Shown here: positions 1-64,000 of the stretch, in pieces
Numbering within the stretch: position 1 is the stretch's first letter
How the letters are laid out: the number at the start of each line of letters is the position of its first letter
Origin: Coriobacteriia bacterium
GTDB taxonomy: Bacteria > Actinomycetota > Coriobacteriia > WRKU01 > WQUG01
Assembly: GCA_009785795.1 (NCBI GenBank)
Contig: WQVN01000001.1
Location: 25,487-89,486, forward strand
Reading direction: 5' to 3'
DNA length: 64,000 bases
Translations under genes and position numbers: made by a program
Notes under the pieces: model-generated
Seen by the model: only the letters and a program-made list of their open reading frames with translations
What the model was told of the DNA's origin: nothing
The model's database searches: none

Positions 1-287
1 GTCATAGCACGTAGACCCTTTACAATTGCTGTGGCATTTTGTGCACGAACAAAATCAATCAGCATGCCATCAAAAGGTAGAACATGAATGTTTTCCAGAT
101 GTGCGGTAGCTGCACGTGCTAAATCACAGCGTTCATCCAGGGCAAATAAAGTACCTGTTCCGCGCTTACCTGTAGATCGTGCCACGCCTATGACAATTTG
201 GTCAAAAAGTGCATGGGCGCGCTCGATAATCTCAAGATGTCCACTGGTTACAGGATCAAAGGTTCCTGGAATAACTGCCTTTATCAT
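1..287 (-). CDS. coaD: Phosphopantetheine adenylyltransferase, 3'-truncated by the window edge. The translated N-terminus reads MIKAVIPGTFDPVTSGHLEIIERA.
   Basis: I translated the minus strand from an ATG at 287..285. The result carries the TFDPxTxGH nucleotidyltransferase motif. The gene sits downstream of rsmD, which is the usual rsmD-coaD arrangement. It is not in the ORF track as a full ORF because it runs off the window. Confidence 0.8.
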   Translation of the reverse strand, partial: MIKAVIPGTFDPVTSGHLEIIERAHALFDQIVIGVARSTGKRGTGTLFALDERCDLARAATAHLENIHVLPFDGMLIDFVRAQNATAIVKGLRAM

Positions 288-314
288 CTGCGTCCTTTCA
301 GTAATGCCTACCCG

Positions 315-890
315 TTATTGTGCCACAGTTGTAAAGTACAGGGCGGTTTCTGCAATGGTTTTTGATTTTACGATGGTGAAATTTTCTGGCAAGAATAACT
401 CTGATTTTGCAGATTTTGCTCGCTCGATTACTACAAGAGCATCTAAGGAAAAAGCCTTAACGTCGCCCAATTTGATAAGCAGATTATGAAGCTTCTTATC
501 TGACAAGTCATAAGGTGGATCAAGGAAGATAAGATCTGCACCCAGATTGTGCAGACGTGAGATTAACTTGAAAATATCGCCCTGATATAGCTGGAAGTCT
601 GCATGATCTGAATTGTCTGACAGCTTTGCGTAATTGTCCTTGACTAGTTGTGCAGTTCTGGGATCTGACTCTATTGCCGTAAGCCTTAAAGCTCCACGTG
701 AGAGTGCTTCTAGGCCCAAAGCACCACTTCCTGCAAAGACATCAAGGGCGTGCAAGCCATCGAAACTGCCTAGCTGTGAATGTAGGCTAGAAAAAAGTGA
801 CTCACGAACGCGACCTGTCGTTGGTCGCGTACTGTGATTTGCTGGTGCCTGTAAGCGTCTGCCACCCCACTTGCCTGCAATAATTCTCAT
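315..890 (-). CDS. rsmD: 16S rRNA (guanine966-N2)-methyltransferase RsmD.
   Basis: The track ORF is 191 aa. It contains the VLDVFAGSGALGLEALSRGA SAM-binding motif and the DPPY motif. Confidence 0.8.
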   Translation of the reverse strand: MRIIAGKWGGRRLQAPANHSTRPTTGRVRESLFSSLHSQLGSFDGLHALDVFAGSGALGLEALSRGALRLTAIESDPRTAQLVKDNYAKLSDNSDHADFQLYQGDIFKLISRLHNLGADLIFLDPPYDLSDKKLHNLLIKLGDVKAFSLDALVVIERAKSAKSELFLPENFTIVKSKTIAETALYFTTVAQ

Positions 891-1020
891 TGAAACACCA
901 GTCTTGAATGCATAAGGGATAGAGTCTCGCCAAGTACGCTTTGCTGTAGCACAAAAGATCCTTCGCTTCGCTCAGGAATGAGAGTGATATATCCAAGATG
1001 GCAGGATGAAAGTTGTGCCT

Positions 1021-3231
1021 TCATCCTGCCACTTTCCAGTCACCGAGCTTTTTCTCAAGCGCTTCTATTCGAACTTGCAACACCCTTATTTCATCTGCTT
1101 GAAGTTGTGGATCAGCGGCAATTAGGCTCAAGGCCTCTGTTCTTGCTGCTTCAAGCAAGTCAGCATCTGTGCTGAGGTCTGCAACTTTGAAGTGAGCAAC
1201 TCCACTTTGGCGGTTTCCTAATAGTTCGCCTGCGCCCCGTTGCTTCAAATCAAGTTCTGCCAAGCGAAAGCCATCGTCAGTGTCAAGCAGTGCGGCAAAG
1301 CGCTCTTTTGATGCATGCGAAAAAGAGTCTGACACCAGCCAGACCTCGCCTGCTTGCTTACCGCGTCCTACTCGTCCGCGCAACTGATGCAGCTGAGCCA
1401 GACCATAACGGTCAGCATCCAGTACCAGCATTACGGTAGCATTGTGAACATCTACTCCAACTTCAATGACTGTTGTTGAGACCAGTACATCAATTTTTCC
1501 TGCGCGGAAATCATCCATGATGCGTGTTTTATCTGCTGGCTTCATTTTGCCTGTCAGAACCTCAACGCGATATGCGCTGAACTCATCTGCGGCAAGATGC
1601 TGCGCCATGCGCAGCGCAGACTGTGCTTCGATACTCGCTGATTCATCAACGAGAGCACAAACCACGTATGCCTGCTGCCCTTGCTTTACTGCCACATGGA
1701 CTGCGTCATAGGCTGCGGCGATATTTGAAAATTTGACTTTTTTAGTTGTAATGCCTGCACCTGCAATGGGACGTGTACGCAAATAACTGGCTGCAAGATC
1801 CCCAAATGCCGTTAAGGTCAGAGTGCGCGGAATGGGGGTCGCACTCATAACCAGCACGTCTGCCGACTGTCCTTTGCTGTGCAGTGCACGCCTTTGCTGA
1901 ACGCCAAATCGATGCTGCTCGTCAACAACAACAAGGGTCAGATTTGCAAACTCTACCTTATCTTCAAGTAGTGCATGTGTGCCAAAAATAACCTGCGTCT
2001 GTCCGCCTGCAAGATCATCGAGTATCTGTTGTTTATCCGCAGCAGCTGTTGCCCCAGTCAGCAACGCCCAACGCAAGCCCATCTGGTCAAACATTGGACC
2101 AAGCTTTTTCGCGTACTGCTGTGCCAGTACCTCGGTCGGGGCCATCATGGCAGCTTGTCCGCCTGAGTCTGCTGCTACTGCAAGAGCAAAAGCAGCAACA
2201 ATGGTCTTTCCTGTGCCAACGTCACCTAGCAGCAAGCGTTGCATAGGGTAAGAGCGTGTCATGTCATCAAGTATCTGTGTAACTGCCTGATCCTGATCAT
2301 TAGTCAAGCTGAAAGGCAGCTGCTTGGATAATGCCTGGTGAAATGCACCAAGAACCTGATGAGTGTGACCGGTAGCTTGTCGCGTTAGGCGGTAACGCCT
2401 TCTTGCTATCAACAACTGCAAGTCAAGCAGTTCGCCAAAGGCAAGTCGTTTGCGCGCAGTATCTGCGTCTGCAAGTGTTGTTGGAAAGTGAATTTGCTGC
2501 AGTGCCCAACTATAGGGTGCAAGATCATGATTCTGCAAAACATGCATAGGCAGATACTCGCCCACCTGCCCATAGTCATCAATTGCCGCAGCGATTACGC
2601 GACGCAGCCAGCCAACGGACAGACCTTCAGTTGTGCTATGAACGGGCAAAACTCGTCCCATGTTTAGGCTGTCACCCATATCTACATCTGACCCCATAGC
2701 ACTATCTGGAGAGATATGGACGCCCTCTGCCGCTGAACTGTGCTCTGCAGGCACATCTGCTATTTTTTCTACAAAGGGTTGGACGATTTGCTTTAAGCCA
2801 TTGCGCAGTTTTACTTCTCCCGAAAAGGCAAGCACCTGTCCTGCTGCGTAGCTACGCTCGACCCAAGGCTGGTTAAACCAGACACCGATAAGCGTGCCCG
2901 TGCCATCCGTTAGAGTAACCTCAGTAATTGTCAGCTGTTTGCGCTTAGGGCCTGGGCTGCGATAAGTTTTGCGCTTAGTAACTTCATAGACGGTGCCCAC
3001 TACCGTGGCATCACCCGTAGACACAGGACCCAGCTGTGCCGTACTGGTCAAATCCAGATAGCGGTAGGGCACATGATAGAGTAGCTCGCCTATGCGAGAA
3101 ATTCCGAGTGTTTCAAGCTGTTTTGCACGCCCCGCATTGACAAAGCGTGCACTTGCGGCAGGATCACCCCACGCCAAAAGCCGTCTGGCTGGATCGCTAG
3201 GACTTGTCTGTGATGTAGTCGCGCGGGTCAA
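1021..3231 (-). CDS. recG: ATP-dependent DNA helicase RecG.
   Basis: The ORF is 736 aa. It has a GDVGTGKT Walker A motif, a DEQHRFG DEAH box, a C-terminal helicase domain, and an N-terminal wedge/OB region. Confidence 0.9.
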   Translation of the reverse strand: MTRATTSQTSPSDPARRLLAWGDPAASARFVNAGRAKQLETLGISRIGELLYHVPYRYLDLTSTAQLGPVSTGDATVVGTVYEVTKRKTYRSPGPKRKQLTITEVTLTDGTGTLIGVWFNQPWVERSYAAGQVLAFSGEVKLRNGLKQIVQPFVEKIADVPAEHSSAAEGVHISPDSAMGSDVDMGDSLNMGRVLPVHSTTEGLSVGWLRRVIAAAIDDYGQVGEYLPMHVLQNHDLAPYSWALQQIHFPTTLADADTARKRLAFGELLDLQLLIARRRYRLTRQATGHTHQVLGAFHQALSKQLPFSLTNDQDQAVTQILDDMTRSYPMQRLLLGDVGTGKTIVAAFALAVAADSGGQAAMMAPTEVLAQQYAKKLGPMFDQMGLRWALLTGATAAADKQQILDDLAGGQTQVIFGTHALLEDKVEFANLTLVVVDEQHRFGVQQRRALHSKGQSADVLVMSATPIPRTLTLTAFGDLAASYLRTRPIAGAGITTKKVKFSNIAAAYDAVHVAVKQGQQAYVVCALVDESASIEAQSALRMAQHLAADEFSAYRVEVLTGKMKPADKTRIMDDFRAGKIDVLVSTTVIEVGVDVHNATVMLVLDADRYGLAQLHQLRGRVGRGKQAGEVWLVSDSFSHASKERFAALLDTDDGFRLAELDLKQRGAGELLGNRQSGVAHFKVADLSTDADLLEAARTEALSLIAADPQLQADEIRVLQVRIEALEKKLGDWKVAG

Positions 3232-4108
3232 GGTCTCGCCAATGCAAACTGGCTACCGTTCCTGGTCCGCAGTAGATACCTACAACGATACCAATTTGGT
3301 TCATGCCCAGAAACTTTCCAGGTAAATCTGCCTCCTTGATTTTTTCATGCAATTCTTCTGCAGGCGCAGTATCGTCTGCAAAGAGCATTGCATAACGCAG
3401 ATCTTCAGTATCCTTGTAACGTTCTGCAATCAGTCTGGGTATTGTCTGAAAAGCCTTTTTGCGTCCGCGTGTCTTTTTGACCGAATCGATAACACCGTCT
3501 GACTCGAAAGTGCAGATAGGCTTAATGTCGAGTGCTGACGCCAACAGCCCTGCTGTACGTCCTGCACGTCCCCCGCGAACAAGGTACTCTAAAGTGTCGA
3601 ACACCATGAGCAAGCTCATAGTATCGCGAACTGCATCAACATAGACAAGCAAATCTTCGAGATCTAGTCCGGCTTCTGCGCCTTTGATGGCAGCCTTGCA
3701 AAGGATGACCATGGGCCAAGTTACGATACGTGAATCAAGGACGCGTGCAGGAATAGGAGCTTGTTCTGCGGCCATAACAGCTACATCATAGGTTGAAGAA
3801 AGTCCTGTTGATATGGTGATAATCAGGGCTGATTCATAGCCTGCGTCTGCCGCTTCTTGCAGTTTTTGCTCATAGCTAAACTTGGTTGGCTGTGAGGTTT
3901 TGGGCACACTTTCGTAATCACTAAGCAGAGCTTCCCAGAAATCACGAACGCCAAAATCATCTGAAGATGATGGACTGCCATCAGTAAATGCAAGTGGAAT
4001 GGGAATTAGATCAAAGCCAAATTCGCGCGCCTCTGCACTTGTGCGATCACAGCCACCATCTGTGATAATTGCAACCTTTGACTGATTTTTCGCCATTTTT
4101 TCTGCCAC
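3197..4108 (-). CDS. DegV-family fatty-acid-binding protein (FakB-like).
   Basis: The ORF is 303 aa and has an N-terminal VAIITDGGCD signature typical of DegV/DUF194. It overlaps the recG start by about 35 nt, so the recG start may be further downstream. Confidence 0.75.
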   Translation of the reverse strand: MAEKMAKNQSKVAIITDGGCDRTSAEAREFGFDLIPIPLAFTDGSPSSSDDFGVRDFWEALLSDYESVPKTSQPTKFSYEQKLQEAADAGYESALIITISTGLSSTYDVAVMAAEQAPIPARVLDSRIVTWPMVILCKAAIKGAEAGLDLEDLLVYVDAVRDTMSLLMVFDTLEYLVRGGRAGRTAGLLASALDIKPICTFESDGVIDSVKKTRGRKKAFQTIPRLIAERYKDTEDLRYAMLFADDTAPAEELHEKIKEADLPGKFLGMNQIGIVVGIYCGPGTVASLHWRDLDPRDYITDKS

Positions 4109-4127
4109 AATTGTCTCCTACTTGCCT

Positions 4128-5765
4128 CTACTCGCATGCCATCAATAGTGGATAGAGCGGCTGATCACCACGCTGGTTGTCAATTTCAAGGTCTGGCCAT
4201 TGAGCTTCGATTTCTTCTGCCAGTGCTTCGAGATCTTTGTCAGAAAAGTCTTCGCCTGCAAGCAGGGTCAGATTCTCACAGTCAGCAGCACCTAATTTTG
4301 GCAGTAATGCCATAGCAACCTCGCTGACACTGCTACCTTTTGCCACAATGTCTTTTGCATCTACGATGCCGATAATTTCGCCTTTTTTGATAGTGCCAAC
4401 CTCTGCTGCCTTTGAATCTTTAATTGCTGCAGTAATTTCACCACAGCGAACATCTTCTGCAATCTCAAGCATTTCTGCAGCGAGATCATCCAAGTTGTTT
4501 GCACCAGGATTAAAGACAAGCATCGCAGAAAACGATGCAGGCACATTCGTTGTTGGCACAACTACTGCAGGTACGGAAAGTGCCGTTGCTGCCGCCTGGG
4601 CTGCCATGACAATGTTTTTGTTATTTGGCATCAAGACAAAGTTGTCGGCAGACAACTTATTTGCTGCATCAATAAAGTCTTGAGTTGAAGGGTTCATGGT
4701 CTGCCCTCCCGTGATGACATAGTCAACACCAAGAGATGTCAAGATATTGGCAAGACCATCACTGGGGGCAACTGCGATGGTGGCAATCGACTTGTGCTCG
4801 ACAGGAGCATCTGCAGCAGCTTCGCTTTGTGCCTCTTGCTGTTGCTTCATATTGTGGATGTGCACTTCTGCTAAATCTCCTTGCTTTAGGAAAAAGCCCA
4901 GGATTTCAGCAGGATTGTCGGTGTGAACGTGCACTTTGAACTGTCCATCTGTGCCAACAATAAGTTCACTACCACCTGTAGTGCCCAAATAGTCTAGTCC
5001 CTGTTCTTTGTCAAGCTGATCACCGTAGAACAGAAACTCTGTGCAGTAGAGGAACTCGTCATCATCCCAGTCATCAACGGGAACAACCTGCATGGCATTA
5101 CTGCGCGCAGGATCAAAATGTGCAATATCTGCAATTTCACGACCGAGGAATAAGGCGACAAAAGCATCAAACACAATGACAAGGCCAAATCCGCCCGCAT
5201 CGACCACGTTCGCTTCTTTTAAAACAGGAAGTAGGTCGGGAGTACGCCTAACCGATTCATGTGCGGCTGCACTGACGCCATCAAGTGCTTCTTCAAGCTC
5301 TAAGCCTGCATCTGCTGCGGCACGCGCGGCACGCGCCATATCGGAAATAACGGTAAGCATCGTGCCTTCAACAGGTTTACGCACAGCCTGATAAGCAACT
5401 TCTTTTGCCTTCTCAAACGCTGTTGCAAGACGCTCGACAGGCTCGAAGCCCTCTGAGGCAACCATGCCCTCGCAAATTCCGCGCACGATTTGAGATAAAA
5501 TAACGCCCGAGTTTCCACGCGCACCCATTAGCGAACCGTGAGTTGCTGCTTTACATAGTTCCTCCATGCTGGCATCATCAGACAGCTTTGAAACATCATT
5601 GACAACGGATTCGAGAGTCAGTGACATGTTGGTACCTGTATCCCCATCAGGAACAGGGAAAACATTTAGTACGTTTACGTCTTCAATACGCTCCTTGAGT
5701 GCTGCTGCAGCACCCGCGATTAAGGCACGTGCAGGCAGCACGGCGGCAATCTTTTTGCTATTCAT
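4128..5765 (-). CDS. fakA: DAK2-domain fusion protein (YloV/FakA-like fatty acid kinase).
   Basis: The ORF is 545 aa with an N-terminal Dak2 phosphatase-like domain (DGDTGTNM). It lies in the conserved asp23-yloV-recG arrangement. Confidence 0.75.
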   Translation of the reverse strand: MNSKKIAAVLPARALIAGAAAALKERIEDVNVLNVFPVPDGDTGTNMSLTLESVVNDVSKLSDDASMEELCKAATHGSLMGARGNSGVILSQIVRGICEGMVASEGFEPVERLATAFEKAKEVAYQAVRKPVEGTMLTVISDMARAARAAADAGLELEEALDGVSAAAHESVRRTPDLLPVLKEANVVDAGGFGLVIVFDAFVALFLGREIADIAHFDPARSNAMQVVPVDDWDDDEFLYCTEFLFYGDQLDKEQGLDYLGTTGGSELIVGTDGQFKVHVHTDNPAEILGFFLKQGDLAEVHIHNMKQQQEAQSEAAADAPVEHKSIATIAVAPSDGLANILTSLGVDYVITGGQTMNPSTQDFIDAANKLSADNFVLMPNNKNIVMAAQAAATALSVPAVVVPTTNVPASFSAMLVFNPGANNLDDLAAEMLEIAEDVRCGEITAAIKDSKAAEVGTIKKGEIIGIVDAKDIVAKGSSVSEVAMALLPKLGAADCENLTLLAGEDFSDKDLEALAEEIEAQWPDLEIDNQRGDQPLYPLLMACE

Positions 5766-5767
5766 TG

Positions 5768-6148
5768 TTATGCCCCCTGACGCACTCGAACCTCAAGGAC
5801 ATGCACATCAACACGATCAACCTTGATGTCCGTCATGGATGTCAAAGTATAACGCACACGATCAGCAAGGTTGCGCGACACTTCTGCAAGCTGAGTGCCA
5901 TATTCGATAACAACATACAAGTCAACTTCAACCTGATCAGGAAGTTCTTCACCATCCGCATCAAGAGAATTGGTAATCTTTACGCCCCTGCGCAGTTTTT
6001 GCTGTGGCAGTAGCTGAACCAGTCCATCACGCAGACTGGGAGCAGCCATCCCAACAACTCCATAGCTTTCCATTGCAGAATATCCCGCTAGATCAGCTAG
6101 CACGTCAATAGAGATGTGTACTGCGCCACCTGTCAGTTTAGCTGCCAT
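5768..6148 (-). CDS. Asp23/Gls24-family alkaline shock protein.
   Basis: The ORF is 126 aa and resembles Asp23-family envelope stress proteins. It sits immediately upstream of the DAK2 gene, as in Firmicutes and Actinobacteria. Confidence 0.7.
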   Translation of the reverse strand: MAAKLTGGAVHISIDVLADLAGYSAMESYGVVGMAAPSLRDGLVQLLPQQKLRRGVKITNSLDADGEELPDQVEVDLYVVIEYGTQLAEVSRNLADRVRYTLTSMTDIKVDRVDVHVLEVRVRQGA

Positions 6149-6183
6149 GAGAATTCCTTTCCCAGAGTGTTTTATCGGTCCTG

Positions 6184-7068
6184 TTAATTTGTGCTTCCCA
6201 GGTCATAGCGCGTAAACGCTACAATTTCGATTGTGTCATCAAGTAGTTTTGCGCTACGCTTTGTATATTCGTCAACGCTGATATCCATATCCTTGACATA
6301 AGCCTGTTCGACCAGAGCCTGCTCCTTGAAAAACTTTTTCAGGCGACCTTCTGCCATCATCTCTTGGATGTTTTCTGGCTTACCGCTTTCTGCAGCTTGT
6401 GCCTTGTAGATATCTTTTTCCTTCTCAATTAGTGCAGAATCAAAGTCTTCACGGCGCACTGCAATAGGGTTCGCTGCCGCAATCTGCATGGCAACGTCAC
6501 GTGCATAGATTTTGAATGGCTCTTTTTCAGCAGTTACCTGGTTGCCCAACTTAAACTGAACCATGATGCCAATTTTTGCCCCACCATGGATGTATGCAGC
6601 AAGTGCACCAGTGTCTGCGAGTTCAATGCGTGTGAAGCGAGCAACCTTGATGTTTTCACCCAGCTTGCCCACAGTCTCACCAAAAAGCTCTTCAATAGTA
6701 ATATCGCGACCTGGCACAGACAGCTTCATTAGAGCATCATTGTCTGCTGGATCATGCTTTGCTACAACCTCTGCAAGCAACTTTGTGAATGAAGTAAAGG
6801 TCTGGTTGGTTGCCACAAAGTCTGTCTCGCAATTGACTTCAATCAGGACGCCTGTCTTGTCATCAGTGCTAATGTATTCTGCAATCGCGCCCTCATTGGT
6901 TGCACGATCAGCTTTCTTGGACAATGCTGCCAATCCACGTGTACGCAAAAAATCAACGGCTGCCTCTATGTCGCCTTCGACCTCTTGCAGTGCATTTTTA
7001 CATTCCATCATGCCTGCTCCTGTGATTTCACGAAGCTCTTTGACTAGCTTTGCACTAACATTTGACAT
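6184..7068 (-). CDS. tsf: Elongation factor Ts.
   Basis: The ORF is 294 aa with an N-terminal UBA-like segment (LVKELREITGAGMMECKNAL). It sits directly downstream of rpsB. Confidence 0.92.
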   Translation of the reverse strand: MSNVSAKLVKELREITGAGMMECKNALQEVEGDIEAAVDFLRTRGLAALSKKADRATNEGAIAEYISTDDKTGVLIEVNCETDFVATNQTFTSFTKLLAEVVAKHDPADNDALMKLSVPGRDITIEELFGETVGKLGENIKVARFTRIELADTGALAAYIHGGAKIGIMVQFKLGNQVTAEKEPFKIYARDVAMQIAAANPIAVRREDFDSALIEKEKDIYKAQAAESGKPENIQEMMAEGRLKKFFKEQALVEQAYVKDMDISVDEYTKRSAKLLDDTIEIVAFTRYDLGSTN

Positions 7069-7118
7069 GACTCTCTCCTCTCCAAATTCAAAATACTATA
7101 TGTAATCGTATTTATTGC

Positions 7119-8018
7119 TTAGTTGGTGCCTGCAGGTGCTGCTTTGTCCGCAGGAACGGTACCTGTATCAGCTGCGGCTTCTGCCTCTGCGTCTGCAACA
7201 TCAGTTGCGTCAAGCTGCACATCTTCATCAAAGCGAATGGGACTTTCCTCACCGCTTTGTGTAGCTGCATCTGAAGCTGCCTGTTCAGAAGCCTCTTCTG
7301 TCTCTGCCTCTGCTTCTGCAGCCTTCATTGCGGTAACGCCACCGTTTCCTTCAAGCACTGCTGCTGAAATAACGTTCGTGATCAGTGAAATTGAACGAAT
7401 CGCATCATCGTTTGCAGGAATGGGAAAATCGACTTCATCTGGATCAGAATTGGTATCCAAAATTGCAATAATTGGGATACCTAGTCTGCGCGCCTCTGCA
7501 ACTGCAATGGTCTCGCGCATCGTGTCAACAATGAAAAGTGCTGCAGGTAGGCTGCGCATGTTGCGCACACCTTCAAGATTGTTGCGCAGCTTTGCGAGTT
7601 CCTTGCCTTTAAGAATTTGCTCCTTTTTGGGAAGTGTCGCCATAGTGCCATCTTCAATCATGGCTTCGAGTTTTTCCATGTGAGATACACGTGAGCGCAC
7701 TGTTTCAAAATTTGTCAACATTCCACCCAGCCAACGCTGAGTTACATAAGGCATGCCCGCTTGCTCTGCTGCTTTTTCCAGTGGCCCTTGCGCCTGCTTC
7801 TTTGTGCCGACAAAAAGAACTTCGCCACCACGCTGACCGACGGTATAGGCATATTTGTAGGACTTTTCCAATTCCTGCATAGTTTTTTGCAGGTTTAGAA
7901 TGTAGATTCCACCCCGTTGCGTAAAAATAAAGGGTTTCATCTTTGGATTCCAGCGACGGGTCTGATGCCCAAAGTGGACGCCTGCTTCTAACAGGCCTTT
8001 CATAGTTACAACAGCCAT
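7119..8018 (-). CDS. rpsB: 30S ribosomal protein S2, with an acidic C-terminal extension.
   Basis: The ORF is 299 aa and begins MAVVTMKGLLEAGVHFGHQTRRWNPKM, the S2 signature. It carries a long Ala/Glu/Asp-rich tail of about 60 aa. Confidence 0.92.
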   Translation of the reverse strand: MAVVTMKGLLEAGVHFGHQTRRWNPKMKPFIFTQRGGIYILNLQKTMQELEKSYKYAYTVGQRGGEVLFVGTKKQAQGPLEKAAEQAGMPYVTQRWLGGMLTNFETVRSRVSHMEKLEAMIEDGTMATLPKKEQILKGKELAKLRNNLEGVRNMRSLPAALFIVDTMRETIAVAEARRLGIPIIAILDTNSDPDEVDFPIPANDDAIRSISLITNVISAAVLEGNGGVTAMKAAEAEAETEEASEQAASDAATQSGEESPIRFDEDVQLDATDVADAEAEAAADTGTVPADKAAPAGTN

Positions 8019-8154
8019 AGTACGTTTATTCCTTTCGTTGTGTCCTCTACAGGTTTCATCCTAGAAAACGCCACCCATCTTGGGCACGTTGGCGTCCTAG
8101 TCCACCTGTATGTGTAATGTCTCTGACATGCGTACACGGCAGAGATTTGCCAAA

Positions 8155-8196
8155 AGAGGCTCCCCAAGCTTTAGGTATATGCATAGAGCTTGGGGC
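8155..8196 (-). terminator. Hairpin plus T-run immediately 3' of tRNA-His.
   Basis: CCCCAAGCT (8162-8170) pairs with AGCTTGGGG (8188-8196). On the minus strand a TCTTTTGG run follows. The stem uses the tRNA 3' CCCCA. Confidence 0.5.
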
Positions 8197-8268
8197 GAGT
8201 AACGGGATTTGAACCCGCGGCCTCCTGAGCCACAGTCAGGCGCTCTAACCAGCTGAGCTATACCCGCC
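8191..8268 (-). tRNA. tRNA-His (anticodon GUG) with the extra 5' G-1.
   Basis: The reverse complement folds as a cloverleaf with acceptor GCGGGTA/TACTCGC, D-arm GCTCAGCTGGTTAGAGC, anticodon loop CTGTGGC (GTG), and T-arm GCGGGTTCAAATCCCGT. The discriminator C and the G-1 are typical of tRNA-His. Confidence 0.85.
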
Positions 8269-8357
8269 ACTTTCAGCAGCTAGCTATTGTAGCAAATATA
8301 CGATTATCTGCCTAGGGCAGCTCAAAAAATCTCCTAGAAAAGAACTATACTGGTTAC

Positions 8358-9518
8358 ATGGAATATCGCATCGATAAAAAATCAGGAAACAAGCTTTCTG
8401 CTCTGGGATTGGGATGCATGCGCTTTCCTCGTGACAGGGCAGAAATTGAACGTATTGTCCTTGCTGCAATTGATGGTGGCATTAACTACTTTGATACTGC
8501 ATATATGTATCTAGGCAGCGAAGTCGCACTGGGAAGAGTTCTTGCGAAACACAACAAGCGCAAAAATGTCTATATTGCCACAAAGCTACCCTTAAGCATG
8601 TGCAAGCGCAGCACCGACTTTGACAAGTATTTCGATGAGCAATTGTGCAGGCTGCAAACTGACTATATCGATTATTACTTCATGCACAACATAACCAGCT
8701 TTGCACAATGGGAAGCAATGTATGCACTGGGCATTGAAGATTGGATTGCTGCAAAAAAATCGACAGGGCAGATTCATCAAATTGGATTTTCCTATCATGG
8801 CAACTATGATGATTTTTTAAAAGTCATCGATTCTTATCCTTGGGAATTCTGCATGATCCAATACAACTATTATGATCAAAACTATCAGGCTGGTGCACAG
8901 GGGCTTGCCGCTGCCCACAACAAAGGTATGACCGTTATGATTATGGAGCCATTGTTGGGCGGCAAGCTTGCCACAGGTTTACCAAAACAGGCAATGCAGC
9001 TATTCAGTGAAGTAAATCCAGATTTGAGTCCTGCGGACTGGGCACTGTGGTGGTTGTGGAATCAATCTGAAATTACAACAGTGCTTAGTGGCATGAGCAA
9101 TGAGCGGATTGTACAGACCAATCTGCGCTCACTAGACAACTTTAGGTTCTTGACAGACACTGAACTGGCAGTCTACGACGATGTCATTGATGTGTTTAGG
9201 CAGTCATATAAAATTAACTGCACCAGTTGTAATTATTGCCTGCCCTGTCCCAAAGGAATAAACATACCAGCTTGCCTATCAGCATATAATACCAGCTACG
9301 CGCAAGGATATATTGCAGGGATAACTCTGTATCTGACCAGTACTGCAGTAATCACAAAAAATCCTCTAAGTCCGCATCTGTGCAATCAGTGTGGTAAATG
9401 CGAAAAGCTCTGTCCACAGCATATCCCCATCAGCGCATCACTCAAAAAAGTAAGTCGCCGCTTCGAACCACAGCCGCTACGCGCCATCCTCGCATTGGCG
9501 AGAAAACTCATACATTAA
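8358..9518 (+). CDS. Aldo/keto reductase fused to a C-terminal 4Fe-4S ferredoxin-type domain.
   Basis: The ORF is 386 aa with an N-terminal AKR fold (LGLGCMRF, YIDYYFMH). The C-terminus has two Cys clusters, CTSCNYCLPCP and CNQCGKCEKLCP. Confidence 0.75.
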   Translation: MEYRIDKKSGNKLSALGLGCMRFPRDRAEIERIVLAAIDGGINYFDTAYMYLGSEVALGRVLAKHNKRKNVYIATKLPLSMCKRSTDFDKYFDEQLCRLQTDYIDYYFMHNITSFAQWEAMYALGIEDWIAAKKSTGQIHQIGFSYHGNYDDFLKVIDSYPWEFCMIQYNYYDQNYQAGAQGLAAAHNKGMTVMIMEPLLGGKLATGLPKQAMQLFSEVNPDLSPADWALWWLWNQSEITTVLSGMSNERIVQTNLRSLDNFRFLTDTELAVYDDVIDVFRQSYKINCTSCNYCLPCPKGINIPACLSAYNTSYAQGYIAGITLYLTSTAVITKNPLSPHLCNQCGKCEKLCPQHIPISASLKKVSRRFEPQPLRAILALARKLIH

Positions 9519-10211
9519 TGCCGTAGCTGCCTGTGCCACATTTAACGATTGAACCTTGCCAAGCTGAGGGAGCTTGACCAGAAAATCACAGTTATCTTTT
9601 ACCAGTCGCGACAGACCTTTATCCTCTGCCCCCATCACCAGGGCTATTCTGCCATTAAGTTGTGTATCCCATACCGCAGTTTTTGCATGTTCACTTGCCC
9701 CCGCTATCCAAAAATCAGCATCTTTTAGCTGCTGCAAGGTACGACTGATGTTGGTTACCTGCACTACAGGCAAGTGCGACAAGGCACCTGCGGCAGCCTT
9801 ATGTGCCGCAGGAGTAACGGCAGCAGCACGATCTTTTGCAACGATGAGACCTGCTGCGCCAAAAACTTCTGCACTGCGAGCAATGGCTCCCAGATTGCCA
9901 GGATCAGTAACGTGATCCAGCACAATTACCAGGGCATTGGATTGGCCTTCTACGTTTTGAACGACTTGATTCAAGGGTGAAAATTCAAATGGAGCAGTCC
10001 ATATCATTACGCCTTGATGTGCACCGTGCTCGCTGCGCTTGTCAAGGTCTGCGCGCGCAACGTACTGAGGCTTTATCTGTTGTTGCTGTAGATGCGCAAG
10101 GATCTCATCAGTATTTTTGCCTGGCTTGATACCACGCAACAGCATCGCACGCTGTACTTTTAGCCCCGAGCGCAGTGCTTCAAGGACTGCATTTCTTCCT
10201 TCAATACGCAT
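9477..10211 (-). CDS. rlmB: TrmH/SpoU-family RNA 2'-O-methyltransferase (RlmB-like).
   Basis: The ORF is 244 aa with a SPOUT fold (VLDHVTDPGNLGAIARSA) and an N-terminal substrate-binding domain. It sits immediately downstream of cysS, the usual cysS-rlmB pairing. Confidence 0.7.
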   Translation of the reverse strand: MRIEGRNAVLEALRSGLKVQRAMLLRGIKPGKNTDEILAHLQQQQIKPQYVARADLDKRSEHGAHQGVMIWTAPFEFSPLNQVVQNVEGQSNALVIVLDHVTDPGNLGAIARSAEVFGAAGLIVAKDRAAAVTPAAHKAAAGALSHLPVVQVTNISRTLQQLKDADFWIAGASEHAKTAVWDTQLNGRIALVMGAEDKGLSRLVKDNCDFLVKLPQLGKVQSLNVAQAATALMYEFSRQCEDGA

Positions 10212-11668
10212 TATCTTGCAACCAATTGCGGGCCTTGAGGAGTGTCTTTGATCGCATAGCCCAGTTGATCTAGTTCATCGCGAATTTCATCAGCGCGTGC
10301 CCAGTCCTTTGCTTCACGTGCCGCAGTACGTTCCTGCAGCAAGGCTTCTGCTTGTGGATTGCCTTTATCTGCCACATCATTTGCTACAAGTTGTATCCCC
10401 AATACATTAAACAGCTCCAGCAAGGTATCATGGGCAGATTGCAAGGAAAGGACTTCGTCTTCGTCAAGTGCCTCTGCTGCCGTATCGTCCAAAAAAGTAT
10501 TCATCTGACGAACTAAATCAAACAAGCTTGCCAACGCACCTGCCGCATTAAAGTCATCGTTCATTTCTCTGCGGAATTCGCTACCAGTCGCAACATATGC
10601 CGTTTGCAACACGGTAGACGCAGCACTAGGAAACATCTGCCTGCTACGCTTGCGCCAACTGGCAGGATTGCTTGATGCAGCAAGCACAAAAGTGGCACGA
10701 TCAACCAATGACTGAACGCGCTCTAAGCTTGTTGCGGCCTCTACAAGACGTGTGTCAGAAAAGTCCAAAGGACTACGATAGTGCGTCTGCAACATCAACA
10801 AGCGAATGACATTAGGATCATATTTTTTTAGCACATCATGTAGCAGCATAAAGTTACCCAGCGACTTGCTCATCTTTTCGCCTGAAGTTTGCAGCATGCC
10901 GCTGTGCATCCAGTAGTGTGCCATCTGCTTACCCGTGGCCGCCTCTGTCTGTGCTATTTCATTTTCATGGTGCGGAAAGACCAGATCAACACCACCACCA
11001 TGAATGTCAAAGGGAATGCCCAGTTCTGCATCACTCATAGCGCTGCATTCGATATGCCAACCTGGACGTCCCGCACCCCAGGGGCTATCCCAAGACGGCT
11101 CACCGGGTTTTGCGGACTTCCACAGCGCAAAATCTAAGGGGTCGTGCTTACTGTCGTCAAGATCCTTACGTACTCCATGTAGCAAATCATCAATATCGCG
11201 TCCCGACAACTTGCCATACTCTGGGAAAGAACGTACTGCAAAGTAGACATCACCATCTGCTGTTGCATAGGCATGGTCGCCTGCAATTAGCTGTTGGATG
11301 ATTTCAATCATTTCTGGAATCATCTGTGTCGCCTTTGGACGAATGTCGGGGTCTGCTACTCCCATCGCACGCATATCGGCAATAAAGGCATCTGTGTAAA
11401 ACTGCGCAACTTCATTAGGATTGCGTCCTTCCTCTGCTGCGCGCTGGATAATTTTGTCATCAATGTCGGTAATGTTCTGCACAAAGGCAACATCATAGCC
11501 ACTCCACTGCAGGTAGCGCCTAATAACATCAAAAGATAAAAAGGTACGTGCATTGCCAATATGAATGTAGTTATAGACAGTCGGTCCGCAGACATACATG
11601 CTGATTTTGCCGGAATTGCGCGGTTCAAATAGTTCTTTTTGTCTGCTGAGTGTGTTGTAAATTTTCAT
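10211..11668 (-). CDS. cysS: Cysteine--tRNA ligase.
   Basis: I see HIGNART and KMSKSLGN class-I motifs and Zn-binding cysteines. The track ORF extends to 11740, but I prefer the internal Met (MKIYNTLSRQ) at 11668. Confidence 0.88.
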   Translation of the reverse strand: MKIYNTLSRQKELFEPRNSGKISMYVCGPTVYNYIHIGNARTFLSFDVIRRYLQWSGYDVAFVQNITDIDDKIIQRAAEEGRNPNEVAQFYTDAFIADMRAMGVADPDIRPKATQMIPEMIEIIQQLIAGDHAYATADGDVYFAVRSFPEYGKLSGRDIDDLLHGVRKDLDDSKHDPLDFALWKSAKPGEPSWDSPWGAGRPGWHIECSAMSDAELGIPFDIHGGGVDLVFPHHENEIAQTEAATGKQMAHYWMHSGMLQTSGEKMSKSLGNFMLLHDVLKKYDPNVIRLLMLQTHYRSPLDFSDTRLVEAATSLERVQSLVDRATFVLAASSNPASWRKRSRQMFPSAASTVLQTAYVATGSEFRREMNDDFNAAGALASLFDLVRQMNTFLDDTAAEALDEDEVLSLQSAHDTLLELFNVLGIQLVANDVADKGNPQAEALLQERTAAREAKDWARADEIRDELDQLGYAIKDTPQGPQLVAR

Positions 11669-11734
11669 ACGGATATTATAGCAAGAGGAATATATTCCAT
11701 CGCGCTTTGTACTAGAGTGTTCCAGATGCGCAAG

Positions 11735-11800
11735 TGTCAAGGAGAATTGAAAATCCAGCTGTGCAGCGTAGTTGCTTTACGTGAGCAGCTGGATTTTTTG
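11735..11800. repeat. Copy 1 of a roughly 65-bp palindromic intergenic repeat that also acts as the metQ terminator.
   Basis: The sequence is gtcaaggagaattgAAAATCCAGCTGtgcagcgtagttgctttacgtgagCAGCTGGATTTTTTg. It forms a 12-bp stem flanked by T runs. A near-identical element lies at 18205-18268. Confidence 0.7.
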
Positions 11801-11832
11801 ATTCGACGCAGAGGTTGCGTGTCTGGAGCACT

Positions 11833-12696
11833 TTAGAATGTGGGGACAACTCTACCTTCATATTGCTCGAGAATGAAATTGCGAACCTCTTCTGAATTCA
11901 AAACTTCTGCTAGCCTGAGGATTGCAGGGTCATCTGCACGCTCAGTTTGTGCCACTAACAGGTTAGTGTAGGTAAGTGCAGCCTCGGACTCTCTGTCCTC
12001 GGTGATCAGCACGGTATCAAAATCAATGCCTGCCTGCAGGGCAACATTGCCATTAATGACTGCAAAATCAACATCTGGCAGCGTGCGAGGCAGCTGAGGT
12101 GCCTCTGCTTCTACGATTTCGACATTATGAGGGTTGCCTGTAATGTCGCGTGATGTTGCCAACAGACCCGCGTCTGGATCCAGTGTAATAATCCCTGCCG
12201 ATTCAAGCAGATTAAGAGCACGTGCCCCATTGGTAGGATCGCTGGGTATCGCAATCTGTGCATCATTTGGAATGTTATCAAGATCATCGCTTTGACCAGG
12301 ATACAGTCCTAAAGGCTCAAAGTGAATACCTGTGATGGGTGTGAGATCAGTGCCATTCTCTTCGCCAAAACTTTCCAGATATGGCAGATGCTGGAAGAAA
12401 TTCGCATCGATTTCACCTGCGTCAAGCGCCATGTTTGGCAAAACAAAATCCGTGTAAACGGTTACCTCTATCTCGATTCCCTCTTCACGTAGCTTCTCGC
12501 CTACAAATTCAAGAATTTCTGCATGTGGTACGGGAGTCGCACCCACTACCAAGGTCACTGGCTCTGCAGTATCAGCGTCACCGTTTACTGTACCCTTGTC
12601 TGCATCTGCATCATCGCCACAACCAATCAGCGCAAATGAAAAGATGAGCGCCAGTGCCAGTAACAATACGACGAACTTGTTTCTTCCAGTAGTCAT
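11833..12696 (-). CDS. metQ: Methionine ABC transporter substrate-binding lipoprotein (MetQ/NlpA family).
   Basis: The ORF is 287 aa. It has a lipobox (LIGCGDD) and the NlpA/MetQ fold. Confidence 0.8.
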   Translation of the reverse strand: MTTGRNKFVVLLLALALIFSFALIGCGDDADADKGTVNGDADTAEPVTLVVGATPVPHAEILEFVGEKLREEGIEIEVTVYTDFVLPNMALDAGEIDANFFQHLPYLESFGEENGTDLTPITGIHFEPLGLYPGQSDDLDNIPNDAQIAIPSDPTNGARALNLLESAGIITLDPDAGLLATSRDITGNPHNVEIVEAEAPQLPRTLPDVDFAVINGNVALQAGIDFDTVLITEDRESEAALTYTNLLVAQTERADDPAILRLAEVLNSEEVRNFILEQYEGRVVPTF

Positions 12697-12794
12697 TTCT
12701 TCCTCCTATTTTTGTAACGCTTTTGCCCTTACGCCCTCTTGCGTGGAACAAAAGCATGCGATACAGTGTAAGCGATTTTCTCTCGCAGAAAAAG

Positions 12795-12819
12795 TTATGT
12801 AACAAAGTGTTACATAACA
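12795..12819. promoter_or_regulatory. Perfect 10-bp inverted repeat GTTATGTAAC-N5-GTTACATAAC in the metQ/coaBC divergent intergenic region.
   Basis: I read it directly. It has the geometry expected of a dimeric regulator operator. The cognate factor is unknown. Confidence 0.4.
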
Positions 12820-12977
12820 GTATTACTGCATACAAGGGGGGGCGGATGCTTATAGCCATAAACGGTCTGCTCCTAAAGTCTGTATCTGAAATCATCGCAA
12901 CATAGGCTCATCAGCTGCAGCGGTTTTGCTATTCTCTTCTTCTCTTTTGCTCGTGACTTGCTGATACAATAGCAGGC

Positions 12978-14375
12978 ATGACTGATGGCGCACAACAAAA
13001 AACTATTCTGCTGGGAATCACAGGTGGCATTGCTGCTTATAAAATATGCGACCTTGTACGTCAGCTGGTACATGCGGGACATAATGTCAAGGTCGTAATG
13101 ACTGAACATGCACAAGAATTCATCGGTGCAGCTACCTTTCGATCGCTGACAGGTAATCCCGTTGCAACTGAGTTATTTGATGACCCACATGCACCCATCA
13201 ATCACATCAGCTTGGCACAAGAAACAGATATCTTTCTAATCGCACCCACAACGGCAAATGTCATCGCCAAAATCGCACATGGTCGTGCTGATGACCTGCT
13301 AACTACCACTGCGCTCACCTTTCAGGGTCCGCTACTAATAGCCCCTGCTATGAACACACAAATGTATCTTGACTCGGTAACACAGGAAAACCTCACGACC
13401 CTTGCATCACGTGGAGCAAACATTATCGGGCCCGCAGCAGGAGAGCTCGCCTGTGGAACCAGTGGTCCTGGACGTATGGCAGACATTGCTGACTTGTTCA
13501 CTGCAGTAGAGGAGCATATCCAAACCAGCACCACTCTTGCAGGCAAAAAAGTTCTTATCAGTGCTGGACCAACTCATGAATATTTTGACCCTGTGCGCTA
13601 TATGACAAATCGCTCATCTGGAAAAATGGGCATTGCTCTGGCACGAGCAGCATTGCACAAAGGAGCAGAGGTGGAACTAGTCGCAGGACCCACAGCAGAA
13701 ACTGTACCTGTTGATGAACATCTAACACATATTGATGTCACAACAGCTGTCGAAATGCATCAAGAAATGCTTAGAGCGGCTTCAGATGCTGACCTCATCA
13801 TCTGTGCTGCTGCAGTGGCTGATTACAGACCATCTGAAATATCGCCAACAAAAATCAAGAAGCAGATGTGGGGCAGCGGTCAAAACTTAGCCCAGAACAT
13901 CGAAACCTATCTGGATGCCTTAAGCAATGGCACTGCTGACGCTGAAAAACCAAGAAATGAAATTGCGTCTGATGCATCTAGCGACAACATGCGCGACCTT
14001 GCAATTTCGCATGAAGGCAAAAGGCAGGCAGAGGACGACATCTCTGAGCATCTAATTGTTGAATTCGTTCCAAACCCCGATATCCTGGCAGAGCTCGGCC
14101 AAATGAAGTTGGATGGTGCCTTGAAGAACGATATGATTTTGGTTGGGTTTGCTGCAGAAACTGACAACATTGAAGAAAATGTTCGTGCAAAGCTCGATCG
14201 TAAAGGAGCCGACTTCATCGTAGCCAACGATGTCTCTCGTGCAGACATAGGCTTTGAATCTGAAGACAATGAAGTGCGTATCTTTAGTAGGGCTGCACCA
14301 GATGCAGACATTCTTCTTCCCCAGAATTCAAAGGTGCAACTCGCAGAACAAATCCTAAAAATTGTAATGGAATAA
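12978..14375 (+). CDS. coaBC: Bifunctional phosphopantothenoylcysteine decarboxylase / phosphopantothenate-cysteine ligase.
   Basis: The ORF is 465 aa. It has an N-terminal flavoprotein domain (ILLGITGGIAAYK) and a C-terminal DFP/CoaB domain. Confidence 0.9.
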   Translation: MTDGAQQKTILLGITGGIAAYKICDLVRQLVHAGHNVKVVMTEHAQEFIGAATFRSLTGNPVATELFDDPHAPINHISLAQETDIFLIAPTTANVIAKIAHGRADDLLTTTALTFQGPLLIAPAMNTQMYLDSVTQENLTTLASRGANIIGPAAGELACGTSGPGRMADIADLFTAVEEHIQTSTTLAGKKVLISAGPTHEYFDPVRYMTNRSSGKMGIALARAALHKGAEVELVAGPTAETVPVDEHLTHIDVTTAVEMHQEMLRAASDADLIICAAAVADYRPSEISPTKIKKQMWGSGQNLAQNIETYLDALSNGTADAEKPRNEIASDASSDNMRDLAISHEGKRQAEDDISEHLIVEFVPNPDILAELGQMKLDGALKNDMILVGFAAETDNIEENVRAKLDRKGADFIVANDVSRADIGFESEDNEVRIFSRAAPDADILLPQNSKVQLAEQILKIVME

Positions 14376-14409
14376 TCTGGGTTTCGAAGTCTTAACATGT
14401 GTACGAAAA

Positions 14410-14486
14410 TGGTCGGGCTGACTGGATTTGAACCAGCGACCCCATGACCCCCAGTCATGTGCGCTACCATGCTGCGCCACAGCCCG
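14410..14486 (-). tRNA. tRNA-Pro (anticodon GGG).
   Basis: The reverse complement folds with acceptor CGGGCTG/CAGCCCG, anticodon loop CTGGGGG, T-arm GCTGGTTCAAATCCAGT and a terminal CCA. Confidence 0.85.
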
Positions 14487-14520
14487 ACGCGGATGCTAGT
14501 TTAGCACATTTCCACAGCAA

Positions 14521-14555
14521 AAGAGGGTAGGTCAAACTGACCTACCCTCTTTTTA
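14521..14555. terminator. Bidirectional rho-independent terminator serving groEL and the coaBC/tRNA-Pro side.
   Basis: AAGAGGGTAGGTC-aaact-GACCTACCCTCTT is a perfect 13-bp stem. T runs follow on both strands. Confidence 0.7.
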
Positions 14556-14705
14556 AACAATGTTCTTACCATTCAAAGTTTTGAGTTGTTTTAGCAAAGC
14601 GTGGGCGCAAGGCTCGTGTAGCTGCAAAACGTAAGCGACCATTGGGGTCGTGTCGTTTTGCAGATAGCGAACGAGCGATGCACGCGCAGATAAAACAGGT
14701 CAAAA

Positions 14706-16349
<1,644 letters not shown>

Positions 16350-16379
16350 TTATTTCTCCTTTATAGATAGCTGCGAGCT

Positions 16380-16670
16380 TTAGTCTTGGACGATTGCGTA
16401 AATCTGGTCTGACTTCAAGATGATGTATTCTTCATCTTGAACCTTGACCTCATTACCACCATACTTGCTGTACACAACAACGTCGCCCACTGCAACATCC
16501 ATGGGAATGCGTTCGCCAGCTTTATTAAACTTTCCTGCGCCAACCGCCAGTACTTCGCCTCTTTGCGGCTTTTCAGTTGCAGTATCTGGTACGTACAGAC
16601 CGCTCTTTGTCTGCGTTTCAGCAGCAGCTTGTTTGACAATGATGTTGTCGCCTAGTGGCTTCAAATTCAC
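16380..16670 (-). CDS. groES: Co-chaperonin GroES.
   Basis: The ORF is 96 aa and begins [13 protein letters not shown]. It sits directly upstream of groEL. Confidence 0.95.
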
Positions 16671-16718
16671 TGTAGTCCTCCTTCTCGTCTTTCGTTCTAA
16701 TCCATTTACCTATTATGA

Positions 16719-16745
16719 TTTAGCACTCATATTGTCAGAGTGCCA
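16719..16745. promoter_or_regulatory. CIRCE operator (HrcA binding site) upstream of groES.
   Basis: TTAGCACTC-N9-GAGTGCCAA matches the TTAGCACTC-N9-GAGTGCTAA consensus with one mismatch. Confidence 0.85.
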
Positions 16746-16816
16746 AACGCTCAACTATTGTAGCAGACTTTTCGCGCTGTTATCACCCTGTAAAATTGAC
16801 AATTCTGTCAATTGAA

Positions 16817-16844
16817 AACAGCCACGGCAATTGCCGTGGCTGTT
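16817..16844 (-). terminator. Terminator of the alpha-oxoamine synthase gene.
   Basis: AACAGCCACGGCAATTGCCGTGGCTGTT is a perfect palindrome. On the minus strand a TTTTCAATT run follows. Confidence 0.7.
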
Positions 16845-16867
16845 AAACATCAAGATAGGGACTGGAT

Positions 16868-18082
16868 TTAGATGATTCCTAGTTCCTTGCCTGCTTTTTC
16901 AAACATCTCAAAAATAGTCGCAAGGTCTTCTTCTGTGTGAGTTGCCATCAGGCAAGTACGCAATCTTTCAGTTCCCTTTGGCACAGCGGGATGGACAATA
17001 GGACAAACAAATATGCCATATTCGAATAGTTTGCGCGTAAAGTCGAGTGTCTTCATCTCATCTTTAATGCGAACAGGCACAATCGCCGTACTAGTTTCCA
17101 TGGTGTCAAAGCCCAGTTCTAGCAAGCCGCGCGCATAGTCACCTTGAACTGCTTGCAAGCGCTGTACACGCCATGGCTCATCTTGAATCACATCCAGTGC
17201 CGCAATGGCTGACGCACATTGTGCTGGTGGTAAACCTGCACTGAATATAAAGGGGCGTGAATTGTGCTTCAGATAGTTGATTAGTTTACGGTCGCCTGTT
17301 GCGTAACCACCAACAGAAGGGATCGCCTTTGAGAGTGTTCCCATTTTAATGTCAATGGAGCCAAACATGTCAAAATGCTCTTCGATGCCCTTGCCTGTTG
17401 CACCCAAAGCTCCCACTGAATGAGCCTCGTCAATCATGAGACGTGCACCGTATTCATCGCAGATGCGACGTAGGGCTGGTAGGTCACACATATCACCATC
17501 CATTGAAAAAACGGAATCTGCAATGACCAGAGTTGACTCATACTTGCCCTTTGCGCGACGCAAAATGCTTTCCAGATGATCCATGTCATTGTGACGATAC
17601 GTGCGCCAACGCGCACCAGACAACATACAGCCATCTACGATTGAAGCATGGTCAAGCTTGTCCATGACAACCATATCTTTTGGCGTAGTCAGTGCCGTAA
17701 TAATGGCAACATTGGTCAAGAAGCCACTGGAGTACACACAGGCATCTTCGCGCTGAGAGTATTCAGCAATACGTGCTTCAAGTCGTTCGTGCAAGTCAGT
17801 TGTACCCGTCAGTAAGCGCACACCGCCAGCACCTGTACCATATTCATCGATGGCTTGTTTTGCCGCAGCCTCGATACCTTCATGTCCCATCAATCCAAGA
17901 TAAGAATAGGATGCAAGCATAATCAGTTCTTGCCCGCTGGCCATGGTCACACGATTATTAACTTTGCCAACTATTGGTTGCAAATAGAAATAGCGATCCA
18001 TCTGGCGCATCATCTGATAGCGCTGGTCAAATTCTTCAAGACGCGCGCTCATCGCATCGTCATACTGTCGTAATTCCTGCAT
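16868..18082 (-). CDS. PLP-dependent alpha-oxoamine synthase family acyltransferase (BioF/Kbl/serine palmitoyltransferase-like).
   Basis: The ORF is 404 aa with a class-II aminotransferase fold. The lysine region reads DSVFSMDGD. Confidence 0.75.
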   Translation of the reverse strand: MQELRQYDDAMSARLEEFDQRYQMMRQMDRYFYLQPIVGKVNNRVTMASGQELIMLASYSYLGLMGHEGIEAAAKQAIDEYGTGAGGVRLLTGTTDLHERLEARIAEYSQREDACVYSSGFLTNVAIITALTTPKDMVVMDKLDHASIVDGCMLSGARWRTYRHNDMDHLESILRRAKGKYESTLVIADSVFSMDGDMCDLPALRRICDEYGARLMIDEAHSVGALGATGKGIEEHFDMFGSIDIKMGTLSKAIPSVGGYATGDRKLINYLKHNSRPFIFSAGLPPAQCASAIAALDVIQDEPWRVQRLQAVQGDYARGLLELGFDTMETSTAIVPVRIKDEMKTLDFTRKLFEYGIFVCPIVHPAVPKGTERLRTCLMATHTEEDLATIFEMFEKAGKELGII

Positions 18083-18204
18083 GGATTTCCTCCGCTGTTT
18101 GCCTATCGACTACTGCGCTATTAAGCAGCAACCTAAAGATGTATACAAAAGTGTATACATCATATCATAGATGGCAAAACGTCCAGAGTGCGTCAAGTGT
18201 CCTG

Positions 18205-18268
18205 AGGTCAAGGAGCAGTAAAATCCAGTTGTGGAGCGTAGCAACTACGTGAGCAACTGGATTTTTGC
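18205..18268. repeat. Copy 2 of the roughly 65-bp palindromic intergenic repeat, acting as the MFS gene terminator.
   Basis: The sequence is gtcaaggagcagtAAAATCCAGTTGtggagcgtagcaactacgtgagCAACTGGATTTTTg. Its stem, loop core (agcgtag...acgtgagc) and upstream tcaaggag match the copy at 11735-11800. Confidence 0.7.
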
Positions 18269-18305
18269 ATTGCGACACAGAGATCAGATGCCTGATGTGC
18301 TCTGA

Positions 18306-19667
18306 TTAGTCCTCGCCAAATATATCTACCCCTTCAATATTTCGACTATCACCACTATCTGCATCGAGTTTTTTACCCATGGGAAACAGCAACAAGCCCA
18401 GAACCAGCGTAAGGATTCCAGCCGACACTAATACCTCTTGCACGCCAAACAAATTGGACAAGCCAGGCGCAGCTACTAATGGAATCAGCAACAGTCCCAC
18501 CATAATCGTATTGATAGTGCCCAACACACGACCAGAGACTTCAAGTGGTGAATCTGCCTGTATTAAAGTGCGTAACAGGGGATCAAATATGCCAAACACT
18601 GCACCAAGTGCAAGCTGACCTGCTACTACAAAGTAGAGATTTGTTGTTCCCACATACAGTATTGTCGCAAATCCGCATATAGGTATCAGCAGCACTAGTA
18701 GGCGTGCATTGATTTTGCGTGCAGGTATTAGAACCAGCAATGCAACACCCACAATTAGTCCAATGCCGCCAACAGCATTAATCCAGCCTATCCAAGACAA
18801 TTCAACTTCAAGAACCTGCTTGAAGTACAGTGGTTCTAAGGCATCAAATGCGCCAAAACCAAAAACGATTGCAATCGACGCAATCAGATAAAAGCGCAGA
18901 TTACGTGACTGCTTGATGATGTACCAACCTTCAAGAGCTTCGGCAAAAGGATTGCTTTTTTCTTTTGCTGAACTGTTTGTGGGCTGGACGCTCTCTGCCG
19001 CCTTTACTGTTGTCTCATCTATGTCGCCTGTAGCAACTATGGCAACTGCCTGATCAGCTTTGTCACTGTCACCATTGCCATTAGGTGAATAAATTTCACG
19101 CACCACCATAGTAATGCCTGTGCCAATAGCTGTTGCCACTGCCATCAAGATAAATACACTATAGACAGAAAAGCTGTCAGTTGCCACTGCTCCCATAGCG
19201 GGTCCAACTATTGCCGCAATAAATGTTCCGACCGTCAGAAAAGAATTTACGCGGCGCAGCCCCACCTTTGTGCGCTCCAAGTAGGGTGCAAATGACATGT
19301 AAGCTGTGTGCAGCACCGTGGTAGTAATGCCAAAAATTGCAACCATCACAATAAAAGCAGCCAGACTGCCTTCCATGGTAAATGCCAGAACACAAACAGC
19401 AATCGTAATAAGCGAGCTGTACAGTACTGTTTTGCGTGGTCCAATCCTGTCAACGACCATACCGCCAACAACGCTTCCCACCATGCTTGAAGCATTAAAG
19501 GTCAACATGACAGCTGCGATGATGGTGGGATTTCCACCAAAGCCATAGGCCGCATAACCAAAAATGCCAACCCAGTAGGCTGCCTGCATTCCGACTTCGC
19601 GGACGAGGTTGGCCAGAACGAGCCATCTCTCATTTAGATTGGCTGATGCCAATGATTTTATATTCAT
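18306..19667 (-). CDS. MFS transporter.
   Basis: The ORF is 453 aa and has about 12 predicted TM helices. Confidence 0.75.
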   Translation of the reverse strand: MNIKSLASANLNERWLVLANLVREVGMQAAYWVGIFGYAAYGFGGNPTIIAAVMLTFNASSMVGSVVGGMVVDRIGPRKTVLYSSLITIAVCVLAFTMEGSLAAFIVMVAIFGITTTVLHTAYMSFAPYLERTKVGLRRVNSFLTVGTFIAAIVGPAMGAVATDSFSVYSVFILMAVATAIGTGITMVVREIYSPNGNGDSDKADQAVAIVATGDIDETTVKAAESVQPTNSSAKEKSNPFAEALEGWYIIKQSRNLRFYLIASIAIVFGFGAFDALEPLYFKQVLEVELSWIGWINAVGGIGLIVGVALLVLIPARKINARLLVLLIPICGFATILYVGTTNLYFVVAGQLALGAVFGIFDPLLRTLIQADSPLEVSGRVLGTINTIMVGLLLIPLVAAPGLSNLFGVQEVLVSAGILTLVLGLLLFPMGKKLDADSGDSRNIEGVDIFGED

Positions 19668-19807
19668 AATTGTTATATATCCATATCAAAAAAGGGGGAA
19701 TGACACCCCACGGTAAATTTCCATGTGTGACACACAAGACTTTGCCACCAGTACCCGTCGCCACCCTACAAAAAGCAAAAGGCGTGCATCGTGAAATTGA
19801 TATGAAT

Positions 19808-19830
19808 GGGGCGGATATGAAGCCCGCCCC
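19808..19830 (-). terminator. rpsA terminator hairpin.
   Basis: GGGGCGG-atatgaag-CCCGCCCC. It lies immediately 3' of the rpsA stop on the minus strand. Confidence 0.5.
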
Positions 19831-19852
19831 TACAAGTTACTTGTGCGTCAAG

Positions 19853-21211
19853 TTATTTTTCGCCAGCAGATTCTACATCTTGAGCTACTTCTTTGGCAGC
19901 TTCATCATCTGCGGCTTTATCAGTATCAGCAGTTTCTGCTGCTGGAGTTTCTGCGGCCTCTTCAGCTACATCTGTCGCACTTGCATCGTCTTTGCTGTCA
20001 GCTGATTTATCGTCATCTGCTGCATCTGCTTCTTCTGCTGGCTTCTCTTTCTTTTTGATCTCGATCTCAAAGCCTAAGTCTTCTGCAGCTGCACGCATTG
20101 ATAGTGATACACGGCGGCGCTCTTCGTCAATAGTCATTACCTTGACTTGAATTTCGTCACCAACTGCCACCACTTGATCAGGTGTGTCAACATGTCCACG
20201 CGCCATCTCGCTGATGTGTACCAGACCTTCAACGCTGTTGCCTAAGTCTACAAAAATACCAAAAGGAACGAGCTTAGTTACTTTGCCCTCGACAATAGAG
20301 TCGATTGGGAATTTTGATACCAGTGCTTTCCACGGATCTTCTTGCGTCTGTTTCAAGCCCAGCGAGATACGCTCGCGCTTGACATTTACATCAAGTACCT
20401 TAACTTCTACAGGATCGCCTACTTTGACGACCTCGTTTGGATGCGTAATATGTCCCCAGGACAGTTCGCTAATGTGAACTAGGCCGTCAATACCGCCCAA
20501 GTCAACAAAAGCACCAAAGTCAACAATGCTTGAAATAGTTCCAGGCAAAATCATGCCTTCTTGTAGCTTGCTCAAAATCTCACCGCGATCAGCCTTGCGG
20601 CCTTCTTCTAGAATCACGCGACGCGACAGGACAACATTGTTGCGATGACGATCCATCTCGATTACTCTGGACTCAATCTTTTCGCCCAGGAAGGACTGCA
20701 AGTCTTTGACGCGACGCAAGTCAACCAGTGATGCAGGCAGGAATCCACGCAGACCAATGTCTACAATCAGACCGCCCTTAACGATTTCGATAACTTCGCC
20801 CTCGACGATTTCAGCAGACTCAAAGTAGCGCTCAACATCTGCCCATGCACGCTCGTATTCAGCACGTTTCTTAGATAGAATCAAGCGACCTTCTTTGTCC
20901 TCTTTTTGCAGGACAAGTGCTTCAATGTCATCGCCCACTGCTACGAGATCAGCAGGATTAACATCTTTGCGGATGGTTAGTTCACGAACGGGAATGACTC
21001 CCTCTGACTTATAACCAATATCGACGAGCACTTCATCATGCTCGATTTTGACCACAGTACCTTTGACTAGGTCACCATCCTCAAAACTGGTCAAGGTGGT
21101 ATCGATGAATTTCTCCATCTCTTCTTCGGTCAAATCGACCTGTTCAAAAGTTACTGCAAAGCTCTGGTCACTCATTTGGACCCCTCTCCAACTGGGTCCC
21201 CAACCGCTCAA
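19853..21211 (-). CDS. rpsA: 30S ribosomal protein S1.
   Basis: The ORF is 452 aa with four S1 domains and an acidic C-terminal tail. Confidence 0.9.
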   Translation of the reverse strand: MSGWGPSWRGVQMSDQSFAVTFEQVDLTEEEMEKFIDTTLTSFEDGDLVKGTVVKIEHDEVLVDIGYKSEGVIPVRELTIRKDVNPADLVAVGDDIEALVLQKEDKEGRLILSKKRAEYERAWADVERYFESAEIVEGEVIEIVKGGLIVDIGLRGFLPASLVDLRRVKDLQSFLGEKIESRVIEMDRHRNNVVLSRRVILEEGRKADRGEILSKLQEGMILPGTISSIVDFGAFVDLGGIDGLVHISELSWGHITHPNEVVKVGDPVEVKVLDVNVKRERISLGLKQTQEDPWKALVSKFPIDSIVEGKVTKLVPFGIFVDLGNSVEGLVHISEMARGHVDTPDQVVAVGDEIQVKVMTIDEERRRVSLSMRAAAEDLGFEIEIKKKEKPAEEADAADDDKSADSKDDASATDVAEEAAETPAAETADTDKAADDEAAKEVAQDVESAGEK

Positions 21212-21555
21212 TCCTGCCTAAATTCGTTAAAATCGCAGCCAACAGGTCAATAATCGGGGCCATTACATGCCGACCCATTCCGTCAAGGTCAGCGGGACTA
21301 GGAATTATAGCATAGGAATCAGTAGAAATTGCGTATTCCAAGTAGGAGCAGCAAAAGTTTCAGAAAAGCGGTACATGGCACACAGATGAAAGTAAGCTTG
21401 CACAACATTGCAACAGGCTCATACCGTGCAAATCTATGTATGCATATTATGTTACACTACTACATGTGCTGCGCTGGGAACTTTACTAGCAAGGCACATT
21501 GGTGCGATTTAGTTAGATTAAAAACGTAACAGATTAAATGTGGAGGAATTTAACT

Positions 21556-21786
21556 ATGTCTGGAATGTCTGGCGATAACGAAATGGGCAACATGACTGGC
21601 GGCGGAGCTGGAGCAGCCGGCGGAGCTGGTGGTGCAGGCGGTGCTGGTGGTGCACCTGCTACAGGCGATTTTACTACCCCAGAAACATGGGCAGGCTTAC
21701 TAGTTGCTTCTGCAATAGGCGTAATTGCAGCCCTCTATCTTTTGACAAAGGGTGATAAATTTATCATCAAGAAACGACCAATTTAG
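21556..21786 (+). CDS. Small Gly/Ala-rich membrane peptide (76 aa).
   Basis: A GGAGG RBS sits 7 nt upstream of the ATG at 21556. The product begins MSGMSGDNEMGNMTGGGAGAAGGAGGAGGAGGAP and has one C-terminal TM helix followed by KK. The locus is low-GC. The track ORF at 21538 includes the RBS. Confidence 0.55.
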   Translation: MSGMSGDNEMGNMTGGGAGAAGGAGGAGGAGGAPATGDFTTPETWAGLLVASAIGVIAALYLLTKGDKFIIKKRPI

Positions 21787-21910
21787 TGCTGTAGAATTTT
21801 GCAACACACCTGCTAGTGTTAAATACTTTAGTTTGTAGGGCAATCGAAACTTCGCACTGTCGAGTTTTCGATTGCCTCTCTTTTTGCCAGGATACACAGG
21901 AAGTACATAA

Positions 21911-23392
21911 ATGAAGATCGATAAAGGGGTTGGCGTATTTCTAATATTGCTCTCCCTCGTAGTATATGGAACATTCCTATATTTGATAAATCCAACACTG
22001 GGGAACAACCTAGTGCGACTAATTTGGGTTTTAAGTTACGCGCTTAGTTTAATTGGCATGATTTCTTTTGTCTTTCACCGTGACCCAAACAATTATCCAA
22101 TCCCTAAAGGAAAAATCATCTGCATTGTTCCCACGTACAATGAAAATGCAGCTAATCTGAATAGCTGCATACAATCCCTTTTGCAGCAAACACTTCCCAT
22201 TGACCATATTTACGTTGTAGATGACGGATCAGAAGCTCCAGTCGACTTGAGCGAATTTGGAGAACGTGTTGAGCTAATTCGCTTAGAGGAAAGTAAGGGC
22301 AAGCGCAATGCGGTGGCAATTGCCTTGAGCGTTATCGGCACACAGCACGCACATAGTGTGCGCGAAGAGGACTGCCTGATAGAAGATCCTGGCGTCCTCT
22401 TGGGGCCTTCGAACCCCATTGATGACCTTCAGGAACAGATTGGCTTGATTCCTCTCGAGGAAAACCAAGGAAAGCGCAGTGCGCAGGCATCAGTACTGGG
22501 TGCTATTGATGTGAAGGAATATCCCTTCTGCCTAACAGTAGACTCCGATTCATTTTTGACACCTCGTGCCCTGGAGTACATGGCGCGCGAAATGCACAAC
22601 CCTCACGTGAAGGCCTGTACTGCCACTGTACTCGCAAGTAATTACAGTGAGAATCTTCTTACAAAAATTCAAGACTTTAACTATGGCATTGCTCTTTCGA
22701 TTACACGCAGTTCAGCGCGAGCATTTGGCCTACTTGATACAACTGCGGGAGCTTGTTCCCTCTACAGGACAGAAATTGTGTCCTATCACCTTGATGACTA
22801 TTTAAAGCACGGGGAAAGACATCCCTACGGTGACGACCGGCGCATGGCACTTTACTCTATGATGGAGGGATACGGAAGGTTTGTGCCAGAAGCCGTCGTC
22901 TATACAGAGGTTCCCGACACATTCGAAACTTTGTGGAATCAGAGAGTGCGTTGGGCACAGGGAGTGTGGTCTGCCCTACCCTACTTCGTCACGAATTTGG
23001 GCGCAAGTAGATCCATCTTTCCGCTTCAGACCGCGATTTTGACCCTTGCTTTCCCCGTCGTCTTTGCTCTTATGATATATTTCTCTATCGCATCAAGCCC
23101 AGTTTGGATGCTTCTGTATGTTTCGTTTATATTTCTGACTACGTATTCCAGAGCTCTTTTCTATACTGTTTCCCGCTTTGAGATACTTTCAATGTCTGAG
23201 GTCTTTGGCACTAATCGAAAATTGAAGCATTTTCATAGTTTTTGGCATAGAGAAATTCTCTTTCGAAGACTCGTTGACTGGATCATCATATCGCCCCTAT
23301 TTGTACTTTTTACTCACTTTGTTTTTGTTCCTGTCCAGTATGTTGCTCTCTATAGGCTCTTTAGGCAAAACAAGGGCTGGGGAACGCGCTAG
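21911..23392 (+). CDS. Polytopic family-2 glycosyltransferase (GT-A), with an internal partial duplication.
   Basis: The ORF is 493 aa. It has two N-terminal TM helices, a GT2 catalytic core (IVPTYNE, VVDDGS, TVDSDS, QRVRWAQG) and four C-terminal TM helices. The region is AT-rich. Confidence 0.8.
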   Translation: MKIDKGVGVFLILLSLVVYGTFLYLINPTLGNNLVRLIWVLSYALSLIGMISFVFHRDPNNYPIPKGKIICIVPTYNENAANLNSCIQSLLQQTLPIDHIYVVDDGSEAPVDLSEFGERVELIRLEESKGKRNAVAIALSVIGTQHAHSVREEDCLIEDPGVLLGPSNPIDDLQEQIGLIPLEENQGKRSAQASVLGAIDVKEYPFCLTVDSDSFLTPRALEYMAREMHNPHVKACTATVLASNYSENLLTKIQDFNYGIALSITRSSARAFGLLDTTAGACSLYRTEIVSYHLDDYLKHGERHPYGDDRRMALYSMMEGYGRFVPEAVVYTEVPDTFETLWNQRVRWAQGVWSALPYFVTNLGASRSIFPLQTAILTLAFPVVFALMIYFSIASSPVWMLLYVSFIFLTTYSRALFYTVSRFEILSMSEVFGTNRKLKHFHSFWHREILFRRLVDWIIISPLFVLFTHFVFVPVQYVALYRLFRQNKGWGTR

Positions 23393-23429
23393 TGGCCGAC
23401 TGTTGCTCAAATACCCTCTATCCCAATAC

Positions 23430-23472
23430 CAGCACGCCCCCGATTACCCTGTGGGCAACCGGGGGCGTGCTG
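23430..23472. other. Perfect 13-bp hairpin abutting a direct repeat of the tRNA-Ser 3' end.
   Basis: CAGCACGCCCCCG-attaccctgtgggcaac-CGGGGGCGTGCTG. Confidence 0.6.
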
Positions 23473-23489
23473 GCGGAGAGCGAGGGATT
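23471..23489. repeat. 19-nt direct repeat of the tRNA-Ser(GCU) 3' end (tggcggagagcgagggatt).
   Basis: It is identical to 23595-23613, the 3' end of the tRNA gene. This is the geometry of an att-site remnant from an integrative element. Confidence 0.6.
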
Positions 23490-23594
23490 AGCATGTGTGC
23501 TACGCACCCACTGGTCTCGCTTACGCTCAACCCTGAATGCTCCTAACCGTCGCATTCACCCCTGCGGGTTCAAATCGTGCAGCTTTTCAAAAAA

Positions 23595-23687
23595 TGGCGG
23601 AGAGCGAGGGATTTGAACCCTCGATACGGCTCTAAACCGTATACGCGCTTAGCAGGCGCGCGCCTTCAACCACTCGGCCAGCTCTCC
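23595..23687 (-). tRNA. tRNA-Ser (anticodon GCU).
   Basis: The reverse complement reads GGAGAGCTGGCCGAGTGG...CTGCTAA...GGGTTCAAATCCCTCGCTCTCCGCCA. It has a long variable arm and a terminal CCA. Confidence 0.85.
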
Positions 23688-23765
23688 GTAAATATGCCAT
23701 AGAATTTTGGCATCTGCGCTAAGTGAGCATATCATAAATCAGCTCAAAACGGTATAGTTAGCTAC

Positions 23766-24299
23766 ATGGAAATGCGCTCAAACATACAAACTTCGCACCT
23801 AAATCTGCGGCCAGCTGCCACAGATGATGAGCAGTACATGCGCTTAGCACTTGAGGAAGCTGCTCATGCCGCTGAATTGGGAGAAGCCCCCATAGGTGCC
23901 GTAGTTGTCAATTCGGATGGCATTGTTGCGACTGCTCACAACCGCAGAGAAATTGACCATGACCCCACAGCACATGCCGAATTGCTTGCTTTGCGCACAG
24001 CTGCACAGTCCCTTGGACGTTGGCGCCTACACGATTGCACTGTATATGTAACTCTTGAGCCCTGTCCTATGTGTGCAGGTCTCATGCAGCAGGCACGTAT
24101 CAAGCGCTGCGTGTACGGCACTGCCGACCCAAAAGCAGGAGCGCTAGGCAGCTTATATCACTTGCATGACGATAATCGTTTAAACCACAGCTTCCAAGTT
24201 ACTGCTGGAATACTTGCAGGTGAATCCAGTGCGCTGCTGCGCAATTTTTTCGCCAGCCTACGAAAAATCACCACAAAGGATGCCAGCAGTGTCAGATAA
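23766..24299 (+). CDS. tadA: tRNA-specific adenosine deaminase TadA.
   Basis: It has the CDA zinc motifs HAELLAL and PCPMCAG. The track ORF overlaps the downstream histidine kinase. The TAA stop at 24297-24299 overlaps the ATG of the next gene. Confidence 0.8.
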   Translation: MEMRSNIQTSHLNLRPAATDDEQYMRLALEEAAHAAELGEAPIGAVVVNSDGIVATAHNRREIDHDPTAHAELLALRTAAQSLGRWRLHDCTVYVTLEPCPMCAGLMQQARIKRCVYGTADPKAGALGSLYHLHDDNRLNHSFQVTAGILAGESSALLRNFFASLRKITTKDASSVR

Positions 24300-24300
24300 A

Positions 24301-25671
24301 ATGCAACTACATACGTCAAGGATAGATTCGCCAACTACGTCAAGTGAGTCTCATCACGCCGACTACTATGATCAGCTTGAGGGTGCAACACGTGTGGACG
24401 CTCTTGGCATTGCAGCCTTTATTGCAATTGCAGTTCTTTGTGGCTTTGCAACACTTGCGCTATTGGCAGGCTGGTCTGTAACGGTACTTGCGATTTGTGT
24501 GTTCTTGCTTGCAGCTATAGCGTTTGCTCTGGCCTACAGCCACAGTGCAAGACGCCCCGACCACTTACAGGCACTTGAATCAGAGCGCATCTCACGTACT
24601 GCTAACGAAGCCTTATCCTACATGGGTGAAGGACTGACCTCAGAAAATGCACAGGCAGTCTGCGAAATCATACTGGCCGCTAGTCCCAGTACTGTGGCAG
24701 TAGCGATGACTGACGATCAGCAGGTGCTGGGCTTTGCAGGGCGCGGAGCAGATCATCACACTCCTGGCAGACCTATCGTCACTCGCGCAACTCAGACAGC
24801 ACTCGAGCGCAAAGAGACTGTTGTGTTGACCTCAAAAACAGCCATCGGCTGTCGTGATCCCCGTTGTCCGCTACGTGCCGCCATTGTTGTGCCACTAAAG
24901 GTGGGTGCACGAGCAATAGGTACTCTTAAGTACTACTATCTGCGTCCGTCGCAACTAACAGAAACTGAACTAGTTGCCGCAGAAGGTCTTGCTCGTCTAC
25001 TCTCAACACAGCTAGTCAATCTGGAACTGGAAGCTCAGGCAGTCCTTGCCACAGAACTTGAACTTAAAGCGTTGCAGGCACAAATCAATCCTCATTTCCT
25101 GTTCAATACCATTAACACCATTAGTGCTTACATTCGCACTGATGCAGAAACCGCCCGTCACCTGCTGCGTCAGTTCGCAGCCTTTTATCGTCGCACTTTA
25201 GAACACGGTGACCATCCCATCACACTGGGACTTGAAATTCAATTTCTGCAGCAATACTTCGAACTGGAAAAGGCTCGTTTTGGCGACCAGGTCAATCTGA
25301 CTCTCGACGTTGATTCTGCAGCCCTTGAACTGCCCATGCCTTCGTTTATGTTGCAGCCGCTGGTCGAAAATGCAATAGGTCACGGCATGTTCGATGACGG
25401 TCGTCCCCTAGAGATAACAGTTTGCGTGGCAGAGTGCGACCAAAATCCCGAAATGTGGTTGGTCAGTGTTGCAGACGACGGTGTGGGGATGGATGCAGAT
25501 TTAAGTAGTGAAGTTCTTGAGAGGACACACAACACGGGACTAGGCGTTGCATTGCGAAACGTGACTGATCGTTTGCGTGGCTTTTATGGGCCTGAAAGCG
25601 AACTGCAAATTGAAAGCGAGCCAGGCAAGGGTACAAAGGTTAGCTTCATCATAGATAAGCTCCTCACTTAG
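24301..25671 (+). CDS. Sensor histidine kinase of the LytS/YehU family, probably with a GAF-like middle domain.
   Basis: It has the His_kinase internal region (LKALQAQINPHFLFNTINTI) and an HATPase_c domain (ADDGVGMD), with two N-terminal TM helices. The start is reassigned to the Met at 24301 (MQLHTSR), which overlaps the tadA stop. Confidence 0.7.
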   Translation: MQLHTSRIDSPTTSSESHHADYYDQLEGATRVDALGIAAFIAIAVLCGFATLALLAGWSVTVLAICVFLLAAIAFALAYSHSARRPDHLQALESERISRTANEALSYMGEGLTSENAQAVCEIILAASPSTVAVAMTDDQQVLGFAGRGADHHTPGRPIVTRATQTALERKETVVLTSKTAIGCRDPRCPLRAAIVVPLKVGARAIGTLKYYYLRPSQLTETELVAAEGLARLLSTQLVNLELEAQAVLATELELKALQAQINPHFLFNTINTISAYIRTDAETARHLLRQFAAFYRRTLEHGDHPITLGLEIQFLQQYFELEKARFGDQVNLTLDVDSAALELPMPSFMLQPLVENAIGHGMFDDGRPLEITVCVAECDQNPEMWLVSVADDGVGMDADLSSEVLERTHNTGLGVALRNVTDRLRGFYGPESELQIESEPGKGTKVSFIIDKLLT

Positions 25672-25688
25672 CAGCTGTTAGGAGCATC

Positions 25689-26165
25689 ATGATTCTCTGT
25701 ACAGAGTGCTACATACAGCGTGATGGTCAGACTCTCATGCTGCACCGCAACAAGAAAGCTGATGATATCAATCAGGGCAAATGGATTGGTGTTGGAGGCA
25801 AATTCGAGCCCGGAGAATCACCAGAACAGTGTCTAATCCGTGAAGTACAGGAAGAAACAGGGCTCACCGTAACTGATTTTCAGTTACGCGGAATAGTAAC
25901 CTTTGTCACGACAGATGACTCAAGTGATCCTATGCTGATTTTCATCTATACAGCAAGTGGCTTCACAGGGGAACTTTCACTCACCTGCAGCGAAGGTACC
26001 CTGCAATGGGTCGAGACGAATCAAATTTGCGACCTTGATCTGTGGGAAGGTGACAGACTATTTTGGAATTGGATGCAGAACAGCAGTGCACTCTTTTCTG
26101 CACGCTTTACCTATCATGGTGGTGTCCTCACGCACCATGAGGTCACGCACTATGCGACCAGTTAA
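25689..26165 (+). CDS. NUDIX hydrolase (MutT-like).
   Basis: The Nudix box is GGKFEPGESPEQCLIREVQEETG. Confidence 0.8.
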   Translation: MILCTECYIQRDGQTLMLHRNKKADDINQGKWIGVGGKFEPGESPEQCLIREVQEETGLTVTDFQLRGIVTFVTTDDSSDPMLIFIYTASGFTGELSLTCSEGTLQWVETNQICDLDLWEGDRLFWNWMQNSSALFSARFTYHGGVLTHHEVTHYATS

Positions 26166-26232
26166 GGGCTATAATGAATTTTCTGTATCAATGTGCAAAT
26201 TGCCAGCACACATATTTAGCAAGGAGAAAGAT

Positions 26233-27237
26233 ATGAAGCAATCCATCGCCGACAGACTAACGCTATTCAGTGACAACAGCCAAGCTGCCAGAACTGCTTT
26301 TCGCTGGTCTGGTGGTGGCAGTCAGCAAGGACGACTAATATCACTGATCTATGCACTTGAAGGCAAATCTCTTGACCCTGCAGCAGTGAGAAATGCTCAC
26401 GACATAATCAAGGATAAAACTGGCATGTTTTCAAAATTTAGAGGCATTACCTCTTTGTGTGTTGCTGCAAAGCTTTCGCTGAACAATGATCCACAGCAAC
26501 TTTTTACCGATACTTTGGCAGCACACGACCGTCTGCGTCAAGCAAAATTTCCTAATTCCGATCAGCTTGCCATTGCGGCCTTTCTTGTCGCGTCGGGCAC
26601 AGAGCGACATAACTTTAAAAAGACAGCTGACCGCGCAATGCAATTCAGCAATGGCATGAAAAATAGGCTGCGATTCCTTGCAGGACAGGACAACTCTATT
26701 CTTGCCGCAATGCTAGGCCTCTCAAACATGATTCCTTCAGTGGGAATCGAACGAATTGAACAACTTTATCAGCAGCTAAAGCCAGAACTTAGGCGAGCAG
26801 GCAGTAACAGCGTAGAAACCTTGTCGCAGATATTAGCACTAGGGGGAACATCTGATGAAGCACTTGATTGTTTACTTAGCCTAAATCAAACTTTGCGCGC
26901 ACAAAGAATACGACTCGACAAACAATTCACCTTGCCAGCTCTAGGAACCCTGTCACTGCTTTCCGTTGATGCCACCACGCTGGCTGACGATATTTTAGAA
27001 GCTCAAAGCTATCTGCGAACACAGCGAGGGCTTCGTACCCTTTCAGGACAAGAGCTACTGCTCTTTACAACAGCAATCATTAGCTCGGTCTACATCGAAG
27101 AGTGCATGGATTCAGCAGACAACGCAGTACTTGCAACTGCATCTGCAAGCATAGTAAACATCATCATTGCACAGCAAATCATGATGATGATCATTATCAT
27201 GGCAGCGGCATCAAGTGCAGCAGCTGCAAGCGCATAG
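26233..27237 (+). CDS. DUF4003-like hypothetical protein with a hydrophobic Ile/Met/Ala-rich C-terminus.
   Basis: An AAGGAG RBS precedes the ATG at 26233. The track ORF at 25957 overlaps the NUDIX gene and is an over-extension. Confidence 0.55.
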   Translation: MKQSIADRLTLFSDNSQAARTAFRWSGGGSQQGRLISLIYALEGKSLDPAAVRNAHDIIKDKTGMFSKFRGITSLCVAAKLSLNNDPQQLFTDTLAAHDRLRQAKFPNSDQLAIAAFLVASGTERHNFKKTADRAMQFSNGMKNRLRFLAGQDNSILAAMLGLSNMIPSVGIERIEQLYQQLKPELRRAGSNSVETLSQILALGGTSDEALDCLLSLNQTLRAQRIRLDKQFTLPALGTLSLLSVDATTLADDILEAQSYLRTQRGLRTLSGQELLLFTTAIISSVYIEECMDSADNAVLATASASIVNIIIAQQIMMMIIIMAAASSAAAASA

Positions 27238-27274
27238 CAGAGCATGCTCAAGATATAAGCTAAAAGGAGAGCAC

Positions 27275-27760
27275 TTGAAAATATTGAGAAAAAGAGTGGT
27301 TTATCTGCTAGGAACAGCACTTGCAGCCTATTCATATTTCGTCATGACTGATTGGATCTTCCAAGAAGTCGCTGAGGGAGACATGCTAACCATGATGATT
27401 TGGAATCTAATGCTGATTCTAAGTTGGCTGGCAATGGATAAGATGGAAAAATACATTTATCGCTGGGTCAAAGCAAGAGACAAGAAAAAAGGTGTCACTT
27501 GGTGGTCAAAGGCTCTTGCAGTGATGTTTTACAACATATCGCTTAAGTCAGCACTTTACTTCTTTTACATTGGAGTCTTGGTTTGCTATGCGATCCTTGC
27601 AGCTGATCCTGACTTTCCTCACATAAGTCATATGGGTGACTACCTGCAGTCGGTATACTACGGCGCACTGATATTGTTTGCAACAGACAAGCTGCTAGGA
27701 CAGGTATTCAAAGATGTTGACAGCAATGACGCGGATGCAGGTATCGAAGAGGACGAATAG
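27275..27760 (+). CDS. Hypothetical polytopic membrane protein with an acidic C-terminus.
   Basis: It is the 3' part of the track ORF at 27215. The start is uncertain: it is either the TTG at 27275 after AAAGGAGAG or an internal ATG. Confidence 0.4.
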   Translation: MKILRKRVVYLLGTALAAYSYFVMTDWIFQEVAEGDMLTMMIWNLMLILSWLAMDKMEKYIYRWVKARDKKKGVTWWSKALAVMFYNISLKSALYFFYIGVLVCYAILAADPDFPHISHMGDYLQSVYYGALILFATDKLLGQVFKDVDSNDADAGIEEDE

Positions 27761-27805
27761 ACCCATTCCAATCACCAGCTATGCTAGACTGTATTTTCGC
27801 ATTTG

Positions 27806-27900
27806 CGGAGGATTGCCCGAGCTGGCTGAAGGGGCACGACTGGAAATCGTGTGTGCCGTTTGAAGCGGTACCTAGGGTTCGAATCCCTAATCCTCCGCCA
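27806..27900 (+). tRNA. tRNA-Ser (anticodon GGA).
   Basis: GGAGGATTGCCCGAGCTGG...CACGA-CTGGAAA-TCGTG...GGGTTCGAATCCCTAATCCTCCGCCA. It has a long variable arm. Confidence 0.8.
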
Positions 27901-27939
27901 GATTACCCCAGTGAGCACGAAGTGTTTGCTGGGGTAATC
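27901..27939 (+). terminator. Hairpin immediately 3' of tRNA-Ser(GGA).
   Basis: GATTACCCCAG-N17-CTGGGGTAATC is an 11-bp stem. Confidence 0.5.
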
Positions 27940-27952
27940 TGATGATGGAATA

Positions 27953-28013
27953 GAGGGATTCGAATAGAGTACATTGCGCAGCAATGTGCGGGAATCCCCG
28001 TTTCCTCCGCCAT
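27953..28013 (+). other. Degenerate tRNA-Ser 3'-half fragment, interrupted by a palindrome.
   Basis: gagGGATTCGAAT-[acattgcgcagcaatgt]-GGGAATCCCCgtTTCCTCCGCCA mirrors the tRNA's AGGGTTCGAATCCCTAATCCTCCGCCA 3' end. It looks like an att-like remnant. Confidence 0.55.
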
Positions 28014-28016
28014 TTC

Positions 28017-28436
28017 CTAAAATAGTTCGCCTTTGCTCTGAGGAGGCTTCATCGAGCAACTGACCTGGATTCCCTCTCTTTGCATGTAGTCACTGCCAAA
28101 GTGATACATAGCTGCCAGTGTAGGTTCGATTTCTTTGCCAAGGTCAGATAGAGAGTATTCTACTTTTGGTGGAACAACAGGATACACAGTTCGTATTACC
28201 AAGTTATCCTTTTCTAGTTCTCGCAATTGCTGTGTCAGCATTTTAGGAGTTGCTTGAGGAACCAGCTTACTTAACTCTCCAAAGCGCAAAACTCCATCGA
28301 GCAGATGCCACACAATTAACGGCTTGTATTTCCCGCCGATCATGCCAAGTGTTGTAGCAACAGGGCAGTTACCTTTTATGCAATCTTTATTCAATGGATT
28401 ACTCCTTACAGTATCTTTTTGGATAGTATAGCACAA
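28017..28436 (-). CDS. HxlR-family winged-helix transcriptional regulator.
   Basis: CPVATTLGMIGGKYKPLIVWHL is a typical HxlR N-terminus. Confidence 0.8.
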   Translation of the reverse strand: MCYTIQKDTVRSNPLNKDCIKGNCPVATTLGMIGGKYKPLIVWHLLDGVLRFGELSKLVPQATPKMLTQQLRELEKDNLVIRTVYPVVPPKVEYSLSDLGKEIEPTLAAMYHFGSDYMQREGIQVSCSMKPPQSKGELF

Positions 28437-28536
28437 TAAGGTGCGTACTTGTTTTCAAGATAGCTATTAGACATACTTAATTTAAGTACTTAGGATAAAT
28501 GATTGATTTGACTGCTTTAAAGGAGGTGATGTGCAA

Positions 28537-28638
28537 ATGTCAAAAGATAATGGTTGTTCTAATCCGCACTGCAAGTGCGTAAATTGTACCTGTGATCCCT
28601 GCCTGTGTACTCCAGATAATCCTTGTGCTTGTGAGTAG
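28537..28638 (+). CDS. Cysteine-rich 33-aa peptide (MSKDNGCSNPHCKCVNCTCDPCLCTPDNPCACE), metallothionein-like. It is not in the ORF track.
   Basis: I read it directly. An AGGAGGTGA RBS sits 7 nt upstream of the ATG at 28537. The peptide has 9 Cys and 1 His in 33 residues, with CxC and CxxC spacing. It lies between hxlR and arsC. Confidence 0.6.
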   Translation: MSKDNGCSNPHCKCVNCTCDPCLCTPDNPCACE

Positions 28639-28700
28639 CGGCAAGAAGACTTCAAAGAGGTGTCTGACGGCATCTCTTTTTCTTTTACTGCTGTGTTTGT

Positions 28701-29132
28701 CTATAGTCGGTGGACTAACTCTCGAATCTTCTTTTCAATTTCGGCAATAATTTTCAAGAAGGCATCGTTACCTTTCCCCGAAGGGTCATCTAGCTCCCAA
28801 TCTTCGCGATGCTGACAAGGCAGAGTAGGGCAGTTCACGTTACAGCCCATTGTAATCACTACATCAAGCGGTAGTATGTCCTCTATTAATTTGGGACTTT
28901 GTGTTAGCTCCATGTTAATGTCATATTGATCTTTCATGATTCGAACAGCATCTTGATTGATCTTGTCTACCATATGTGTACCTGCACTATAACTTTCAAA
29001 TATGTCTGCTGCTATATGCCTTGCAATTGCTTCTGCCATCTGACTGCGGCACGAATTGTGAATGCAAATAAAACCTACCCTTGGCTTTCTGTCCTCCATG
29101 TTTAGGTCAAGCTTGTTTGCTGAATGCATCAA
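28701..29132 (-). CDS. arsC: Arsenate reductase / low-molecular-weight protein tyrosine phosphatase family (thioredoxin-coupled ArsC type).
   Basis: It has the CIHNSCRS P-loop (CX5R) and distal Cys residues. Confidence 0.75.
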   Translation of the reverse strand: MMHSANKLDLNMEDRKPRVGFICIHNSCRSQMAEAIARHIAADIFESYSAGTHMVDKINQDAVRIMKDQYDINMELTQSPKLIEDILPLDVVITMGCNVNCPTLPCQHREDWELDDPSGKGNDAFLKIIAEIEKKIRELVHRL

Positions 29133-29273
29133 TTTGAATCCTTTTCACTTTTAGCTTCGGTATTTGAAAACAGGTATCTATACACCACATATGCCAGAAG
29201 TGCACCTATTACCTGCATAGCAATAAAGACTAGTCCATCATCGATAGGCCAATTTGAACCTAATGTGGCTTTG

Positions 29274-29723
29274 ATGACCATTGGCATCATCATGATACTT
29301 CTAAGCGTCGTGCTCTTTATTGCAATTTTTGCTCTCTATGGACGGATTTTGTATAACCTTGTGCAATGTTTTGGCAAAGGACTTGGCTTTACCTTGGGAC
29401 TTCTCTTTTTAGGGCCTATCTTTTGGCTAATTCTTGGCTTAGATGATTCACAGTATCGTCCTCGGTCAGAGCCAATGTATCCTCCTTACGGAACTGCAAC
29501 AATGTCAGGGATACAGGGTCCTGGCCCATACGGACAAGTTGTGGATCCACATGTTCAACAAGAGATGCCAGTCACTGGTGCATTTCCGCAGCAGTCACAA
29601 CAGGCTATGCCAGAAAATTCTGGCAGGCTTTCACCGGGAGCAGTTGTTGGATATACCTTGCTGATTATAGTTCCGCTTATACTTTGCTGTATGGCAATGG
29701 AGTTTTTTGCACTAACAATATAG
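29274..29723 (+). CDS. Hypothetical membrane protein with a Pro/Gln-rich central region.
   Basis: It is the 3' part of the track ORF at 29124. TM helices flank a PPYG.. Pro-rich segment. The start is uncertain. Confidence 0.4.
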   Translation: MTIGIIMILLSVVLFIAIFALYGRILYNLVQCFGKGLGFTLGLLFLGPIFWLILGLDDSQYRPRSEPMYPPYGTATMSGIQGPGPYGQVVDPHVQQEMPVTGAFPQQSQQAMPENSGRLSPGAVVGYTLLIIVPLILCCMAMEFFALTI

Positions 29724-30326
29724 CTAGGCGAGTTGCCTGCAGAATTTACAGATGGTGCTCATTTGTACTGTTGCTCCACAGCCATTGCAACGCACAGTGG
29801 CTGGCTGCGAGTTTTCGCTTTTGCTGCATTCTGCAGAAGCGGACATGCCAATACTTGCTTGAAGTGCATACACAATTTGCTCTACTAATTGAACGGTTGC
29901 TTCTTTGTTGCCAGCCTCAACATAGCCAATGTGCGCATTCAAGGGCTCGTCTGTCTTAGAGTGTATCTGCATCATATGAGCTCCACCAGACCCTCTGGGC
30001 ATATAATCCACGCTAGTAATATCGACAATTTTTATCGATGAAGCTTGCGTCCAAAGCCTCTTGCTATAGAAGCGATTGGTAGTTAGGATAAAGCCATTCT
30101 TTGCATTCCCCGTGAAGGTGTCATCATGAAGCAAGATCACTGTTTCGCTACTGCCCATTGTTTGGGCAAAACTTTTAGCGGCATTTCCCAACTTATTGAG
30201 CGGAATTCTATTGAACGCGTACAGTCCGCTTAGGTTCTTGCTTAGAGCTTTCATCTGCGAAGTGAGTGCAACCAATTCATTTCTCAATTCTTGGGTCATC
30301 ACTATCCGTTTTTCTGGCATCTTCAT
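29724..30326 (-). CDS. Hypothetical protein with a PH/GRAM-like core and a C-terminal CxxC...CxxC zinc ribbon (paralog 1).
   Basis: It is 200 aa. It shares LGNAxxSxAQTMGSxETVIxLxDDT...GFxLTTxRFY and a C-terminal VRCxGCGATVQ..TICKFCRxLA with the ORF at 34113-34733. Confidence 0.6.
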   Translation of the reverse strand: MKMPEKRIVMTQELRNELVALTSQMKALSKNLSGLYAFNRIPLNKLGNAAKSFAQTMGSSETVILLHDDTFTGNAKNGFILTTNRFYSKRLWTQASSIKIVDITSVDYMPRGSGGAHMMQIHSKTDEPLNAHIGYVEAGNKEATVQLVEQIVYALQASIGMSASAECSKSENSQPATVRCNGCGATVQMSTICKFCRQLA

Positions 30327-30357
30327 CCCATCTGGTCACTGCAAGCTACATGATATT

Positions 30358-30894
30358 CTATGCTCCGTCGTCCCGTGCAGCTTTGTATCTGTCGTGGAAT
30401 TCTTGTAGTGTGCCTACGATTACTTCAGGCTTGATGAATGAGAAGGAAAGTCCGATTAGCAAAGTCGGAGCCTCTTCCCATCCTGTTACTACTTCTGTTG
30501 CCGTTTGCGAAATTGCGCCTGCTCCTACAATTCCTTTCGCCTTGGGTGCAAAAATTGCCACATGTTTATGCTTTGTGCCCCGAACAGACTGTGTAACTAT
30601 CTCAAACCTCTCAACATCTTTCCACCGAACAAAGTTTTCGCCCCACCCATAAGGAACAGTGATGCCTTTGCTTGACGCGATAACGATCGGCTTTCGCATT
30701 TTTGCTATAACAAAAAACAGTCCGCCGCCGCCAAAAAAGATTATACCTACAATAGCAATAAATCTTTCAAAGGCATCCCCCAGTTCTAGTCGTAATATAA
30801 ATACGCAAATCGCCACAAAAGCAGAACATGCTAGGATGAACAAAATATTTCCCAGCAAGGGACGTCTTATCTCGATCTTTTGTGGCTCTTGCAT
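30358..30894 (-). CDS. Membrane protein with a bacterial PH-like (bPH_2/DUF304-type) domain.
   Basis: Two N-terminal TM helices are followed by a soluble domain. Confidence 0.5.
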   Translation of the reverse strand: MQEPQKIEIRRPLLGNILFILACSAFVAICVFILRLELGDAFERFIAIVGIIFFGGGGLFFVIAKMRKPIVIASSKGITVPYGWGENFVRWKDVERFEIVTQSVRGTKHKHVAIFAPKAKGIVGAGAISQTATEVVTGWEEAPTLLIGLSFSFIKPEVIVGTLQEFHDRYKAARDDGA

Positions 30895-30943
30895 GGTAAT
30901 TATTTCTCCGCCAATTCTAGTCAGGCTCTAACTAGATTTGATA

Positions 30944-31480
30944 TTACGAGCGGTGTATGAGGGTTGATGCCTTCTGATTGGGCTCTGCTTGTTTAATGAT
31001 AGATTTGCGTATTCTTGACAGGACAAGCGCTATAAGAAGCATAAACGCGCCACTGCCACCAAAAGCACCCATGAATATCCAGCCCAGAATTGAATACAGC
31101 GATCGTTCGTAATCGACAGGTATGGCTCTGCCACTGTCAGTTACGCGAATCTGGATTGTGGTGCCCACCATGTCTTCAGCTTCAGCTTGTGTGTATACTG
31201 GGTTGGTTTGCGCGCTCTTGCCATCCCATTCAAACGCAGCACGATACATTGTCACGCCATTTAGTGTGCTATTAGTGCGCACAGGCTGTGTCACAACTGC
31301 CATCTGAACAGGCAAATCTTGATTTTGCGCAATTGCCAAATCCCGTGACTCTGGATAAGCAAGTCCCAGCATTGTTGCTGTGCCTGCAACCAGAAAGAAT
31401 GTGCCCAGCGCAAAGGTTACGATACCTGCAATCTGCAGTGACGTTGCTGTAAATTTTGAATCCAGTGTTAGTTGTATCAT
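30944..31480 (-). CDS. DUF3592-family membrane protein.
   Basis: Two TM helices flank a beta-rich extracytoplasmic domain. Confidence 0.55.
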   Translation of the reverse strand: MIQLTLDSKFTATSLQIAGIVTFALGTFFLVAGTATMLGLAYPESRDLAIAQNQDLPVQMAVVTQPVRTNSTLNGVTMYRAAFEWDGKSAQTNPVYTQAEAEDMVGTTIQIRVTDSGRAIPVDYERSLYSILGWIFMGAFGGSGAFMLLIALVLSRIRKSIIKQAEPNQKASTLIHRS

Positions 31481-31584
31481 GCTGCAATTGTATCATCTAG
31501 CTTCAGCTGCTTTGCTCCACCACAGGTAAGTTCTCTCGCTTACTCTGTCCAGTCATTGACATCTCCATACTGGCAATGTATCAT

Positions 31585-31615
31585 TTATGTGACCGAATAG
31601 TAAAGATGGTCATAT
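31585..31615. promoter_or_regulatory. Imperfect palindrome TATGTGACC-N13-GGTCATATA, a putative TetR operator.
   Basis: It lies in the divergent promoter region between the DUF3592 gene and the TetR gene. Eight of nine positions are inverted-repeat matches. Confidence 0.35.
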
Positions 31616-31634
31616 AAATTGAAGGGTTAGGATT

Positions 31635-32243
31635 GTGCCAAAGTTCAGCGAGTCAGAAAAAGTTGCTATACGAGAAAAACTACTTGCCAAGGGAGAGCAG
31701 CTTTTTATCCAGCATGGATTCAAAAAAGTAACCGTCGAAGACTTAACAAAAGAAGTGGGAATTGCAAAGGGATCTTTTTATTCTTTCTATAAAAATAAAG
31801 AGCATCTTTATGCTGAAATTCTGCTTGGCATACAGAGGAAAGTGCTCGCTGATGCAGAAATCTTTTTGCAGAAAAACCACACACTGCCCTCAAGGCAGCT
31901 GGTAAAGGACTTAACTCTTTGGTCTTTTAAAGAGACAGAGAAATACCCCCTACTGTTACAACAAGATGCAGAACTCATCAGCCATCTATCACGCAAGCTA
32001 GCAGAAGAGACCTACCCTGATATCGATGAGGAAATGATGCGCATGCTTGTAGTACGCGGAGTGAAGTTTAGACACGATCTGAAACTTATTACAGAAGTGT
32101 CTCAAACTCTCACCATTACCTTTTTTGATCTACGGAGTCGCAAAGGCTCAAAAGGTGTCGAGGCAATAATGAGCATCCTTATCGATGCTGTTGCCAATGA
32201 GATCGTACGTGATGATGAGCAACTCACAGGCTGCTCACAATAA
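31635..32243 (+). CDS. TetR-family transcriptional regulator.
   Basis: It has an N-terminal HTH (VTVEDLTKEVGIAKGSFYSFY). Confidence 0.8.
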   Translation: MPKFSESEKVAIREKLLAKGEQLFIQHGFKKVTVEDLTKEVGIAKGSFYSFYKNKEHLYAEILLGIQRKVLADAEIFLQKNHTLPSRQLVKDLTLWSFKETEKYPLLLQQDAELISHLSRKLAEETYPDIDEEMMRMLVVRGVKFRHDLKLITEVSQTLTITFFDLRSRKGSKGVEAIMSILIDAVANEIVRDDEQLTGCSQ

Positions 32244-32262
32244 TACGGAAAGAACAATAACA

Positions 32263-33327
32263 ATGAAGTTAAATTTAAAGGACTACGGATTAAGCGAGCG
32301 CTATGAGCAAGAAGCGACCCTTTATGAGGATCTCTCTTTGGCGCGCGTCACTGAACAACATCGCGACGCATGTAGAGTGGTATGCGAAGCTGGCGAAATA
32401 AGTGCTAGTGTATCAGGCAAGTTTGCCCACAAGGCTCATGATAGAACAGAGTTCCCAGCAGTGGGTGATTGGGTCATGATTGATGGTACAGAAGAAGACA
32501 CTGACAATGCAATTATTCATCAAGTCCTGCGCCGAAAAAGCGAACTTTCAAGACAGTCCGCAGGTACTGGTGTCTCTGGCCAAGTTATTGCGGCAAACAT
32601 CGACACCGTTTTTATCTGCATGTCGCTTAATGCAGACTTCAACTTGCGCAGATTGGAGCGCTATCTGGCTCTGGTCTGGGACAGTATGGCAACCCCGGTA
32701 ATTGTGCTTACAAAGTCTGATTTATGCGATGACTTGCCACAAAAACTTGATGAGATCGAAACAGTAAGCATTGGAGTAGAGGTAATTGTGTGCTCCTCTA
32801 ACACTGAAGATGGCTACAAAGACATCGCAGCACAGGTCAGCAAGAGAGAGACAATCGCACTGATTGGCTCATCTGGTGTCGGTAAGTCAACTCTCATTAA
32901 TCGTCTCGCGGGAGAAGATGTGATGGCAGCACAAAGAACACGTCAAGACGACAAAGGTAGGCACACCACAACACACCGCCAACTATTATCTCTGCCTTGT
33001 GGTGGTATCGTCATCGACACGCCAGGGATGCGCGAGCTTCAAATGCTGGGTGGTAACATCTCAAAGACTTTCGAAGACATCGAAGAGATTGCTACAGGAT
33101 GCAAGTTCCGCGACTGCTCGCATGACAGCGAGACAGGATGCGCCATCAAAAAGGCAATCGCAAGCGGTACGCTATCATGCGAGCGCTTCGCAAGCTATCA
33201 AAAATTGCAGCGCGAAGTAAGGTACAGCAGCCTTACTTCGCGGCAAATTGAAAACGAAAAGTTCATAGGATGGTTTGGCAGTAAAAATGAAATAAAACAG
33301 TTCAAGCGCCACCTTAAAAAGAGATAA
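32263..33327 (+). CDS. rsgA: Ribosome small-subunit biogenesis GTPase RsgA (circularly permuted).
   Basis: It has G4-G1-G3 order (LTKSDL ... GSSGVGKSTL ... DTPG) and a C-terminal zinc finger (CKFRDCSHDSETGC). The start is reassigned to MKLNLKDYG after a GGAAAGAA RBS. Confidence 0.85.
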   Translation: MKLNLKDYGLSERYEQEATLYEDLSLARVTEQHRDACRVVCEAGEISASVSGKFAHKAHDRTEFPAVGDWVMIDGTEEDTDNAIIHQVLRRKSELSRQSAGTGVSGQVIAANIDTVFICMSLNADFNLRRLERYLALVWDSMATPVIVLTKSDLCDDLPQKLDEIETVSIGVEVIVCSSNTEDGYKDIAAQVSKRETIALIGSSGVGKSTLINRLAGEDVMAAQRTRQDDKGRHTTTHRQLLSLPCGGIVIDTPGMRELQMLGGNISKTFEDIEEIATGCKFRDCSHDSETGCAIKKAIASGTLSCERFASYQKLQREVRYSSLTSRQIENEKFIGWFGSKNEIKQFKRHLKKR

Positions 33328-33470
33328 TTATACTTTTCTCCACTGCTATGCAGCTGCACATCGACAATGCGAGTAAGGCAAGCACGATGCACAGCAATCA
33401 CCTTGTCACACGCAACGTAGTAATATGTACTGTAGGTTCGTGCGGGACAAAGTAAAGGCAGGGTACAAAT

Positions 33471-34031
33471 ATGCTTGAAACAAAAAAGATAACACGCGGA
33501 TTTGTTGATCAGGATTTGATTTTGCATGATTTGACAAATCAATTTCCCCGCGAACAACACGTTCCATATGCGATTCTAATGCGACGAGTCGAGCAGGGCT
33601 ACGCTGACTTTCTAGCCTTTTATGATGGAAGCAAATATGTTGGACTTGCCTACTGCATTGTACGCGCTGACATAATGTACGTCTTGTTTCTGGCAGTGTC
33701 AGAAGCGGTACACTCCAAAGGTTACGGTGGGCAAATTATTGATACGCTCAAAGCATGCTATCAGGGCAAAAAGATTGTGCTCAATATAGAGGAACCAAAT
33801 GAAAGTGCTCCTAATGCGCAACAGCGTGTGCGTCGCAAGATATTCTACGAAAGACATGGCTTCAAAGTCGCTGATTTTCGCGTAATCGAAAGTGGCGCTA
33901 TCTATGAAGTCATGGTTTACAGAGGAACCTGTACACCCATTGAATACAAGACAATGCTTCGCATATTAAAGGGACCTGTGTTAAGCATCTTTATCAAGTC
34001 AAAGATTCTCAATGCAAGTGAGACCACATAG
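33471..34031 (+). CDS. GNAT-family N-acetyltransferase.
   Basis: It has a Q/RxxGxG/A-like acetyl-CoA motif (HSKGYGGQII). Confidence 0.65.
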   Translation: MLETKKITRGFVDQDLILHDLTNQFPREQHVPYAILMRRVEQGYADFLAFYDGSKYVGLAYCIVRADIMYVLFLAVSEAVHSKGYGGQIIDTLKACYQGKKIVLNIEEPNESAPNAQQRVRRKIFYERHGFKVADFRVIESGAIYEVMVYRGTCTPIEYKTMLRILKGPVLSIFIKSKILNASETT

Positions 34032-34112
34032 ATATTTCAATTGCGTGATGGGTTCGTACAGGCTGCATCAGTCTCTGTCAAAGCATGCACGCAAGCTTGC
34101 TTTAACCTGCTC

Positions 34113-34733
34113 CTAGGCAAGGCTTCTGCAAAATTTACAGATAGTGCCTGCTTGGACTGTTGCTCCACAACCCTTGCATCGCACTGCAGTTTGCTGCTGT
34201 GAGCTTTCGTCCTGAACATTTGCAGCAGGAGCAGAATCTTTAATGCCTGACTGAAGCAGCATAACGATTTGCTTTACTGCCTGAACCAGATTTTCTGCTT
34301 GATTTTTTTGTGCCGACATGGTGAGGTGTTTCCGCAGTATCACACCCGCCTTGATGTGCACATGTATTTCAGCTGGACTCAGTACTCCCCCGCGCTGAAA
34401 GTCTACCGAAGAAATATCTGAAATTTCTACAAAAGAATTGGAGTCAGCTATATTTTTTCCATAGAAACGTTTTGTGGTCAACAGAAAACCATCTCTTGCA
34501 GAACCCCAAAGAGTATCATCGTAGAGCATGATCACTGTCTCGTCACTTCCCATTGTTTGAGCATAACTTGTAACAGCGTTTCCCAGTTTTCTCGGCGGAA
34601 TTCCGTTAAGTGTATATACTCTGTGCAGATTTCCTGTTTGAGGAGCAACTGCTGCAATTTGGTTCATTAATTCTTGGGTTAAAACCACTTGTTTCCCCAC
34701 AATTTCATCCCTATCTACTTGCCCATCAGCCAC
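34113..34733 (-). CDS. Hypothetical protein with a PH/GRAM-like core and a C-terminal zinc ribbon (paralog 2).
   Basis: It is 206 aa and paralogous to 29724-30326. Confidence 0.6.
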   Translation of the reverse strand: MADGQVDRDEIVGKQVVLTQELMNQIAAVAPQTGNLHRVYTLNGIPPRKLGNAVTSYAQTMGSDETVIMLYDDTLWGSARDGFLLTTKRFYGKNIADSNSFVEISDISSVDFQRGGVLSPAEIHVHIKAGVILRKHLTMSAQKNQAENLVQAVKQIVMLLQSGIKDSAPAANVQDESSQQQTAVRCKGCGATVQAGTICKFCRSLA

Positions 34734-34868
34734 AAGATTATAAAATGCTTACAGTCCAACTCCAATTTGATATACAGCCCTCAAAGTGCCTGCGTTACGT
34801 GCAAGCAAAGGAATGCAGTACCATTGAAACAGTGTATATAATTATAATCAACCAATATGGGAGGAATC

Positions 34869-35234
34869 ATGAAAACGTTAGGCAATATTATCTGGTTCAT
34901 TTTTGGCGGTCTACCTATGGGCCTAAGCTGGCTGTTTATTGGGGCTCTCTGGTGCATTACCATTATTGGAATTCCTATTGGCAAGCAGTGCTTTAAGCTG
35001 GCATCCATAGCATTTTTCCCCTTTAAGAAAGAAGTTGAATTAGGAGGAGGAGCTCCATCACTCCTACTAAATATTCTATGGATAGTTTTCGGTGGCTTCA
35101 TGCTAGCAATCGAAGCTTTTCTACTGGGCATACTATTTTGCATCACCATTATTGGTATTCCCTTTGGCAAACAATGCTTTAAGCTGGCAAAGCTATCCCT
35201 TATGCCTTTTGGCGCAGAAATAGTCCACACATAA
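34869..35234 (+). CDS. YccF-family (DUF307) inner membrane protein with the typical two-repeat structure.
   Basis: It has an internal duplication of the ITIIGIPxGKQCFKLA unit. A GGAGGAA RBS precedes the ATG at 34869. Confidence 0.7.
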   Translation: MKTLGNIIWFIFGGLPMGLSWLFIGALWCITIIGIPIGKQCFKLASIAFFPFKKEVELGGGAPSLLLNILWIVFGGFMLAIEAFLLGILFCITIIGIPFGKQCFKLAKLSLMPFGAEIVHT

Positions 35235-35314
35235 TAACTGCGGCGCTACCTTATTGTGAAATAAAATGTTCGTGACAGAAATACTCGCTACGATATAAGG
35301 AGCATCGAAACGCT

Positions 35315-36112
35315 ATGAAAGCTCTGTTCACCCTTACTTCTGCAGAATCAAAGCGACTTATCGCAAAAGCTGTCGCTGCCTTGCCTGAGGTACAAAATGC
35401 TCTCACAGGTGGCATGATTATCATAGGTGCTGGCACAACTAATGCTTTTGTGCTTGAGGAACTGACAGGCAAACCTGTAGACAAGGCACGCTACACTGCA
35501 GGAATCGTCTCTGCGGGACGGCAGTGCATAACTCCCGCAGATGAACGAATTGCACCTGCAGTTCTTATTGGCGGAAAGGCAAGCGACTTGAATTGGGAAG
35601 AGGCCGTCCAAAAAATGACCGCCGATGACGTATTTATCAAGGGTGGCAATGCCATCGATGCAAATGGAGTTGTCGGCGTACAACTCGCACATCCCGAAGG
35701 AGGCACTATTGGCAAAGCACTGCCTATAGTAGTTGCTCGTGGAGCACACTTAATTTTGCCTGTGGGTCTTGAAAAGCTTATCCCCGATGTAGTGCTTGCT
35801 GCTGATGTTTCTGGCATCCAAACATTTAATCTATCGATTGGCATGAAAGTAGGACTTATGCCGGTGACCTATGGACAAGCAATAACTGAAATTGATGCAC
35901 TTGAAAAACTTGCAAAAATCGATGCCTACTGCATCTCTGCTGGCGGCATTGATGGCTCTGAAGGATCAATAGCTCTCGCTATCGAAGGCGCATCAAACGA
36001 AGTTGAAAACGTCTTCGGACTGGTAAAAAGCATTAAGGGAGAGCAGCCCGTAAGCGCAATCAAGCTAAAATGCTCAAAATGCGCGAACAGGTGCGATTAT
36101 CCTGGCACCTAG
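35315..36112 (+). CDS. Hypothetical protein.
   Basis: The ORF is 265 aa with a Gly-rich GGMIIIGAGTTNAF segment and a C-terminal CSKCANRC. I do not recognise it. Confidence 0.45.
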   Translation: MKALFTLTSAESKRLIAKAVAALPEVQNALTGGMIIIGAGTTNAFVLEELTGKPVDKARYTAGIVSAGRQCITPADERIAPAVLIGGKASDLNWEEAVQKMTADDVFIKGGNAIDANGVVGVQLAHPEGGTIGKALPIVVARGAHLILPVGLEKLIPDVVLAADVSGIQTFNLSIGMKVGLMPVTYGQAITEIDALEKLAKIDAYCISAGGIDGSEGSIALAIEGASNEVENVFGLVKSIKGEQPVSAIKLKCSKCANRCDYPGT

Positions 36113-36138
36113 ACAATAATGCACTGGGTAGCATGCCC

Positions 36139-37266
36139 TTAGGTATTGACAATAGCCAAGAACGCTTTTGACTTCAGCATTTTCTTTGTAACGCGCTTTA
36201 AGCAAACTTCTGGATTTTTCAAGCTTTCCTCAACAGAGCTACCTTTGCTGATCTCAAAGACTGTTATACCATGCCTGCACAGCAGATCTTCTGACGCATC
36301 ATTTATTCCGCATATTGAGACTATGGGAACATCCCCACTACTATGCAGAATGCCCGAAAGAACTTTACCGGAAAAACTCTGGTTATCAAGTTTACCCTCC
36401 CCCGTAATAATGAGATCGGCACCCGCAAAATGTTTTTCAAAGTTACAAAGGCTAAGGATAGTATCAATTCCATTCCTTAGATTCCCACCTAAAAATACCA
36501 TGCTGCCAAACCCTAGACCACCTGCAGCGCCTGCGCCAGGAACAGCTGCATAATCACTTCCGAAGGTCTGTTTGCATATTTCACTTACATGGCGCAAGCC
36601 TTGATCAAGCATGCAAACTTCTATAGAATTTGCACCTTTTTGAGGACTGTAGACATAGGCTGCTCCACTTTCTCCATACAAGGGATTATCAACATCACAC
36701 AGTACGGTAAATGTGCTGTCTTTGACCCAAGGATTAATGTCGCTTACGTCAATGCGTACTATTTTGTGCAGTGTCGCACCACTGGGAACAAAGGATTGCC
36801 CTGCACTGTCAAGAAATTGTACTCCGAGGGCAGCTGCCATGCCACATCCTGCATCAGTACTTGCACTGCCACCTATGCATAGAAAGAAGTTTCGCAGTCC
36901 CCGATTAAGAGCAGTTACAATAAGCTGCCCAAAACCATAAGTGCTCGACGTCATGGGATGTAGACCAACTTGCCTGGTGATTCCCGTGCTTTGGGCGATT
37001 TCTAGAACAGCAATGTTGTCAGCCGCCACTCCAAAATATGCTTTTATGTTCCTGTTGTCAGGAGACTGTACCTGCACATATTCAAAAGTTCCACCCACTG
37101 CTGCAACAATCACTTCAACACTACCCTCGCCACCGTCTGCCACTGGCAGTTTCTCGACCTTTAGCCTTGGATAGTGCCGTGTAACTTCAGCAGCAATTAC
37201 GTCAGCAACCTGTTTGGCACTCAGCGTTCCCTTAAAGCTGTCGGGTGCAATAAGTATCTTTTTCAC
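36139..37266 (-). CDS. glxK: Glycerate kinase.
   Basis: It begins MKKILIAPDSFKGTLSAKQVA and has the glycerate kinase family fold. Confidence 0.85.
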   Translation of the reverse strand: MKKILIAPDSFKGTLSAKQVADVIAAEVTRHYPRLKVEKLPVADGGEGSVEVIVAAVGGTFEYVQVQSPDNRNIKAYFGVAADNIAVLEIAQSTGITRQVGLHPMTSSTYGFGQLIVTALNRGLRNFFLCIGGSASTDAGCGMAAALGVQFLDSAGQSFVPSGATLHKIVRIDVSDINPWVKDSTFTVLCDVDNPLYGESGAAYVYSPQKGANSIEVCMLDQGLRHVSEICKQTFGSDYAAVPGAGAAGGLGFGSMVFLGGNLRNGIDTILSLCNFEKHFAGADLIITGEGKLDNQSFSGKVLSGILHSSGDVPIVSICGINDASEDLLCRHGITVFEISKGSSVEESLKNPEVCLKRVTKKMLKSKAFLAIVNT

Positions 37267-37336
37267 CGCTGCATCATCCTGCTAATCACAACTTGTCTCA
37301 ACTTGTCACAGAGCTGGACGTACTCTGCCAGCTTTA

Positions 37337-38587
37337 TCATGCACGCTCTAACCCAAGTCTCTCATTCTTTGCCCTCCAGTAGCGCGTATAGCGATTTTTG
37401 CCAGAAAGCATCTGCCAGTCTTTATCATAGAATTCATCAATCAGCGATTGCTCATCTCTATTGGCACTGGCAGAAAGTGCAGCAAGATCATCTGGACTGG
37501 GATTGTCAGAACTCATAATTTGCTCTTCTTGAGCAAACCACTGTTGTTCTAAAGTTCTGATTCTTTTGCGAAGTGCAGCAACATCAATCTTTCCTGCTAT
37601 GACTGCTCGGTGCAGGTGCTCACGCCGCAACCAGTAATCGAGACTCTGCATCGCGTCGTCAAAAAGCGGCGGAGTAGAAGAGCTCCAAAACACAGGCTTA
37701 AACGCAGATATGCAAGGCGTCGAAGATCCCGTAAGCCACAAGGTAATTGGTTTGCGCTCACGCAATGTTAGCACTATAGATCCCGTAGTGTGATCACCAA
37801 TCATGCCACCTGCATGCATGCACACACTTCCTGTGCTCTTGCGGGAGAATTCTTTTCCGTCAAGGCCTTCTTCATGTGTTCGAAGAATCTCTATCAGGCC
37901 TCTTGCGCCAGCCGTGGGCTGCAGACCACATTCTGCTTGATGTCTACGCTGCTTCGATTCAGCAAAATATGAGCGAATTGGCTCGGTATAGGAGCGAGCA
38001 AAATCTTCGCCAGGCGCAATACCTGCCTGTGCAATATGATTAGTTCCAATGCAAAGACGATTCGAAATAGCATACGCATCTTTTACTTCTGCTAGCGCAT
38101 AATTTTTGGCAGAGGTCTCCAGCACAAAACTGCGTGTAGGATCACTAATCAGAAAGCTGTTATCGTAGTGGAATTCTTTATCAAAGCCGCAATTGCCTCC
38201 TTGACCATACTGCAGCAGCAGATCAACTATCAGTTTGGCCGCTTCGAGAGCTGTACCCGTACGTTCAAGCGCCAGGCGGAGCAAATCCATTCCAATTAGA
38301 GATGGTTTTCCTCGCTTTGCTTTTGTGAACACCGCCTCATTACCAATTGCAACACGGGCATCATTCACGCCCATTTCAGCACCCCACATCCATGAAGGTT
38401 TGCAGATGATTATTTCTCGAGTCTGCTCTACCTGAGGAATATCGATGTAGGTGCATTTAAGCGTAGTGCCAGGCGCATGGCGCATGGCAGAAACGCGCAA
38501 GGTTAGCAATGGCTCATTGGGACTCCGGTCACTGTTCTTAGCAAAATAGCCCAGCCCGTCAGAGCTGAAGCCTGACATAATGCACAT
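37337..38587 (-). CDS. C69-family (dipeptidase A / secernin-like) cysteine peptidase.
   Basis: It has a Cys nucleophile directly after the Met (MCIMSGFSSDG...AKNSDRSPNEP). The start is trimmed to the second Met. Confidence 0.6.
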   Translation of the reverse strand: MCIMSGFSSDGLGYFAKNSDRSPNEPLLTLRVSAMRHAPGTTLKCTYIDIPQVEQTREIIICKPSWMWGAEMGVNDARVAIGNEAVFTKAKRGKPSLIGMDLLRLALERTGTALEAAKLIVDLLLQYGQGGNCGFDKEFHYDNSFLISDPTRSFVLETSAKNYALAEVKDAYAISNRLCIGTNHIAQAGIAPGEDFARSYTEPIRSYFAESKQRRHQAECGLQPTAGARGLIEILRTHEEGLDGKEFSRKSTGSVCMHAGGMIGDHTTGSIVLTLRERKPITLWLTGSSTPCISAFKPVFWSSSTPPLFDDAMQSLDYWLRREHLHRAVIAGKIDVAALRKRIRTLEQQWFAQEEQIMSSDNPSPDDLAALSASANRDEQSLIDEFYDKDWQMLSGKNRYTRYWRAKNERLGLERA

Positions 38588-38726
38588 AGTGTCACACATT
38601 GCTGCCTCCTTGTTTGGCTAAGGGTCATCTGCCGCACTGCAAAGTGGGCTAATCTTAGTTCAAGACATTACCAGCAGAACGTGCTCAATGCAGCTATACA
38701 TGTTTGCTCTACAACCTACTGCACGT

Positions 38727-39455
38727 CTATTGCGTGTCTGCGAAACCCTGTTCCATTTTTTCAATGATGCTTTGTGCTGCCTCGCGCCTGGTTTTCCCAT
38801 CTTGCGGAGCAGTAATTGGTCTACCAACTACTAAAAAGTCAGCACCTGCCTTGATGGCAGCATCTGCCGACATCTTTCTTTTTTGGTCATCTGACGGAGC
38901 ATCCTCATCACGAATGCCTGGTGATATGACAAGTAATTTGCCTTCAGTTTCTTCTTTGATAATCCCTGCTTCATGCGCCGAGGAAATCACTCCGTTAGCC
39001 CCATATTTGAGCCCGTTTTTTGCACGAGTCAAAACTAAATCTTCAAGGGGCACTGGATATCCCATCTCACTTAAGTCTTCCTGGTCAAGACTTGTAAGTA
39101 CCGTAACCAGCAGAATCTGTAAATCACTGTCCCCTTTTCCTCTTACCGCACCGCGGATTATTTCGCTATTGCCATGAACTGTTAAAAAGGTGACACCCAG
39201 TTGAGCTGCCTGACGCACTGCCTGCTCAACAGTTTCTGATATGTCATAGTATTTCAAATCGAGAAAAACACGCTTGCCTGAATCAAGCAGCAGGTTCACA
39301 ATCTCAAGTCCGCTCGCCAAATGAAGGGTAATGCCAATCTTGAAGAACGAAACTACCCCGTCTAGCTCATCAATAATCGCCTTAACTTCATCTACATCTG
39401 CGGTATCCAAAGCACAAATTAAGCGCTCAGAAACTGCTAAATCTTTTATGTCCAT
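38727..39455 (-). CDS. pyrF: Orotidine 5'-phosphate decarboxylase.
   Basis: It has the RLICALD ... DLKYYDI ... LVISPGIR motifs. Confidence 0.85.
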   Translation of the reverse strand: MDIKDLAVSERLICALDTADVDEVKAIIDELDGVVSFFKIGITLHLASGLEIVNLLLDSGKRVFLDLKYYDISETVEQAVRQAAQLGVTFLTVHGNSEIIRGAVRGKGDSDLQILLVTVLTSLDQEDLSEMGYPVPLEDLVLTRAKNGLKYGANGVISSAHEAGIIKEETEGKLLVISPGIRDEDAPSDDQKRKMSADAAIKAGADFLVVGRPITAPQDGKTRREAAQSIIEKMEQGFADTQ

Positions 39456-39592
39456 TATTCATTCTTTCTCGACATTAGTTGGCAACTGCAGTATAACGGT
39501 ATCATAGTATCACGATGCAGTAATTCCACTATTCGGTATACTTTTATTCTGGCAGTACATCAAGGCAAACGTGTTGGAGAGGACTCCCATCC

Positions 39593-40288
39593 ATGAGATA
39601 CAAAATTGTCTTAATTGTCGTAGCAATTGTGGGCTTCTTTGTCTGCCTAACATTGCATTTCTACTTTTTTCACGATATTGACGGACTGCTGATAAATCTC
39701 GCTGCAGTCTTTCTGCAAATTTTGATTGCGATACTCTTAGTTGATTATCTGCTTGACCGCGATGAGCGCGTCAGATGGAAAGGTTTTGAAGAAAAGGTTC
39801 AGAAGAAAATTATTGCGCTTGCAAACTTTACGATACTTGAGATTCGTGGGATGCTGGGAATAACATTTGATCAGGGCACTGCTACAAACATTCCTGCACT
39901 TGACTCGTTAGAAATCAACAAAGCAATCTACTCTGAAATGCACGGCAAAGGGCAAGACTTCACTGCGCTGATGCATGATTTCACACCTGAGCAATGGGCA
40001 TCACTCGTCAAAGGACTGCGCCTAATATCTTCTGAAGTTGAGCGAACAATGTTGCTGTACTTTTCCAGGCTTAACCCCAAACAACTTGAACTGCTTTCAG
40101 AAATGAAAGAAAAGATTGATCTAATAATATTGTTTCCAGAAGTTTTTCCAGACATCGTTGGAAACTTGCGACAGGACACAGTGACAGAAAAGCCAAATTC
40201 CCCTCTGATTAAAGAGCAGATTGTCCAAAGAACCGCAGACAGAATGAGGGAACTACTTGCTTTGTCGGCTGAACTAGTCAAAACCTAG
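39593..40288 (+). CDS. Hypothetical membrane protein.
   Basis: The ORF is 231 aa with two N-terminal TM helices. Confidence 0.45.
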   Translation: MRYKIVLIVVAIVGFFVCLTLHFYFFHDIDGLLINLAAVFLQILIAILLVDYLLDRDERVRWKGFEEKVQKKIIALANFTILEIRGMLGITFDQGTATNIPALDSLEINKAIYSEMHGKGQDFTALMHDFTPEQWASLVKGLRLISSEVERTMLLYFSRLNPKQLELLSEMKEKIDLIILFPEVFPDIVGNLRQDTVTEKPNSPLIKEQIVQRTADRMRELLALSAELVKT

Positions 40289-40402
40289 CCATGTGCAAAA
40301 GCGCATCTGGCACTTAGATCAGACAAGCATCGCCACATAAAAGGGGCTGCGCTTTTAGCAACCCCTCTGTTAGTTTATGGACGTACTCTTCCGCCTTTGC
40401 TT

Positions 40403-41485
40403 CTACTGCATTGATGGTGGCGGTGATCCCAGCGGTGGCTCAACTGGTGGCGCATTTTGGAATTCACTTGCAGATGAGATAGGCGAAGGTTCGGTTGGCA
40501 ATGGTGGTTGCGGTAACTGTTCAAGTTTCTTTTTGCGTTTTTTGATGCTGCGACGTACCAGTACCCAGATTACCGCGACAATTGCTGCTAACAAAAGAGC
40601 GAAGGGCGCTATCGCAATGAGCACCAGAGCAAGACCCTGCATGAACAACACAAAAGCATTTATCGAAACCGTGAAAGTATGGCCTGCGCGGGTAAGGAAA
40701 CCGTCCTCTTCAATAGGAGTAATAGTCTGAACCTCGGTTAATGTCAGAGTAACCGTGCTCATAGTGACAAGGCTCTCTGTTCTGATGTTCTCGCCCCTAA
40801 GGCGTTCAATATCGATGCGAATTTCTGATACGCGGTCGCGTATGCGGAACACATCTGCAACATCGTCTGCGCCCTCCATAATGGCAAGCAGTTCTGTTTC
40901 CTCTGTTTCGAGGATTTTGATACGTGCCTCGCGATCAAAAAATGCGTCAGTGACATCATCACCTGATTTCGTCAAGGATAATAGGTTGCCCTGCGCGGTC
41001 ACGCCCTCTACAAACCGATCAAACTGGTCTTGAGGCACACGCAGCACCGCATGATAGGTGCGAAGATTATCTGCACTTCCGTCTCCGCTCAATTCGGAAT
41101 CTTGGGTAAAACCGCCTGCTGCACTGAGGGCTGTCTCAATGGCAGTGCGCGATTGATCAAAATCCTTTGTTTCAAGTCTGGCGGTTGCCGAGCGAATCAG
41201 CATACGATCTGCATCTGTCGGCGCACCGCCACCTGCAGGCGGCACAACAGAAGTAGCGGATTCAATGGAATCAAGCGAATCGAATTCTTCTTCTGTCATG
41301 TAGCTGTAGCGCTGCACCCCGCCAATACCAGCAGAATCATCCGATAACAGTCCAAGAGATTCGGATCCGGCTGCCCATTCATCGGCAGAATCAGTCGCAG
41401 TCATTGGTGCAGTACAACCTGCTACACCAATCGCCAACAGCAGAACTGCCAGCAATGCCAACAGCAAAAATTTAGTCTTTTTCAT
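40403..41485 (-). CDS. DUF4349-domain lipoprotein with a C-terminal TM helix and a Pro-rich tail.
   Basis: It has a lipobox (GVAGC), a DUF4349-like core and a C-terminal TM helix followed by RKKKLEQLPQPPLP. Confidence 0.6.
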   Translation of the reverse strand: MKKTKFLLLALLAVLLLAIGVAGCTAPMTATDSADEWAAGSESLGLLSDDSAGIGGVQRYSYMTEEEFDSLDSIESATSVVPPAGGGAPTDADRMLIRSATARLETKDFDQSRTAIETALSAAGGFTQDSELSGDGSADNLRTYHAVLRVPQDQFDRFVEGVTAQGNLLSLTKSGDDVTDAFFDREARIKILETEETELLAIMEGADDVADVFRIRDRVSEIRIDIERLRGENIRTESLVTMSTVTLTLTEVQTITPIEEDGFLTRAGHTFTVSINAFVLFMQGLALVLIAIAPFALLLAAIVAVIWVLVRRSIKKRKKKLEQLPQPPLPTEPSPISSASEFQNAPPVEPPLGSPPPSMQ

Positions 41486-41559
41486 GGACGTGCTCCCTTC
41501 TTATTCTGGGTTAATGGTACATCTATAGCGAACACATAGTGCAGATTATGACAGAGCGG

Positions 41560-41886
41560 TTAGGCAGTCGTCTGCTCATCAATCCAATTCAGGTACGCAG
41601 GCAGACCATCCGTTATGGGCAGCTGGACTATTTGCGGCACATCATAGGAATGATTTTCTGTGATAGCTATTTGCAGCTGATCAAAGAGTTCTGTCTTTGA
41701 TTTTATGATGAGCAAAACTTCGTCCTCTTCGTGGACTGTTCCCTCCCAACGATATATGCTCTCGATATCGAGCAGCTGCGCACAGGCAGCAAGTTTGCTC
41801 TGAACCAGTAGTCGTGCCAACGCACGAGCAGCACCTTTGTCAGGACAAGTCACTAATATAGTTGAATGCTTACCTTTCATGAGCAA
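41560..41886 (-). CDS. cutA: Divalent-cation tolerance protein CutA.
   Basis: The ORF is 108 aa and matches the CutA1 family (ILVTCPD...YRWEG). Confidence 0.8.
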   Translation of the reverse strand: MLMKGKHSTILVTCPDKGAARALARLLVQSKLAACAQLLDIESIYRWEGTVHEEDEVLLIIKSKTELFDQLQIAITENHSYDVPQIVQLPITDGLPAYLNWIDEQTTA

Positions 41887-41952
41887 ACCCCGTTCTTACG
41901 ATTGGGCAAGATGTCCATTATCTCACTGTTTGCTGGTCTCTAACAGCACTCA

Positions 41953-43050
41953 CTATTCAAGAAAGTCAACAATTGCTGTGTGTACTTGGTCTGGAACCTC
42001 AAGAAGTGGATTATGGCCAACCCCGCCAAGAATTGTGAGTTCCTTATGAGGTGCTCCAACCCGCACATAATAATCTTCAATCAATTCAACAGGTGTCAAC
42101 CAGTCATTGTCACCCACGATAAAAAGCACAGGCACAGCAAACTGTGCCGCACGATCACGCGCATCATAGGAAAAACTTTCCTGCAGTATGCTTGTCTGGA
42201 TTCGTTCAAATTCTTCCGCAGATATTATGGTCAAAAACCACCGCAGATCGGTCACATTAATAACAGGAGAACTTGCACTGGCCCAGACAGTCACAGGAAT
42301 TGATCGCTGATGTTCGTGAGGCAAATTACTGTGTGCAAGCATTGGTATCCGATTAAAGTAATGTAGCAGGTCTGGGCTATACTCTTCCGTCATTTCTAGC
42401 TGTTCAATCAGGTTCGTTAATTCGCTCGCATCTGCTCTGCTGGTTCGCCCATCTTGCTCGCCTGCAAGCATTTCGCGTGCTGTTATGCCGACACCTTGTC
42501 GCACGTTTACCACCTGGCTGACAGCAATAAATGCCTCAACTTTTTCAGGGTGGCGCTGCACGTATTGGCCGCCTACCACCGTACCCCAAGAATGTCCTAC
42601 CACGATGACCTGACGTGTCGCAAATCGCTCCCGCACGTAGTCAACTATTTCATCCATATCACGTAAGATCAAGTCAAGCGAGACATCTGGTTGATCTACA
42701 TCAAGATTTTCGAAATAAGTCCGTCCAGAGCTGCGCTGATCCCAATGCACAATCGTAAAATCACGTTCAAGCCCGCGCTGAAAGTGATACGCCAAATGAG
42801 GCAGCGGATTTGCAGGTCCGCCATGTACAAAAACAATCACAGAATTGCTGGTACACTCTCCCCTAATTTGCACAAATTGTTGCAACCCTCCAATGTCGAG
42901 GAAGAACTGTTCGTCAACGCCAGTATCTGACACAATACGATACTCATTTGCATTAATCAGTCGAGCGCTCCCAACAATCCCGCATGCCAGAAGCACCAAC
43001 GCCAGCAATGTCAAGCAGACACTACGAACTATCTTTTTTCGATTCCTCAT
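41953..43050 (-). CDS. Secreted or lipid-anchored alpha/beta hydrolase.
   Basis: It has a signal/lipobox (LLACG) and a GHSWG nucleophile elbow. Confidence 0.7.
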   Translation of the reverse strand: MRNRKKIVRSVCLTLLALVLLACGIVGSARLINANEYRIVSDTGVDEQFFLDIGGLQQFVQIRGECTSNSVIVFVHGGPANPLPHLAYHFQRGLERDFTIVHWDQRSSGRTYFENLDVDQPDVSLDLILRDMDEIVDYVRERFATRQVIVVGHSWGTVVGGQYVQRHPEKVEAFIAVSQVVNVRQGVGITAREMLAGEQDGRTSRADASELTNLIEQLEMTEEYSPDLLHYFNRIPMLAHSNLPHEHQRSIPVTVWASASSPVINVTDLRWFLTIISAEEFERIQTSILQESFSYDARDRAAQFAVPVLFIVGDNDWLTPVELIEDYYVRVGAPHKELTILGGVGHNPLLEVPDQVHTAIVDFLE

Positions 43051-43261
43051 GACTCTATTGTAAGTTAATCCATCATCTGGCTTGTATTTTCCCTACCATC
43101 TGAACCTGAAAAGGTTTATCATTAAATATACGTGTAAAACAGCATCGTCCCTCGTCGCAGGCAACTACGCTTGAGTGTCCGCGCACGGGCAGCCGTCTAC
43201 ACGGACAGCTGTGCAAGAGCTGCACAGAGATGAACGATTCAACAGGAATGGATGTAACACG

Positions 43262-44266
43262 ATGAAAAAGAGCTTTAGGACAGTCAGGACACTTTTCATG
43301 GTACTCATCTTGCTGTGCGCGTCCCTTGTTGGGGGCAGCTTAATTGCAGGAGCGTTACCGGAGTATGAGGACAACGGGTCAGATGCGGATGTCCCTACAG
43401 ACGTACAGCCAGTTGATGTTCCAGAAACTGAGGAAGGCATCATGGCAATCAGCGGAGAGCTTGATGCTGAAATGGCTGCCACACTAGGTGGACCCATTAC
43501 TCCCTTTGAATCCATGATTTATAAAGTCATGCAATCGCATGGTTCATGGATTGTTATTGTAGGTGGAGACTTGGCAGAAAATATGCCACTGCCAGCAACT
43601 ATCGAAATCGCAGTGCCCGCAGATGCTCCTGTCTTTTGGTTTGGTGAGGTTGGTAATACAGGCGATCCTGCTCAAGACCCACGCTTTCCACAACCATGGC
43701 AGTTCCGCACAGAGGGTGACTTTGACATCTACACTGCAACTATGACGCAGTATCATCGAGTCCAAATTGAATATAGGCTGAACGATAGCCCATTTAGCCA
43801 AGGACCAGACGGACCCTCAATCCACGTAGAGTACACTCCCTTGCAGGATCTTGAAGAGCTGCGCTTAGCTGTTGCACTACCAGCAGGTGGCGCGGTACTT
43901 GCACGCGATGTTCAGTTCCTCGGTATGGGACCTGGTAATGAACCTGCCTTTGCTCGCATTATCGAAAACGCTCAAGCAGGCGAGTTGTATTCCACAGAAA
44001 TTACCTACACCATTACTGCAGGTGGAAACGCCATAACAAATCTCGACGGCTGGGTAGTTATCGTTCTCGCTGCCCTATTGTTTGGCGGTGCTGCCCTAAC
44101 CTTCTGGCTGTTTATCAAGACAAGAAATAAATCAGCCCACTACGATGATGACTGGAGTGAAGACGAGAGCGTCCAAGAAGATGACGACAGCGACAACGAT
44201 ACAAGCGAAGATGTTGATGATGATCGCTCTGAAGCTTCTAAAAGTGGTGGAGCTTGGGGCAACTAA
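43262..44266 (+). CDS. Paralog A of an uncharacterised type-I membrane protein family, built as a signal peptide, an extracytoplasmic domain of about 230 aa, one TM helix and an acidic cytoplasmic tail.
   Basis: AGGAA precedes the ATG at 43262 (MKKSFRTVRTLFMVLILL). The motifs IAVPADAPVFWFGEV, RTEGDFDIYTA, IEYRL and HVEYTPL are shared with the next two genes. The TM helix is followed by a DDDSDNDTSEDVDDD tail. Confidence 0.7.
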   Translation: MKKSFRTVRTLFMVLILLCASLVGGSLIAGALPEYEDNGSDADVPTDVQPVDVPETEEGIMAISGELDAEMAATLGGPITPFESMIYKVMQSHGSWIVIVGGDLAENMPLPATIEIAVPADAPVFWFGEVGNTGDPAQDPRFPQPWQFRTEGDFDIYTATMTQYHRVQIEYRLNDSPFSQGPDGPSIHVEYTPLQDLEELRLAVALPAGGAVLARDVQFLGMGPGNEPAFARIIENAQAGELYSTEITYTITAGGNAITNLDGWVVIVLAALLFGGAALTFWLFIKTRNKSAHYDDDWSEDESVQEDDDSDNDTSEDVDDDRSEASKSGGAWGN

Positions 44267-45297
44267 TGGCAACATCAACACATAAGGTCACACACAGACT
44301 CAGGGCAAAAATCCTGAGTCTGACCACATATGTTCTTGCGCTATCACTACTTTTAATGGTTCTTGCTCCCACGCTGGGACTACTTGCAGACAGCACCACT
44401 ATGCCGATTCCCGCATTGCTGACTGCTGCGGTTGCTGGAGCAGATGAAACTGATCCAAGCAATACAGCAGACGAACCTGAAGAAGAACGGCTTGTCGCAC
44501 CTGTAGTCGAACCTGCCACAGATCAGATAATGCCTCTGGACTTCGTGCTGTACAAGGTATATCGCACTCCAGATGGCTATGCTGGATTAGTCAGTGGCGG
44601 CATGGACATATCAGAAGAACAACTTCCCGCACGCTTTGAGGTTGCCGTTCCTGCAGGAGTTGAGCTTCTGTGGTTTGGTGAAATACATGGCGGCGATAGA
44701 GAGAACGATCCTGCCTTTCCTGAGCCATTTGAAATGCGCACAGAGGGTGACTTTGACATCTACACTGCTGTCACTACAGTGCCCGTCATGCAGATTGAAT
44801 TCCTACTGGGCTACACTGCCACTGAACTTATGCGTAATGGAAATCATTCAATACACCTAGAATACACCCCTCTGCATAATGCACGAACGTTGCGTTTGGC
44901 GACATATATCCCTGATGGCAGTACCGTACTGGACGCTCCGCTGCTTGAAAACTTAGGTCTATCCCCTCACCTGCATGAATATATTTATGCACGCACCTTC
45001 AGCAATGTTGCCGGTGGCAGAGCCTACGAAATCACTATTGAATACCAGCCCTCAGCGGCTGCGGCACGTCACGGTACCGCTGACCTTGAGATGGGCATCG
45101 TTGTCGTAGCGGTCACAGTGATAGGAACCCTGTTTTTGGCGGCAGGACTCATGTTGCTTGTCAGGCACAGGCGTAACCAAGCAGAGTCATACGATGACAC
45201 AGATTACGATACTTATTACGGCGAAAACAACGATGAAGGCACTGATGATGTTGATGACAGCACAGAAGACAGGGAAGAAAGTAGCGATGACGAGTAA
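44266..45297 (+). CDS. Paralog B of the same family.
   Basis: Its ATG at 44266 overlaps the TAA stop of paralog A in a TAATG junction. It has the same motifs (VAVPAGVELLWFGEI, RTEGDFDIYTA, HLEYTPL), a TM helix and an acidic tail. Confidence 0.7.
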   Translation: MATSTHKVTHRLRAKILSLTTYVLALSLLLMVLAPTLGLLADSTTMPIPALLTAAVAGADETDPSNTADEPEEERLVAPVVEPATDQIMPLDFVLYKVYRTPDGYAGLVSGGMDISEEQLPARFEVAVPAGVELLWFGEIHGGDRENDPAFPEPFEMRTEGDFDIYTAVTTVPVMQIEFLLGYTATELMRNGNHSIHLEYTPLHNARTLRLATYIPDGSTVLDAPLLENLGLSPHLHEYIYARTFSNVAGGRAYEITIEYQPSAAAARHGTADLEMGIVVVAVTVIGTLFLAAGLMLLVRHRRNQAESYDDTDYDTYYGENNDEGTDDVDDSTEDREESSDDE

Positions 45298-46087
45298 TTC
45301 GCTGCAGCTACGCAATTCGCACAGCAGAGGTCAGCGGCAATTCAAAGCGCTCATCCTGTGCTGCGTGATTTTTGCACTGTGTCTAAGCATGGGATTTGGG
45401 CTAGTTCTGCCATCTGCTGCACAGGCTTCACAAGATATCGCTCCCTTCTCCTTTTTGCAATATAAGCAATTTCGTGTTCCTGACGGATATACGGGAGCTG
45501 TGATGGGCATCCTGTATCCAGATGTCGAATTGCCTGCAACAGTACAAATTGCTGTGCCGGAAGGTGTCGATGTCTACTGGTTTGGCGAAGTGCCAGAAGG
45601 TGGAGTCAATCCAGAATCTGTACCCTTTCCAGGAGCTCTTGAGCCTCGAACTGCAGACGGAATGGATATCTATACTGCAGTAGTGCAGAATTCTCACACC
45701 GTTCAAATCGAATTTTACCTCGAAGGCTTTCCTGTGCGGTCACTTCCGAATGGCAACCATTCAATCCAAATTGAATACACGCCACTCGACGACGTCGGCG
45801 TAATGCGTCTGGCCGCTTTTATTCCCGCAGGCAGCGTTGTTCAAAGCCCTGGAGCTGAATACATGGCAACGAGTCCCACAGGCGACATTGCCTATGCCTA
45901 TTCTTTCATTGACATTGAAGCGGGGCAGCGCTTGTCATTTGACATCGAATATATCCCGCCAGAAGTCACTGCTCGTGAAAACGCAGATGGCGTTGCTGGT
46001 GGCATCATGGTTGTCGCAGGAGCACTCTTGCTTACAGCTATCATTGCGATAGTCATGGTGCTGTTCATGAAGGCTCGCAAAAAGTAG
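45287..46087 (+). CDS. Paralog C of the same family, with a short basic tail instead of an acidic one.
   Basis: Its ATG at 45287 lies within the 3' end of paralog B, overlapping it by 11 nt (ATGACGAGTAA). It has an AQA/SQ signal-peptidase site, the motifs IAVPEGVDVYWFGEV and IEYTPL, and a TM helix followed by KARKK. Confidence 0.7.
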   Translation: MTSNSLQLRNSHSRGQRQFKALILCCVIFALCLSMGFGLVLPSAAQASQDIAPFSFLQYKQFRVPDGYTGAVMGILYPDVELPATVQIAVPEGVDVYWFGEVPEGGVNPESVPFPGALEPRTADGMDIYTAVVQNSHTVQIEFYLEGFPVRSLPNGNHSIQIEYTPLDDVGVMRLAAFIPAGSVVQSPGAEYMATSPTGDIAYAYSFIDIEAGQRLSFDIEYIPPEVTARENADGVAGGIMVVAGALLLTAIIAIVMVLFMKARKK

Positions 46088-46113
46088 CGGACGCGAAACA
46101 CAGGAGATCTGAT

Positions 46114-48105
46114 ATGTCCATAAACACGCCCGAAGACCGCGAACTCATACTGCGCGACAAAGCAGCGCGTGAAGGCTTCAATGTGCCACAAGATGTTATT
46201 GATTTTTTGGTCAACCGCTTTGACAGCGAGGTTGGACTAAAAAGCGCACTCATCAATATTGCAATGTTTGCGTCATATCGCTCAATCCCCATTAGTCTTG
46301 ATGTTGCAAAGCTCGTAATTGATGGTGAGAGAGTGCGTCCACTTTCTACGATGACCCCTGAATATGAAGCAGAGCGTGCCACTACATCTACAAGCGCGCC
46401 TGCTGAAAAGCGCGTACCTGCCACACCCATGCAGGCAGCAAGTGCAGCTCCAAAAACACCAGCAGCTTCAGCAGCATCACCGACCCCTAAGCTTGCTGCA
46501 ACACCCCCAGCTGTCAAATCAGAGCAGCAGGATGATCCTCCATCGCTCTTTGATTTGCCCATCCCTACGCCAGCACCTTCTGCACCACAGCCACAAGTTC
46601 CCGAACACGACCTTACAGCACCTTTCACGGTTCAACCTGCCCAGAAGGCTGCAACACCTGTCACCGAGCCTGCTGCATCTACAATACCTACACCAGAACA
46701 GGCACCTGTTGCTGCACCTATATCAGTAAGCCCTGAACCAACAACATCTGCACCTGCAAAACCAGCACCTGTAGCACGATTCTGCTCACAGACTGGTAAA
46801 CCTCTGAATCAGGAAACCACAGTACCGCCTACGCCAGTTGCGACGCCGGCTCCTGAACCAGTAGTGCCAATGCCGATGCCAACACCCGCTGTGCAGCAAG
46901 CTCAATACTTCCAGCCAATCAAAGAGGCTCCTCCCCAACAATCAGAAGCGCAAATGCGCCTTGTCTCGCAAACAGGAAGTGACGTGTTCTTTATTCCCTT
47001 GCGTACTCAGCGCAAGCGATCATTGTTTGAGCGCATCAATTTGGCACTTACTCGCGCCGGCATTGACGACGTGATTCAGGCAGACGACAAGGTCGCTGTT
47101 AAAATTCATTTTGGCGAAGAAGGCAACACTGGCTTTGTCAGTCCAGTCCATGCACGTAATGTAGTAAATCGTGTTAAAGAGTTGGGTGGAAAACCATTCC
47201 TCACTGACACAAACACGCTTTATGCAGGGCAGCGTCAAAACGCCATTGATCACATAAATTGTGCTATCGCAAATGGATTTGGCTATTCAACCGTAGGTGC
47301 GCCCATCATTATTGCAGACGGTCTGATTAGTCGCGATTCTGTTGTCGTGCCCGTCGCTGGTGGAAAACATTTCGAATCGGTGCGCGTTGCAAGTGCCACC
47401 ATAGATGCCGATGTCATGATTGTCATTAGTCACGTCAAGGGACACAGTCTAGCAGGCTTTGGCGGTGCGATCAAGAATATCGGTATGGGGTTGGGTTCGC
47501 GTAGCGCAAAGCAGCGCATGCATTCTGGCATCAAGCCAAGCGTTGTTCCCGATAATTGTACAGCCTGTGCTCGCTGCATTGACTGGTGTCAACCAAAGTG
47601 CATCACTATGGCACAGGGTCAGTCAGGAACACGCTACGCTCACATCAATCATGATGTATGCAATGGCTGTGGCGAATGTCTGACAGCTTGTGCCCATGGT
47701 GCGATTGCTATTAACTGGGACACCTCTCCTCAGGATTTCTTAGAGCGAACTGTTGAACATGCAGCAGGTGCGCTTGCGCACTTTAGTGCAAAAGAACAAA
47801 ACAAGGTCATCTACTTGAACTTTTTAACCAATATCACGCCAGACTGTGATTGCTGCACCTATTCCGATGCCCCCATCGTTGGCGATATTGGCATACTTGT
47901 TAGCTGCGACCCAGTTGCAATTGATCAAGCAGCCGTTGACTTGGTCGAACAAGCACAGGGCGCAAAAGACTCTGTTGGTGAAGACCTCAAGTGCGGTGAT
48001 GAAAAGTTTCAGGCAATCAATGACGTTGATGTTTCTTTGGCAATGCGCTATTCGCAACAACTAGGGCTCGGCTCACAAAACTACCGCCTGCGTACGATTA
48101 ACTGA
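46114..48105 (+). CDS. Fusion protein: DnaA-lid-like helical domain, a Pro/Ala/Thr-rich linker of about 220 aa, and a DUF362 domain with an inserted 2x[4Fe-4S] ferredoxin.
   Basis: An AGGAG RBS precedes the ATG. The N-terminus, ELILRDKAAREGFNVPQDVIDFLVNRFDSEVGLKSALINIAMFASY, resembles the DnaA/Hda AAA+ lid (compare the DnaA segment [33 protein letters not shown]). The C-terminus has CxxCxxCxxxC and CxxCxxCxxxC clusters embedded in a DUF362 core. Confidence 0.7.
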   Translation: MSINTPEDRELILRDKAAREGFNVPQDVIDFLVNRFDSEVGLKSALINIAMFASYRSIPISLDVAKLVIDGERVRPLSTMTPEYEAERATTSTSAPAEKRVPATPMQAASAAPKTPAASAASPTPKLAATPPAVKSEQQDDPPSLFDLPIPTPAPSAPQPQVPEHDLTAPFTVQPAQKAATPVTEPAASTIPTPEQAPVAAPISVSPEPTTSAPAKPAPVARFCSQTGKPLNQETTVPPTPVATPAPEPVVPMPMPTPAVQQAQYFQPIKEAPPQQSEAQMRLVSQTGSDVFFIPLRTQRKRSLFERINLALTRAGIDDVIQADDKVAVKIHFGEEGNTGFVSPVHARNVVNRVKELGGKPFLTDTNTLYAGQRQNAIDHINCAIANGFGYSTVGAPIIIADGLISRDSVVVPVAGGKHFESVRVASATIDADVMIVISHVKGHSLAGFGGAIKNIGMGLGSRSAKQRMHSGIKPSVVPDNCTACARCIDWCQPKCITMAQGQSGTRYAHINHDVCNGCGECLTACAHGAIAINWDTSPQDFLERTVEHAAGALAHFSAKEQNKVIYLNFLTNITPDCDCCTYSDAPIVGDIGILVSCDPVAIDQAAVDLVEQAQGAKDSVGEDLKCGDEKFQAINDVDVSLAMRYSQQLGLGSQNYRLRTIN

Positions 48106-48123
48106 CCAGCCGAATACATACCT

Positions 48124-48885
48124 ATGACTGGTGATACATCACCTGGAACGCTCTACGTCGTTGCCACCCCCATTGGCAACTTGGGAGATATGACCTTGCG
48201 TGCAATTGAAGTTTTGCAGCAAGTATCGGCAGTCTATTCAGAAGATACGCGTGTTTCCAGACGGCTGTTTAATCACTTTGGAATCGATACGCCACTCAAA
48301 CGCTTCGATGACAGAACAAGCTCACGTAAAATTCCTGAGATTTGTACGCACCTAAAAACTGGCGCAGACATTGCACTGATAAGTGATGCAGGAACTCCTA
48401 CAATCTCTGATCCTGGAATGCCACTAGTCGCCGCAGCACGTGCAGACAATATCCCCGTTACGGTAGTTCCTGGTGCAAGCGCAGCTGTGGCAGCGCTTTC
48501 AATTAGTGGACTGCCTGCTCATGCCTACTACTTTGGCAGCTTTCTGCCCCGCAAAAAAGGCAAGTGCGAAACCTTGCTACAGTCGCTAGATATGCTAAAC
48601 GCCACTCTGATTTTTTTCGAATCTCCTCACCGCATTGTGACAGCAACACAGCACCTCGCACAGCTCTACCCCAATAGACAGGCAGTCATCGCACGCGAAC
48701 TGACAAAACATTATGAAGAAGTTTTGCGCGGCAATCTAGAAGAGCTGTCTGCAGAGCTCACTCACAGGCAAAACAATAATCTAGTCAGCACACTGCGGGG
48801 CGAGTTCGTTATACTATTAGCTCCGCTTAAATTTGACGGCACACATACTGATGGCATAAAAGACAGACAAAGGCAGGATTCATGA
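48124..48885 (+). CDS. rsmI: 16S rRNA (cytidine1402-2'-O)-methyltransferase RsmI.
   Basis: It has the tetrapyrrole-methylase fold, with LYVVATPIGNLGDMTLRA and ISDAGTPTISDPG. Confidence 0.85.
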   Translation: MTGDTSPGTLYVVATPIGNLGDMTLRAIEVLQQVSAVYSEDTRVSRRLFNHFGIDTPLKRFDDRTSSRKIPEICTHLKTGADIALISDAGTPTISDPGMPLVAAARADNIPVTVVPGASAAVAALSISGLPAHAYYFGSFLPRKKGKCETLLQSLDMLNATLIFFESPHRIVTATQHLAQLYPNRQAVIARELTKHYEEVLRGNLEELSAELTHRQNNNLVSTLRGEFVILLAPLKFDGTHTDGIKDRQRQDS

Positions 48886-50111
48886 AATACGCAATTGTAA
48901 TACTCGACGGAGCAGCTGACTACAAAATTGGACAGCTTAACAACAAGACTATTATTGAGGCTGCAACAACGCCCATTCTGGATATGATGGCACAACAAGG
49001 AATGGTAGGTCTTGCTCGCACTGTTCCAGAAGGCATGGAAGTATCCTCCAATGCAGCATGTACTTCAATTCTAGGTTATGACCCTGTTGCAAACTTCATT
49101 GGGCGCGGTGCTATTGAAGCTGCAGGACAGGGCATTGAACTTGCTCCTGACGAGATTGCCATGCGCATCAACACGCTAACTATTCTAGATGGCAACATGG
49201 CTAGCTATGCAGGCGGCAATATCTCTACTGCAGATTCCACTGCAATTGTCACGCGCCTTGCCGAACACCTTAATGACGACACTTTCACCTTTTATCCTGG
49301 CAAAGCCTATCGCCATATCTTGGTCGCCAAGGGATATCCAGAGGTAATGAACTTGAACTATACTCCCCCACACGACATTAGTGATATGCCCATTGGCCTT
49401 GATGAATTGCCAAATGGTCAAGGCGAAGATGCACGTCCACTACTCGAAATGATGGCACATGCTCATGAGATCTTGAAGGATGACCCCACGAATGCGCGCT
49501 TGGTTGAAGCGGGAGAGTTGCCCATTACCGATATCTGGCCTTTCTGGCCAGGCACTGCCTCGCAAAATCTGCAATCCTTCAAAGAAGCATATGGCTTACG
49601 AGCATCCATGACCAGCAGCGTTGACCTTTTGCGCGGTATGGCAGATCTTTTTGGCATCAACTTTTTAGAAATTGATGGCGTGACCGATGGCCTAGATAAT
49701 GATTTTGGTGCACAGGCTGACGGCGCTATTGATGCAATCAAGAATGACACTGCTGATCTGGTCATCATTCACGTCGAAGCTCCCGATGAGATGGGTCATC
49801 AAGGCGACATCGAAAAGAAGCTCAAAGCTGTTGAGCTTATTGACCACAAGATCATGAGCAGACTTTTTGCCTATGCCAAGCAACTTGAGTCAACAGAAGA
49901 TAGTCCAGGATTTCGCATTCTTGCCATGCCTGACCATTTCACCCCCATATCAAGCAGAACACACGAGGATGATCCCGTGCCCTTCTTAATCTGGGGTGAC
50001 GGCATCAAAGAAAATGGTGCCAGGGTCTACAGCGAAGAAGAAGCAATGCGCACAGGTCTTTTACTTGACCCCAACGGCTATGAGGTATTCAAGCTCTTAA
50101 CAGGCAGCTGA
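48882..50111 (+). CDS. apgM: 2,3-bisphosphoglycerate-independent phosphoglycerate mutase, archaeal-type.
   Basis: It belongs to the ApgM family (MKYAIVILDGAADY..., metalloenzyme domain). It overlaps the rsmI stop by 4 nt. Confidence 0.8.
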   Translation: MKYAIVILDGAADYKIGQLNNKTIIEAATTPILDMMAQQGMVGLARTVPEGMEVSSNAACTSILGYDPVANFIGRGAIEAAGQGIELAPDEIAMRINTLTILDGNMASYAGGNISTADSTAIVTRLAEHLNDDTFTFYPGKAYRHILVAKGYPEVMNLNYTPPHDISDMPIGLDELPNGQGEDARPLLEMMAHAHEILKDDPTNARLVEAGELPITDIWPFWPGTASQNLQSFKEAYGLRASMTSSVDLLRGMADLFGINFLEIDGVTDGLDNDFGAQADGAIDAIKNDTADLVIIHVEAPDEMGHQGDIEKKLKAVELIDHKIMSRLFAYAKQLESTEDSPGFRILAMPDHFTPISSRTHEDDPVPFLIWGDGIKENGARVYSEEEAMRTGLLLDPNGYEVFKLLTGS

Positions 50112-50150
50112 ACATTGCGCGTCGACCGATCAGAAAAGCGATAGTAACAC

Positions 50151-50561
50151 TCATAGCAGGTTCTCGCACCCGTTATTGCTTTTGCGTGGCAGATGGGACA
50201 TGTCTTCATTAGGTTCATGTTCTTCTCCTAATTTCGCGGTTATATTTTCAATATGGTCACCTACAAGCAACCATGCGTTTTTGCTTGCAGGTCGTTCAAG
50301 CACGCTATGCGTTTTGGGCGGACTTTGGCAGACACGATTCGGAACTACATTCCTGTACAACGCAATTACTTGTCCCTGCCTGTTTAAGAATGCGAGGTCA
50401 AGCGCATACTGCATGCCAAAGGTGTGTACTCCCTTACACGGAATTAGATGCAGCACATCGAAATTAAGCTGATGTTGTCTGGTGCCTAAAAGACCTTTCA
50501 TGCGTCCGTAATAACTGGTGACCGTCTTGACCTTCATGCATGTTTTATGTGTTCTGCTCAT
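50151..50561 (-). CDS. DUF192-family protein (COG1430) at the distal end of the Tad operon.
   Basis: The ORF is 136 aa and reads like DUF192 (CKGVHTFGMQYALDLAFL). Confidence 0.6.
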   Translation of the reverse strand: MSRTHKTCMKVKTVTSYYGRMKGLLGTRQHQLNFDVLHLIPCKGVHTFGMQYALDLAFLNRQGQVIALYRNVVPNRVCQSPPKTHSVLERPASKNAWLLVGDHIENITAKLGEEHEPNEDMSHLPRKSNNGCENLL

Positions 50562-50999
50562 TTATAGTCCTGTGCTCCAAAAAATGTTCAAACTTTTTTC
50601 GCGCGTCAGAAACTCTGGTGAGCTTGCAGCTGCACTTGCAAAAATGCGTGTCGCAAACAACTCGTATTCAAATGTAAAGTGCAGTGTTCTCTTTTGCAGA
50701 AATAGTTCACCGCTGCTCTCAACATGTACCTGAATCCTATAAGGACCTTTTGATCCTTTGTCATATCCCATAGCCTCATCAAGCACCTGACCTGCTATCG
50801 CTACCGGATCTTCACTCGATGTCACCAATGCGCGCGCAACTTCATTTACGGAACGATCAAAGCGTGCTGCCTCTGCAAAAAACATGCCCACATTCACTAT
50901 GATTGCTAACACTAGCAACACACAGGGGATCAGCATGACCAATTCTGCCGTCATCTGTCCGCACTCGCAGCGAAGCCGCTTCAAACAAGGCAACATCAT
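50562..50999 (-). CDS. TadE/TadF-like pseudopilin.
   Basis: Its N-terminus is GQMTAELVMLIPCVLLVLAII, the TadE-like signature. Confidence 0.65.
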   Translation of the reverse strand: MMLPCLKRLRCECGQMTAELVMLIPCVLLVLAIIVNVGMFFAEAARFDRSVNEVARALVTSSEDPVAIAGQVLDEAMGYDKGSKGPYRIQVHVESSGELFLQKRTLHFTFEYELFATRIFASAAASSPEFLTREKSLNIFWSTGL

Positions 51000-53140
51000 C
51001 GAAATCCCAGCGCGACGAAGAGTTCTTGCTCTCTGCCTCGAACAGACTCGAAAGCAGTGCTTGCCATATTTTGCACTGTCTGACTAAAGGGTAGTGGAAT
51101 ACTGACTCCCAATACGCGAACTTGCATCAGCTCTTCAATGCGACTACCAACATCTGCATCAAGTTCATTAATCATGCCACTTATAGCTTCGCGCATACCT
51201 GCAATTGAAGCACCTCCACTTTGCTCAAGCCCCTCTTTTGCTGTAGCAACCGATTGGACAAAGCTGCCTTCAAATCCTGACGCATTGATATCTCCAACAT
51301 CTGAAGTACTGACTAGTGTTGGCATAGGTCTACGCAAATCTGGAGCACTTATCTGAGCTGTATCAAAGAATGATCGTAGGCTGCTCGTTGCAATGCTGTC
51401 CAAGCCAAAAGGCAATCCCAGCATTAAGCGCTCAATTTGTGCACTGCCATCTGCATGCATCTGTAGGCAACTGCCCCAGATGCTTAAGGCAAATCCAATA
51501 ACCGATCCTGCAAAGCTATCATCCTCACCACCTAAAAGTTCATGTGTCACGCCTGCAAAGCCCTCTACTCCTGCACTATCTGCCATATCAGCAGACTGTG
51601 ACAACAAGCTGGGAATCGTTGACTCGCCACCTGATGGCATGAGGCGTGCACCTGCCATTGCCATCTGCCTACCTAAAACAACATCCTCGGAAGCGGTCAA
51701 AACTGGCAGTGTAAATGCTGGCAGTTCACGCTGCCCTGATGACACAACAACACAAATGTAGCCCCGCGCACCAGCAGGTGTGTAACTTAAGCGATTGCCT
51801 ATCAAAAATGATTTCGACTCTTCAAGCAATAAATCAAATGCATCCTGCGTTCTTTCACGAACCTGATCTTGTTCAAGCTCAATTGATTCTGTCGCCTGAT
51901 ACCACCAACGCAGTGCTGCTGCCTCAAAGTTCCAAGATTGGACGTACTCTGCCAATTGTTGTTCCCATACTTGCAAGGCGCGCCAATGCGGAGGTTCGCA
52001 CAATACGCAGGGTGGATGGTCAACATCACCAGCGACATAACTTAAGGTGCGCGTGCGCAATTCTGCTGTTGAGCCTGCAAGCCCAAAGCAATTCGGATTG
52101 CTGTGATATGCTCTACGATCACCATCAGCACGTTCTAGCACGTAGATGCGTTGTCCGCGTTCGCTACCAAGCAAGTCACTCATGCTAATATCTGCAACAT
52201 CGGCAGCCTCTGTCGCGGCCGCTCTATCTAAAATCACATGGACTTGTTCATCCACGGACTGTCCTATGCGACGATAGTCCTGCAGATAGCGCTCTTGCAG
52301 GCGGTCACGGTTAATCTGTGTGTTATCAATCGGCACAGGACCATCAATCACTGGTATTGACTGCGCCTGTAATTCTCCCCACCCGCGAGCAAAATCGTCA
52401 ATAGCAGACAAAGGATTCCAATGAGCCCTACTAGTTCCTGGCAGCAAAAAGACATTTAGTCGGAAACATTCATCAACGGCCGCCTCGACATCGCCCTCTA
52501 ATCGCTTGATTTCATGGGCAGACTCGGTATTTTCTTTGCCTGCCCTTGTCACTTCTTGTAGTAACTGGTCTGCATCACCAGAAGAATTTGTCAATTCAAC
52601 TTTTCCGCGCAAAGGAAAGGGTACTGCTATCGCTGTATAGGCTGTACCATTAAAGTCCCCCAACAGTCGCGAATTTTCCGTTGCCGAATAATAGCTGGTC
52701 GCCATTGCCAAATAAGGAGTTGCCTCGCTAACCACAGATGCCAACTGATAGGCATGTTGTGCAAATTCACGCCGCTTTTTGCAGTATCGATAATTGAAGT
52801 CAACTATCCGTTCAAGAAAAGGCGTCGCGGCCACACCTCCAACAGGTGCCGAAAGCACCGTTAGCAAGCCTGCCACAATCGTTATTGCATGAAGCACTAA
52901 TCCAAATAAATTTGCCGTAAGTAACATAGCATCGAGAGCTTGAATTAGCATGACAGACTGCGCTGTTACATCAGCTGCTGCCAAAGCCCCAATGTCTGCC
53001 ACAACTTGAATATCTGAAGAGGTCGAGTTTGTCCAGTACCACTGCACGCTGGATGCTAGTAACACCACACTGAGCATAATACCTAGCACCATCGTTAATG
53101 ATGTTGAACCTTCTTCATTTTTGAACCATGAAAGCCTCAT
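50996..53140 (-). CDS. Large (714 aa) TadG-like membrane-anchored protein.
   Basis: It has an N-terminal Tad_N-like segment (EEGSTSLTMVLGIMLSVVLLA) and a long soluble region with no other domain I recognise. Confidence 0.6.
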   Translation of the reverse strand: MRLSWFKNEEGSTSLTMVLGIMLSVVLLASSVQWYWTNSTSSDIQVVADIGALAAADVTAQSVMLIQALDAMLLTANLFGLVLHAITIVAGLLTVLSAPVGGVAATPFLERIVDFNYRYCKKRREFAQHAYQLASVVSEATPYLAMATSYYSATENSRLLGDFNGTAYTAIAVPFPLRGKVELTNSSGDADQLLQEVTRAGKENTESAHEIKRLEGDVEAAVDECFRLNVFLLPGTSRAHWNPLSAIDDFARGWGELQAQSIPVIDGPVPIDNTQINRDRLQERYLQDYRRIGQSVDEQVHVILDRAAATEAADVADISMSDLLGSERGQRIYVLERADGDRRAYHSNPNCFGLAGSTAELRTRTLSYVAGDVDHPPCVLCEPPHWRALQVWEQQLAEYVQSWNFEAAALRWWYQATESIELEQDQVRERTQDAFDLLLEESKSFLIGNRLSYTPAGARGYICVVVSSGQRELPAFTLPVLTASEDVVLGRQMAMAGARLMPSGGESTIPSLLSQSADMADSAGVEGFAGVTHELLGGEDDSFAGSVIGFALSIWGSCLQMHADGSAQIERLMLGLPFGLDSIATSSLRSFFDTAQISAPDLRRPMPTLVSTSDVGDINASGFEGSFVQSVATAKEGLEQSGGASIAGMREAISGMINELDADVGSRIEELMQVRVLGVSIPLPFSQTVQNMASTAFESVRGREQELFVALGFR

Positions 53141-53166
53141 GATTACTGCACCATCCTTATCTGTCC

Positions 53167-53757
53167 TTACCTATTAGGAACAAACCCGAACTGTTGGGGA
53201 GCATTCTGTGGTGTCCCTTCAACCCCTTGTTGTGTGCCACGCACGACAGCATGACCAGTGACTTCAACATTCTGATTTATGCTTGCTCCTACTAAAAATC
53301 CCATCAATGGCAATGGTTCTTGCTTTAGCGAAACACTTACTTCTATGACTTCTGAGCGCGAATTGCCACTAACCTCAACCTGCAATGTTCCGGGAATCCA
53401 AAAAGCATCGCCCCTCGGCAGACCCGCTAATCTATCTGCTGCATAACTGTGCAATAATCCGTCCTGTCCATGACCTGTTTCTTCGTCTTTTGTCGCCACA
53501 ATTCGACCAATTCCTACCGCGACCTGTCCCAATGTCATCTGTGTGTATAAATAGATAGCAGGCTGTATCATCATTAGGATAAGCACGCACATGATTAGGA
53601 TGACCCAGGGCAACTCTGCAAGAGCTTGTCCTTTTTCATTTTGTCGCAGCTTTGCAAGAATCTGCCCTTTAGCGTCTTGCCATAACTTTATACAGGTCTG
53701 TCCGTTTTCGCGCCGTACTTTAAACGAAACTAGTGCATGATTAGATCCTTTAGCCAT
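53167..53757 (-). CDS. tadE: TadE-like pseudopilin.
   Basis: It has GQALAELPWVILIMCVLILMMIQ. Its N-terminal leader contains a short duplicated KGQxLAxL unit. Confidence 0.65.
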   Translation of the reverse strand: MAKGSNHALVSFKVRRENGQTCIKLWQDAKGQILAKLRQNEKGQALAELPWVILIMCVLILMMIQPAIYLYTQMTLGQVAVGIGRIVATKDEETGHGQDGLLHSYAADRLAGLPRGDAFWIPGTLQVEVSGNSRSEVIEVSVSLKQEPLPLMGFLVGASINQNVEVTGHAVVRGTQQGVEGTPQNAPQQFGFVPNR

Positions 53758-53951
53758 TGACCACTAACCCCCGTTCCTGCAGGTGGCAATGAATAAGGTG
53801 CATGTAGGTACGTTCGCGAACTGTGCGTATCTGCATTGGACTCTGCTGCACTAAAATAGCTGAGCAAGGCTGCCCCAGCCAGCACCACAGCAAGGCTCAC
53901 AAGCAGCGCAATAACATACTCTGCATTCGCCTGCCCACTTTCATTGCGCAT
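53730..53951 (-). CDS. flp: Flp-family pilin or pseudopilin (second copy).
   Basis: It has the G/QANAEYVIALLVSLAVVLAG Flp prepilin motif. Its start overlaps the stop of the upstream flp in a TGATG junction. Confidence 0.6.
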   Translation of the reverse strand: MRNESGQANAEYVIALLVSLAVVLAGAALLSYFSAAESNADTHSSRTYLHAPYSLPPAGTGVSGQWLKDLIMH

Positions 53952-54145
53952 CACGCAATGCCGCCCAATTGACTGGTTATGCTTTCCCACACATTTACCA
54001 GTTGCTCATGAAACGCAATCGCTAGAATGATGCAAGCAATCACAATGACCGCTAGAATAATGACGTACTCTGAAACCCCTTGTCCGCAGTCCTTGCGCAC
54101 ATAACTCAAGCCTCTTGCCATGCAACTCAAAACCATATCTCTCAT
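53951..54145 (-). CDS. flp: Flp pilin.
   Basis: The ORF is 64 aa. It has the Flp prepilin motif G/QGVSEYVIILAVIVIA followed by a hydrophobic helix. Confidence 0.75.
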   Translation of the reverse strand: MRDMVLSCMARGLSYVRKDCGQGVSEYVIILAVIVIACIILAIAFHEQLVNVWESITSQLGGIA

Positions 54146-54273
54146 AAAGCTTTCCTCTCATCTTATTGTTATGACTACCTAACCAGCTTTGATGCTTCTG
54201 ATGAATGAACATTGTTTCTGAAAGCAACGTGCAGCACCTATACGTAAGGCTTCAAGAACAACACTCGGCTTCA

Positions 54274-55089
54274 TCAGAAATTGCCCATTCCGGTTAGAAC
54301 TTGTGCCATGATTGGTCCCATCAGCAAGATTAATACTGCTGGTACGATGCATAAGCCTAGCGGAGCCAGAATTTTCACGGGAGTCTTTGCAATGCGCTCT
54401 TCGAGGCGTGCAATACGATATTCGCGCACATCCCGAGAAAAGGTTCCCAGCACAGTTCCCAGTGGTGAGCCCAGAGAAAATGCCTGACGTAAAGCATTCA
54501 CAAATCGCAGTACCGCCTCTTCCTGTAGTGAGTCTGCAAGCTGTTCAAAGGCCTTCATGCGCGAAAGCATTCCTGCCTGATACACCTGCTCTGCGCGACG
54601 AAACTCGTCTGCAAGTGGCGTATCATAGCGCGATAAATACCAGTCAAAAGCCTGGTCAACAGACAATCCTGCACCCAAAGCAAGCAGCAAAATATCAATC
54701 ATCTCGGGCAAGTCGTTTACACAACTATCGCGCAAAGCCTGTGCCTGTCGCTGCTCTATCTTCGATACAATAGGTTTCGCAAATACGCGGACTACAGGAA
54801 GCTCAACCGCTACATTTATTGCCTGATTCAAGCTATTTATTGCATCAGAAAAACCTGCAACACTCACGCCTCTGTCCTGCTTGACTTTGTGTACGGTAAG
54901 CACAGCACCATTACTGTCAATGCTTCCTATTCCCTTAAGGTCATGCAAGCTCTTGCGCTGTTTGCGCGTATGACTTTCGTCAAATTGAAACAGACAGTAT
55001 GCCATCATGCTGACAAGCACAGCTACAGCACTTACGCATATAAGACCCAAAATAAGACCTTGGATCTCTAGATTCGTCAGACTAAACAT
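54274..55089 (-). CDS. tadC: Tad pilus inner-membrane platform protein TadC (T2SSF domain).
   Basis: It has the T2SSF fold with TM helices. Confidence 0.75.
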   Translation of the reverse strand: MFSLTNLEIQGLILGLICVSAVAVLVSMMAYCLFQFDESHTRKQRKSLHDLKGIGSIDSNGAVLTVHKVKQDRGVSVAGFSDAINSLNQAINVAVELPVVRVFAKPIVSKIEQRQAQALRDSCVNDLPEMIDILLLALGAGLSVDQAFDWYLSRYDTPLADEFRRAEQVYQAGMLSRMKAFEQLADSLQEEAVLRFVNALRQAFSLGSPLGTVLGTFSRDVREYRIARLEERIAKTPVKILAPLGLCIVPAVLILLMGPIMAQVLTGMGNF

Positions 55090-56173
55090 GGATATTTACC
55101 ACCGAGCGAACCCATAAGAATCCAACAACTACCAATCCTATCGCCAGAACAAACAGCATTTGTCCTCCCGCAGTGCTTAGCCACAAACCCAAATATCCTG
55201 GCATCATCAGTGAGAGTAGCCCAATCAAGATAAAGGGAATGCTGCCCACTAAACGCACAGAGCTTCTTCCCTGTGCCGTTTGAACCTTTAGCTTCTTGTT
55301 CAGCATCAAATCCTGCCGAATGGAGGTCGCCAGCTCTTCAAGTAACGCAGGGGCACTTCCTCCAATTTGGGCAGTAATATCTATGACCGCTGCCACTGAT
55401 TTAAGTTCGCGGAGTTCTGTTGCACCTGCCATATCATGTAAACTTTTTGAATAATTGCGCCCTAAGCTTGCATCTGCATCAAGGCGTCGCAGCACATCAA
55501 TTGTCGGACTATCTTCACTTTGCCCATCAAGAACAAAACGTAATGCCTGTGAAAACGATCTGCCAGCACGCAAGGATTGTGCTAGTTCATCCAACATGTC
55601 AGGAATTGCTGCACGTAGTGCCTGGCGTCGCCCATCTGCACAAGCCTGCACATAAACCAAGCTACCTATCACCATAAGCACAGCCATAGCAATGGATAAC
55701 AAAGGTGAGCCTAGGGCAACACCCAGTATCATGAACAACAGCAGAACAGCAAGCCACCATTGCAAAACAGCCTCGATATGCTCTACAAAGCCTGCTTGTT
55801 CCAACAATCGCAAGAATCGTCTGCCTGCAACACTATGCTCGCACAATGTTCGGCATGGTCCACTTGTCTTACTCCCCCACAGGGGACGCTTCCACAGGGA
55901 TAAAGTTACACCTTCTCTGCTGCCTGTTTCACTATTAGCAAGCATTGCCTCTGAAGCTATTTTGCCTTGCAGGCGCAGGCGCAATTGCTGCTCATCGCGC
56001 TGTGCTTGTGCTACATCAAAAAGCATTGACGCGAGGGTACTAACCGCGTACCAAGTGCAACCCACCGCACATGCAGCAACGGTAATCCAAAAGAACTGTG
56101 CCAGTACTCCATTCAGCACTCCAAGCTCAAGATTAAGCATGTGCAATCTCCTCTCGCCACAGTGCAAGTTCAT
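55082..56173 (-). CDS. tadB: Tad pilus inner-membrane platform protein TadB (T2SSF domain).
   Basis: It has the T2SSF fold and overlaps tadC and tadA. Confidence 0.75.
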   Translation of the reverse strand: MNLHCGERRLHMLNLELGVLNGVLAQFFWITVAACAVGCTWYAVSTLASMLFDVAQAQRDEQQLRLRLQGKIASEAMLANSETGSREGVTLSLWKRPLWGSKTSGPCRTLCEHSVAGRRFLRLLEQAGFVEHIEAVLQWWLAVLLLFMILGVALGSPLLSIAMAVLMVIGSLVYVQACADGRRQALRAAIPDMLDELAQSLRAGRSFSQALRFVLDGQSEDSPTIDVLRRLDADASLGRNYSKSLHDMAGATELRELKSVAAVIDITAQIGGSAPALLEELATSIRQDLMLNKKLKVQTAQGRSSVRLVGSIPFILIGLLSLMMPGYLGLWLSTAGGQMLFVLAIGLVVVGFLWVRSVVNIHV

Positions 56174-57491
56174 TAGAGTCTGTTACATTTTGAACAAGCA
56201 GCGAATCAACAAAAGTTGGCACTGCAAGGAATCTTGACTGTCCCAATACTGCACCATCATCACCCATTCCTGTCTGTTCAAAACAGTAGATTGGGCGCAA
56301 GTAATATCCTTGCTTACGCCTTGTAGCAATATCGTGCACGTTGTCAGCATGAACAGAATCTGCCACTTTGCTGTCATCACCATTCGACTGGCCATCATCT
56401 GTGCACAGCTCTACCACTTCAATTATTCGGCGTTTGCCATCAGAACAGCGTTGTACATGCACTATAAGATCAAGAGCAGCAGCAATTTGCGCCTCGATTT
56501 GTGTCTGCGATTGATTTGTTCCATAGCCAACCATAGTAATGAGCCTTGTAATAACCTCATGTGGAGTATTCGCATGAAGCGTCGTCAGTGAACCATCATG
56601 TCCCGTATTCATTGCTTGCAGCATTTCGAGTGCTTCAGCGCCACGTACCTCGCCCACAACAATGCGATCAGGACGCATACGCAAGCTATTAATTACCAAG
56701 TCGCGCATGGATATCTCACCCTGCCCTTCAAGATTTGGCGGACGTGCTTCTAAGCGCAGTACATGCGGATGTGCAGAAAATTTCAATTCCGCAGAATCCT
56801 CAATAGTGATAATGCGTTCATCTGCAGGAATTTCTAAAGACAGGGCATTAAGTAATGTTGTCTTGCCACTGCCCGTTCCCCCACTGACAGCAATATTCTG
56901 TCCACTTGCAACGGCCCAACTAAGCAGAGTCGCCAGCCGTGCATCAACACTATTCATCGTCGCTAGCTCATTTAGTGAAAAGGTAAAATCGCTAAACTTG
57001 CGAATTGTCAACAAAGGCCCACTTAGAGACACCGGTGGTATTATCGCGTTAACACGATGCCCTGCAGCAAGACGCCCATTGACCATAGGATTTTGTTCGT
57101 CAATGCGTCGTCCGATAGGCGATATTATTCGGTCAATTGCAGTACGCAACTGCTCTTCACTGCCATAACTATCGGGACTTAAGATTATCTTGCCCTCGCG
57201 CTCAAAGAATATCCTGTCCTCACCATTTACCATGATTTCTGTGACACTGGGATCTGCAAGGAGTGAATCAATGACGCCCAATCCCAGCACTTCACTTGCC
57301 GTAAGTGCGACTAATCTATCACGCTGTTCTCGTGACTTAAATCGTACAGATCCTGTCTGCGCAAGCCTGCGTAAAACTTCTTCAACTTCTTTTCGTGCCA
57401 TGTCGCTATCTGCTTTTAGCAGCGCAGCAATGCGCTCAGGACTGAAAATTTGATACAGTTCGGACTTAAGCTGTTCGATATTCTGGCGCAC
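56133..57491 (-). CDS. tadA: Tad secretion ATPase TadA/CpaF.
   Basis: It has a GGTGSGKTTLLNALS Walker A motif and belongs to the VirB11/CpaF family. Confidence 0.9.
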   Translation of the reverse strand: MRQNIEQLKSELYQIFSPERIAALLKADSDMARKEVEEVLRRLAQTGSVRFKSREQRDRLVALTASEVLGLGVIDSLLADPSVTEIMVNGEDRIFFEREGKIILSPDSYGSEEQLRTAIDRIISPIGRRIDEQNPMVNGRLAAGHRVNAIIPPVSLSGPLLTIRKFSDFTFSLNELATMNSVDARLATLLSWAVASGQNIAVSGGTGSGKTTLLNALSLEIPADERIITIEDSAELKFSAHPHVLRLEARPPNLEGQGEISMRDLVINSLRMRPDRIVVGEVRGAEALEMLQAMNTGHDGSLTTLHANTPHEVITRLITMVGYGTNQSQTQIEAQIAAALDLIVHVQRCSDGKRRIIEVVELCTDDGQSNGDDSKVADSVHADNVHDIATRRKQGYYLRPIYCFEQTGMGDDGAVLGQSRFLAVPTFVDSLLVQNVTDSNELALWREEIAHA

Positions 57492-58917
57492 GACGCAACA
57501 ACCCCCTTTGCCCTTTCTCTTTTCTGGTCAGCCTTCTATTGCCAGTTTCGCCAGATGCAATTGTTCTTTTCGCTGATAAAAGTCGTGTTCCGCCCTCACG
57601 ACGCATCGCATGACGAACTGCAGCCGTATCATGCAAGACTAAATCACTGCGCACTGCAAGTTCATCCAAGATGCCCATAATCTCTGCTGTCAAAGTGCTG
57701 TTCTGAAAGGCCTTATCTATCTGGCCACTATCAAGACTTACCGCAAGTTCACGTCCCGAATCGTGTATGCACATCACTTTATCGACCAGTAAAACTTCTG
57801 CAACCTCTTGCGCGCGAAGTCCCGATTGTTGCATACGGTTCATCACAAACAGCAGTCGTGAAACTGGTATGCCTAGCCTGCGGCACAAGTCCTTCAATTT
57901 GGCAGTTGCTCGCACTCCTACCACAGATTGATCAAAAACACAGATAGCAATATCACTGTGTTCGAGCAATTCCCCATGAAATAGCGTCCAGTAGGCACCT
58001 GTATTCACAACAATCAATTCATAATCATGACGCAGACGCTCTAATGCTGCAGGTAAGACCTGCGCTAGAGCCTCAGCTTTTTCAGGAATTGCACGAGGAG
58101 CATATAACGACAGATTTGATGCGAGCTGCCTGCCAAATCTACGATGAGCATTCTGCTCTGCCCCATTGCTTACAGTTAGCGCTTCGAAAAGTTCAGAAAG
58201 ATCACAGCTCTCGTCTGCAAAAGTTTCATGTATACGCTGTTTTCCTGTAGAGCCAAATAAAAATCCCAAATCACCAAATTGCAAATCAAGGTCAAGTACA
58301 GCCGTATTAATATTCATCTGAGCAGCCAGGTAAGCAAGTGCGCAGCTAATCGTTGATCTGCCTGCACCACCGCGCGCACCGATCAAAGGAACAACTACTG
58401 CCCTATGTACATCCTTGTCACTAGAAGGCGATATCTGTACCGCCCCATTTCCAGCGCTAACAGCACTGGCCGATTCAGTCAAGCGCTCAAGCAGAAGTTC
58501 AAGTTCTGTCACAGATGCTTGACGTGAAATGGTCGCCCTAGCACCCGCAAGCATTGCCCGTTGAACATAGTCAACGTCATTGACCTCAGTCACCACAATA
58601 ATTCCCAGATTAGGGTGTGACAGGCGAATGGCATCACACAAGTTCAAAGGTGAAATATCAGAAATTAGCTTGTCAATAATTACTATTCGCTGCGTTGTTG
58701 GATCATCAAGTGCAAGCGCGCGAAAACATTCAGCGCCACTGCGAAAAGTATGCACTAAGCGCACTGCGCCATTGGTCATAAGTCCCGCAACCTCAAGAGG
58801 AAAATGTTTGTCCGAACTTACAACTGTCAGCACGTCCAACATAATCTTACTCATCCAATTCCGTATCATCTGCTGTGAATGCAGCTGCTGGCAAAACCAA
58901 ATGGATTGCACCTGCAC
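57466..58917 (-). CDS. tadZ: TadZ/CpaE: a receiver-like domain fused to a MinD/ParA-type ATPase.
   Basis: It has a deviant Walker A motif, GARGGAGRST, and an N-terminal pseudo-receiver domain. Confidence 0.8.
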   Translation of the reverse strand: MQVQSIWFCQQLHSQQMIRNWMSKIMLDVLTVVSSDKHFPLEVAGLMTNGAVRLVHTFRSGAECFRALALDDPTTQRIVIIDKLISDISPLNLCDAIRLSHPNLGIIVVTEVNDVDYVQRAMLAGARATISRQASVTELELLLERLTESASAVSAGNGAVQISPSSDKDVHRAVVVPLIGARGGAGRSTISCALAYLAAQMNINTAVLDLDLQFGDLGFLFGSTGKQRIHETFADESCDLSELFEALTVSNGAEQNAHRRFGRQLASNLSLYAPRAIPEKAEALAQVLPAALERLRHDYELIVVNTGAYWTLFHGELLEHSDIAICVFDQSVVGVRATAKLKDLCRRLGIPVSRLLFVMNRMQQSGLRAQEVAEVLLVDKVMCIHDSGRELAVSLDSGQIDKAFQNSTLTAEIMGILDELAVRSDLVLHDTAAVRHAMRREGGTRLLSAKRTIASGETGNRRLTRKEKGQRGLLRRAPEYRTA

Positions 58918-59644
58918 GCGCCGCTGTTAGAACTTGCTCGACTTGCGCATCTGGGATAGCGAGTGTGACCCAAGTAATAGACTCATTGCCACTTTGCATT
59001 CTATTGGTACCACTGCTTGCACTGCCACCAATCAGTGTTGTCCGTCCATCACTCACATCATCGCTGGCAGCAGCATTTTCTCTTCCCATCTGCACTGCAG
59101 ATGTGTTTGCGGACAACACCTCAATACTGTGCGCTAATTCCTCTACACGACCGTTGGGTACCGCTGCCATTAGGCTTAAATGCATGCCACGTACTAATTC
59201 TCCGCCTAATGCATGAACATTGTCTGTTGACAGGGTAACTGCAGTCATTCCTTCAGCAAGACGATCCAATGGGAGAGCCTGGTCAAATATGCGCGCTTTT
59301 GTCGCCACTTCCCCTGCCAATATGACTGCACTTGTTCTGTGGCCTTCAATGCGCTCATAATCCTGTGCTGCTATAGCTCCTTCTGGCAAATATATCTGCG
59401 GCCACAGCTGCTGTTCAAACAAGTGGCTCGTCAGTACCGTACCCACATCAATTTGCTCGCGGGCGACCAACACTTGCTGCAATTCGCCATCAAATTGCTC
59501 AATAGCTTCTGCACGAGCATTGCTCGCAGATTGCGCATAGCTAAACAGAAAAAGTCCTGCGCACAGTGCTCCAATCAACCCAGCACCCATCGATGCAATT
59601 AACTTCCTGTTCTGTTTCACCTTGTTCCTCCTCGCGCAAAGCAT
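58847..59644 (-). CDS. cpaB: Flp pilus assembly protein CpaB/RcpC (SAF domain).
   Basis: It has an N-terminal TM helix and a SAF-like domain (EQIDVGTVLT). Confidence 0.75.
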   Translation of the reverse strand: MLCARRNKVKQNRKLIASMGAGLIGALCAGLFLFSYAQSASNARAEAIEQFDGELQQVLVAREQIDVGTVLTSHLFEQQLWPQIYLPEGAIAAQDYERIEGHRTSAVILAGEVATKARIFDQALPLDRLAEGMTAVTLSTDNVHALGGELVRGMHLSLMAAVPNGRVEELAHSIEVLSANTSAVQMGRENAAASDDVSDGRTTLIGGSASSGTNRMQSGNESITWVTLAIPDAQVEQVLTAARAGAIHLVLPAAAFTADDTELDE

Positions 59645-59920
59645 ACAAATAGCTTGTATTGACTGTGGCGAGCAGCCCCCACGTCCGCCAGAATGTCAGT
59701 GAGGGCAATGCTCATATCATGCCAACAAAAAGCCTAGCAGGAGGTGCTTAAAGGTGGATTAAGATTGGGTTAAGCTGTGATTAAATTTGAACATTTCCGC
59801 AGGTAGGATGCGGTAAAACTTTTTTCAAAAATTTAATAGAATTAGCCCCCAATGGGATAAAAATTTGAAAACCCATCAGCCTCGGAGTTTGTCCAAGATT
59901 AGTGGGTCATTTCAACAGAA

Positions 59921-59996
59921 TGGTGCGCGATACTGGACTTGAACCAGTGACCCCTTGCGTGTCGGGCAAGTGCTCTCCCAACTGAGCTAATCGCGC
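59921..59996 (-). tRNA. tRNA-Val (anticodon GAC). The anticodon loop reads CCGACAC.
   Basis: The reverse complement is GCGCGATTAGCTCAGTTGGGAGAGCACTTGCCCGACACGCAAGGGGTCACTGGTTCAAGTCCAGTATCGCGCACCA. All stems pair. Position 33 reads as C rather than the near-universal U. Confidence 0.7.
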
Positions 59997-60016
59997 ACTA
60001 ATGCGAACTATTAAGT

Positions 60017-60940
60017 CTAGCGCAGATTATTGAGCGCGTCTACTATCGCCTGAGCAACCTGAACGCCAGCGCGCACCTGTGCTTCCTTCGTCGAAGCACC
60101 CAGATGTGGAGCAAGTACCGCTCGATCGCAACCTACCAACGGATAGTCCACTGGCGGCTCTGGATCGTAGACATCAATTCCTGCTGCCCAGATTTTGCCA
60201 CTATCTAGTCCCTTGCGCAGAGCCACATCATCATAGATGCCTCCGCGCGCAACATTGAGCACAATGACGTTGTCCTTCATTATTGCAATTTGCTCTTCAC
60301 CAATCATGCCTGCTGTTTCAGGTGTCTTTGGTAAGTGTACGGAAATAACATCAGAGGTACGCAGTAGCTCCTCAAAAGATGGCAGCAGTATTGCACCGTT
60401 GCGAGTTACAAAGTCAGGATCTGCATAGGGATCATAGGCATGAATAGTCATGCCGAAAGCCTGAGCGCGCTGAGCCAACAATGCGCCAATCTTGCCAAAG
60501 CCAATAATGCCAAGTGTCTTTTCATAGAGCTCAATACCAGTAAACAGTGCGCGATCCCACTTGCCTGCGTGCATACTTGCATTTGCCTGTGCTGTATTGC
60601 GCGCACACGCAAGCAGCAGTGCAAAAGTCTGCTCTGCCGCAGATACGACGTTTGCTGCAGGAGTGTTCACCACCTGAACACCATGCTGCATTGCAGCTTC
60701 TTTGTCAATGTTGTCAGTGCCAACACCCGCACGTCCAATGACCTTGAGATCTGTACCTGCTTCGATGATTTCGCGCGTCACTTGTACGGCACTACGCACA
60801 GCAAGCGCACTGAATCCAGGAATTTCTGCCACCAGCTCTTTAGGTGACAATCCAATTTTCACTTCAACGTCGTAACCTGCATCTTTCAAGTAGTCAATAC
60901 CTGCTTGATGCACCTTATCTGCTACTAATGTTTTCATCAA
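60017..60940 (-). CDS. serA: D-3-phosphoglycerate dehydrogenase / D-isomer-specific 2-hydroxyacid dehydrogenase.
   Basis: It has a GxGxxG NAD motif (IGFGKIGALLAQRA) and a catalytic His region. It sits adjacent to the aminotransferase gene. Confidence 0.75.
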   Translation of the reverse strand: MMKTLVADKVHQAGIDYLKDAGYDVEVKIGLSPKELVAEIPGFSALAVRSAVQVTREIIEAGTDLKVIGRAGVGTDNIDKEAAMQHGVQVVNTPAANVVSAAEQTFALLLACARNTAQANASMHAGKWDRALFTGIELYEKTLGIIGFGKIGALLAQRAQAFGMTIHAYDPYADPDFVTRNGAILLPSFEELLRTSDVISVHLPKTPETAGMIGEEQIAIMKDNVIVLNVARGGIYDDVALRKGLDSGKIWAAGIDVYDPEPPVDYPLVGCDRAVLAPHLGASTKEAQVRAGVQVAQAIVDALNNLR

Positions 60941-60985
60941 AATCCTTTCAGGTAAAACGAGGGAATGTGCTCTAGGGGTTCAGAC

Positions 60986-62140
60986 TCAGTGTGCATTCAA
61001 AAAGACACTTTCTGCTGCCTTTATACTTGCACCCTGTTCAAAGTTGTATCCTAAACGCGTCAAAGCCATTTCCAGTGCAGTCAGTGCCGTAATGATGTCA
61101 AACGGTCCAAAGTAGCCTAGATGTCCAATGCGGAAAATTCTATCCTTGTAATCATCTTGACCATTCGTGATGGTGACACCGTAATCTTCCTTCATAATTT
61201 TTACAATCTTGCCTGCCGGAATTCCTTCCGGTGACCACACAGGGGTCACTGCACTGCCCCGCCCCTCTGGCGGTGCAAACAGCTGTAGACCGATTGCTTC
61301 AACACCCTCGCGTGTTGCTTTTGCCAGCAAATTATGACGCGCAATAATGTTCTCGCGCCCTTCTTCCTGCATTAGCTTTAAGGCTTCACTCAGGCCCTGA
61401 ATCAGTGTCAATGCCGGAGTAAAAGGTGTCGTATCCTTTTCAAGTGACTTGCGGTATTTCTTCCAATCAAAGTAAAACTTCGGCAGCGTAGAGCGCTCTG
61501 CAGCACGCCACGCTTTTTCTGATACCGACACCGCAGCAAGACCTGGTGGCAGCATTAATCCCTTTTGCGAGCCAGTCATTACAACGTCAAGTCCCCAGTC
61601 GTCGGTCTCACACTCCATCGCTCCAATGCCTGTAATGGAATCGACAATCATGACTGTATCTGACAAATCGCGCACACACGCTGCGATTTCCTTGATAGGA
61701 TTTAGTACGCCCGTCGAAGTCTCGGACTGCGTGACAATGACACCACGTGCATCTGGATTAGCTGCCAGTGCATCAGCAACATCACTTACGCTGACCACTT
61801 GATTCCATTCATAGCACAGATCGATAACTTCTAGTCCATAAGCTTTGGCAATGCTCTTTTCGCGATCACCAAATTTGCCGTTACGCGCAATAATGACCTT
61901 ATCGCCTGCAGAAAAACAGTTAACAATGGCACTTTCCATCGCTCCTGTACCACTTGATGCAAGCATCAGCACATCGTTTTTTGTATTAAAGATATACTGC
62001 AGGCCACGCACTGCCTCTGCAACTGTTGCCTCGAATTCTGCTGTTCGATGATGAATGATAGGGCGTGCCATCGTCAGCAGTACATCAGCAGGAACAGGAG
62101 TTGGTCCTGGAGTCATCAAGTAGCGCTTTGGTAAAGACAT
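60986..62140 (-). CDS. serC: Class-V aminotransferase (archaeal-type phosphoserine aminotransferase / serine-pyruvate aminotransferase).
   Basis: It has the AGXT-family fold with a PLP lysine region. The start is trimmed to MSLPKRY after a GAGAGGAA RBS. Confidence 0.7.
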   Translation of the reverse strand: MSLPKRYLMTPGPTPVPADVLLTMARPIIHHRTAEFEATVAEAVRGLQYIFNTKNDVLMLASSGTGAMESAIVNCFSAGDKVIIARNGKFGDREKSIAKAYGLEVIDLCYEWNQVVSVSDVADALAANPDARGVIVTQSETSTGVLNPIKEIAACVRDLSDTVMIVDSITGIGAMECETDDWGLDVVMTGSQKGLMLPPGLAAVSVSEKAWRAAERSTLPKFYFDWKKYRKSLEKDTTPFTPALTLIQGLSEALKLMQEEGRENIIARHNLLAKATREGVEAIGLQLFAPPEGRGSAVTPVWSPEGIPAGKIVKIMKEDYGVTITNGQDDYKDRIFRIGHLGYFGPFDIITALTALEMALTRLGYNFEQGASIKAAESVFLNAH

Positions 62141-62185
62141 TGCAATTCCTCTCACAGTCGTCAATGTGTGCACGTACAAATAAGA

Positions 62186-62212
62186 AAGAGCGGGAGTCAG
62201 TCCCGCTCTTTA
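62186..62212 (-). terminator. Terminator of the cytochrome gene.
   Basis: AAAGAGCGGGA-gtcag-TCCCGCTCTTT. On the minus strand a TTCTTATTT run follows. Confidence 0.65.
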
Positions 62213-62247
62213 ATACGTAGGAGTGTCAGCAGTTATTGCTCCTAAGT

Positions 62248-63840
62248 TTAATCTTGATATCCTGGACTCAATAAGCTGTTTAAGAAGCCCAATATTCCCG
62301 ATTCACTGTTGTCAACTTGGCCGTGTGTGATGTAGTGTTGCGAGATGATAAATCCATTTGGCACTTCGTCACTATTATCTGCGTGACAACGAGCACAGAA
62401 TAGCTCTCCCAAATCATCACGAGTCGGCTCTGGATCGCCACCCAAGCCATCTGAATCTACCAGACCCAATAAAGCTATGTCATGGTCTGGTGATCTATGT
62501 GGCCAGTCGCTATCAGGTGCCACACGTGCATAGTCAGCAGTACCAAAGTGACAGCTTGAACATGCAAGATTAATTGCCTGCTGCGCCCGCATTTCAGCAT
62601 CAGTACCTGAATCAAGTGCGAAATAGCCTAGTGCGCGGAATGCTGCAAGTTCTGCAACCTGAGGGTTTTCAGCATCGGCAATAGGCACAATGCCATTAGA
62701 ATCCCATTCTGCTGTATGCGATCCACTCAGGTCACCACGATGGCAAGTATAGCACTGAGCTGGTCCCGAATAAGCACCATTCCAGATAACTGGATGTGCT
62801 CCCTCAATAGGCTCATCTTCTAGATCAGTCGCAAAATCGCCCACATGAACATCAGTGGCATCAGTCAAGATAAATTCGTTCAACTCTCTCGGATCACCAT
62901 TCGGCACAAGAGGTTCTGGTTCTGCTGCGAGTAGATTGTGACAACTCGCACACCACACACCAAGAGTATATTGATTAATCTGATAGCTCTCGATTGCTGG
63001 TTCATCTGGCAGATCGTCAATACTTACTGGAACATTTCCTGTGCCACCTGGATCCTTGCGAAGCAGCTTATAGCCTATTTGATCTGTTGTTTCATTATTC
63101 TCAAATTGACCAGCATCAACGAAGTCTTCTCCAGTAATCGGATCTGTTACGCCACCTGTCCAGAAATCGGCAGGCATCCACGAAGCAAAGTTTCCACCAT
63201 GCACAACATGACATGTTGCACAGGTCATATCAATAGTTCCCACGTCAGAAGTGGAAGTAGGAATTTGTCTGTTTAATCCAAGGGAATGTCCAGAATCAAG
63301 GTCGGTAATCTCACTAGTGCCACCAGTAACGCCACCGTGATACACAAGATTTGAGCTCATGCCTGCAGCACCAACAGGAGATCCTGTTAGGTGACAGTAT
63401 TCGCAGCCCGTTGAACCTCGACGCGTCAACCAGTTATTTGTTCTGGTCGCACTTGCAAGTCCCGTGGATGGCTCGGTCACCTGCGCACTATGAGCCGAGT
63501 GACACACGCTACACTTTGCTGATGTTGTTGTGTAGCCACCATGAGGGCCACGACCCTGTAGTTCAAATTCCCCCAGTGTAGGTCCTCCAAGCAACACATA
63601 TTCGTTGCCATCACTCGGAAAGAGCAGTTCGCCACCCGGTCCGACTGCTGCATTAGAGCCAAAATCTGCCGGCTCACTGAACATGCGCGGTGCAGGAACC
63701 AAGCTGGCACCACTTGCGCTCAATCCAGATATCGATAATTCGTTGGCGTCTGCAGCAAATGCAGGTGTAGCAACCAACACAGTTGCACACGCAGTAAGTA
63801 CGAGCGCAGTTCCAAATCGTCCAATTCGCTTAATCTTCAT
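62248..63840 (-). CDS. Secreted heptahaem c-type cytochrome.
   Basis: It has a signal peptide (ALVLTACATVLVATPAFA/AD) and seven CxxCH motifs: CSVCH, CEYCH, CATCH, CASCH, CYTCH, CSSCH and CARCH. The start is trimmed to MKIKRIG after an AAAGGA RBS. Confidence 0.8.
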   Translation of the reverse strand: MKIKRIGRFGTALVLTACATVLVATPAFAADANELSISGLSASGASLVPAPRMFSEPADFGSNAAVGPGGELLFPSDGNEYVLLGGPTLGEFELQGRGPHGGYTTTSAKCSVCHSAHSAQVTEPSTGLASATRTNNWLTRRGSTGCEYCHLTGSPVGAAGMSSNLVYHGGVTGGTSEITDLDSGHSLGLNRQIPTSTSDVGTIDMTCATCHVVHGGNFASWMPADFWTGGVTDPITGEDFVDAGQFENNETTDQIGYKLLRKDPGGTGNVPVSIDDLPDEPAIESYQINQYTLGVWCASCHNLLAAEPEPLVPNGDPRELNEFILTDATDVHVGDFATDLEDEPIEGAHPVIWNGAYSGPAQCYTCHRGDLSGSHTAEWDSNGIVPIADAENPQVAELAAFRALGYFALDSGTDAEMRAQQAINLACSSCHFGTADYARVAPDSDWPHRSPDHDIALLGLVDSDGLGGDPEPTRDDLGELFCARCHADNSDEVPNGFIISQHYITHGQVDNSESGILGFLNSLLSPGYQD

Positions 63841-64000
63841 AGTCCTTTGCCTGCTTCTTAAGCCATGCTCCATCAATAATCCATCGCGTAGTCATATAAA
63901 AATCATACAATCCTACCCGTACAATAATACAATACCGCGGCTAAATATGATAGTTTTACTCTAAAAAAGTGCTGGACTGTCGTGAATTTCGAGGCAATCC

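Follow-up and report, generated by a model that had tools for sequence, protein, structure and literature searches.

A conserved nine-cysteine mini-protein divergent from an HxlR-family regulator: a candidate metallothionein-like family shared by bacteria and marine phages

Gene content and signals of the locus

The window analyzed here, a 64,000-nucleotide stretch of DNA from a Coriobacteriia bacterium, contains a short plus-strand gene at positions 28537–28638 (stop codon included), lying between two genes on the minus strand. In the window sequence and its list of open reading frames (ORFs), the ATG start is at 28537 and the TAG stop at 28636–28638. The product, MSKDNGCSNPHCKCVNCTCDPCLCTPDNPCACE, has 33 residues, including nine cysteines (27%), one histidine, and no phenylalanine, tyrosine, or tryptophan, with the cysteines spaced C-x4-C-x-C-x2-C-x-C-x2-C-x-C-x5-C-x-C. 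A Shine-Dalgarno sequence, AGGAGGTGA (28521–28529, plus strand), precedes the ATG with a gap of 7 nt; an in-frame GTG at 28531 is implausible as a start because it lies 1 nt after the Shine-Dalgarno. Re-reading the sequence thus reproduced the original prediction of a reading frame at 28537–28638 with nine cysteines, one histidine, and a strong ribosome-binding site 7 nt upstream.

Divergent from the peptide gene is a gene for a winged-helix regulator of the HxlR family (28017–28394, minus strand; 125 aa), which matches PF01638 with an E-value of 2e-30 and 104.9 bits against a gathering cut-off of 20.8. Its true span is likely 28017–28394, with a TTG start behind AAGGAG, and the same 125-aa gene is called for a 99% identical homologue (P0001). 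The start of hxlR adjoins an intergenic block, AGTATCTTTTTGGATAGTATAGCACAATAAGGTGCGTACTTG (28410–28451). A sigma-70-like promoter candidate for the peptide gene, TAGACA-17 nt-TAGGAT (28468–28496, plus strand), is weak, with 9/12 matches: shuffled sequence yields about one site of equal quality (9/12) in the same region, and base-for-base conservation was not found in distant loci. Its spacer holds a perfect palindrome with 7-bp arms, TACTTAA-T-TTAAGTA (28474–28488). Since this palindrome is missing from loci of 70% identity, we infer only a candidate operator for this lineage; both it and the promoter are weak predictions. An intrinsic-terminator-like hairpin of 11 pairs followed by a T-run (28654–28689, plus strand) lies 16 nt past the peptide stop, and GAGGTGG...CCACCTC hairpins occupy the equivalent position 3′ of the peptide gene in three orthologous loci (L110, L135, L064). 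A tRNA-Ser(GGA) gene (27807–27900, plus strand) borders the locus. An island integrated at this tRNA was considered and is not established, because the 3′ end of the tRNA is not duplicated (≤3 mismatches allowed) and the G+C content is only mildly lower (0.40 versus 0.45–0.50).

The gene convergent with the peptide (28701–29132, minus strand) encodes a protein of the low-molecular-weight protein tyrosine phosphatase (LMW-PTP)/ArsC type. The original prediction had called it an LMW-PTP-type arsenate reductase; the domain stands (PF01451, E-value 2e-19, 70.6 bits, with a visible CxxNxCRS P-loop), but scores of 78, 66, and 66 bits fall below all three NCBIfam ArsC equivalog cut-offs (215, 158, and 174, respectively). 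In a 98% identical strain (L001/L050), arsC is the end of an hgcA-hgcB-MIP-arsC cluster in which MIP, hgcB, and hgcA are intact. In the window, this cluster is truncated and arsC is cut off from the rest: a 3′-end remnant of MIP (aquaporin family) spans 29133–29240 (minus strand), the blastn similarity of L001 and L050 to the window stops at 29240, and a tblastn search of the window for hgcA found no match. The arsC gene is kept in L001 and L050 and missing in L139 and every distant locus; a third strain, 97% identical, lacks it. ArsC is therefore not a conserved partner of the peptide but a strain-specific neighbor left from the hgcAB-MIP-arsC cluster, and the proposed HxlR-peptide-ArsC module is not supported.

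Conservation of the peptide gene and its regulator

Searching for exact copies of the peptide, HxlR, or ArsC sequence returned no match. Orthologues of the peptide were nonetheless found at L001, L050, L139, L107, L045, L110, L135, and L064, and further ones (L002/3, L245, L246/7) by way of the regulator, which has 6525 homologues; starting from the HxlR homologues P0002, P0004, and P0007 recovered the ORF free of peptide-based ascertainment. At only 68–72% DNA identity, orthologous loci retain the ORF with its GGAGG and its cysteines, the conservation by which the original prediction had proposed to judge the gene. The GGAGG stands 7–10 nt 5′ of the ATG in 9/9 diverged loci, where the start codon is conserved along with it. 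Among orthologous ORFs, pN is 0.1–0.24 against a pS of 0.5–1.0 (synonymous sites near saturation), and dN/dS, where computable, is ~0.05–0.23 (pairs with L064, misaligned in register, were left out); L107 and L045 differ by 11 synonymous and no non-synonymous changes.

A chance ORF, or a conserved non-coding RNA or DNA element with an incidental reading frame, would account for the fact that gene callers overlooked the peptide in L002 and L245–L247, and cysteine-rich short ORFs do arise at random. Shuffling the entire window 200 times with its dinucleotide content preserved gave three ORFs of ≤40 aa with at least nine cysteines (~0.015 per window), so that cysteine composition by itself is only suggestive, and it is the conservation evidence that sets this ORF apart from chance. 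The substitutions are codon-patterned, amino acids being kept while synonymous sites are saturated; Shine-Dalgarno and start codon are conserved; family members number in the hundreds, in three unrelated groups; and the locus has no Rfam match. The synonymous/non-synonymous pattern effectively refutes this explanation, to which we give almost no weight. The ORF at 28537–28638 is a real gene, maintained by purifying selection, and one more of those lost under ORF-size cut-offs.

The divergent HxlR regulator, a flank named correctly by the original prediction, is the stable partner of the peptide, and their divergent pairing is conserved across orthologous loci. The peptide is present in 4/6 sampled clusters of HxlR orthologues; in the other two (Lacrimispora saccharolytica and Clostridium sp. 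Marseille-P2415), its position is taken by a copper P1B-ATPase gene, copA (552 bits on TIGR01511 versus a cut-off of 397). The copA-facing regulators (70% identity) have the same three cysteines and the same upstream block. In an alignment of 10 orthologues, Cys5, Cys10 (in a CPV motif), and Cys113 are invariant. Across 10 loci, the two copA-type loci included, the AGTATCTTTTTGGATAGTATAGCACAATAAGGTGCGTACTTG block hardly varies despite a coding-DNA identity of ~70%, and it is the probable hxlR promoter together with a predicted HxlR operator.

Characterized members of the HxlR family are known to sense electrophiles, oxidants, or formaldehyde rather than metals, and YodB, HypR, and CatR respond to thiol-reactive compounds. 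The window regulator resembles these DUF24-type sensors in its PF01638 domain, in its orientation divergent from the likely target, and in keeping both an N-terminal cysteine (CPV) and a C-terminal one. It differs from them in having a third invariant cysteine (C5) and in its targets, here a cysteine-rich mini-protein or a copper ATPase instead of reductases or dioxygenases. No paper on an HxlR-family metal sensor was among the matches listed in a full-text literature search, and the word HxlR is absent from an extensive 2024 review on how bacteria sense metals (PMC11672702).

A family of cysteine-rich mini-proteins and its genomic contexts

The peptide is a member of a large family of cysteine-rich mini-proteins (21–60 aa) that has no name and is spread over termite-gut Clostridia, Verrucomicrobiota, and many marine phages. 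Searching with representatives in phmmer gave 17 short matches, and a profile search led by a 41-aa member retrieved 249 clusters, none of them named and none with a Pfam domain. A single degenerate DNA pattern, for the motif NCTCDPCxCT, matched over 120 loci in metagenomes and 102 viral loci in IMG/VR. Pfam, NCBIfam, and PHROG hold no model for the family, and scanning the peptide against Pfam and NCBIfam gave no family at E ≤ 1. A tblastn search of deposited phages and plasmids found no match to the peptide, possibly owing to the low-complexity filter; it is also missing from Phage C48C1, chosen among deposited phages for its match to the marine IscU. Full-text searches with motif strings returned nothing relevant, and literature searches on phage metallothioneins, new bacterial metallothioneins, and HxlR with metals turned up no description of the family.

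In the family alignment (A1), all nine cysteines are invariant, and N9, N16, T18, D20, P21, and T25 are strongly conserved, those from N16 to T25 being fixed by the search pattern. The single histidine counted by the original prediction along with the cysteines is not a shared feature, since position 11 is occupied by H, E, D, L, Y, Q, K, or N. In many marine members, of which MCNNPECKCSNCTCDPCECSSENPCGCEFDDEQVAPV is one variant, conservation begins at residue 2.

The neighbors of the peptide differ among lineages. In three paralogous loci (L006, L011, L098), an ArsR/SmtB regulator with an ELCACD motif and a cysteine-rich tail (above the cut-off of NF033788) lies immediately 5′ of the peptide, overlaps it, or even shares its frame, an arrangement like that of smtB-smtA. 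Together with the copA-facing regulators, these loci link the family and the regulator subfamily to metal genes. A further metal-related context is the 98% identical strain, where hgcA and hgcB adjoin the peptide locus (in L050/L001, outside the window); HgcA scores 445 bits against an NCBIfam cut-off of 275 and HgcB 123.5 against 99. Marine viral members adjoin IscU and IscA: the gene of the commonest marine variant follows IscA-IscA-IscU at a distance of 46 nt, with glutaredoxin and ribonucleotide reductase close by; a census of neighbors counted IscU at 20 loci and IscA at 12 + 8; and the IscU motif occurs in 41/216 loci. No metal-related neighbors were found for the verrucomicrobial members.

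The marine IscU/IscA context would fit an iron–sulfur (Fe-S) role equally well, and the peptide might then be a thiol or Fe-S helper instead of a metal store, either a sacrificial thiol buffer against electrophiles and oxidants, the classical signals of HxlR-type sensors, or a small carrier or protector of iron–sulfur clusters while these are assembled. The reactivity to thiol-reactive compounds typical of HxlR-type sensors, with three invariant cysteines in the present one, is in keeping with such a helper. Its CxC-xx repeats, however, are unlike the CxxCxxC...CP pattern of ferredoxins and cluster-binding proteins, and both the coupling to ArsR/SmtB and the exchange of the peptide for copA argue for metal ions. 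We regard this role as unlikely; it is also compatible with metal buffering, as the two are not mutually exclusive.

Neighbor variation among lineages would also suit a small zinc-structured protein that acts by binding another macromolecule, whether to regulate, to inhibit an enzyme, or to help a phage take over its host, and in which the cysteines are only structural. By number of loci matching the DNA pattern, the family is far commoner in viral contigs (102 in 2.9 million) than in species genomes (7 in 185,579), and its conserved non-cysteine residues, partly pattern-fixed as noted above, are unusual for metallothioneins. Nine cysteines within 26 residues are nevertheless denser than in any simple zinc ribbon or knuckle, structure prediction gave no fold, and the ArsR/SmtB and HxlR-facing-copA contexts suggest a stress-response output. 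We consider a structural zinc protein improbable.

The Cys- and Thr-rich core would suit the precursor of a ribosomally synthesized and post-translationally modified peptide (RiPP) of the thioether, lanthionine, or S-methylated type. A class I SAM methyltransferase gene lies 3′ of the peptide gene in L107, L045, L135, and L064 but is absent in 5/9 HxlR-type loci. In L011, L012, and L098, a SCIFF-type radical SAM maturase is encoded less than 2 kb away; it has its own SCIFF precursor, is convergent, and comes from related genomes, so these cases amount to one observation. SCIFF precursors ('six cysteines in forty-five residues') are likewise short, cysteine-rich peptides of Clostridia, and three family members have a SCIFF pair nearby. 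The peptide, in contrast, has a different motif, matches neither the SCIFF model nor other precursor models, and belongs to a family that reaches phages and Verrucomicrobiota. In the window, no radical SAM gene lies within ~8 kb, nor does any modifying enzyme, transporter, or protease within 8 kb on either side, bearing out the original remark that no modifying enzyme is nearby; the other loci share no consistent modifying enzyme, and a leader-core architecture is lacking, with many marine members conserved almost from the first residue. A RiPP precursor is thus a very improbable reading.

Metallothionein likeness and a proposed function

Few families of bacterial metallothioneins are known (SmtA/BmtA, MymT, and a few more), and to our knowledge none has been described in phages. 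By the operational definition of a metallothionein, the peptide is small (below ~10 kDa), rich in cysteine in CxC and CxxC arrangements, and free of aromatic residues. The likeness asserted by the original prediction therefore stands as regards composition and cysteine spacing, but does not extend to significant sequence or fold similarity to known families, and 'metallothionein' accordingly stays a putative assignment. AlphaFold2 with an 18-row alignment modeled the peptide with no secondary structure (pLDDT 69), as one would expect if folding requires metal, and a Foldseek search of this model against the PDB found no match.

Three known systems offer points of comparison. The first is BmtA/SmtA (PF02069, 'family 14'), which, like the peptide, is small, cysteine-rich, and cytoplasmic, with nine cysteines and a core resembling the C-x-C-x-P-C-L-C of the peptide. 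In hhalign, the NCTCDPCLC of the peptide aligns with KCACEPCLC of SmtA, within the N-terminal signature K-C-A-C-x2-C-L-C, at a probability of just 31% over 12 columns with 58% identity. SmtA has 56 aa, uses two histidines as ligands, contains aromatic residues, and folds like a zinc finger, and its gene is repressed by the divergently encoded SmtB of the ArsR/SmtB type; the peptide has no PF02069 match, a variable His11, no predicted fold, and an HxlR-type regulator instead. The second is the vertebrate beta domain, in which nine cysteines bind three divalent ions (PDB 1m0j). The peptide shares its length of ~30 residues, its CxC/CxxC motifs, and the lack of aromatics, and its only sequence match in the PDB is a fish metallothionein beta domain, in which DPCECSKSGTCNCG aligns with DPCeCTeenpCgCe at a non-significant E-value of 0.5. 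This protein is eukaryotic, its detailed spacing differs, and its fold is not matched, and the resemblance is probably convergent and compositional. The third group comprises MymT of Mycobacterium tuberculosis and the fungal Cu-thioneins Cup1 and Neurospora CuMT, small cysteine-rich proteins of Gram-positive or fungal cells that are induced by copper and form Cu(I)-thiolate clusters. By standing where copA does in other loci, the peptide may have a similar part in responding to copper; MymT, however, is under a CsoR-family regulator and the peptide beside one of the HxlR type, and sequences were compared through the negative Pfam, NCBIfam, and PDB searches.

On balance, we lean, with modest confidence, toward a new metallothionein-like mini-protein that buffers soft metals under HxlR control. 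Metal binding, the identity of the metal, and HxlR repression are each proposed from sequence and context. Cu(I) or another soft metal is favored as the ligand, Cu(I) because orthologous HxlR regulators adjoin copA. The nine cysteines of the 33-residue cytoplasmic peptide would most likely enclose soft metal ions in a thiolate cluster which, by analogy with metallothioneins, could hold three divalent ions or four to six Cu(I), and the peptide would in this way buffer the cell against stress from thiophilic metals or metalloids. Its gene would be monocistronic, with its own Shine-Dalgarno, promoter, and terminator, and is probably controlled by the divergent regulator, whose three invariant cysteines may react with or bind the stressor and so release the conserved operator block beside its own promoter. 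Being only 33 residues long, the peptide can be directly synthesized and tested.

If the peptide does bind metal, hundreds of unnamed mini-proteins, unrecognized by standard models and sometimes skipped by gene callers, would join metal homeostasis; an HxlR-type regulator would have its first metal-linked role; and abundant marine phages would carry a new auxiliary function beside Fe-S assembly genes. A more ambitious synthesis, which we put forward tentatively as possible, would make the peptide the founding bacterial example of an undescribed metallothionein family of prokaryotes and viruses and unite that family with a new soft-metal sensor, the three-cysteine HxlR of termite-gut Clostridia, which would control copA in related species, while the marine phage peptides beside IscU/IscA would shield or feed Fe-S assembly during infection. 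A less likely extension is that a peptide abutting the hgcAB-MIP-arsC cluster serves it by handling Hg(II) or As(III).

A small cysteine-rich gene and its conservation

The peptide gene runs on the plus strand from an ATG at 28537 to a TAG at 28638 and encodes MSKDNGCSNPHCKCVNCTCDPCLCTPDNPCACE, a product of 33 amino acids with nine cysteines (27% of the residues, in CxC and CxxC spacing), one histidine, and no aromatic residue. It has its own translation and termination signals: a Shine-Dalgarno sequence, AGGAGGTGA (28521-28529, plus strand), lies 7 nt 5' of the ATG, and a hairpin of 11 pairs followed by a T-run begins 16 nt past the stop. A sigma-70-like site (TAGACA-17-TAGGAT; 28468-28496) and a perfect palindrome in its spacer (28474-28488) are weak, lineage-specific predictions, and Rfam identified no RNA family at the locus. 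The cysteine-rich composition by itself is only moderately unusual; 200 dinucleotide shuffles of the window yielded three ORFs of ≤40 amino acids with ≥9 cysteines.

The original prediction had hung its small gene on whether orthologous loci retain the reading frame and its cysteines, and both are kept. The ORF is identical in L001, a metagenome contig 98.5% identical to the window, and differs by two amino-acid (V15A, A31G) and two synonymous changes in a second strain, L139 (97% identity over window positions 28011-28734). Five further loci (L107, L045, L110, L135, and L064) are only 68-72% identical to the window at the DNA level, yet all retain a 33-35-codon ORF, the nine cysteines, and a GGAGG 7-10 nt 5' of it, and three have a similar terminator hairpin. 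These five were retrieved with a DNA pattern derived from the peptide, an ascertainment bias, and the conservation test was therefore redone starting from HxlR homologues. Contigs of the nearest homologues (P0002, P0004, and P0007; 72-73% identity) were scanned, and all three contain a peptide ORF divergent from hxlR (MSETRICTNPHCKCTNCTCAPCLCTPENQCDCA, MSETKTCTNPLCTCKNCTCDPCTCTPENPCGCDEE, and MSETRVCTNPLCECPDCTCDPCTCTPENPCCGA), left uncalled in each of the source contigs. Annotation of the family is inconsistent across pipelines: the peptide is uncalled at L002 3772-3873, L245 2252-2359, and L246 2257-2358, and called in, e.g., L011 and L012.

Substitutions are mostly synonymous, with pS of 0.5-1.0 (near saturation) versus pN of 0.1-0.24 (Nei-Gojobori) and dN/dS of ~0.05-0.23 wherever computable; the L107 and L045 genes differ by 11 synonymous and no non-synonymous changes. 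This pattern excludes a spurious ORF and indicates that the ORF is a real gene; the original observation is thereby confirmed.

A widespread family of mini-proteins

A homologue search, proposed with the original prediction, uncovered a large unnamed family. Phmmer matched 17 short peptides among 1.84 billion representatives, and a profile run against 5.8 billion clusters returned 249 at E ≤ 0.001, none with a Pfam domain and named, if at all, ‘hypothetical protein’. Among 185,579 species genomes, the degenerate pattern N-C-T-C-D-P-C-x-C-T, also used to scan metagenomes and viruses, has seven occurrences: four Verrucomicrobiota MAGs, one Oscillospiraceae and one Defluviitaleaceae MAG (termite-gut projects), and a large cysteine-rich protein that was rejected as unrelated. 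At least 120 metagenome loci and 102 IMG/VR viral contigs also carry it, and the metagenome and viral matches listed comprise 147 distinct peptides of ≤80 amino acids. Viral contigs carry the family far more often than the genomes of cellular organisms do. It has no model in Pfam, NCBIfam, or PHROGs, and a full-text literature search for the motif returned nothing. The family consists of widespread, undescribed mini-proteins, of which the window gene is an unannotated member.

In a 37-row alignment, C7, C12, C14, C17, C19, C22, C24, C30, and C32 are invariant, as are N9, D20, and P21, and His11 is not conserved. Positions 16-25 were fixed by the search pattern, so independent evidence comes only from the outer cysteines and N9, whose conservation is confirmed, with rare exceptions, by the members found through phmmer and HxlR; some marine variants lack C14 or have the first pair shifted. 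A structural-zinc binding protein is possible, and would agree with the well-conserved non-cysteine residues and the viral abundance of the family.

The HxlR partner and the variable right flank

The HxlR-family gene (PF01638, E = 2e-30) lies to the left of the peptide on the minus strand, with a likely start at TTG 28394 that is preceded by AAGGAG and gives 125 amino acids, as called for the 99% identical P0001. With this start, the divergent intergenic region spans 142 nt. The pairing pointed out in the original prediction is conserved, including in loci reached from HxlR homologues: hxlR is divergent from the peptide gene in every Firmicute-type locus of the window subfamily with enough flanking DNA. 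Three regulator cysteines are invariant (C5, C10 in a CPV context, and C113), and a 42-nt block beside the hxlR start (28410-28451) is nearly unchanged between loci that differ by 30% in their coding DNA.

Two further HxlR orthologues, sampled after the peptide-bearing ones (70% identity) and coming from the copA-type loci L243/L249 (Lacrimispora saccharolytica, CP070235.1; Clostridium sp. Marseille-P2415, LT732526.1), retain all three cysteines as well as the block, and their loci have no peptide. Its place, divergent from hxlR, is occupied by a copper P1B-ATPase with two HMA domains (TIGR01511, 552 bits versus a cut-off of 397), with FtrD-like and HMA-DsbD genes close by; the peptide position is thus equivalent to that of the copper exporter. 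This gene order suggests that an HxlR-type regulator controls copper export, and no description of such a regulator was found in the literature.

On the right, a convergent minus-strand gene of the LMW-PTP/ArsC-like type (PF01451) reaches none of the NCBIfam ArsC equivalog cut-offs. The original prediction counted it in a metal or metalloid stress module, a membership that the related loci do not support. The contigs L001 and L050, with 98% identity to the window, have it at the end of an hgcA-hgcB-MIP-arsC cluster (HgcA, 445 bits versus 275; HgcB, 123.5 versus 99), L139 lacks it, and so do all the distant loci. Therefore, the inherited unit is hxlR plus the peptide gene, with ArsC a variable neighbour. 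The mercury-methylation pair, MIP (aquaporin family), and the arsC-like gene occupy L050 589-3120 and L001 3-2087, and these loci match window positions 27843-29240. The similarity stops at 29240, within MIP; the window has lost hgcAB and most of MIP, no hgcA occurs anywhere in its 64 kb, and a DUF5684-like ORF (29124-29723) starts at the breakpoint. Similarity to L139 stops at 28734, after which that strain, which retains hxlR and the peptide gene, carries other, unrelated genes in place of arsC; right flanks thus differ three ways inside one species-level group. An association of hgcAB with arsenic-type genes was described previously (PMC7438021; bioRxiv 10.1101/2022.10.17.512643); neither paper mentions HxlR, and the one searched for a metallothionein or a cysteine-rich peptide contains no mention of these either.

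At the locus border, tRNA-Ser(GGA) (27807-27900) is followed, directly before the hxlR stop, by a second, degenerate tRNA 3' end (27940-28013; ...GGGAATCCCCGTTTCCTCCGCCA), perhaps left behind by a past integration event; the rest of the window contains no repeat that matches it.

A metallothionein-like reading and its rivals

The peptide is genetically coupled to a second family of cysteine-based regulators. In L006, L011, and L098, its gene overlaps an ArsR/SmtB metalloregulator gene on its 5' side, or even lies in one frame with it; this regulator has an ELCACD motif and a cysteine-rich tail (NF033788, above cut-off), the same layout as smtB-smtA. In L098 (1840-2337, minus strand), the two form one 165-codon open frame with no intervening stop; the peptide is then either fused naturally to the regulator or translated from a start within the frame.

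Neither Pfam nor NCBIfam gave a match to a known metallothionein family, the sole PDB sequence match was a fish metallothionein beta domain (E = 0.5), the SmtA N-terminal motif aligned with 31% probability over 12 columns, and Foldseek found no fold match; the predicted structure has no secondary structure or hydrophobic core (pLDDT 69). None of these comparisons being significant, the family is, by sequence, a demonstrable member of no described family. It nonetheless seems to fit a metallothionein in every feature readable from sequence and context, and a metallothionein-like peptide is the best-supported reading: size, cysteine content, spacing, and context speak for the original suggestion; sequence comparison with described metallothionein families does not. 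As a whole, that interpretation is partly supported. The nine thiolates would coordinate soft metal ions in a cluster, with Cu(I) favoured because of the copA parallel and Zn, Cd, Hg, and As(III) as further candidates. HxlR would repress the peptide gene through the conserved block and be released once the stressor is bound by, or reacts with, its cysteines.

A RiPP precursor, the alternative first offered, is unlikely, as no modifying enzyme was found in the window and the alignment lacks a leader-core layout. A class I SAM methyltransferase of ~203 amino acids lies directly 3' of the peptide in four loci (L107 652-1263, L045 3219-3926, L135 3-374, and L064 2479-3093, the last with an intervening MBL-fold gene), and its inconsistent presence also speaks against a precursor; its best matches, all sub-threshold, are UbiE/MenG, the DVU_1556 family, CpaM, and ArsM. 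Radical SAM maturases with a SCIFF (‘six cysteines in forty-five residues’) precursor accompany three members, but they are convergent and have that precursor of their own. These pairs (L011 4691-6336, L012 1889-3737, and L098 451-1824) lie <2 kb from the ArsR-type peptide loci on three related Oscillospiraceae-like contigs.

A thiol or Fe-S helper is the serious rival to the metallothionein-like peptide, fitting both the known chemistry of HxlR sensors and the IscU/IscA context of marine members. Genes that recur beside marine and viral members encode HSP20 (37 loci), peptidase M15 (33), SNase (32), DUF6267 (26), IscU/NifU_N (20), and IscA-like proteins (12+8), a phage auxiliary-gene neighbourhood; the genes flanking verrucomicrobial members are uninformative. 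P0200, the variant with the widest spread (351 contigs), follows IscA-IscA-IscU at a distance of 46 nt, with ThyX, ribonucleotide reductase, glutaredoxin, and ribosomal protein S21 on the same strand. Such surroundings occur around the peptide at L251-L254 6001-6114 and in many of L020-L241 (marine metagenomes, IMG/VR). The motif may have multi-domain relatives in two larger proteins: P0121 (1448 amino acids) has 21 tandem copies of a CxCDPCxCDPCLC-type unit, and P0123 (213 amino acids) has six, with a hydrophobic anchor at its C-terminus.

Follow-up and report, generated by a model that had tools for sequence, protein, structure and literature searches.

Three consecutive genes in the window, which is the whole 64,000-nt stretch of DNA analysed here, encode related single-pass membrane proteins that a preliminary description could not place in any family. 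This raises the question of what these proteins are and whether they act together. The host genome belongs to a termite-gut member of the Coriobacteriia, common gut bacteria whose envelope construction is little understood. No curated description of the family exists, and it occurs only in Coriobacteriia and their neighbours, where it has kept a single chromosomal position. On the evidence of the sequences, the triplet is best explained as a conserved Coriobacteriia envelope gene, from an uncharacterised family, that was triplicated in tandem in one lineage.

Gene layout and protein architecture of the triplet

The three tandem open reading frames that had been reported, here called A, B and C, were all found on the forward strand. 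Their positions, their encoded segments, and the genes that follow them are listed below.

43051..43261, no strand: intergenic region of 211 nt, with a divergent alpha/beta-hydrolase gene on one side and gene A on the other
43262-44266, + strand: gene A, 334 aa (ORF and translation)
43262-43354, + strand: A signal peptide, aa 1-31, followed by an acidic stretch, aa 32-73 (segment composition)
43481-44047, + strand: A beta-sandwich ectodomain, aa 74-262 (segment composition, paralogue alignment)
44048-44122, + strand: A transmembrane (TM) helix, aa 263-287, followed by an acidic tail, aa 288-334, with 18 D/E and with W/Y
44266-45297, + strand: gene B, 343 aa (ORF and translation), with a signal peptide at about aa 1-41 and an acidic stretch at aa 42-85
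44521-45081, + strand: B ectodomain, aa 86-272, followed by a TM helix, aa 273-301, and an acidic, Y-rich tail, aa 302-343, with 19 D/E
45287-46087, + strand: gene C, 266 aa (ORF and translation), with a signal peptide at aa 1-47 that ends in AQA
45437-45994, + strand: C ectodomain, aa 51-236, followed by a TM helix, aa 237-261, and a 5-aa basic tail, KARKK
46114..48105, + strand: DUF362 protein with a 4Fe-4S dicluster insert, 663 aa (Pfam DUF362, E 8.8e-49; Fer4_7; Fer4_6)
48124-48885, + strand: RsmI-type methyltransferase (Pfam TP_methylase)
48882-50111, + strand: cofactor-independent phosphoglycerate-mutase-like protein, ApgM (Pfam PhosphMutase/Metalloenzyme)

At 343 aa, B lies outside the length range given previously (267-334 aa). 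The database gene call for B (P0001) begins 30 aa after the ATG at 44266, a start that would leave B without the n-region of its signal peptide and with little of the hydrophobic core. Both overlapped junctions that had been described are present: the A stop codon TAA (44264-44266) has one base in common with the B ATG at 44266 (TAATG), and the C ATG at 45287 lies 11 nt within the 3' end of B, where the sequence reads ATGACGAGTAA. The argument for translational coupling drawn from these overlaps is weakened, since they are not conserved, with the intergenic gaps in other loci being +67/-23, +79/+68, and +86/+2 nt by database gene calls. The 211-nt region upstream of A is presumed to be the promoter region of the cluster. 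No Rfam family was found at E<=1 across the cluster, including this region, promoter-like sites in the wider region showed no excess over shuffled expectation, and a terminator scan of the region gave chance-level results.

Pairwise BLASTP comparisons of A, B, and C gave 37-39% identity with E values of 1e-35 to 1e-44, and at the sequence level the three are confirmed as true paralogues whose similarity is far above chance. The paralogue alignment contains the motifs claimed for them (AVP..G, WFGE, RTEGDFDIYTA, QIE, NGNHSI, EYTPL, and LRLA), and the conserved residues include the patterns W.GE, D[IV]Y, Q[IVL]E, and YTP. A pseudogene among the three was ruled out, since each gene is undisrupted and is retained across at least 11 loci.

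The three proteins have a common plan of signal peptide, ectodomain, one TM helix, and tail. This plan had been proposed previously, and both the AlphaFold2 (AF2) model of B and a hydropathy profile consistent with its layout bear it out, except that the folded part of the ectodomain is a beta-sandwich of ~190 aa rather than the ~230 aa claimed. In the model, an N-terminal helix (6-36) is followed by strands (93-261) and a second helix (264-310). The ectodomain is all-beta with pLDDT mostly >90. Acidic stretches of 42-44 aa precede the ectodomains of A and B, and that of B is modelled at low confidence. Signal-peptide cleavage is predicted from A-x-A-type motifs only. The ectodomains have pI values of 4.1-4.6, contain zero cysteines, and carry conserved E/D/Q residues, with no conserved His, Cys, or Met. 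The tails are as described previously, those of A and B being acidic and that of C basic. Every A-clade orthologue has a poly-acidic tail of 40-50 aa; C-clade orthologues have short tails (4-25 aa), and in those beyond the window the E in WFGE and the D in DIY are mostly lost.

A family without sequence matches and its fold class

Neither Pfam hmmscan at E<=1 nor an NCBIfam scan returned anything meaningful for A, B, or C. Pfam searches of 30 diverse relatives at E<=0.1 and of 10 long-form relatives gave only TM or low-complexity noise, and searching all PDB sequences with a profile yielded nothing beyond TM-helix noise. PADLOC and PHROG profiles produced zero matches to the three proteins at E<=0.01; an anti-phage defence system was rejected on the absence of these matches and on the housekeeping context. 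Since word-indexed homologue searches were insensitive (8 and 11 matches), an exhaustive profile search was used instead, and the family it recovered comprises 434 cluster representatives only. Every named relative is annotated "hypothetical protein" and comes from a metagenome-assembled genome (MAG) of Coriobacteriia or Actinomycetes, so the earlier statement that the family is unidentifiable by sequence proved correct.

Fold comparison, for which the AF2 model of B (mc5f7a0857912) was the basis, matched the ectodomain to the N-terminal lumenal domain of Ost1/ribophorin I and to the N-domain of M1 aminopeptidases, with TM-scores of 0.35 (normalised over the query including its disordered parts) and 6-10% identity, values low enough that they establish a fold class and not homology. 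An Ost1-like fold in a bacterium could be convergent, and our search of the literature on Ost1 fold comparisons found nothing usable. A match to a known family, which the preliminary description had said would make the triplet ordinary, therefore exists for the fold class and not for the sequence: the fold is a known one, but the family is new and is described in no curated database.

Orthology, gene neighbourhoods and competing explanations

A degenerate DNA pattern made by hand served to locate metagenomic loci. At least 11 metagenomic loci carry the triplet, with each of A, B, and C falling into an orthologous clade of its own, present 1:1:1, in the constant order A-B-C, and followed by DUF362/Fe-S, RsmI, and ApgM genes, so the synteny check that had been suggested came out in favour of a fixed arrangement. 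In two divergent genomes, tandem paralogues of a sister pair form one fused polypeptide, the two fusion proteins being just 60% identical to each other. The structure of one natural fusion (P0010), predicted from its single sequence without an alignment, was of too low confidence to be informative (pLDDT 39.5). One-to-one orthology in fixed order across these loci and the fusion of a sister pair both favour a co-produced heteromer, which makes an A/B/C complex of this kind plausible on sequence grounds.

In related genomes, the main gene copy usually adjoins cell-wall genes. Single-copy relatives have the order PASTA, family gene, ROK, DUF362, RsmI, and other relatives adjoin PknB, YkuD L,D-transpeptidase, or PcsB-like hydrolases, that is, genes for wall sensing (PASTA/PknB), cross-linking (YkuD), and cleaving (PcsB-like). 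The YkuD neighbours all fall in one clade and thus represent one event. No peptidoglycan gene adjoins the triplet in the window, where alpha/beta-hydrolase, CutA1 (1.4 kb), and DUF4349 (1.8 kb) genes lie upstream. Downstream, the RsmI and ApgM genes (48124..50111) are co-directional, closely spaced, and part of a conserved synteny block whose order recurs in L001, L002, L023, and L057. Secondary paralogue loci have housekeeping gene surroundings.

The preliminary description had favoured a surface receptor, adhesin, or sensor complex. A sensor, like an anti-sigma factor, was rejected since the cytoplasmic signalling domain of a classical sensor is absent, as is a conserved regulator partner. 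The adhesin or receptor claim is made unlikely by the AF2 model of B, in which the last strand (254-261) is followed by the TM-bearing helix from residue 264 with no stalk between them, so that the domain should sit on the membrane face under the wall. A related explanation is that the proteins are independent, diversified ligand-binding surface proteins, directed at plant-fibre or host glycans, that arose by duplication in the termite gut and form no complex. The increase at the main locus from a single copy to 3-4, the additional doublets and singles at other places in termite-gut genomes (L008 and L009, same MAGs), the divergence of the ectodomains to 37-39% identity, and a secondary copy (L054) beside an isopeptide pilin-domain protein would all fit. 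We nevertheless consider this explanation unlikely, since a 190-aa domain without a stalk would remain beneath a monoderm wall, the strict 1:1:1 orthology in fixed order shows no turnover, and two genomes carry a fused paralogue pair. Nor do the A, B, and C translations contain an LPXTG motif ahead of the TM helix, on which grounds a sortase substrate was rejected, or any S-layer or repeat region by Pfam hmmscan; Gram_pos_anchor matched only the hydrophobic/basic end of B (E 0.26, below the cut-off).

Two further explanations start from neighbouring genes. The acidic tails might tether or regulate the cytoplasmic DUF362 Fe-S redox protein to form a transmembrane module of unspecified chemistry. 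The DUF362 gene begins 26 nt past the C stop codon, with AGGAG 8 nt upstream of its ATG; DUF362/Fer4 lies directly downstream in all triplet loci whose sequence extends far enough past C, and DUF362 is found within 1-6 kb of the family gene in single-copy and long-form relatives. The protein encoded here also has a proline/alanine/threonine-rich N-terminal extension of ~320 aa before the Pfam domain, and the length of its orthologues varies (376-582 aa in gene calls, up to ~820 aa in stop-to-stop ORFs). However, a ROK gene lies between the two in single-copy lineages, DUF362-rsmI is followed in L015 by metG, tatD, and ksgA-like genes, resembling a housekeeping backbone, neither protein has a domain known to bind the other, and C is nearly tail-less, all of which leaves such a partnership distinctly improbable. 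That the proteins bind metal ions outside the cytoplasm or confer tolerance to them, their acidic ectodomains and tails buffering or passing on cations, is in our estimation very unlikely. The low ectodomain pI, the conserved E/D/Q residues, and the nearby CutA1 gene point in this direction, as does one relative (P0064, L010), which lies with a second divergent copy in an island encoding two P-type ATPases, an HMA protein, DUF2933, and cytochrome c. This context is confined to one lineage, though, and CutA1 is not conserved beside other triplets, while the lack of cysteines and of conserved His, Cys, and Met residues and the absence of any metal-binding family from the profile scans also argue against a metal-related role.

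A possible cell-wall scaffold and its relation to known systems

The reading that we prefer, with a probability of roughly 0.4, is that A, B, and C make up a cell-wall scaffold close to the membrane, without enzymatic activity and probably hetero-oligomeric, rather than a surface adhesin. Each product would be exported via its Sec-type signal peptide and anchored in the cytoplasmic membrane by the one C-terminal helix, so that the ~190-aa beta-sandwich, acidic and devoid of cysteine, would lie immediately on the outer face of the membrane, within the wall-building zone. Since the sandwich has the Ost1/M1-N fold but no catalytic motif, it may be read as a binding or scaffold module rather than an enzyme. 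The three proteins would most likely be adjacent in one hetero-oligomer, to which A and B would contribute cytoplasmic tails that are long, poly-acidic, and disordered, C being the tail-less, partly degenerate subunit, and the most likely task of the whole would be to organise or regulate proteins that build or remodel peptidoglycan. Against this scaffold, the PASTA, ROK, DUF362, and RsmI neighbours may simply belong to a slowly rearranging chromosomal backbone. The lack of a peptidoglycan gene beside the triplet in the window, the origin of the YkuD cases in one event, the housekeeping surroundings of the secondary loci, and the low scores of the fold match also count against it. A more specific version, in which a heterotrimeric Ost1-like scaffold positions or gates PASTA proteins/PknB, L,D-transpeptidase, and PcsB-type hydrolases while the poly-acidic tails couple it to the cytoplasm, is a long shot.

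If the wall link is real, the family offers a handle on lineage-specific cell-wall organisation. The strict A-B-C orthology and the natural fusion of sister paralogues together give a concrete, testable case for a heteromeric membrane complex. Were the Ost1-like scaffold true, it would represent an unrecognised class of cell-wall morphogenesis factor, specific to Coriobacteriia and Actinomycetota close to them, and would be the bacterial equivalent of the beta-sandwich accessory subunits found in ER transferase complexes of eukaryotes. If none of this holds, the family is one further conserved hypothetical family.

Among known systems, LppM (2nc8) and the DUF4349 protein encoded 1.8 kb upstream are also single-pass envelope proteins with an N-terminal export signal and a C-terminal TM helix; a sequence relation to the family was not found, and the folds are different or only loosely similar. 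PIG-T/Gpi16, the beta-sandwich subunit of GPI transamidase (7w72_T, 9ub7_E), is eukaryotic, larger (527-558 residues), and unrelated in sequence. The M1 metallo-aminopeptidases and leukotriene A4 hydrolase (5fwq, 3qnf, 1z1w) have an N-terminal beta-domain of like fold, without a Pfam match of Peptidase_M1_N (PF17900) to A, B, or C. In these enzymes the N-domain is joined to a thermolysin-like catalytic domain, whereas A, B, and C have a lone domain on a membrane anchor, their translations lacking HEXXH and having only the TM helix (plus tail) after the sandwich. Ribophorin_I (PF04597) matched neither A, B, and C (E<=1) nor the 30 relatives (E<=0.1), no STT3-like partner gene lies next to any locus examined, and no STT3-type polytopic glycosyltransferase is evident in the window, as judged by size and hydropathy only. 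Ost1/ribophorin I (6c26 chain 1, 6s7o chain E), a non-catalytic subunit of oligosaccharyltransferase (OST) in the eukaryotic glycosylation machinery, nevertheless has the N-terminal lumenal beta-sandwich fold in common with the family, at 6-10% identity in otherwise unlike sequences. Ost1 chains are eukaryotic and of 432-560 residues, whereas the family described here is bacterial, with three tandem paralogues that each carry a single ~190-aa beta domain between signal peptide and TM helix.

Organisation and architecture of the triplet

Genes A, B and C are tandem paralogues that encode single-pass membrane proteins, and their open reading frames (ORFs) are arranged as follows.

43262-44266, + strand, gene A, ORF of 334 aa
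44266-45297, + strand, gene B, ORF of 343 aa
45287-46087, + strand, gene C, ORF of 266 aa

Both overlaps reported in the preliminary description were present: the last base of A's TAA stop codon (44264-44266) is shared with B's ATG, and C's ATG (45287) lies 11 nt inside B in the sequence ATGACGAGTAA. Shine-Dalgarno-like purine-rich stretches precede the B and C starts, and a DUF362/Fe-S gene with AGGAG ahead of its start begins 26 nt past C's stop. In the public database, the gene call for B (P0001, 313 aa) begins at Met31 (44356 versus 44266) and so lacks the basic n-region and the greater part of the signal-peptide hydrophobic core; a start at the ATG at 44266 brings both back and makes B overlap A by 1 nt. 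The three proteins are 37-39% identical in pairwise BLASTP (E 1e-35 to 1e-44), and every motif quoted earlier was found in their alignment. The paralogues had been given as 267-334 aa with ectodomains of about 230 aa; the paralogy was confirmed, but B is 343 aa long and the folded part spans only ~190 aa.

The shared layout also held. At each N-terminus a basic n-region leads into a hydrophobic core, and an A-x-A-like motif (AGA in A, AQA in C) closes the segment; from these features we infer signal-peptide cleavage. The ectodomains are acidic (pI 4.1-4.6) and lack cysteine, with acidic linkers of 42-44 aa before the folded domain in A and B, and each is followed by a single hydrophobic helix and K/R residues. 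The tails of A (47 aa, 18 of them D/E) and B (42 aa, 19 D/E) are strongly acidic, and that of C is KARKK.

A and B, at ~37% protein identity, share 32 identical nt (43706-43737 and 44737-44768, CGCACAGAGGGTGACTTTGACATCTACACTGC) encoding RTEGDFDIYTA. In L001 and L002, the two other triplet loci where the comparison worked, this stretch carries synonymous differences (25-28 of 36 nt match). Either chance or gene conversion over a small tract could explain the identity in the window.

Family membership and history of the triplication

In line with the earlier failure to name the family, searches of A, B and C against Pfam, NCBIfam, PADLOC and PHROGs gave no meaningful match, nor did Pfam searches with 10 long relatives and 30 diverse members, and the family profile matched only transmembrane (TM) helices among all PDB sequences. 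When 1.84 billion cluster representatives were searched exhaustively by HMM, 434 proteins passed E<=1e-3, of which 233 also passed E<=1e-10. The family is small, and all named members are "hypothetical proteins" from Coriobacteriia or Actinomycetes MAGs. In a GTDB scan, close relatives turned up in the Coriobacteriia MAGs Emb289P1bin4 and Lab288P1bin96, both from termite guts and both bearing names that fit a study of higher-termite gut MAGs (PMC7024585), and a partial NCBI protein from a Coriobacteriia MAG is 100% identical to B over the part covered. Long forms of 400-560 aa make up about half of the relatives. Behind their ectodomain and TM helix come an acidic cytoplasmic loop, a second TM helix and, at the C-terminal end, small Cys-containing domains (GDPC...FCES), one or two per protein. 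These C-terminal domains had no significant Pfam match, with DUF4307 a weak hint only (E 0.003). The cysteine pair is conserved in the C-terminal 80-200 aa of P0045, P0051, P0064, P0067, P0089 and P0122.

Loci were collected by context look-ups and by scanning metagenomes with a degenerate DNA pattern, 60-odd in all. The triplet occurs in the window, L001/26, L002, L005, L006/48, L007/18, L023, L050, L056 and L057, and also in L060, the closest relative of the window, which has a fourth copy. Local HMM mapping and neighbour-joining trees resolve A, B and C into three separate clades, to each of which every one of these loci contributes a single member, and the order is A-B-C throughout. The triplication therefore predates the window's termite-gut clade. 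All three copies are maintained, none being a pseudogene, and the history of this tandem triplication is unusually clean. Tails are clade-specific (A long and acidic, B acidic, C short), and outside the window the E of WFGE and the D of DIY have mostly been lost from the C orthologues, as would be expected of a degenerate subunit. The weight previously placed on translational coupling is not supported by comparison among loci: database gene calls at three loci give junction spacings of +67/-23, +79/+68 and +86/+2 nt, and with starts that we estimated ourselves the spacings span about -86 to +102 nt, so that tight packing is conserved but strict coupling is not. The four tandem copies in L060 (1822-5428, - strand) lie ahead of DUF362, and the extra one clusters with L008-type paralogues rather than with A, B or C.

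The same MAGs carry further copies: L008 has a single one, and L009 has the tandem pair X1-X2. Two adjacent copies are also found in L036, L049 and L059. In L009, the locus against which the fusions were directly compared, X1 and X2 are separate genes. Two genomes encode the pair as one continuous protein, of 526 aa in L024 and 535 aa in P0010/P0169, and these two fused proteins share only 60% identity.

204-1781 of L024, - strand, fusion of the X1-X2 paralogues, one protein

The fusion reads ectodomain-TM-short basic loop-TM-ectodomain-TM, which is topologically consistent. Its conservation is the best available evidence that neighbouring paralogues may work side by side.

Genomic neighbourhood

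Three kinds of peptidoglycan-related genes flank family members in several lineages, a correlative and partly non-independent pattern. The family's primary locus shows recurrent neighbours. The order PASTA>family member>ROK>DUF362>RsmI is complete at the single-copy short forms of L027/51, partial in L025, L055, L031, L021 and L052, and repeated at the long-form locus L015; in L065/66 a long form lies directly 3' of fhaA-fhaB-pstP-FtsW/PBP-pknB(PASTA). A PcsB-type coiled-coil protein adjoins the family in L013/14, L019, L035 and L061, with an additional NlpC/P60 hydrolase domain in the latter two, and in five triplet-clade loci the upstream gene, which runs in the same direction, encodes a YkuD L,D-transpeptidase. 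Against a wall connection, the window's own upstream genes encode an alpha/beta hydrolase, CutA1 and DUF4349, and paralogues at secondary loci are surrounded by housekeeping genes such as hom, rpoD and queA. The link to cell-wall genes is suggestive but unproven.

Several nearby genes had features of their own. The DUF362/Fe-S protein has ~320 aa before its Pfam domain (46114-47080), a helical-looking head of ~75 aa followed by a long Pro/Ala/Thr-rich stretch; the head may resemble a DnaA-type lid segment. Orthologue lengths vary widely (gene calls of 376-582 aa, stop-to-stop ORFs to about 820 aa). The DUF4349 protein (40403-41485, - strand), 1.8 kb upstream, has a lipoprotein-like N-terminal signal (..AGC) and C-terminal hydrophobic segments before a proline-rich tail, and is another envelope protein with an export signal and C-terminal anchor. 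A run of membrane and ATPase-like genes (50996-59644, - strand) begins with a 714-aa protein that lacks a Pfam match and whose N-terminus, on our reading, resembles a pilus-assembly segment of the TadE/TadG type; these genes may make up a Tad/Flp pilus locus.

Fold and proposed role

In the AF2 model of B (10-row alignment), the ectodomain is all-beta with pLDDT mostly >90, flanked by an N-terminal helix on one side and a C-terminal helix on the other. Because the last strand (254-261) passes almost directly into the TM helix (from 264), the ectodomain should rest on the membrane face without reaching the cell surface. The model thus speaks against the adhesin or surface receptor proposed earlier, and independent, diversified surface binders seem unlikely given this placement and the fused paralogues. 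That A-B-C and the DUF362 Fe-S protein form one functional unit is somewhat less likely still: DUF362/Fe-S and RsmI are the most constant neighbours of the family, but the stretch in L015 looks like a conserved housekeeping backbone because metG, tatD and ksgA-like genes come next. A role in metal handling is the most doubtful; a heavy-metal ATPase island in L010, where two divergent members (7425-8651 and 13753-14796) accompany two P-type ATPases, an HMA protein, DUF2933 and a cytochrome c, gives a hint of a link with metals, for one lineage.

We favour, with a probability of about 0.4, a beta-sandwich module without enzymatic role that would work near the membrane in the zone of wall synthesis. 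A, B and C would probably be joined as a hetero-oligomer, with the acidic tails of A and B facing the cytoplasm; the earlier suggestion of a heteromer is plausible. The protein family itself is real, conserved and not described before, and its fold class is known. Neither HEXXH nor another recognisable catalytic motif occurs in A, B or C, and the reference domains for this fold, the N-terminal lumenal domain of Ost1/ribophorin I and the N-domain of M1 aminopeptidases, are likewise non-catalytic.

Follow-up and report, generated by a model that had tools for sequence, protein, structure and literature searches.

The gene at positions 46114–48105 of the window (the whole 64,000-nucleotide stretch of Coriobacteriia DNA that was analysed) encodes a protein in three parts: a DnaA-type lid, a Pro/Ala/Thr/Gln linker, and a DUF362 domain with a ferredoxin insert. 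Judged from its sequence, the N-terminus is clearly a DnaA-derived stand-alone AAA+ lid that lacks an ATPase core. Far from being a single case, the lid–linker–DUF362 architecture defines a family conserved among uncultured Coriobacteriia/Actinomycetota. It is also undescribed: databases name such proteins only "DUF362 domain-containing protein", and a search of the literature on DUF362/COG2768 function and on stand-alone DnaA lids returned nothing on this architecture. DUF362 proteins form a large family without an assigned function, and we know of no recognised class of regulatory modules made up of stand-alone AAA+ lids. The presence of an orphan DnaA lid and a clamp-like motif on an Fe-S enzyme suggests a possible new link between redox metabolism and replication control.

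Architecture, family and genomic neighbourhood

The features of the gene and its immediate neighbours, all on the + strand, are as follows.

43175..46087, +, three paralogous single-pass membrane proteins with acidic C-terminal tails, immediately upstream (context)
46102..46106, +, Shine–Dalgarno sequence AGGAG, read from the sequence, 7 nt 5' of the ATG
46114..48105, +, whole lid–linker–DUF362/Fe-S gene, stop codon included, 663 aa (ORF list)
46123..46329, +, DnaA-derived AAA+ lid, domain IIIb-like four-helix bundle, aa 4–72 (profile, AF2, Foldseek)
46330..46983, +, disordered Pro/Ala/Thr/Gln-rich linker, aa 73–290 (composition)
46537..46566, +, PPSLFDLPIP, aa 142–151, core S144-L145-F146, candidate beta-clamp-binding motif
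46984..48102, +, DUF362 domain with LarA-like fold, aa 291–663 (PF04015, AF2, Foldseek)
47440..47523, +, GH444-x9-K454-x15-H470 segment, aligned to LarA His174/Lys184/His200
47557..47691, +, ferredoxin-type insert, two CxxCxxCxxxC, predicted 2x[4Fe-4S] (Fer4_7, Cys conservation)
47839..47856, +, PDCDCC with invariant C578-D579-C580 (family alignment)
48124..48885, +, rsmI, 16S rRNA 2'-O-methyltransferase family (TP_methylase, E=3.6e-33)

The 663-aa ORF begins with ATG and ends with TGA, and the same N-terminus, MS(I/V)xTPEDRE, is found in homologues. A first-pass annotation of the window had described an unusual fusion of a lid, a linker and DUF362 in one protein. The fusion is real, as the ORF and public homologues attest, but it is not a one-off: the architecture recurs in about 95 of the 120 best cluster representatives, which derive from JGI, ENA, NCBI and Logan assemblies, including many metagenomes. 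Family members are restricted to uncultured lineages. Among 185,579 species genomes, at least 15 loci carry the family, a lower bound since they were found through one strict pattern, [IV]LRDKAARE.

Orthologues were grouped by average-linkage clustering of identity distances, which gives an unrooted tree. Some orthologues lack the lid; these are 370 aa long, share 75–88% identity in the DUF362 domain, and occupy the identical slot ROK-DUF362-DUF7544-rsmI-metG-tatD. The lid and linker are thus an accessory module, and the enzyme does not depend on the extension, since close relatives lack it. Nature here provides matched orthologues, some bearing the lid and some lacking it, that lend themselves to clean comparison. 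DUF362 columns were screened for co-variation with the presence of the lid, and none discriminated lid-bearing from lid-less orthologues, so that no signal of intramolecular docking of the lid was seen.

The three membrane proteins upstream share 33–39% pairwise identity and belong to no Pfam or NCBIfam family; their orthologues form a triplet in one related locus (L001) and are single copies in two others (L019 and L021). Two types of neighbourhood were observed, in which the flanking membrane proteins come from two unrelated families while the lid–linker extension is the same. The gene rsmI lies downstream in 9 of 10 contexts examined. It is on the same strand and 0–2 genes downstream in all seven lid-bearing contexts (window included), and downstream in two of three lid-less contexts, being absent near the lid-less P0119 (L023). 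The conserved neighbours (rsmI, metG, tatD and ksgA) are rRNA/tRNA housekeeping genes. The gap to the upstream membrane-protein gene measures 26 nt, the figure given previously, and that to rsmI measures 18 nt, correcting the earlier value of 19 nt. A promoter/terminator scan of 42800–50400 was uninformative, with sites no commoner than in shuffles, though this outcome would fit co-transcription of the membrane-protein genes, the 46114–48105 gene, rsmI and apgM. No replication genes were present in the annotation of the 64-kb window. The window has 58 matches to the DnaA box (TTNTCCACA, ≤1 mismatch), where 64±7 would be expected, and no match lies meaningfully near the operon; nothing points to an origin in the window or to regulation through DnaA boxes.

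The DnaA-derived lid and the linker motif

The likeness of the first ~75 residues to the DnaA/Hda lid, proposed earlier from the letters of the sequence, held up in both profile and structural comparisons. As a single sequence, the lid matched Pfam Hda_lid (E=1.5e-4, 22 bits, under the gathering score of 27), positions 272–335 of the TIGR00362 DnaA model (E=7e-6), and residues 279–339 of B. subtilis DnaA (8bv3/8btg, E=5e-5). A lid profile built from 37 family members and compared with the PDB matched B. subtilis DnaA 278–352 with E=8.9e-15; individually, all 37 family lids matched TIGR00362 DnaA, and 30 matched Hda. The AF2 model of the lid contains four helices (pLDDT 90). Its top Foldseek match was DnaA domain III (8bv3_A, rmsd 1.1 Å over 65 columns), and the remaining matches were all AAA+ lids. 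When 1.84 billion representatives were searched exhaustively, DnaA lids proved to be the nearest relatives outside the family, and actinobacterial DnaA fragments share about 50% identity with the family lid consensus, as estimated by eye. In these comparisons the lid reads as nearer to DnaA than to Hda.

The lid module is kept by selection, since the mean column identity of the lid alignment is 57% and R9 and K16 on helix 1 are invariant. The invariant Lys aligns with Arg177 of Hda, which contacts the adenine/ribose. The sensor-II Arg of DnaA (SNxRELEGAL) is gone from the lid through a one-residue deletion, with Gln/Gly in its place (here SEVG-LKSAL); the family consensus at this box is Q.LKGAL, in which the Glu of RELEGAL is replaced by Lys. 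The earlier statement that no ATPase domain accompanies the lid also stands, as no Bac_DnaA/AAA match representing the AAA+ base (Walker A/B, Box VII Arg finger) was detected in the 663 aa at E<=1. Likewise, the protein gave no Bac_DnaA_C or DnaA_N match, corresponding to DnaA domains IV and I, and the low-complexity linker directly adjoins the C-terminal side of the lid.

The linker, annotated previously as about 220 aa of low-complexity Pro/Ala/Thr/Gln sequence, is 218 aa long, with a composition of P 21.6%, A 17.0%, T 11.5% and Q 8.3%; in homologues its length varies between about 50 and 400 aa. Its DNA has a strong C-rich GC skew, and a scan for tandem repeats found just a trivial 20-nt array, so that the linker is low-complexity and not repetitive. 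Family linkers are unalignable apart from one conserved short motif. LF occurs in 85 of 96 family linkers (15.7±3.4 in shuffles), [ST]LF in 69 (2.5±1.5, maximum 8), and either x-x-[TS]-L-F or xLxLP[LIV]/QxxLxL in 93 (15.7±3.6); as the 96 linkers come from related sequences, these shuffle comparisons overstate independence. In some subclades, xLELPL or QxxLxL takes the place of x-x-[TS]-L-F. The distance from the motif to DUF362 varies from 10 to 247 aa and its spacing to the lid is likewise variable, which marks it as a floating short linear motif (SLiM).

Both flavours of the linker motif look like the two known flavours of beta-clamp-binding motif, the penta- and the hexapeptide. QL(S/D)LF is a documented clamp motif, the [EK][LY][TR]LF / ELTLF clamp motif of actinobacterial NucS has been validated both genetically and biochemically, and L7, L9, P10 and L11 of the Hda sequence QLSLPL lie in the clamp cleft. 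The linker motif fits the canonical clamp motif at just 3 of 5 positions: the position-1 Gln is mostly missing, as is the hydrophobic residue that should follow it at position 2, with counts of T20 P15 A9 E8 Q7 at position -3 and P20 G15 D15 at position -2. An LF-type SLiM of this kind could serve another partner. The clamp-like motif, which the first-pass annotation did not contain, may be taken as indirect support for a link to DnaA. An example of the linker peptide, and a candidate for DnaN binding, is DDPPSLFDLPIPT.

The DUF362 domain and its Fe-S insert

The presence of a complete DUF362 domain bearing two 4Fe-4S motifs was confirmed by HMM searches, in which both models scored above cut-off. 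PF04015 matched aa 327–609 over model positions 1–200 of 200 (E=8.8e-49, 166.7 bits against a cut-off of 24), and Fer4_7 matched aa 481–530 (E=3e-6, 28.0 bits against 27). The cluster motifs comprise C482/485/488/492 and C516/519/522/526, and all eight Cys are invariant in the family. Comparison of the DUF362 body with the PDB by sequence returned ferredoxin-type Fe-S matches only.

The AF2 model of the DUF362 part (pLDDT 81, pTM 0.83) was most similar in Foldseek to LarA (2yjg/5huq/6c1w, E about 1e-6), and the top 14 matches were LarA or LarA homologues (E 7.5e-7 to 4e-4, TM ~0.4). Part of the region, aa 421–472, also matched Pfam Lar_N at 23.8 bits against a cut-off of 23.3. Residues H444, K454 and H470 have the same spacing as their counterparts in LarA (5huq_A 157–202), although taken by itself the pairwise alignment is weak (E about 0.9), and are invariant in the family. 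In LarA, His174 is catalytic, Lys184 tethers the NPN cofactor and His200 is a Ni ligand (PMC11770544). The conserved LarA-type His/Lys/His beside two [4Fe-4S] sites suggests a pincer-type or related cofactor combined with electron transfer, and the invariant C578-D579-C580 is a possible extra metal site. No lar genes, including the NPN biosynthesis genes larB, larC and larE, were detected among the window ORFs scanned.

Proposed role and comparison with known systems

By analogy with YabA or Hda, we tentatively propose that the lid and linker act as an adaptor through which a redox enzyme is tethered to DnaA and/or DnaN, a reading that we hold at less than even confidence. A LarA-like Fe-S enzyme of the DUF362 family would have gained, in this lineage, a modular N-terminal adaptor that joins a duplicated lid (domain IIIb) of actinobacterial DnaA to a long disordered linker with a floating motif of the beta-sliding-clamp-binding type. 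The orphan lid, having no ATPase core of its own, would dock in trans on DnaA, most plausibly on the base subdomain that binds nucleotide or on the end of a filament, while the linker motif would enter the hydrophobic cleft of DnaN. In the manner of YabA, the protein might then form a bridge to DnaA or sequester it at the clamp; at a minimum it would bring the redox enzyme to the replication machinery, with the Fe-S/LarA-like domain supplying a redox- or metabolite-dependent input. DnaA binding, DnaN binding, any effect on initiation and any redox gating by the lid–DUF362 protein are inferred, and the DnaA- or AAA+-interacting, redox-sensing role suggested in the first-pass annotation is likewise a hypothesis. 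Several observations weigh against the adaptor: the imperfect fit of the linker motif to canonical clamp motifs, the lack of replication genes and of DnaA-box enrichment in the window, the close relatives that manage without the extension, and the restriction of the family to uncultured lineages. An Hda-like RIDA mechanism is excluded by the lost sensor-II Arg together with the lack of an Arg finger.

It is also possible, if somewhat unlikely, that the lid is a helical bundle co-opted for oligomerisation, autoregulation or the binding of a partner unrelated to DnaA. The LF motif would then have some other partner, for example a membrane neighbour, a redox protein or the enzyme domain of the protein itself. 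The changes in the sensor-II box (loss of the Arg, and Lys for the Glu of RELEGAL) are in keeping with such repurposing, as are the membrane-protein genes that always lie beside the gene and the departure of the motif from the canonical Q and L at clamp positions 1 and 2. However, the extension does not change from one neighbourhood type to the other, although the flanking membrane families are unrelated, and lid-less orthologues retain the DUF7544 neighbour; the membrane neighbours were rejected as partners of the lid on these grounds. The absence of any DUF362 column that co-varies with the lid also argues against a repurposed bundle, and alternation between a penta- and a hexapeptide is known behaviour of clamp motifs.

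The lid and motif might instead bind DnaA and/or DnaN merely for localisation, leaving initiation unaffected and making the protein an enzyme targeted to the replisome or origin. This is unlikely, though it draws on the same lid and linker-motif evidence as the adaptor. The high conservation of DUF362 with an intact putative active site, and its occurrence as a stand-alone protein in sister lineages, point to a catalytic enzyme over a pure sensor. Against such targeting, no LarA-type or DUF362 chemistry is known on DNA or nucleotides, and the conserved neighbours serve rRNA and tRNA, not replication.

That the protein is a new initiation regulator of Actinomycetota, a YabA/Hda-like DnaA–clamp bridge gated by its Fe-S/LarA-like domain and coupling replication to redox state or metabolism in strict anaerobes, is a distinctly doubtful proposition. 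In such a regulator, the orphan lid would be a mimic that caps or occupies the AAA+ base of DnaA, and it would work together with a clamp-binding motif. Mycobacteria have no known homologue of Hda or YabA (PMC5720831), a point that also favours the adaptor, and what regulates DnaA activity in Actinomycetota is still being sought.

An artefact, either the assembly chimera that the first-pass annotation had allowed for or a frameshift joining a small lid ORF to a stand-alone DUF362, is effectively refuted and carries a negligible probability: lid-less 370-aa DUF362 proteins do occur, as do a few lid-only database entries of 86–238 aa, but the latter look truncated or frameshifted, the ORF is unbroken with a good RBS before the lid start, ~95 cluster representatives, assembled independently and from separate sources, are built in the same way, and two public entries, the identical 663-aa MCL2379225.1 and the separately deposited partial MCL2606812.1, carry the same protein sequence across the lid–linker–DUF362 junction.

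Two small constructs, the lid (aa 1–75) and a 13-residue peptide, would suffice for a direct test of the adaptor hypothesis. An orphan DnaA lid under selection, combined with a clamp-type motif, would represent a new way to address the initiator. Should the partner of the lid not be DnaA, the protein would still be a well-defined new domain architecture, of modest interest.

Among known systems, B. subtilis DnaA domain IIIb (8bv3/8btg) is matched in its four-helix fold (rmsd 1.1 Å, 34% identity) and in the conserved positions ETR..IL..KA, P..V and L.GAL. Unlike DnaA, the protein has no domain I, ATPase base (Walker A/B, Arg finger) or domain IV, and its lid heads an unrelated enzyme, with Gln or a gap for the sensor-II Arg and Lys for the RELEGAL Glu. 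As in Hda, a DnaA-related module is combined with a candidate clamp-binding motif on a flexible segment, and the TLELPL of one subclade agrees with Hda QLSLPL at all four cleft-contact positions. In contrast, Hda possesses a full AAA+ base, whose Arg153 finger sets off the hydrolysis of ATP on DnaA, both absent here, and has no Fe-S or enzyme domain; the lid here is also the nearer to DnaA.

The proposed logic resembles that of YabA, with a helical N-terminal module, a flexible linker, a metal-binding C-terminal domain and no ATPase. There is no sequence homology between the two, as no Pfam/NCBIfam match to the YabA family was found in the 663 aa at E<=1, and the Zn domain of YabA binds both DnaA and DnaN. 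B. subtilis yabA lies just upstream of rsmI (BSU00330, BSU00360), a positional analogy that is probably coincidental because lid-less DUF362 genes hold the same slot. The C-terminal motif of EndoMS/NucS, [EK]-[LY]-[TR]-L-F, resembles the linker's x-x-[TS]-L-F in lacking Gln and ending in T-L-F; it differs in being C-terminal with a hydrophobic position 2, whereas the linker motif is internal and has mostly P, G or D at that position.

LarA (Pfam clan CL0471, nickel-pincer nucleotide enzymes) has no ferredoxin insert and its TM-score is only ~0.4, but it is the best structural match (E about 1e-6), and the putative equivalents of His174/Lys184/His200 are conserved with identical spacing. The stand-alone DUF362/COG2768 'uncharacterized Fe-S center proteins' (~370 aa) share an orthologous catalytic domain (75–88% identity), the ferredoxin insert and the genomic slot upstream of rsmI; the present protein is set apart from them by its family's 130–480-aa extension of lid and linker.

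Domain layout and family of the 663-aa protein

The gene under study encodes an N-terminal DnaA-like AAA+ domain IIIb module (the lid), a disordered linker and a DUF362/Fe-S domain.

46114-48105, + strand: lid-linker-DUF362 gene, 663 aa, from the ORF list
7 nt ahead of the ATG of this ORF: ribosome-binding site AGGAG

The first-pass annotation had described a complete DUF362 domain with two 4Fe-4S motifs, and Pfam places DUF362 at aa 327-609 (E=8.8e-49); within this stretch, aa 481-530 match Fer4_7 as a dicluster insert, with predicted cluster motifs CxxCxxCxxxC at aa 482-492 and 516-526. The Pro/Ala/Thr/Gln linker of about 220 aa spans aa 73-290 with the composition claimed for it (21.6% Pro, 17.0% Ala, 11.5% Thr and 8.3% Gln); a repeat scan ruled out a tandem repeat as its nature. 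Coordinates bear out the 26-nt gap to the preceding gene and correct the gap to rsmI from 19 to 18 nt. A Met (…EAQMRLVSQTGSDVFFIPL…) lies just ahead of the DUF362 domain (window 46960-46990, aa 283-292), and the public gene call for the close relative P0013 (385 aa) begins at about this position; a lid-less isoform may be produced from an internal start there.

Among the best 120 whole-protein matches, which represent 90%-identity clusters from NCBI, JGI, ENA and Logan assemblies, 92 fit the first lid pattern, and three further lid carriers (P0016, P0037 and P0061) were spotted by eye or with a second pattern. The lid-bearing matches share the layout of lid, linker of about 50-400 aa and DUF362/Fe-S domain. 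An identical 663-aa entry, MCL2379225.1, comes from a contig of 109.5 kb, and the domain junctions are also covered by a partial entry deposited separately, MCL2606812.1. The ORF is thus no chimera, given a family of the same layout and two public entries, and an artefact is effectively excluded. Public names are limited to "DUF362 domain-containing protein" and "uncharacterized Fe-S center protein". Species-level genomes were picked by the strict pattern [IV]LRDKAARE, so that their count is a lower bound; all are MAGs except L009, labelled uncultured Eubacteriales bacterium. Their hosts are Coriobacteriia or unclassified Actinomycetota, several of the former coming from termite-gut studies, going by their names. 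The family is restricted to uncultured lineages. A literature search found no description of this architecture, no stand-alone DnaA lid and no function for DUF362. The combination in one protein of a DnaA fragment with a clamp-type motif and with a LarA-like Fe-S enzyme (LarA, lactate racemase) is a new domain architecture; this layout is well supported and surprising, and the functional hypothesis is cheap to test.

The N-terminal lid

Searches with the single sequence gave a Pfam Hda_lid match at aa 8-38, below threshold, an NCBIfam alignment of aa 7-69 in the N-terminal fragment to positions 272-335 of the TIGR00362 DnaA model (E=7e-6), and a phmmer match of aa 1-90 in the PDB to residues 279-339 of Bacillus subtilis DnaA (8bv3/8btg, E=5e-5). 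An alignment of 37 lid modules of the family (A1) was then used as a search profile, and matched residues 278-352 of B. subtilis DnaA with E=8.9e-15, followed in the PDB by Thermotoga maritima DnaA (1e-4). Searched singly, all 37 modules matched TIGR00362 (best 4.7e-10), 30 of 37 the Hda model and 26 of 37 Pfam Hda_lid. AlphaFold2 confidently predicted a four-helix bundle (pLDDT 90), for which the top Foldseek PDB match was domain III of B. subtilis DnaA (rmsd 1.1 Å over 65 columns, 34% identity), the remaining top matches all being AAA+ lids (RuvBL, RuvB, Hda and FtsH). When the lid profile was run exhaustively over 1.84 billion representatives, the family was recovered as 11 representatives scoring 85-122 bits with the lid at residues about 8-82, and matches outside it scored at most 79 bits, at internal positions typical of DnaA. 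The closest of these were actinobacterial DnaA fragments, about half identical by eye to the family lid consensus. The N-terminus is truly a DnaA lid, with support far above what the single-sequence scores imply, which upholds the initial reading of residues ~1-75 as DnaA/Hda-like. Profile, fold and nearest-relative evidence together identify the module as a duplicate of domain IIIb of a DnaA of the host phylum.

The lid had also been said to lack an ATPase domain, and the Pfam and NCBIfam matches of the 663-aa protein include no ATPase base, domain I or domain IV of DnaA. In the SNxRELEGAL box, Gln or Gly stands in place of the sensor-II arginine, accompanied by the deletion of one residue, and Lys takes the place of the Glu. 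Two basic residues in helix 1 are invariant in A1; one lines up with Arg177 of Hda, a residue that forms hydrogen bonds to the adenine/ribose in the structure of that protein (PMC5397184).

The linker motif and the LarA-like domain

Although the linkers of the family cannot be aligned, Leu-Phe occurs in 85 of 96, against 15.7±3.4 in composition-matched shuffles, and [ST]-L-F in 69, against 2.5±1.5 (maximum 8 in 500), a control that overstates independence because linker sequences are related. The motif logo is x-x-[T53 S15 of 84]-L-F with acidic, Pro-rich flanks, and its distance to DUF362 varies from 10 to 247 aa; unalignable linkers and variable spacing argue for a short linear motif and no fold element.

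aa 144-146, nt 46543-46551: SLF motif of the window protein, DDPPSLFDLPIPT

Most LF-free linkers carry another hydrophobic motif in a comparable place (TLELPL or TMELPL in four members, QPTLDL, QASFDL), which brings both types together to 93/96 (15.7±3.6 shuffled). The pentapeptide motif for binding the beta sliding clamp (DnaN) is QL(S/D)LF (PMC9690074). Actinobacterial NucS carries [EK][LY][TR]LF, ELTLF in Corynebacterium glutamicum, on which both its clamp binding and its function depend (PMC6159515), and in the Hda hexapeptide QLSLPL, Leu7, Leu9, Pro10 and Leu11 occupy the clamp cleft (PMC5397184). Judged by sequence, the two motif types correspond to the two documented flavours of the bacterial clamp-binding motif and are candidate sites, but the Gln of position 1 and the hydrophobic residue of position 2 of the canonical motif are mostly absent. 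Double LF motifs a few residues apart occur in P0055, P0063, P0066, P0075, P0091 and other homologues (e.g. DTLFVAEAPSLFEEP); such pairs could fit the two clefts of the clamp dimer, or merely add avidity.

The AlphaFold2 model of the C-terminal domain (pLDDT 81, pTM 0.83) best matched LarA lactate racemases and homologues in the PDB (E 7.5e-7 to 4e-4, TM about 0.4), in agreement with the placing of DUF362 and DUF2088 in one Pfam clan (PMC11770544). H444, K454 and H470 (window 47440-47523) align with identical spacing to His174, Lys184 and His200 of Lactobacillus plantarum LarA, which respectively are catalytic, tether the nickel-pincer nucleotide and provide the fourth Ni ligand (PMC11770544). 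In a 21-sequence alignment all three are invariant, as are the eight cysteines of the cluster motifs and a C-D-C at aa 578-580 (47839-47856). The conserved LarA-aligned residues and the C-D-C point to possible binding of a pincer-type or related cofactor by DUF362 Fe-S proteins, and we reasonably infer an oxidoreductase pairing a LarA-like cofactor site with two [4Fe-4S] clusters. No lar biosynthesis genes (larB/C/E) were seen within the 64-kb window. A second Fe-S-decorated enzyme there is an aldo/keto reductase with a C-terminal 4Fe-4S dicluster domain (8358-9518, +).

Genomic context and proposed function

In 7/7 lid-bearing contexts (the window and loci L001/L002, L003 and L019-L022), rsmI lies 0-2 genes downstream on the same strand, and the run often goes on with an AbrB-like gene, metG, tatD and ksgA. 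In type A contexts (the window and close relatives), the upstream neighbours are one to three paralogues, single-pass membrane proteins with acidic tails; type B contexts have a ROK-family gene upstream and DUF7544-type genes between the DUF362 gene and rsmI, the latter with or without a lid on the DUF362 protein.

43175-46087, + strand: three tandem paralogous membrane-protein genes, 33-39% identical
L003 9729-11837; L020 10741-11907; L022 10693-11628; L024 9136-10284: DUF7544-family or related multi-pass membrane proteins with Pro-rich tails

The 43175-46087 proteins comprise an N-terminal signal/TM segment, a ~200-aa domain with no Pfam or NCBIfam family and a C-terminal TM helix, with a highly acidic tail on the first two. 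L001 has an orthologous triplet, and L019 and L021 have one copy each. Because the ORFs overlap as listed, the true starts of the second and third genes probably lie further downstream. Also in the window is a Tad/Flp-type pilus cluster (50562-59644, -) with TadE-like, two T2SSF, T2SSE ATPase, receiver-ParA-like TadZ and RcpC/CpaB genes, and 714-aa (50996-53140) and 196-aa (53167-53757) proteins without a Pfam family. A 542-aa ORF (62248-63876, -) has weak multihaem cytochrome signatures, an MtrC/MtrF-like domain and paired CXXCH; such a cytochrome is unusual in a Coriobacteriia-type genome.

Three DUF362 proteins without a lid (368-375 aa) were examined. Two sit exactly in the type-B slot, and in both the DUF362 gene begins 4 nt inside the ROK gene, leaving no space for a lid; the third, P0119, has an unrelated neighbourhood. 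DUF362 domains of lid-less and nearest lid-bearing forms are 75-88% identical, and clustering on this domain intersperses several lid-less groups among lid-bearing ones, so the extension (lid plus linker) was lost or gained repeatedly. No DUF362 column was found to separate the two forms, and co-adaptation between extension and catalytic domain is not apparent. Lid plus linker are an accessory module, and lid-less orthologues in the same slot imply that the enzyme works without it. One alternative is that lid and linker merely localise this enzyme.

In L003, L022, L024 and L025 (10-17 kb), the order is rsmI, AbrB/MazE-like (opposite strand), metG, tatD, FMN reductase, DUF348-G5-3D and ksgA. 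It mirrors the B. subtilis region yabA-yabB-yazA-rsmI-abrB-metS-yabD-yabE-ksgA; there yabA, which encodes a regulator that binds DnaA and DnaN, is found two genes upstream of rsmI. The B. subtilis locus tags for this comparison were from PMC3814617. The likeness is probably coincidental. Annotation of the 64-kb window revealed no replication genes near the 663-aa ORF, and no DnaA-box enrichment was found near it. A further alternative is that the lid was co-opted for a partner unrelated to DnaA.

The best-supported reading of the protein, whose function we infer wholly, is that of an adaptor, in which a DnaA-derived lid, unable to serve an ATPase of its own, and a long flexible tether bearing a clamp-type motif are both joined to a redox enzyme. 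In classical AAA+ assemblies the lid packs on the large subdomain, and an orphan lid could therefore occupy the DnaA base or cap a filament. Hda-driven inactivation of DnaA (RIDA) is excluded as the mechanism because the 663-aa protein lacks an AAA+ base and an arginine finger. Mycobacteria have no identified homologue of Hda or of YabA (PMC5720831). In function, the proposed adaptor would come closest to YabA, which links DnaA and DnaN without an ATPase, and to Hda, in which a DnaA-related module is joined to a clamp motif.
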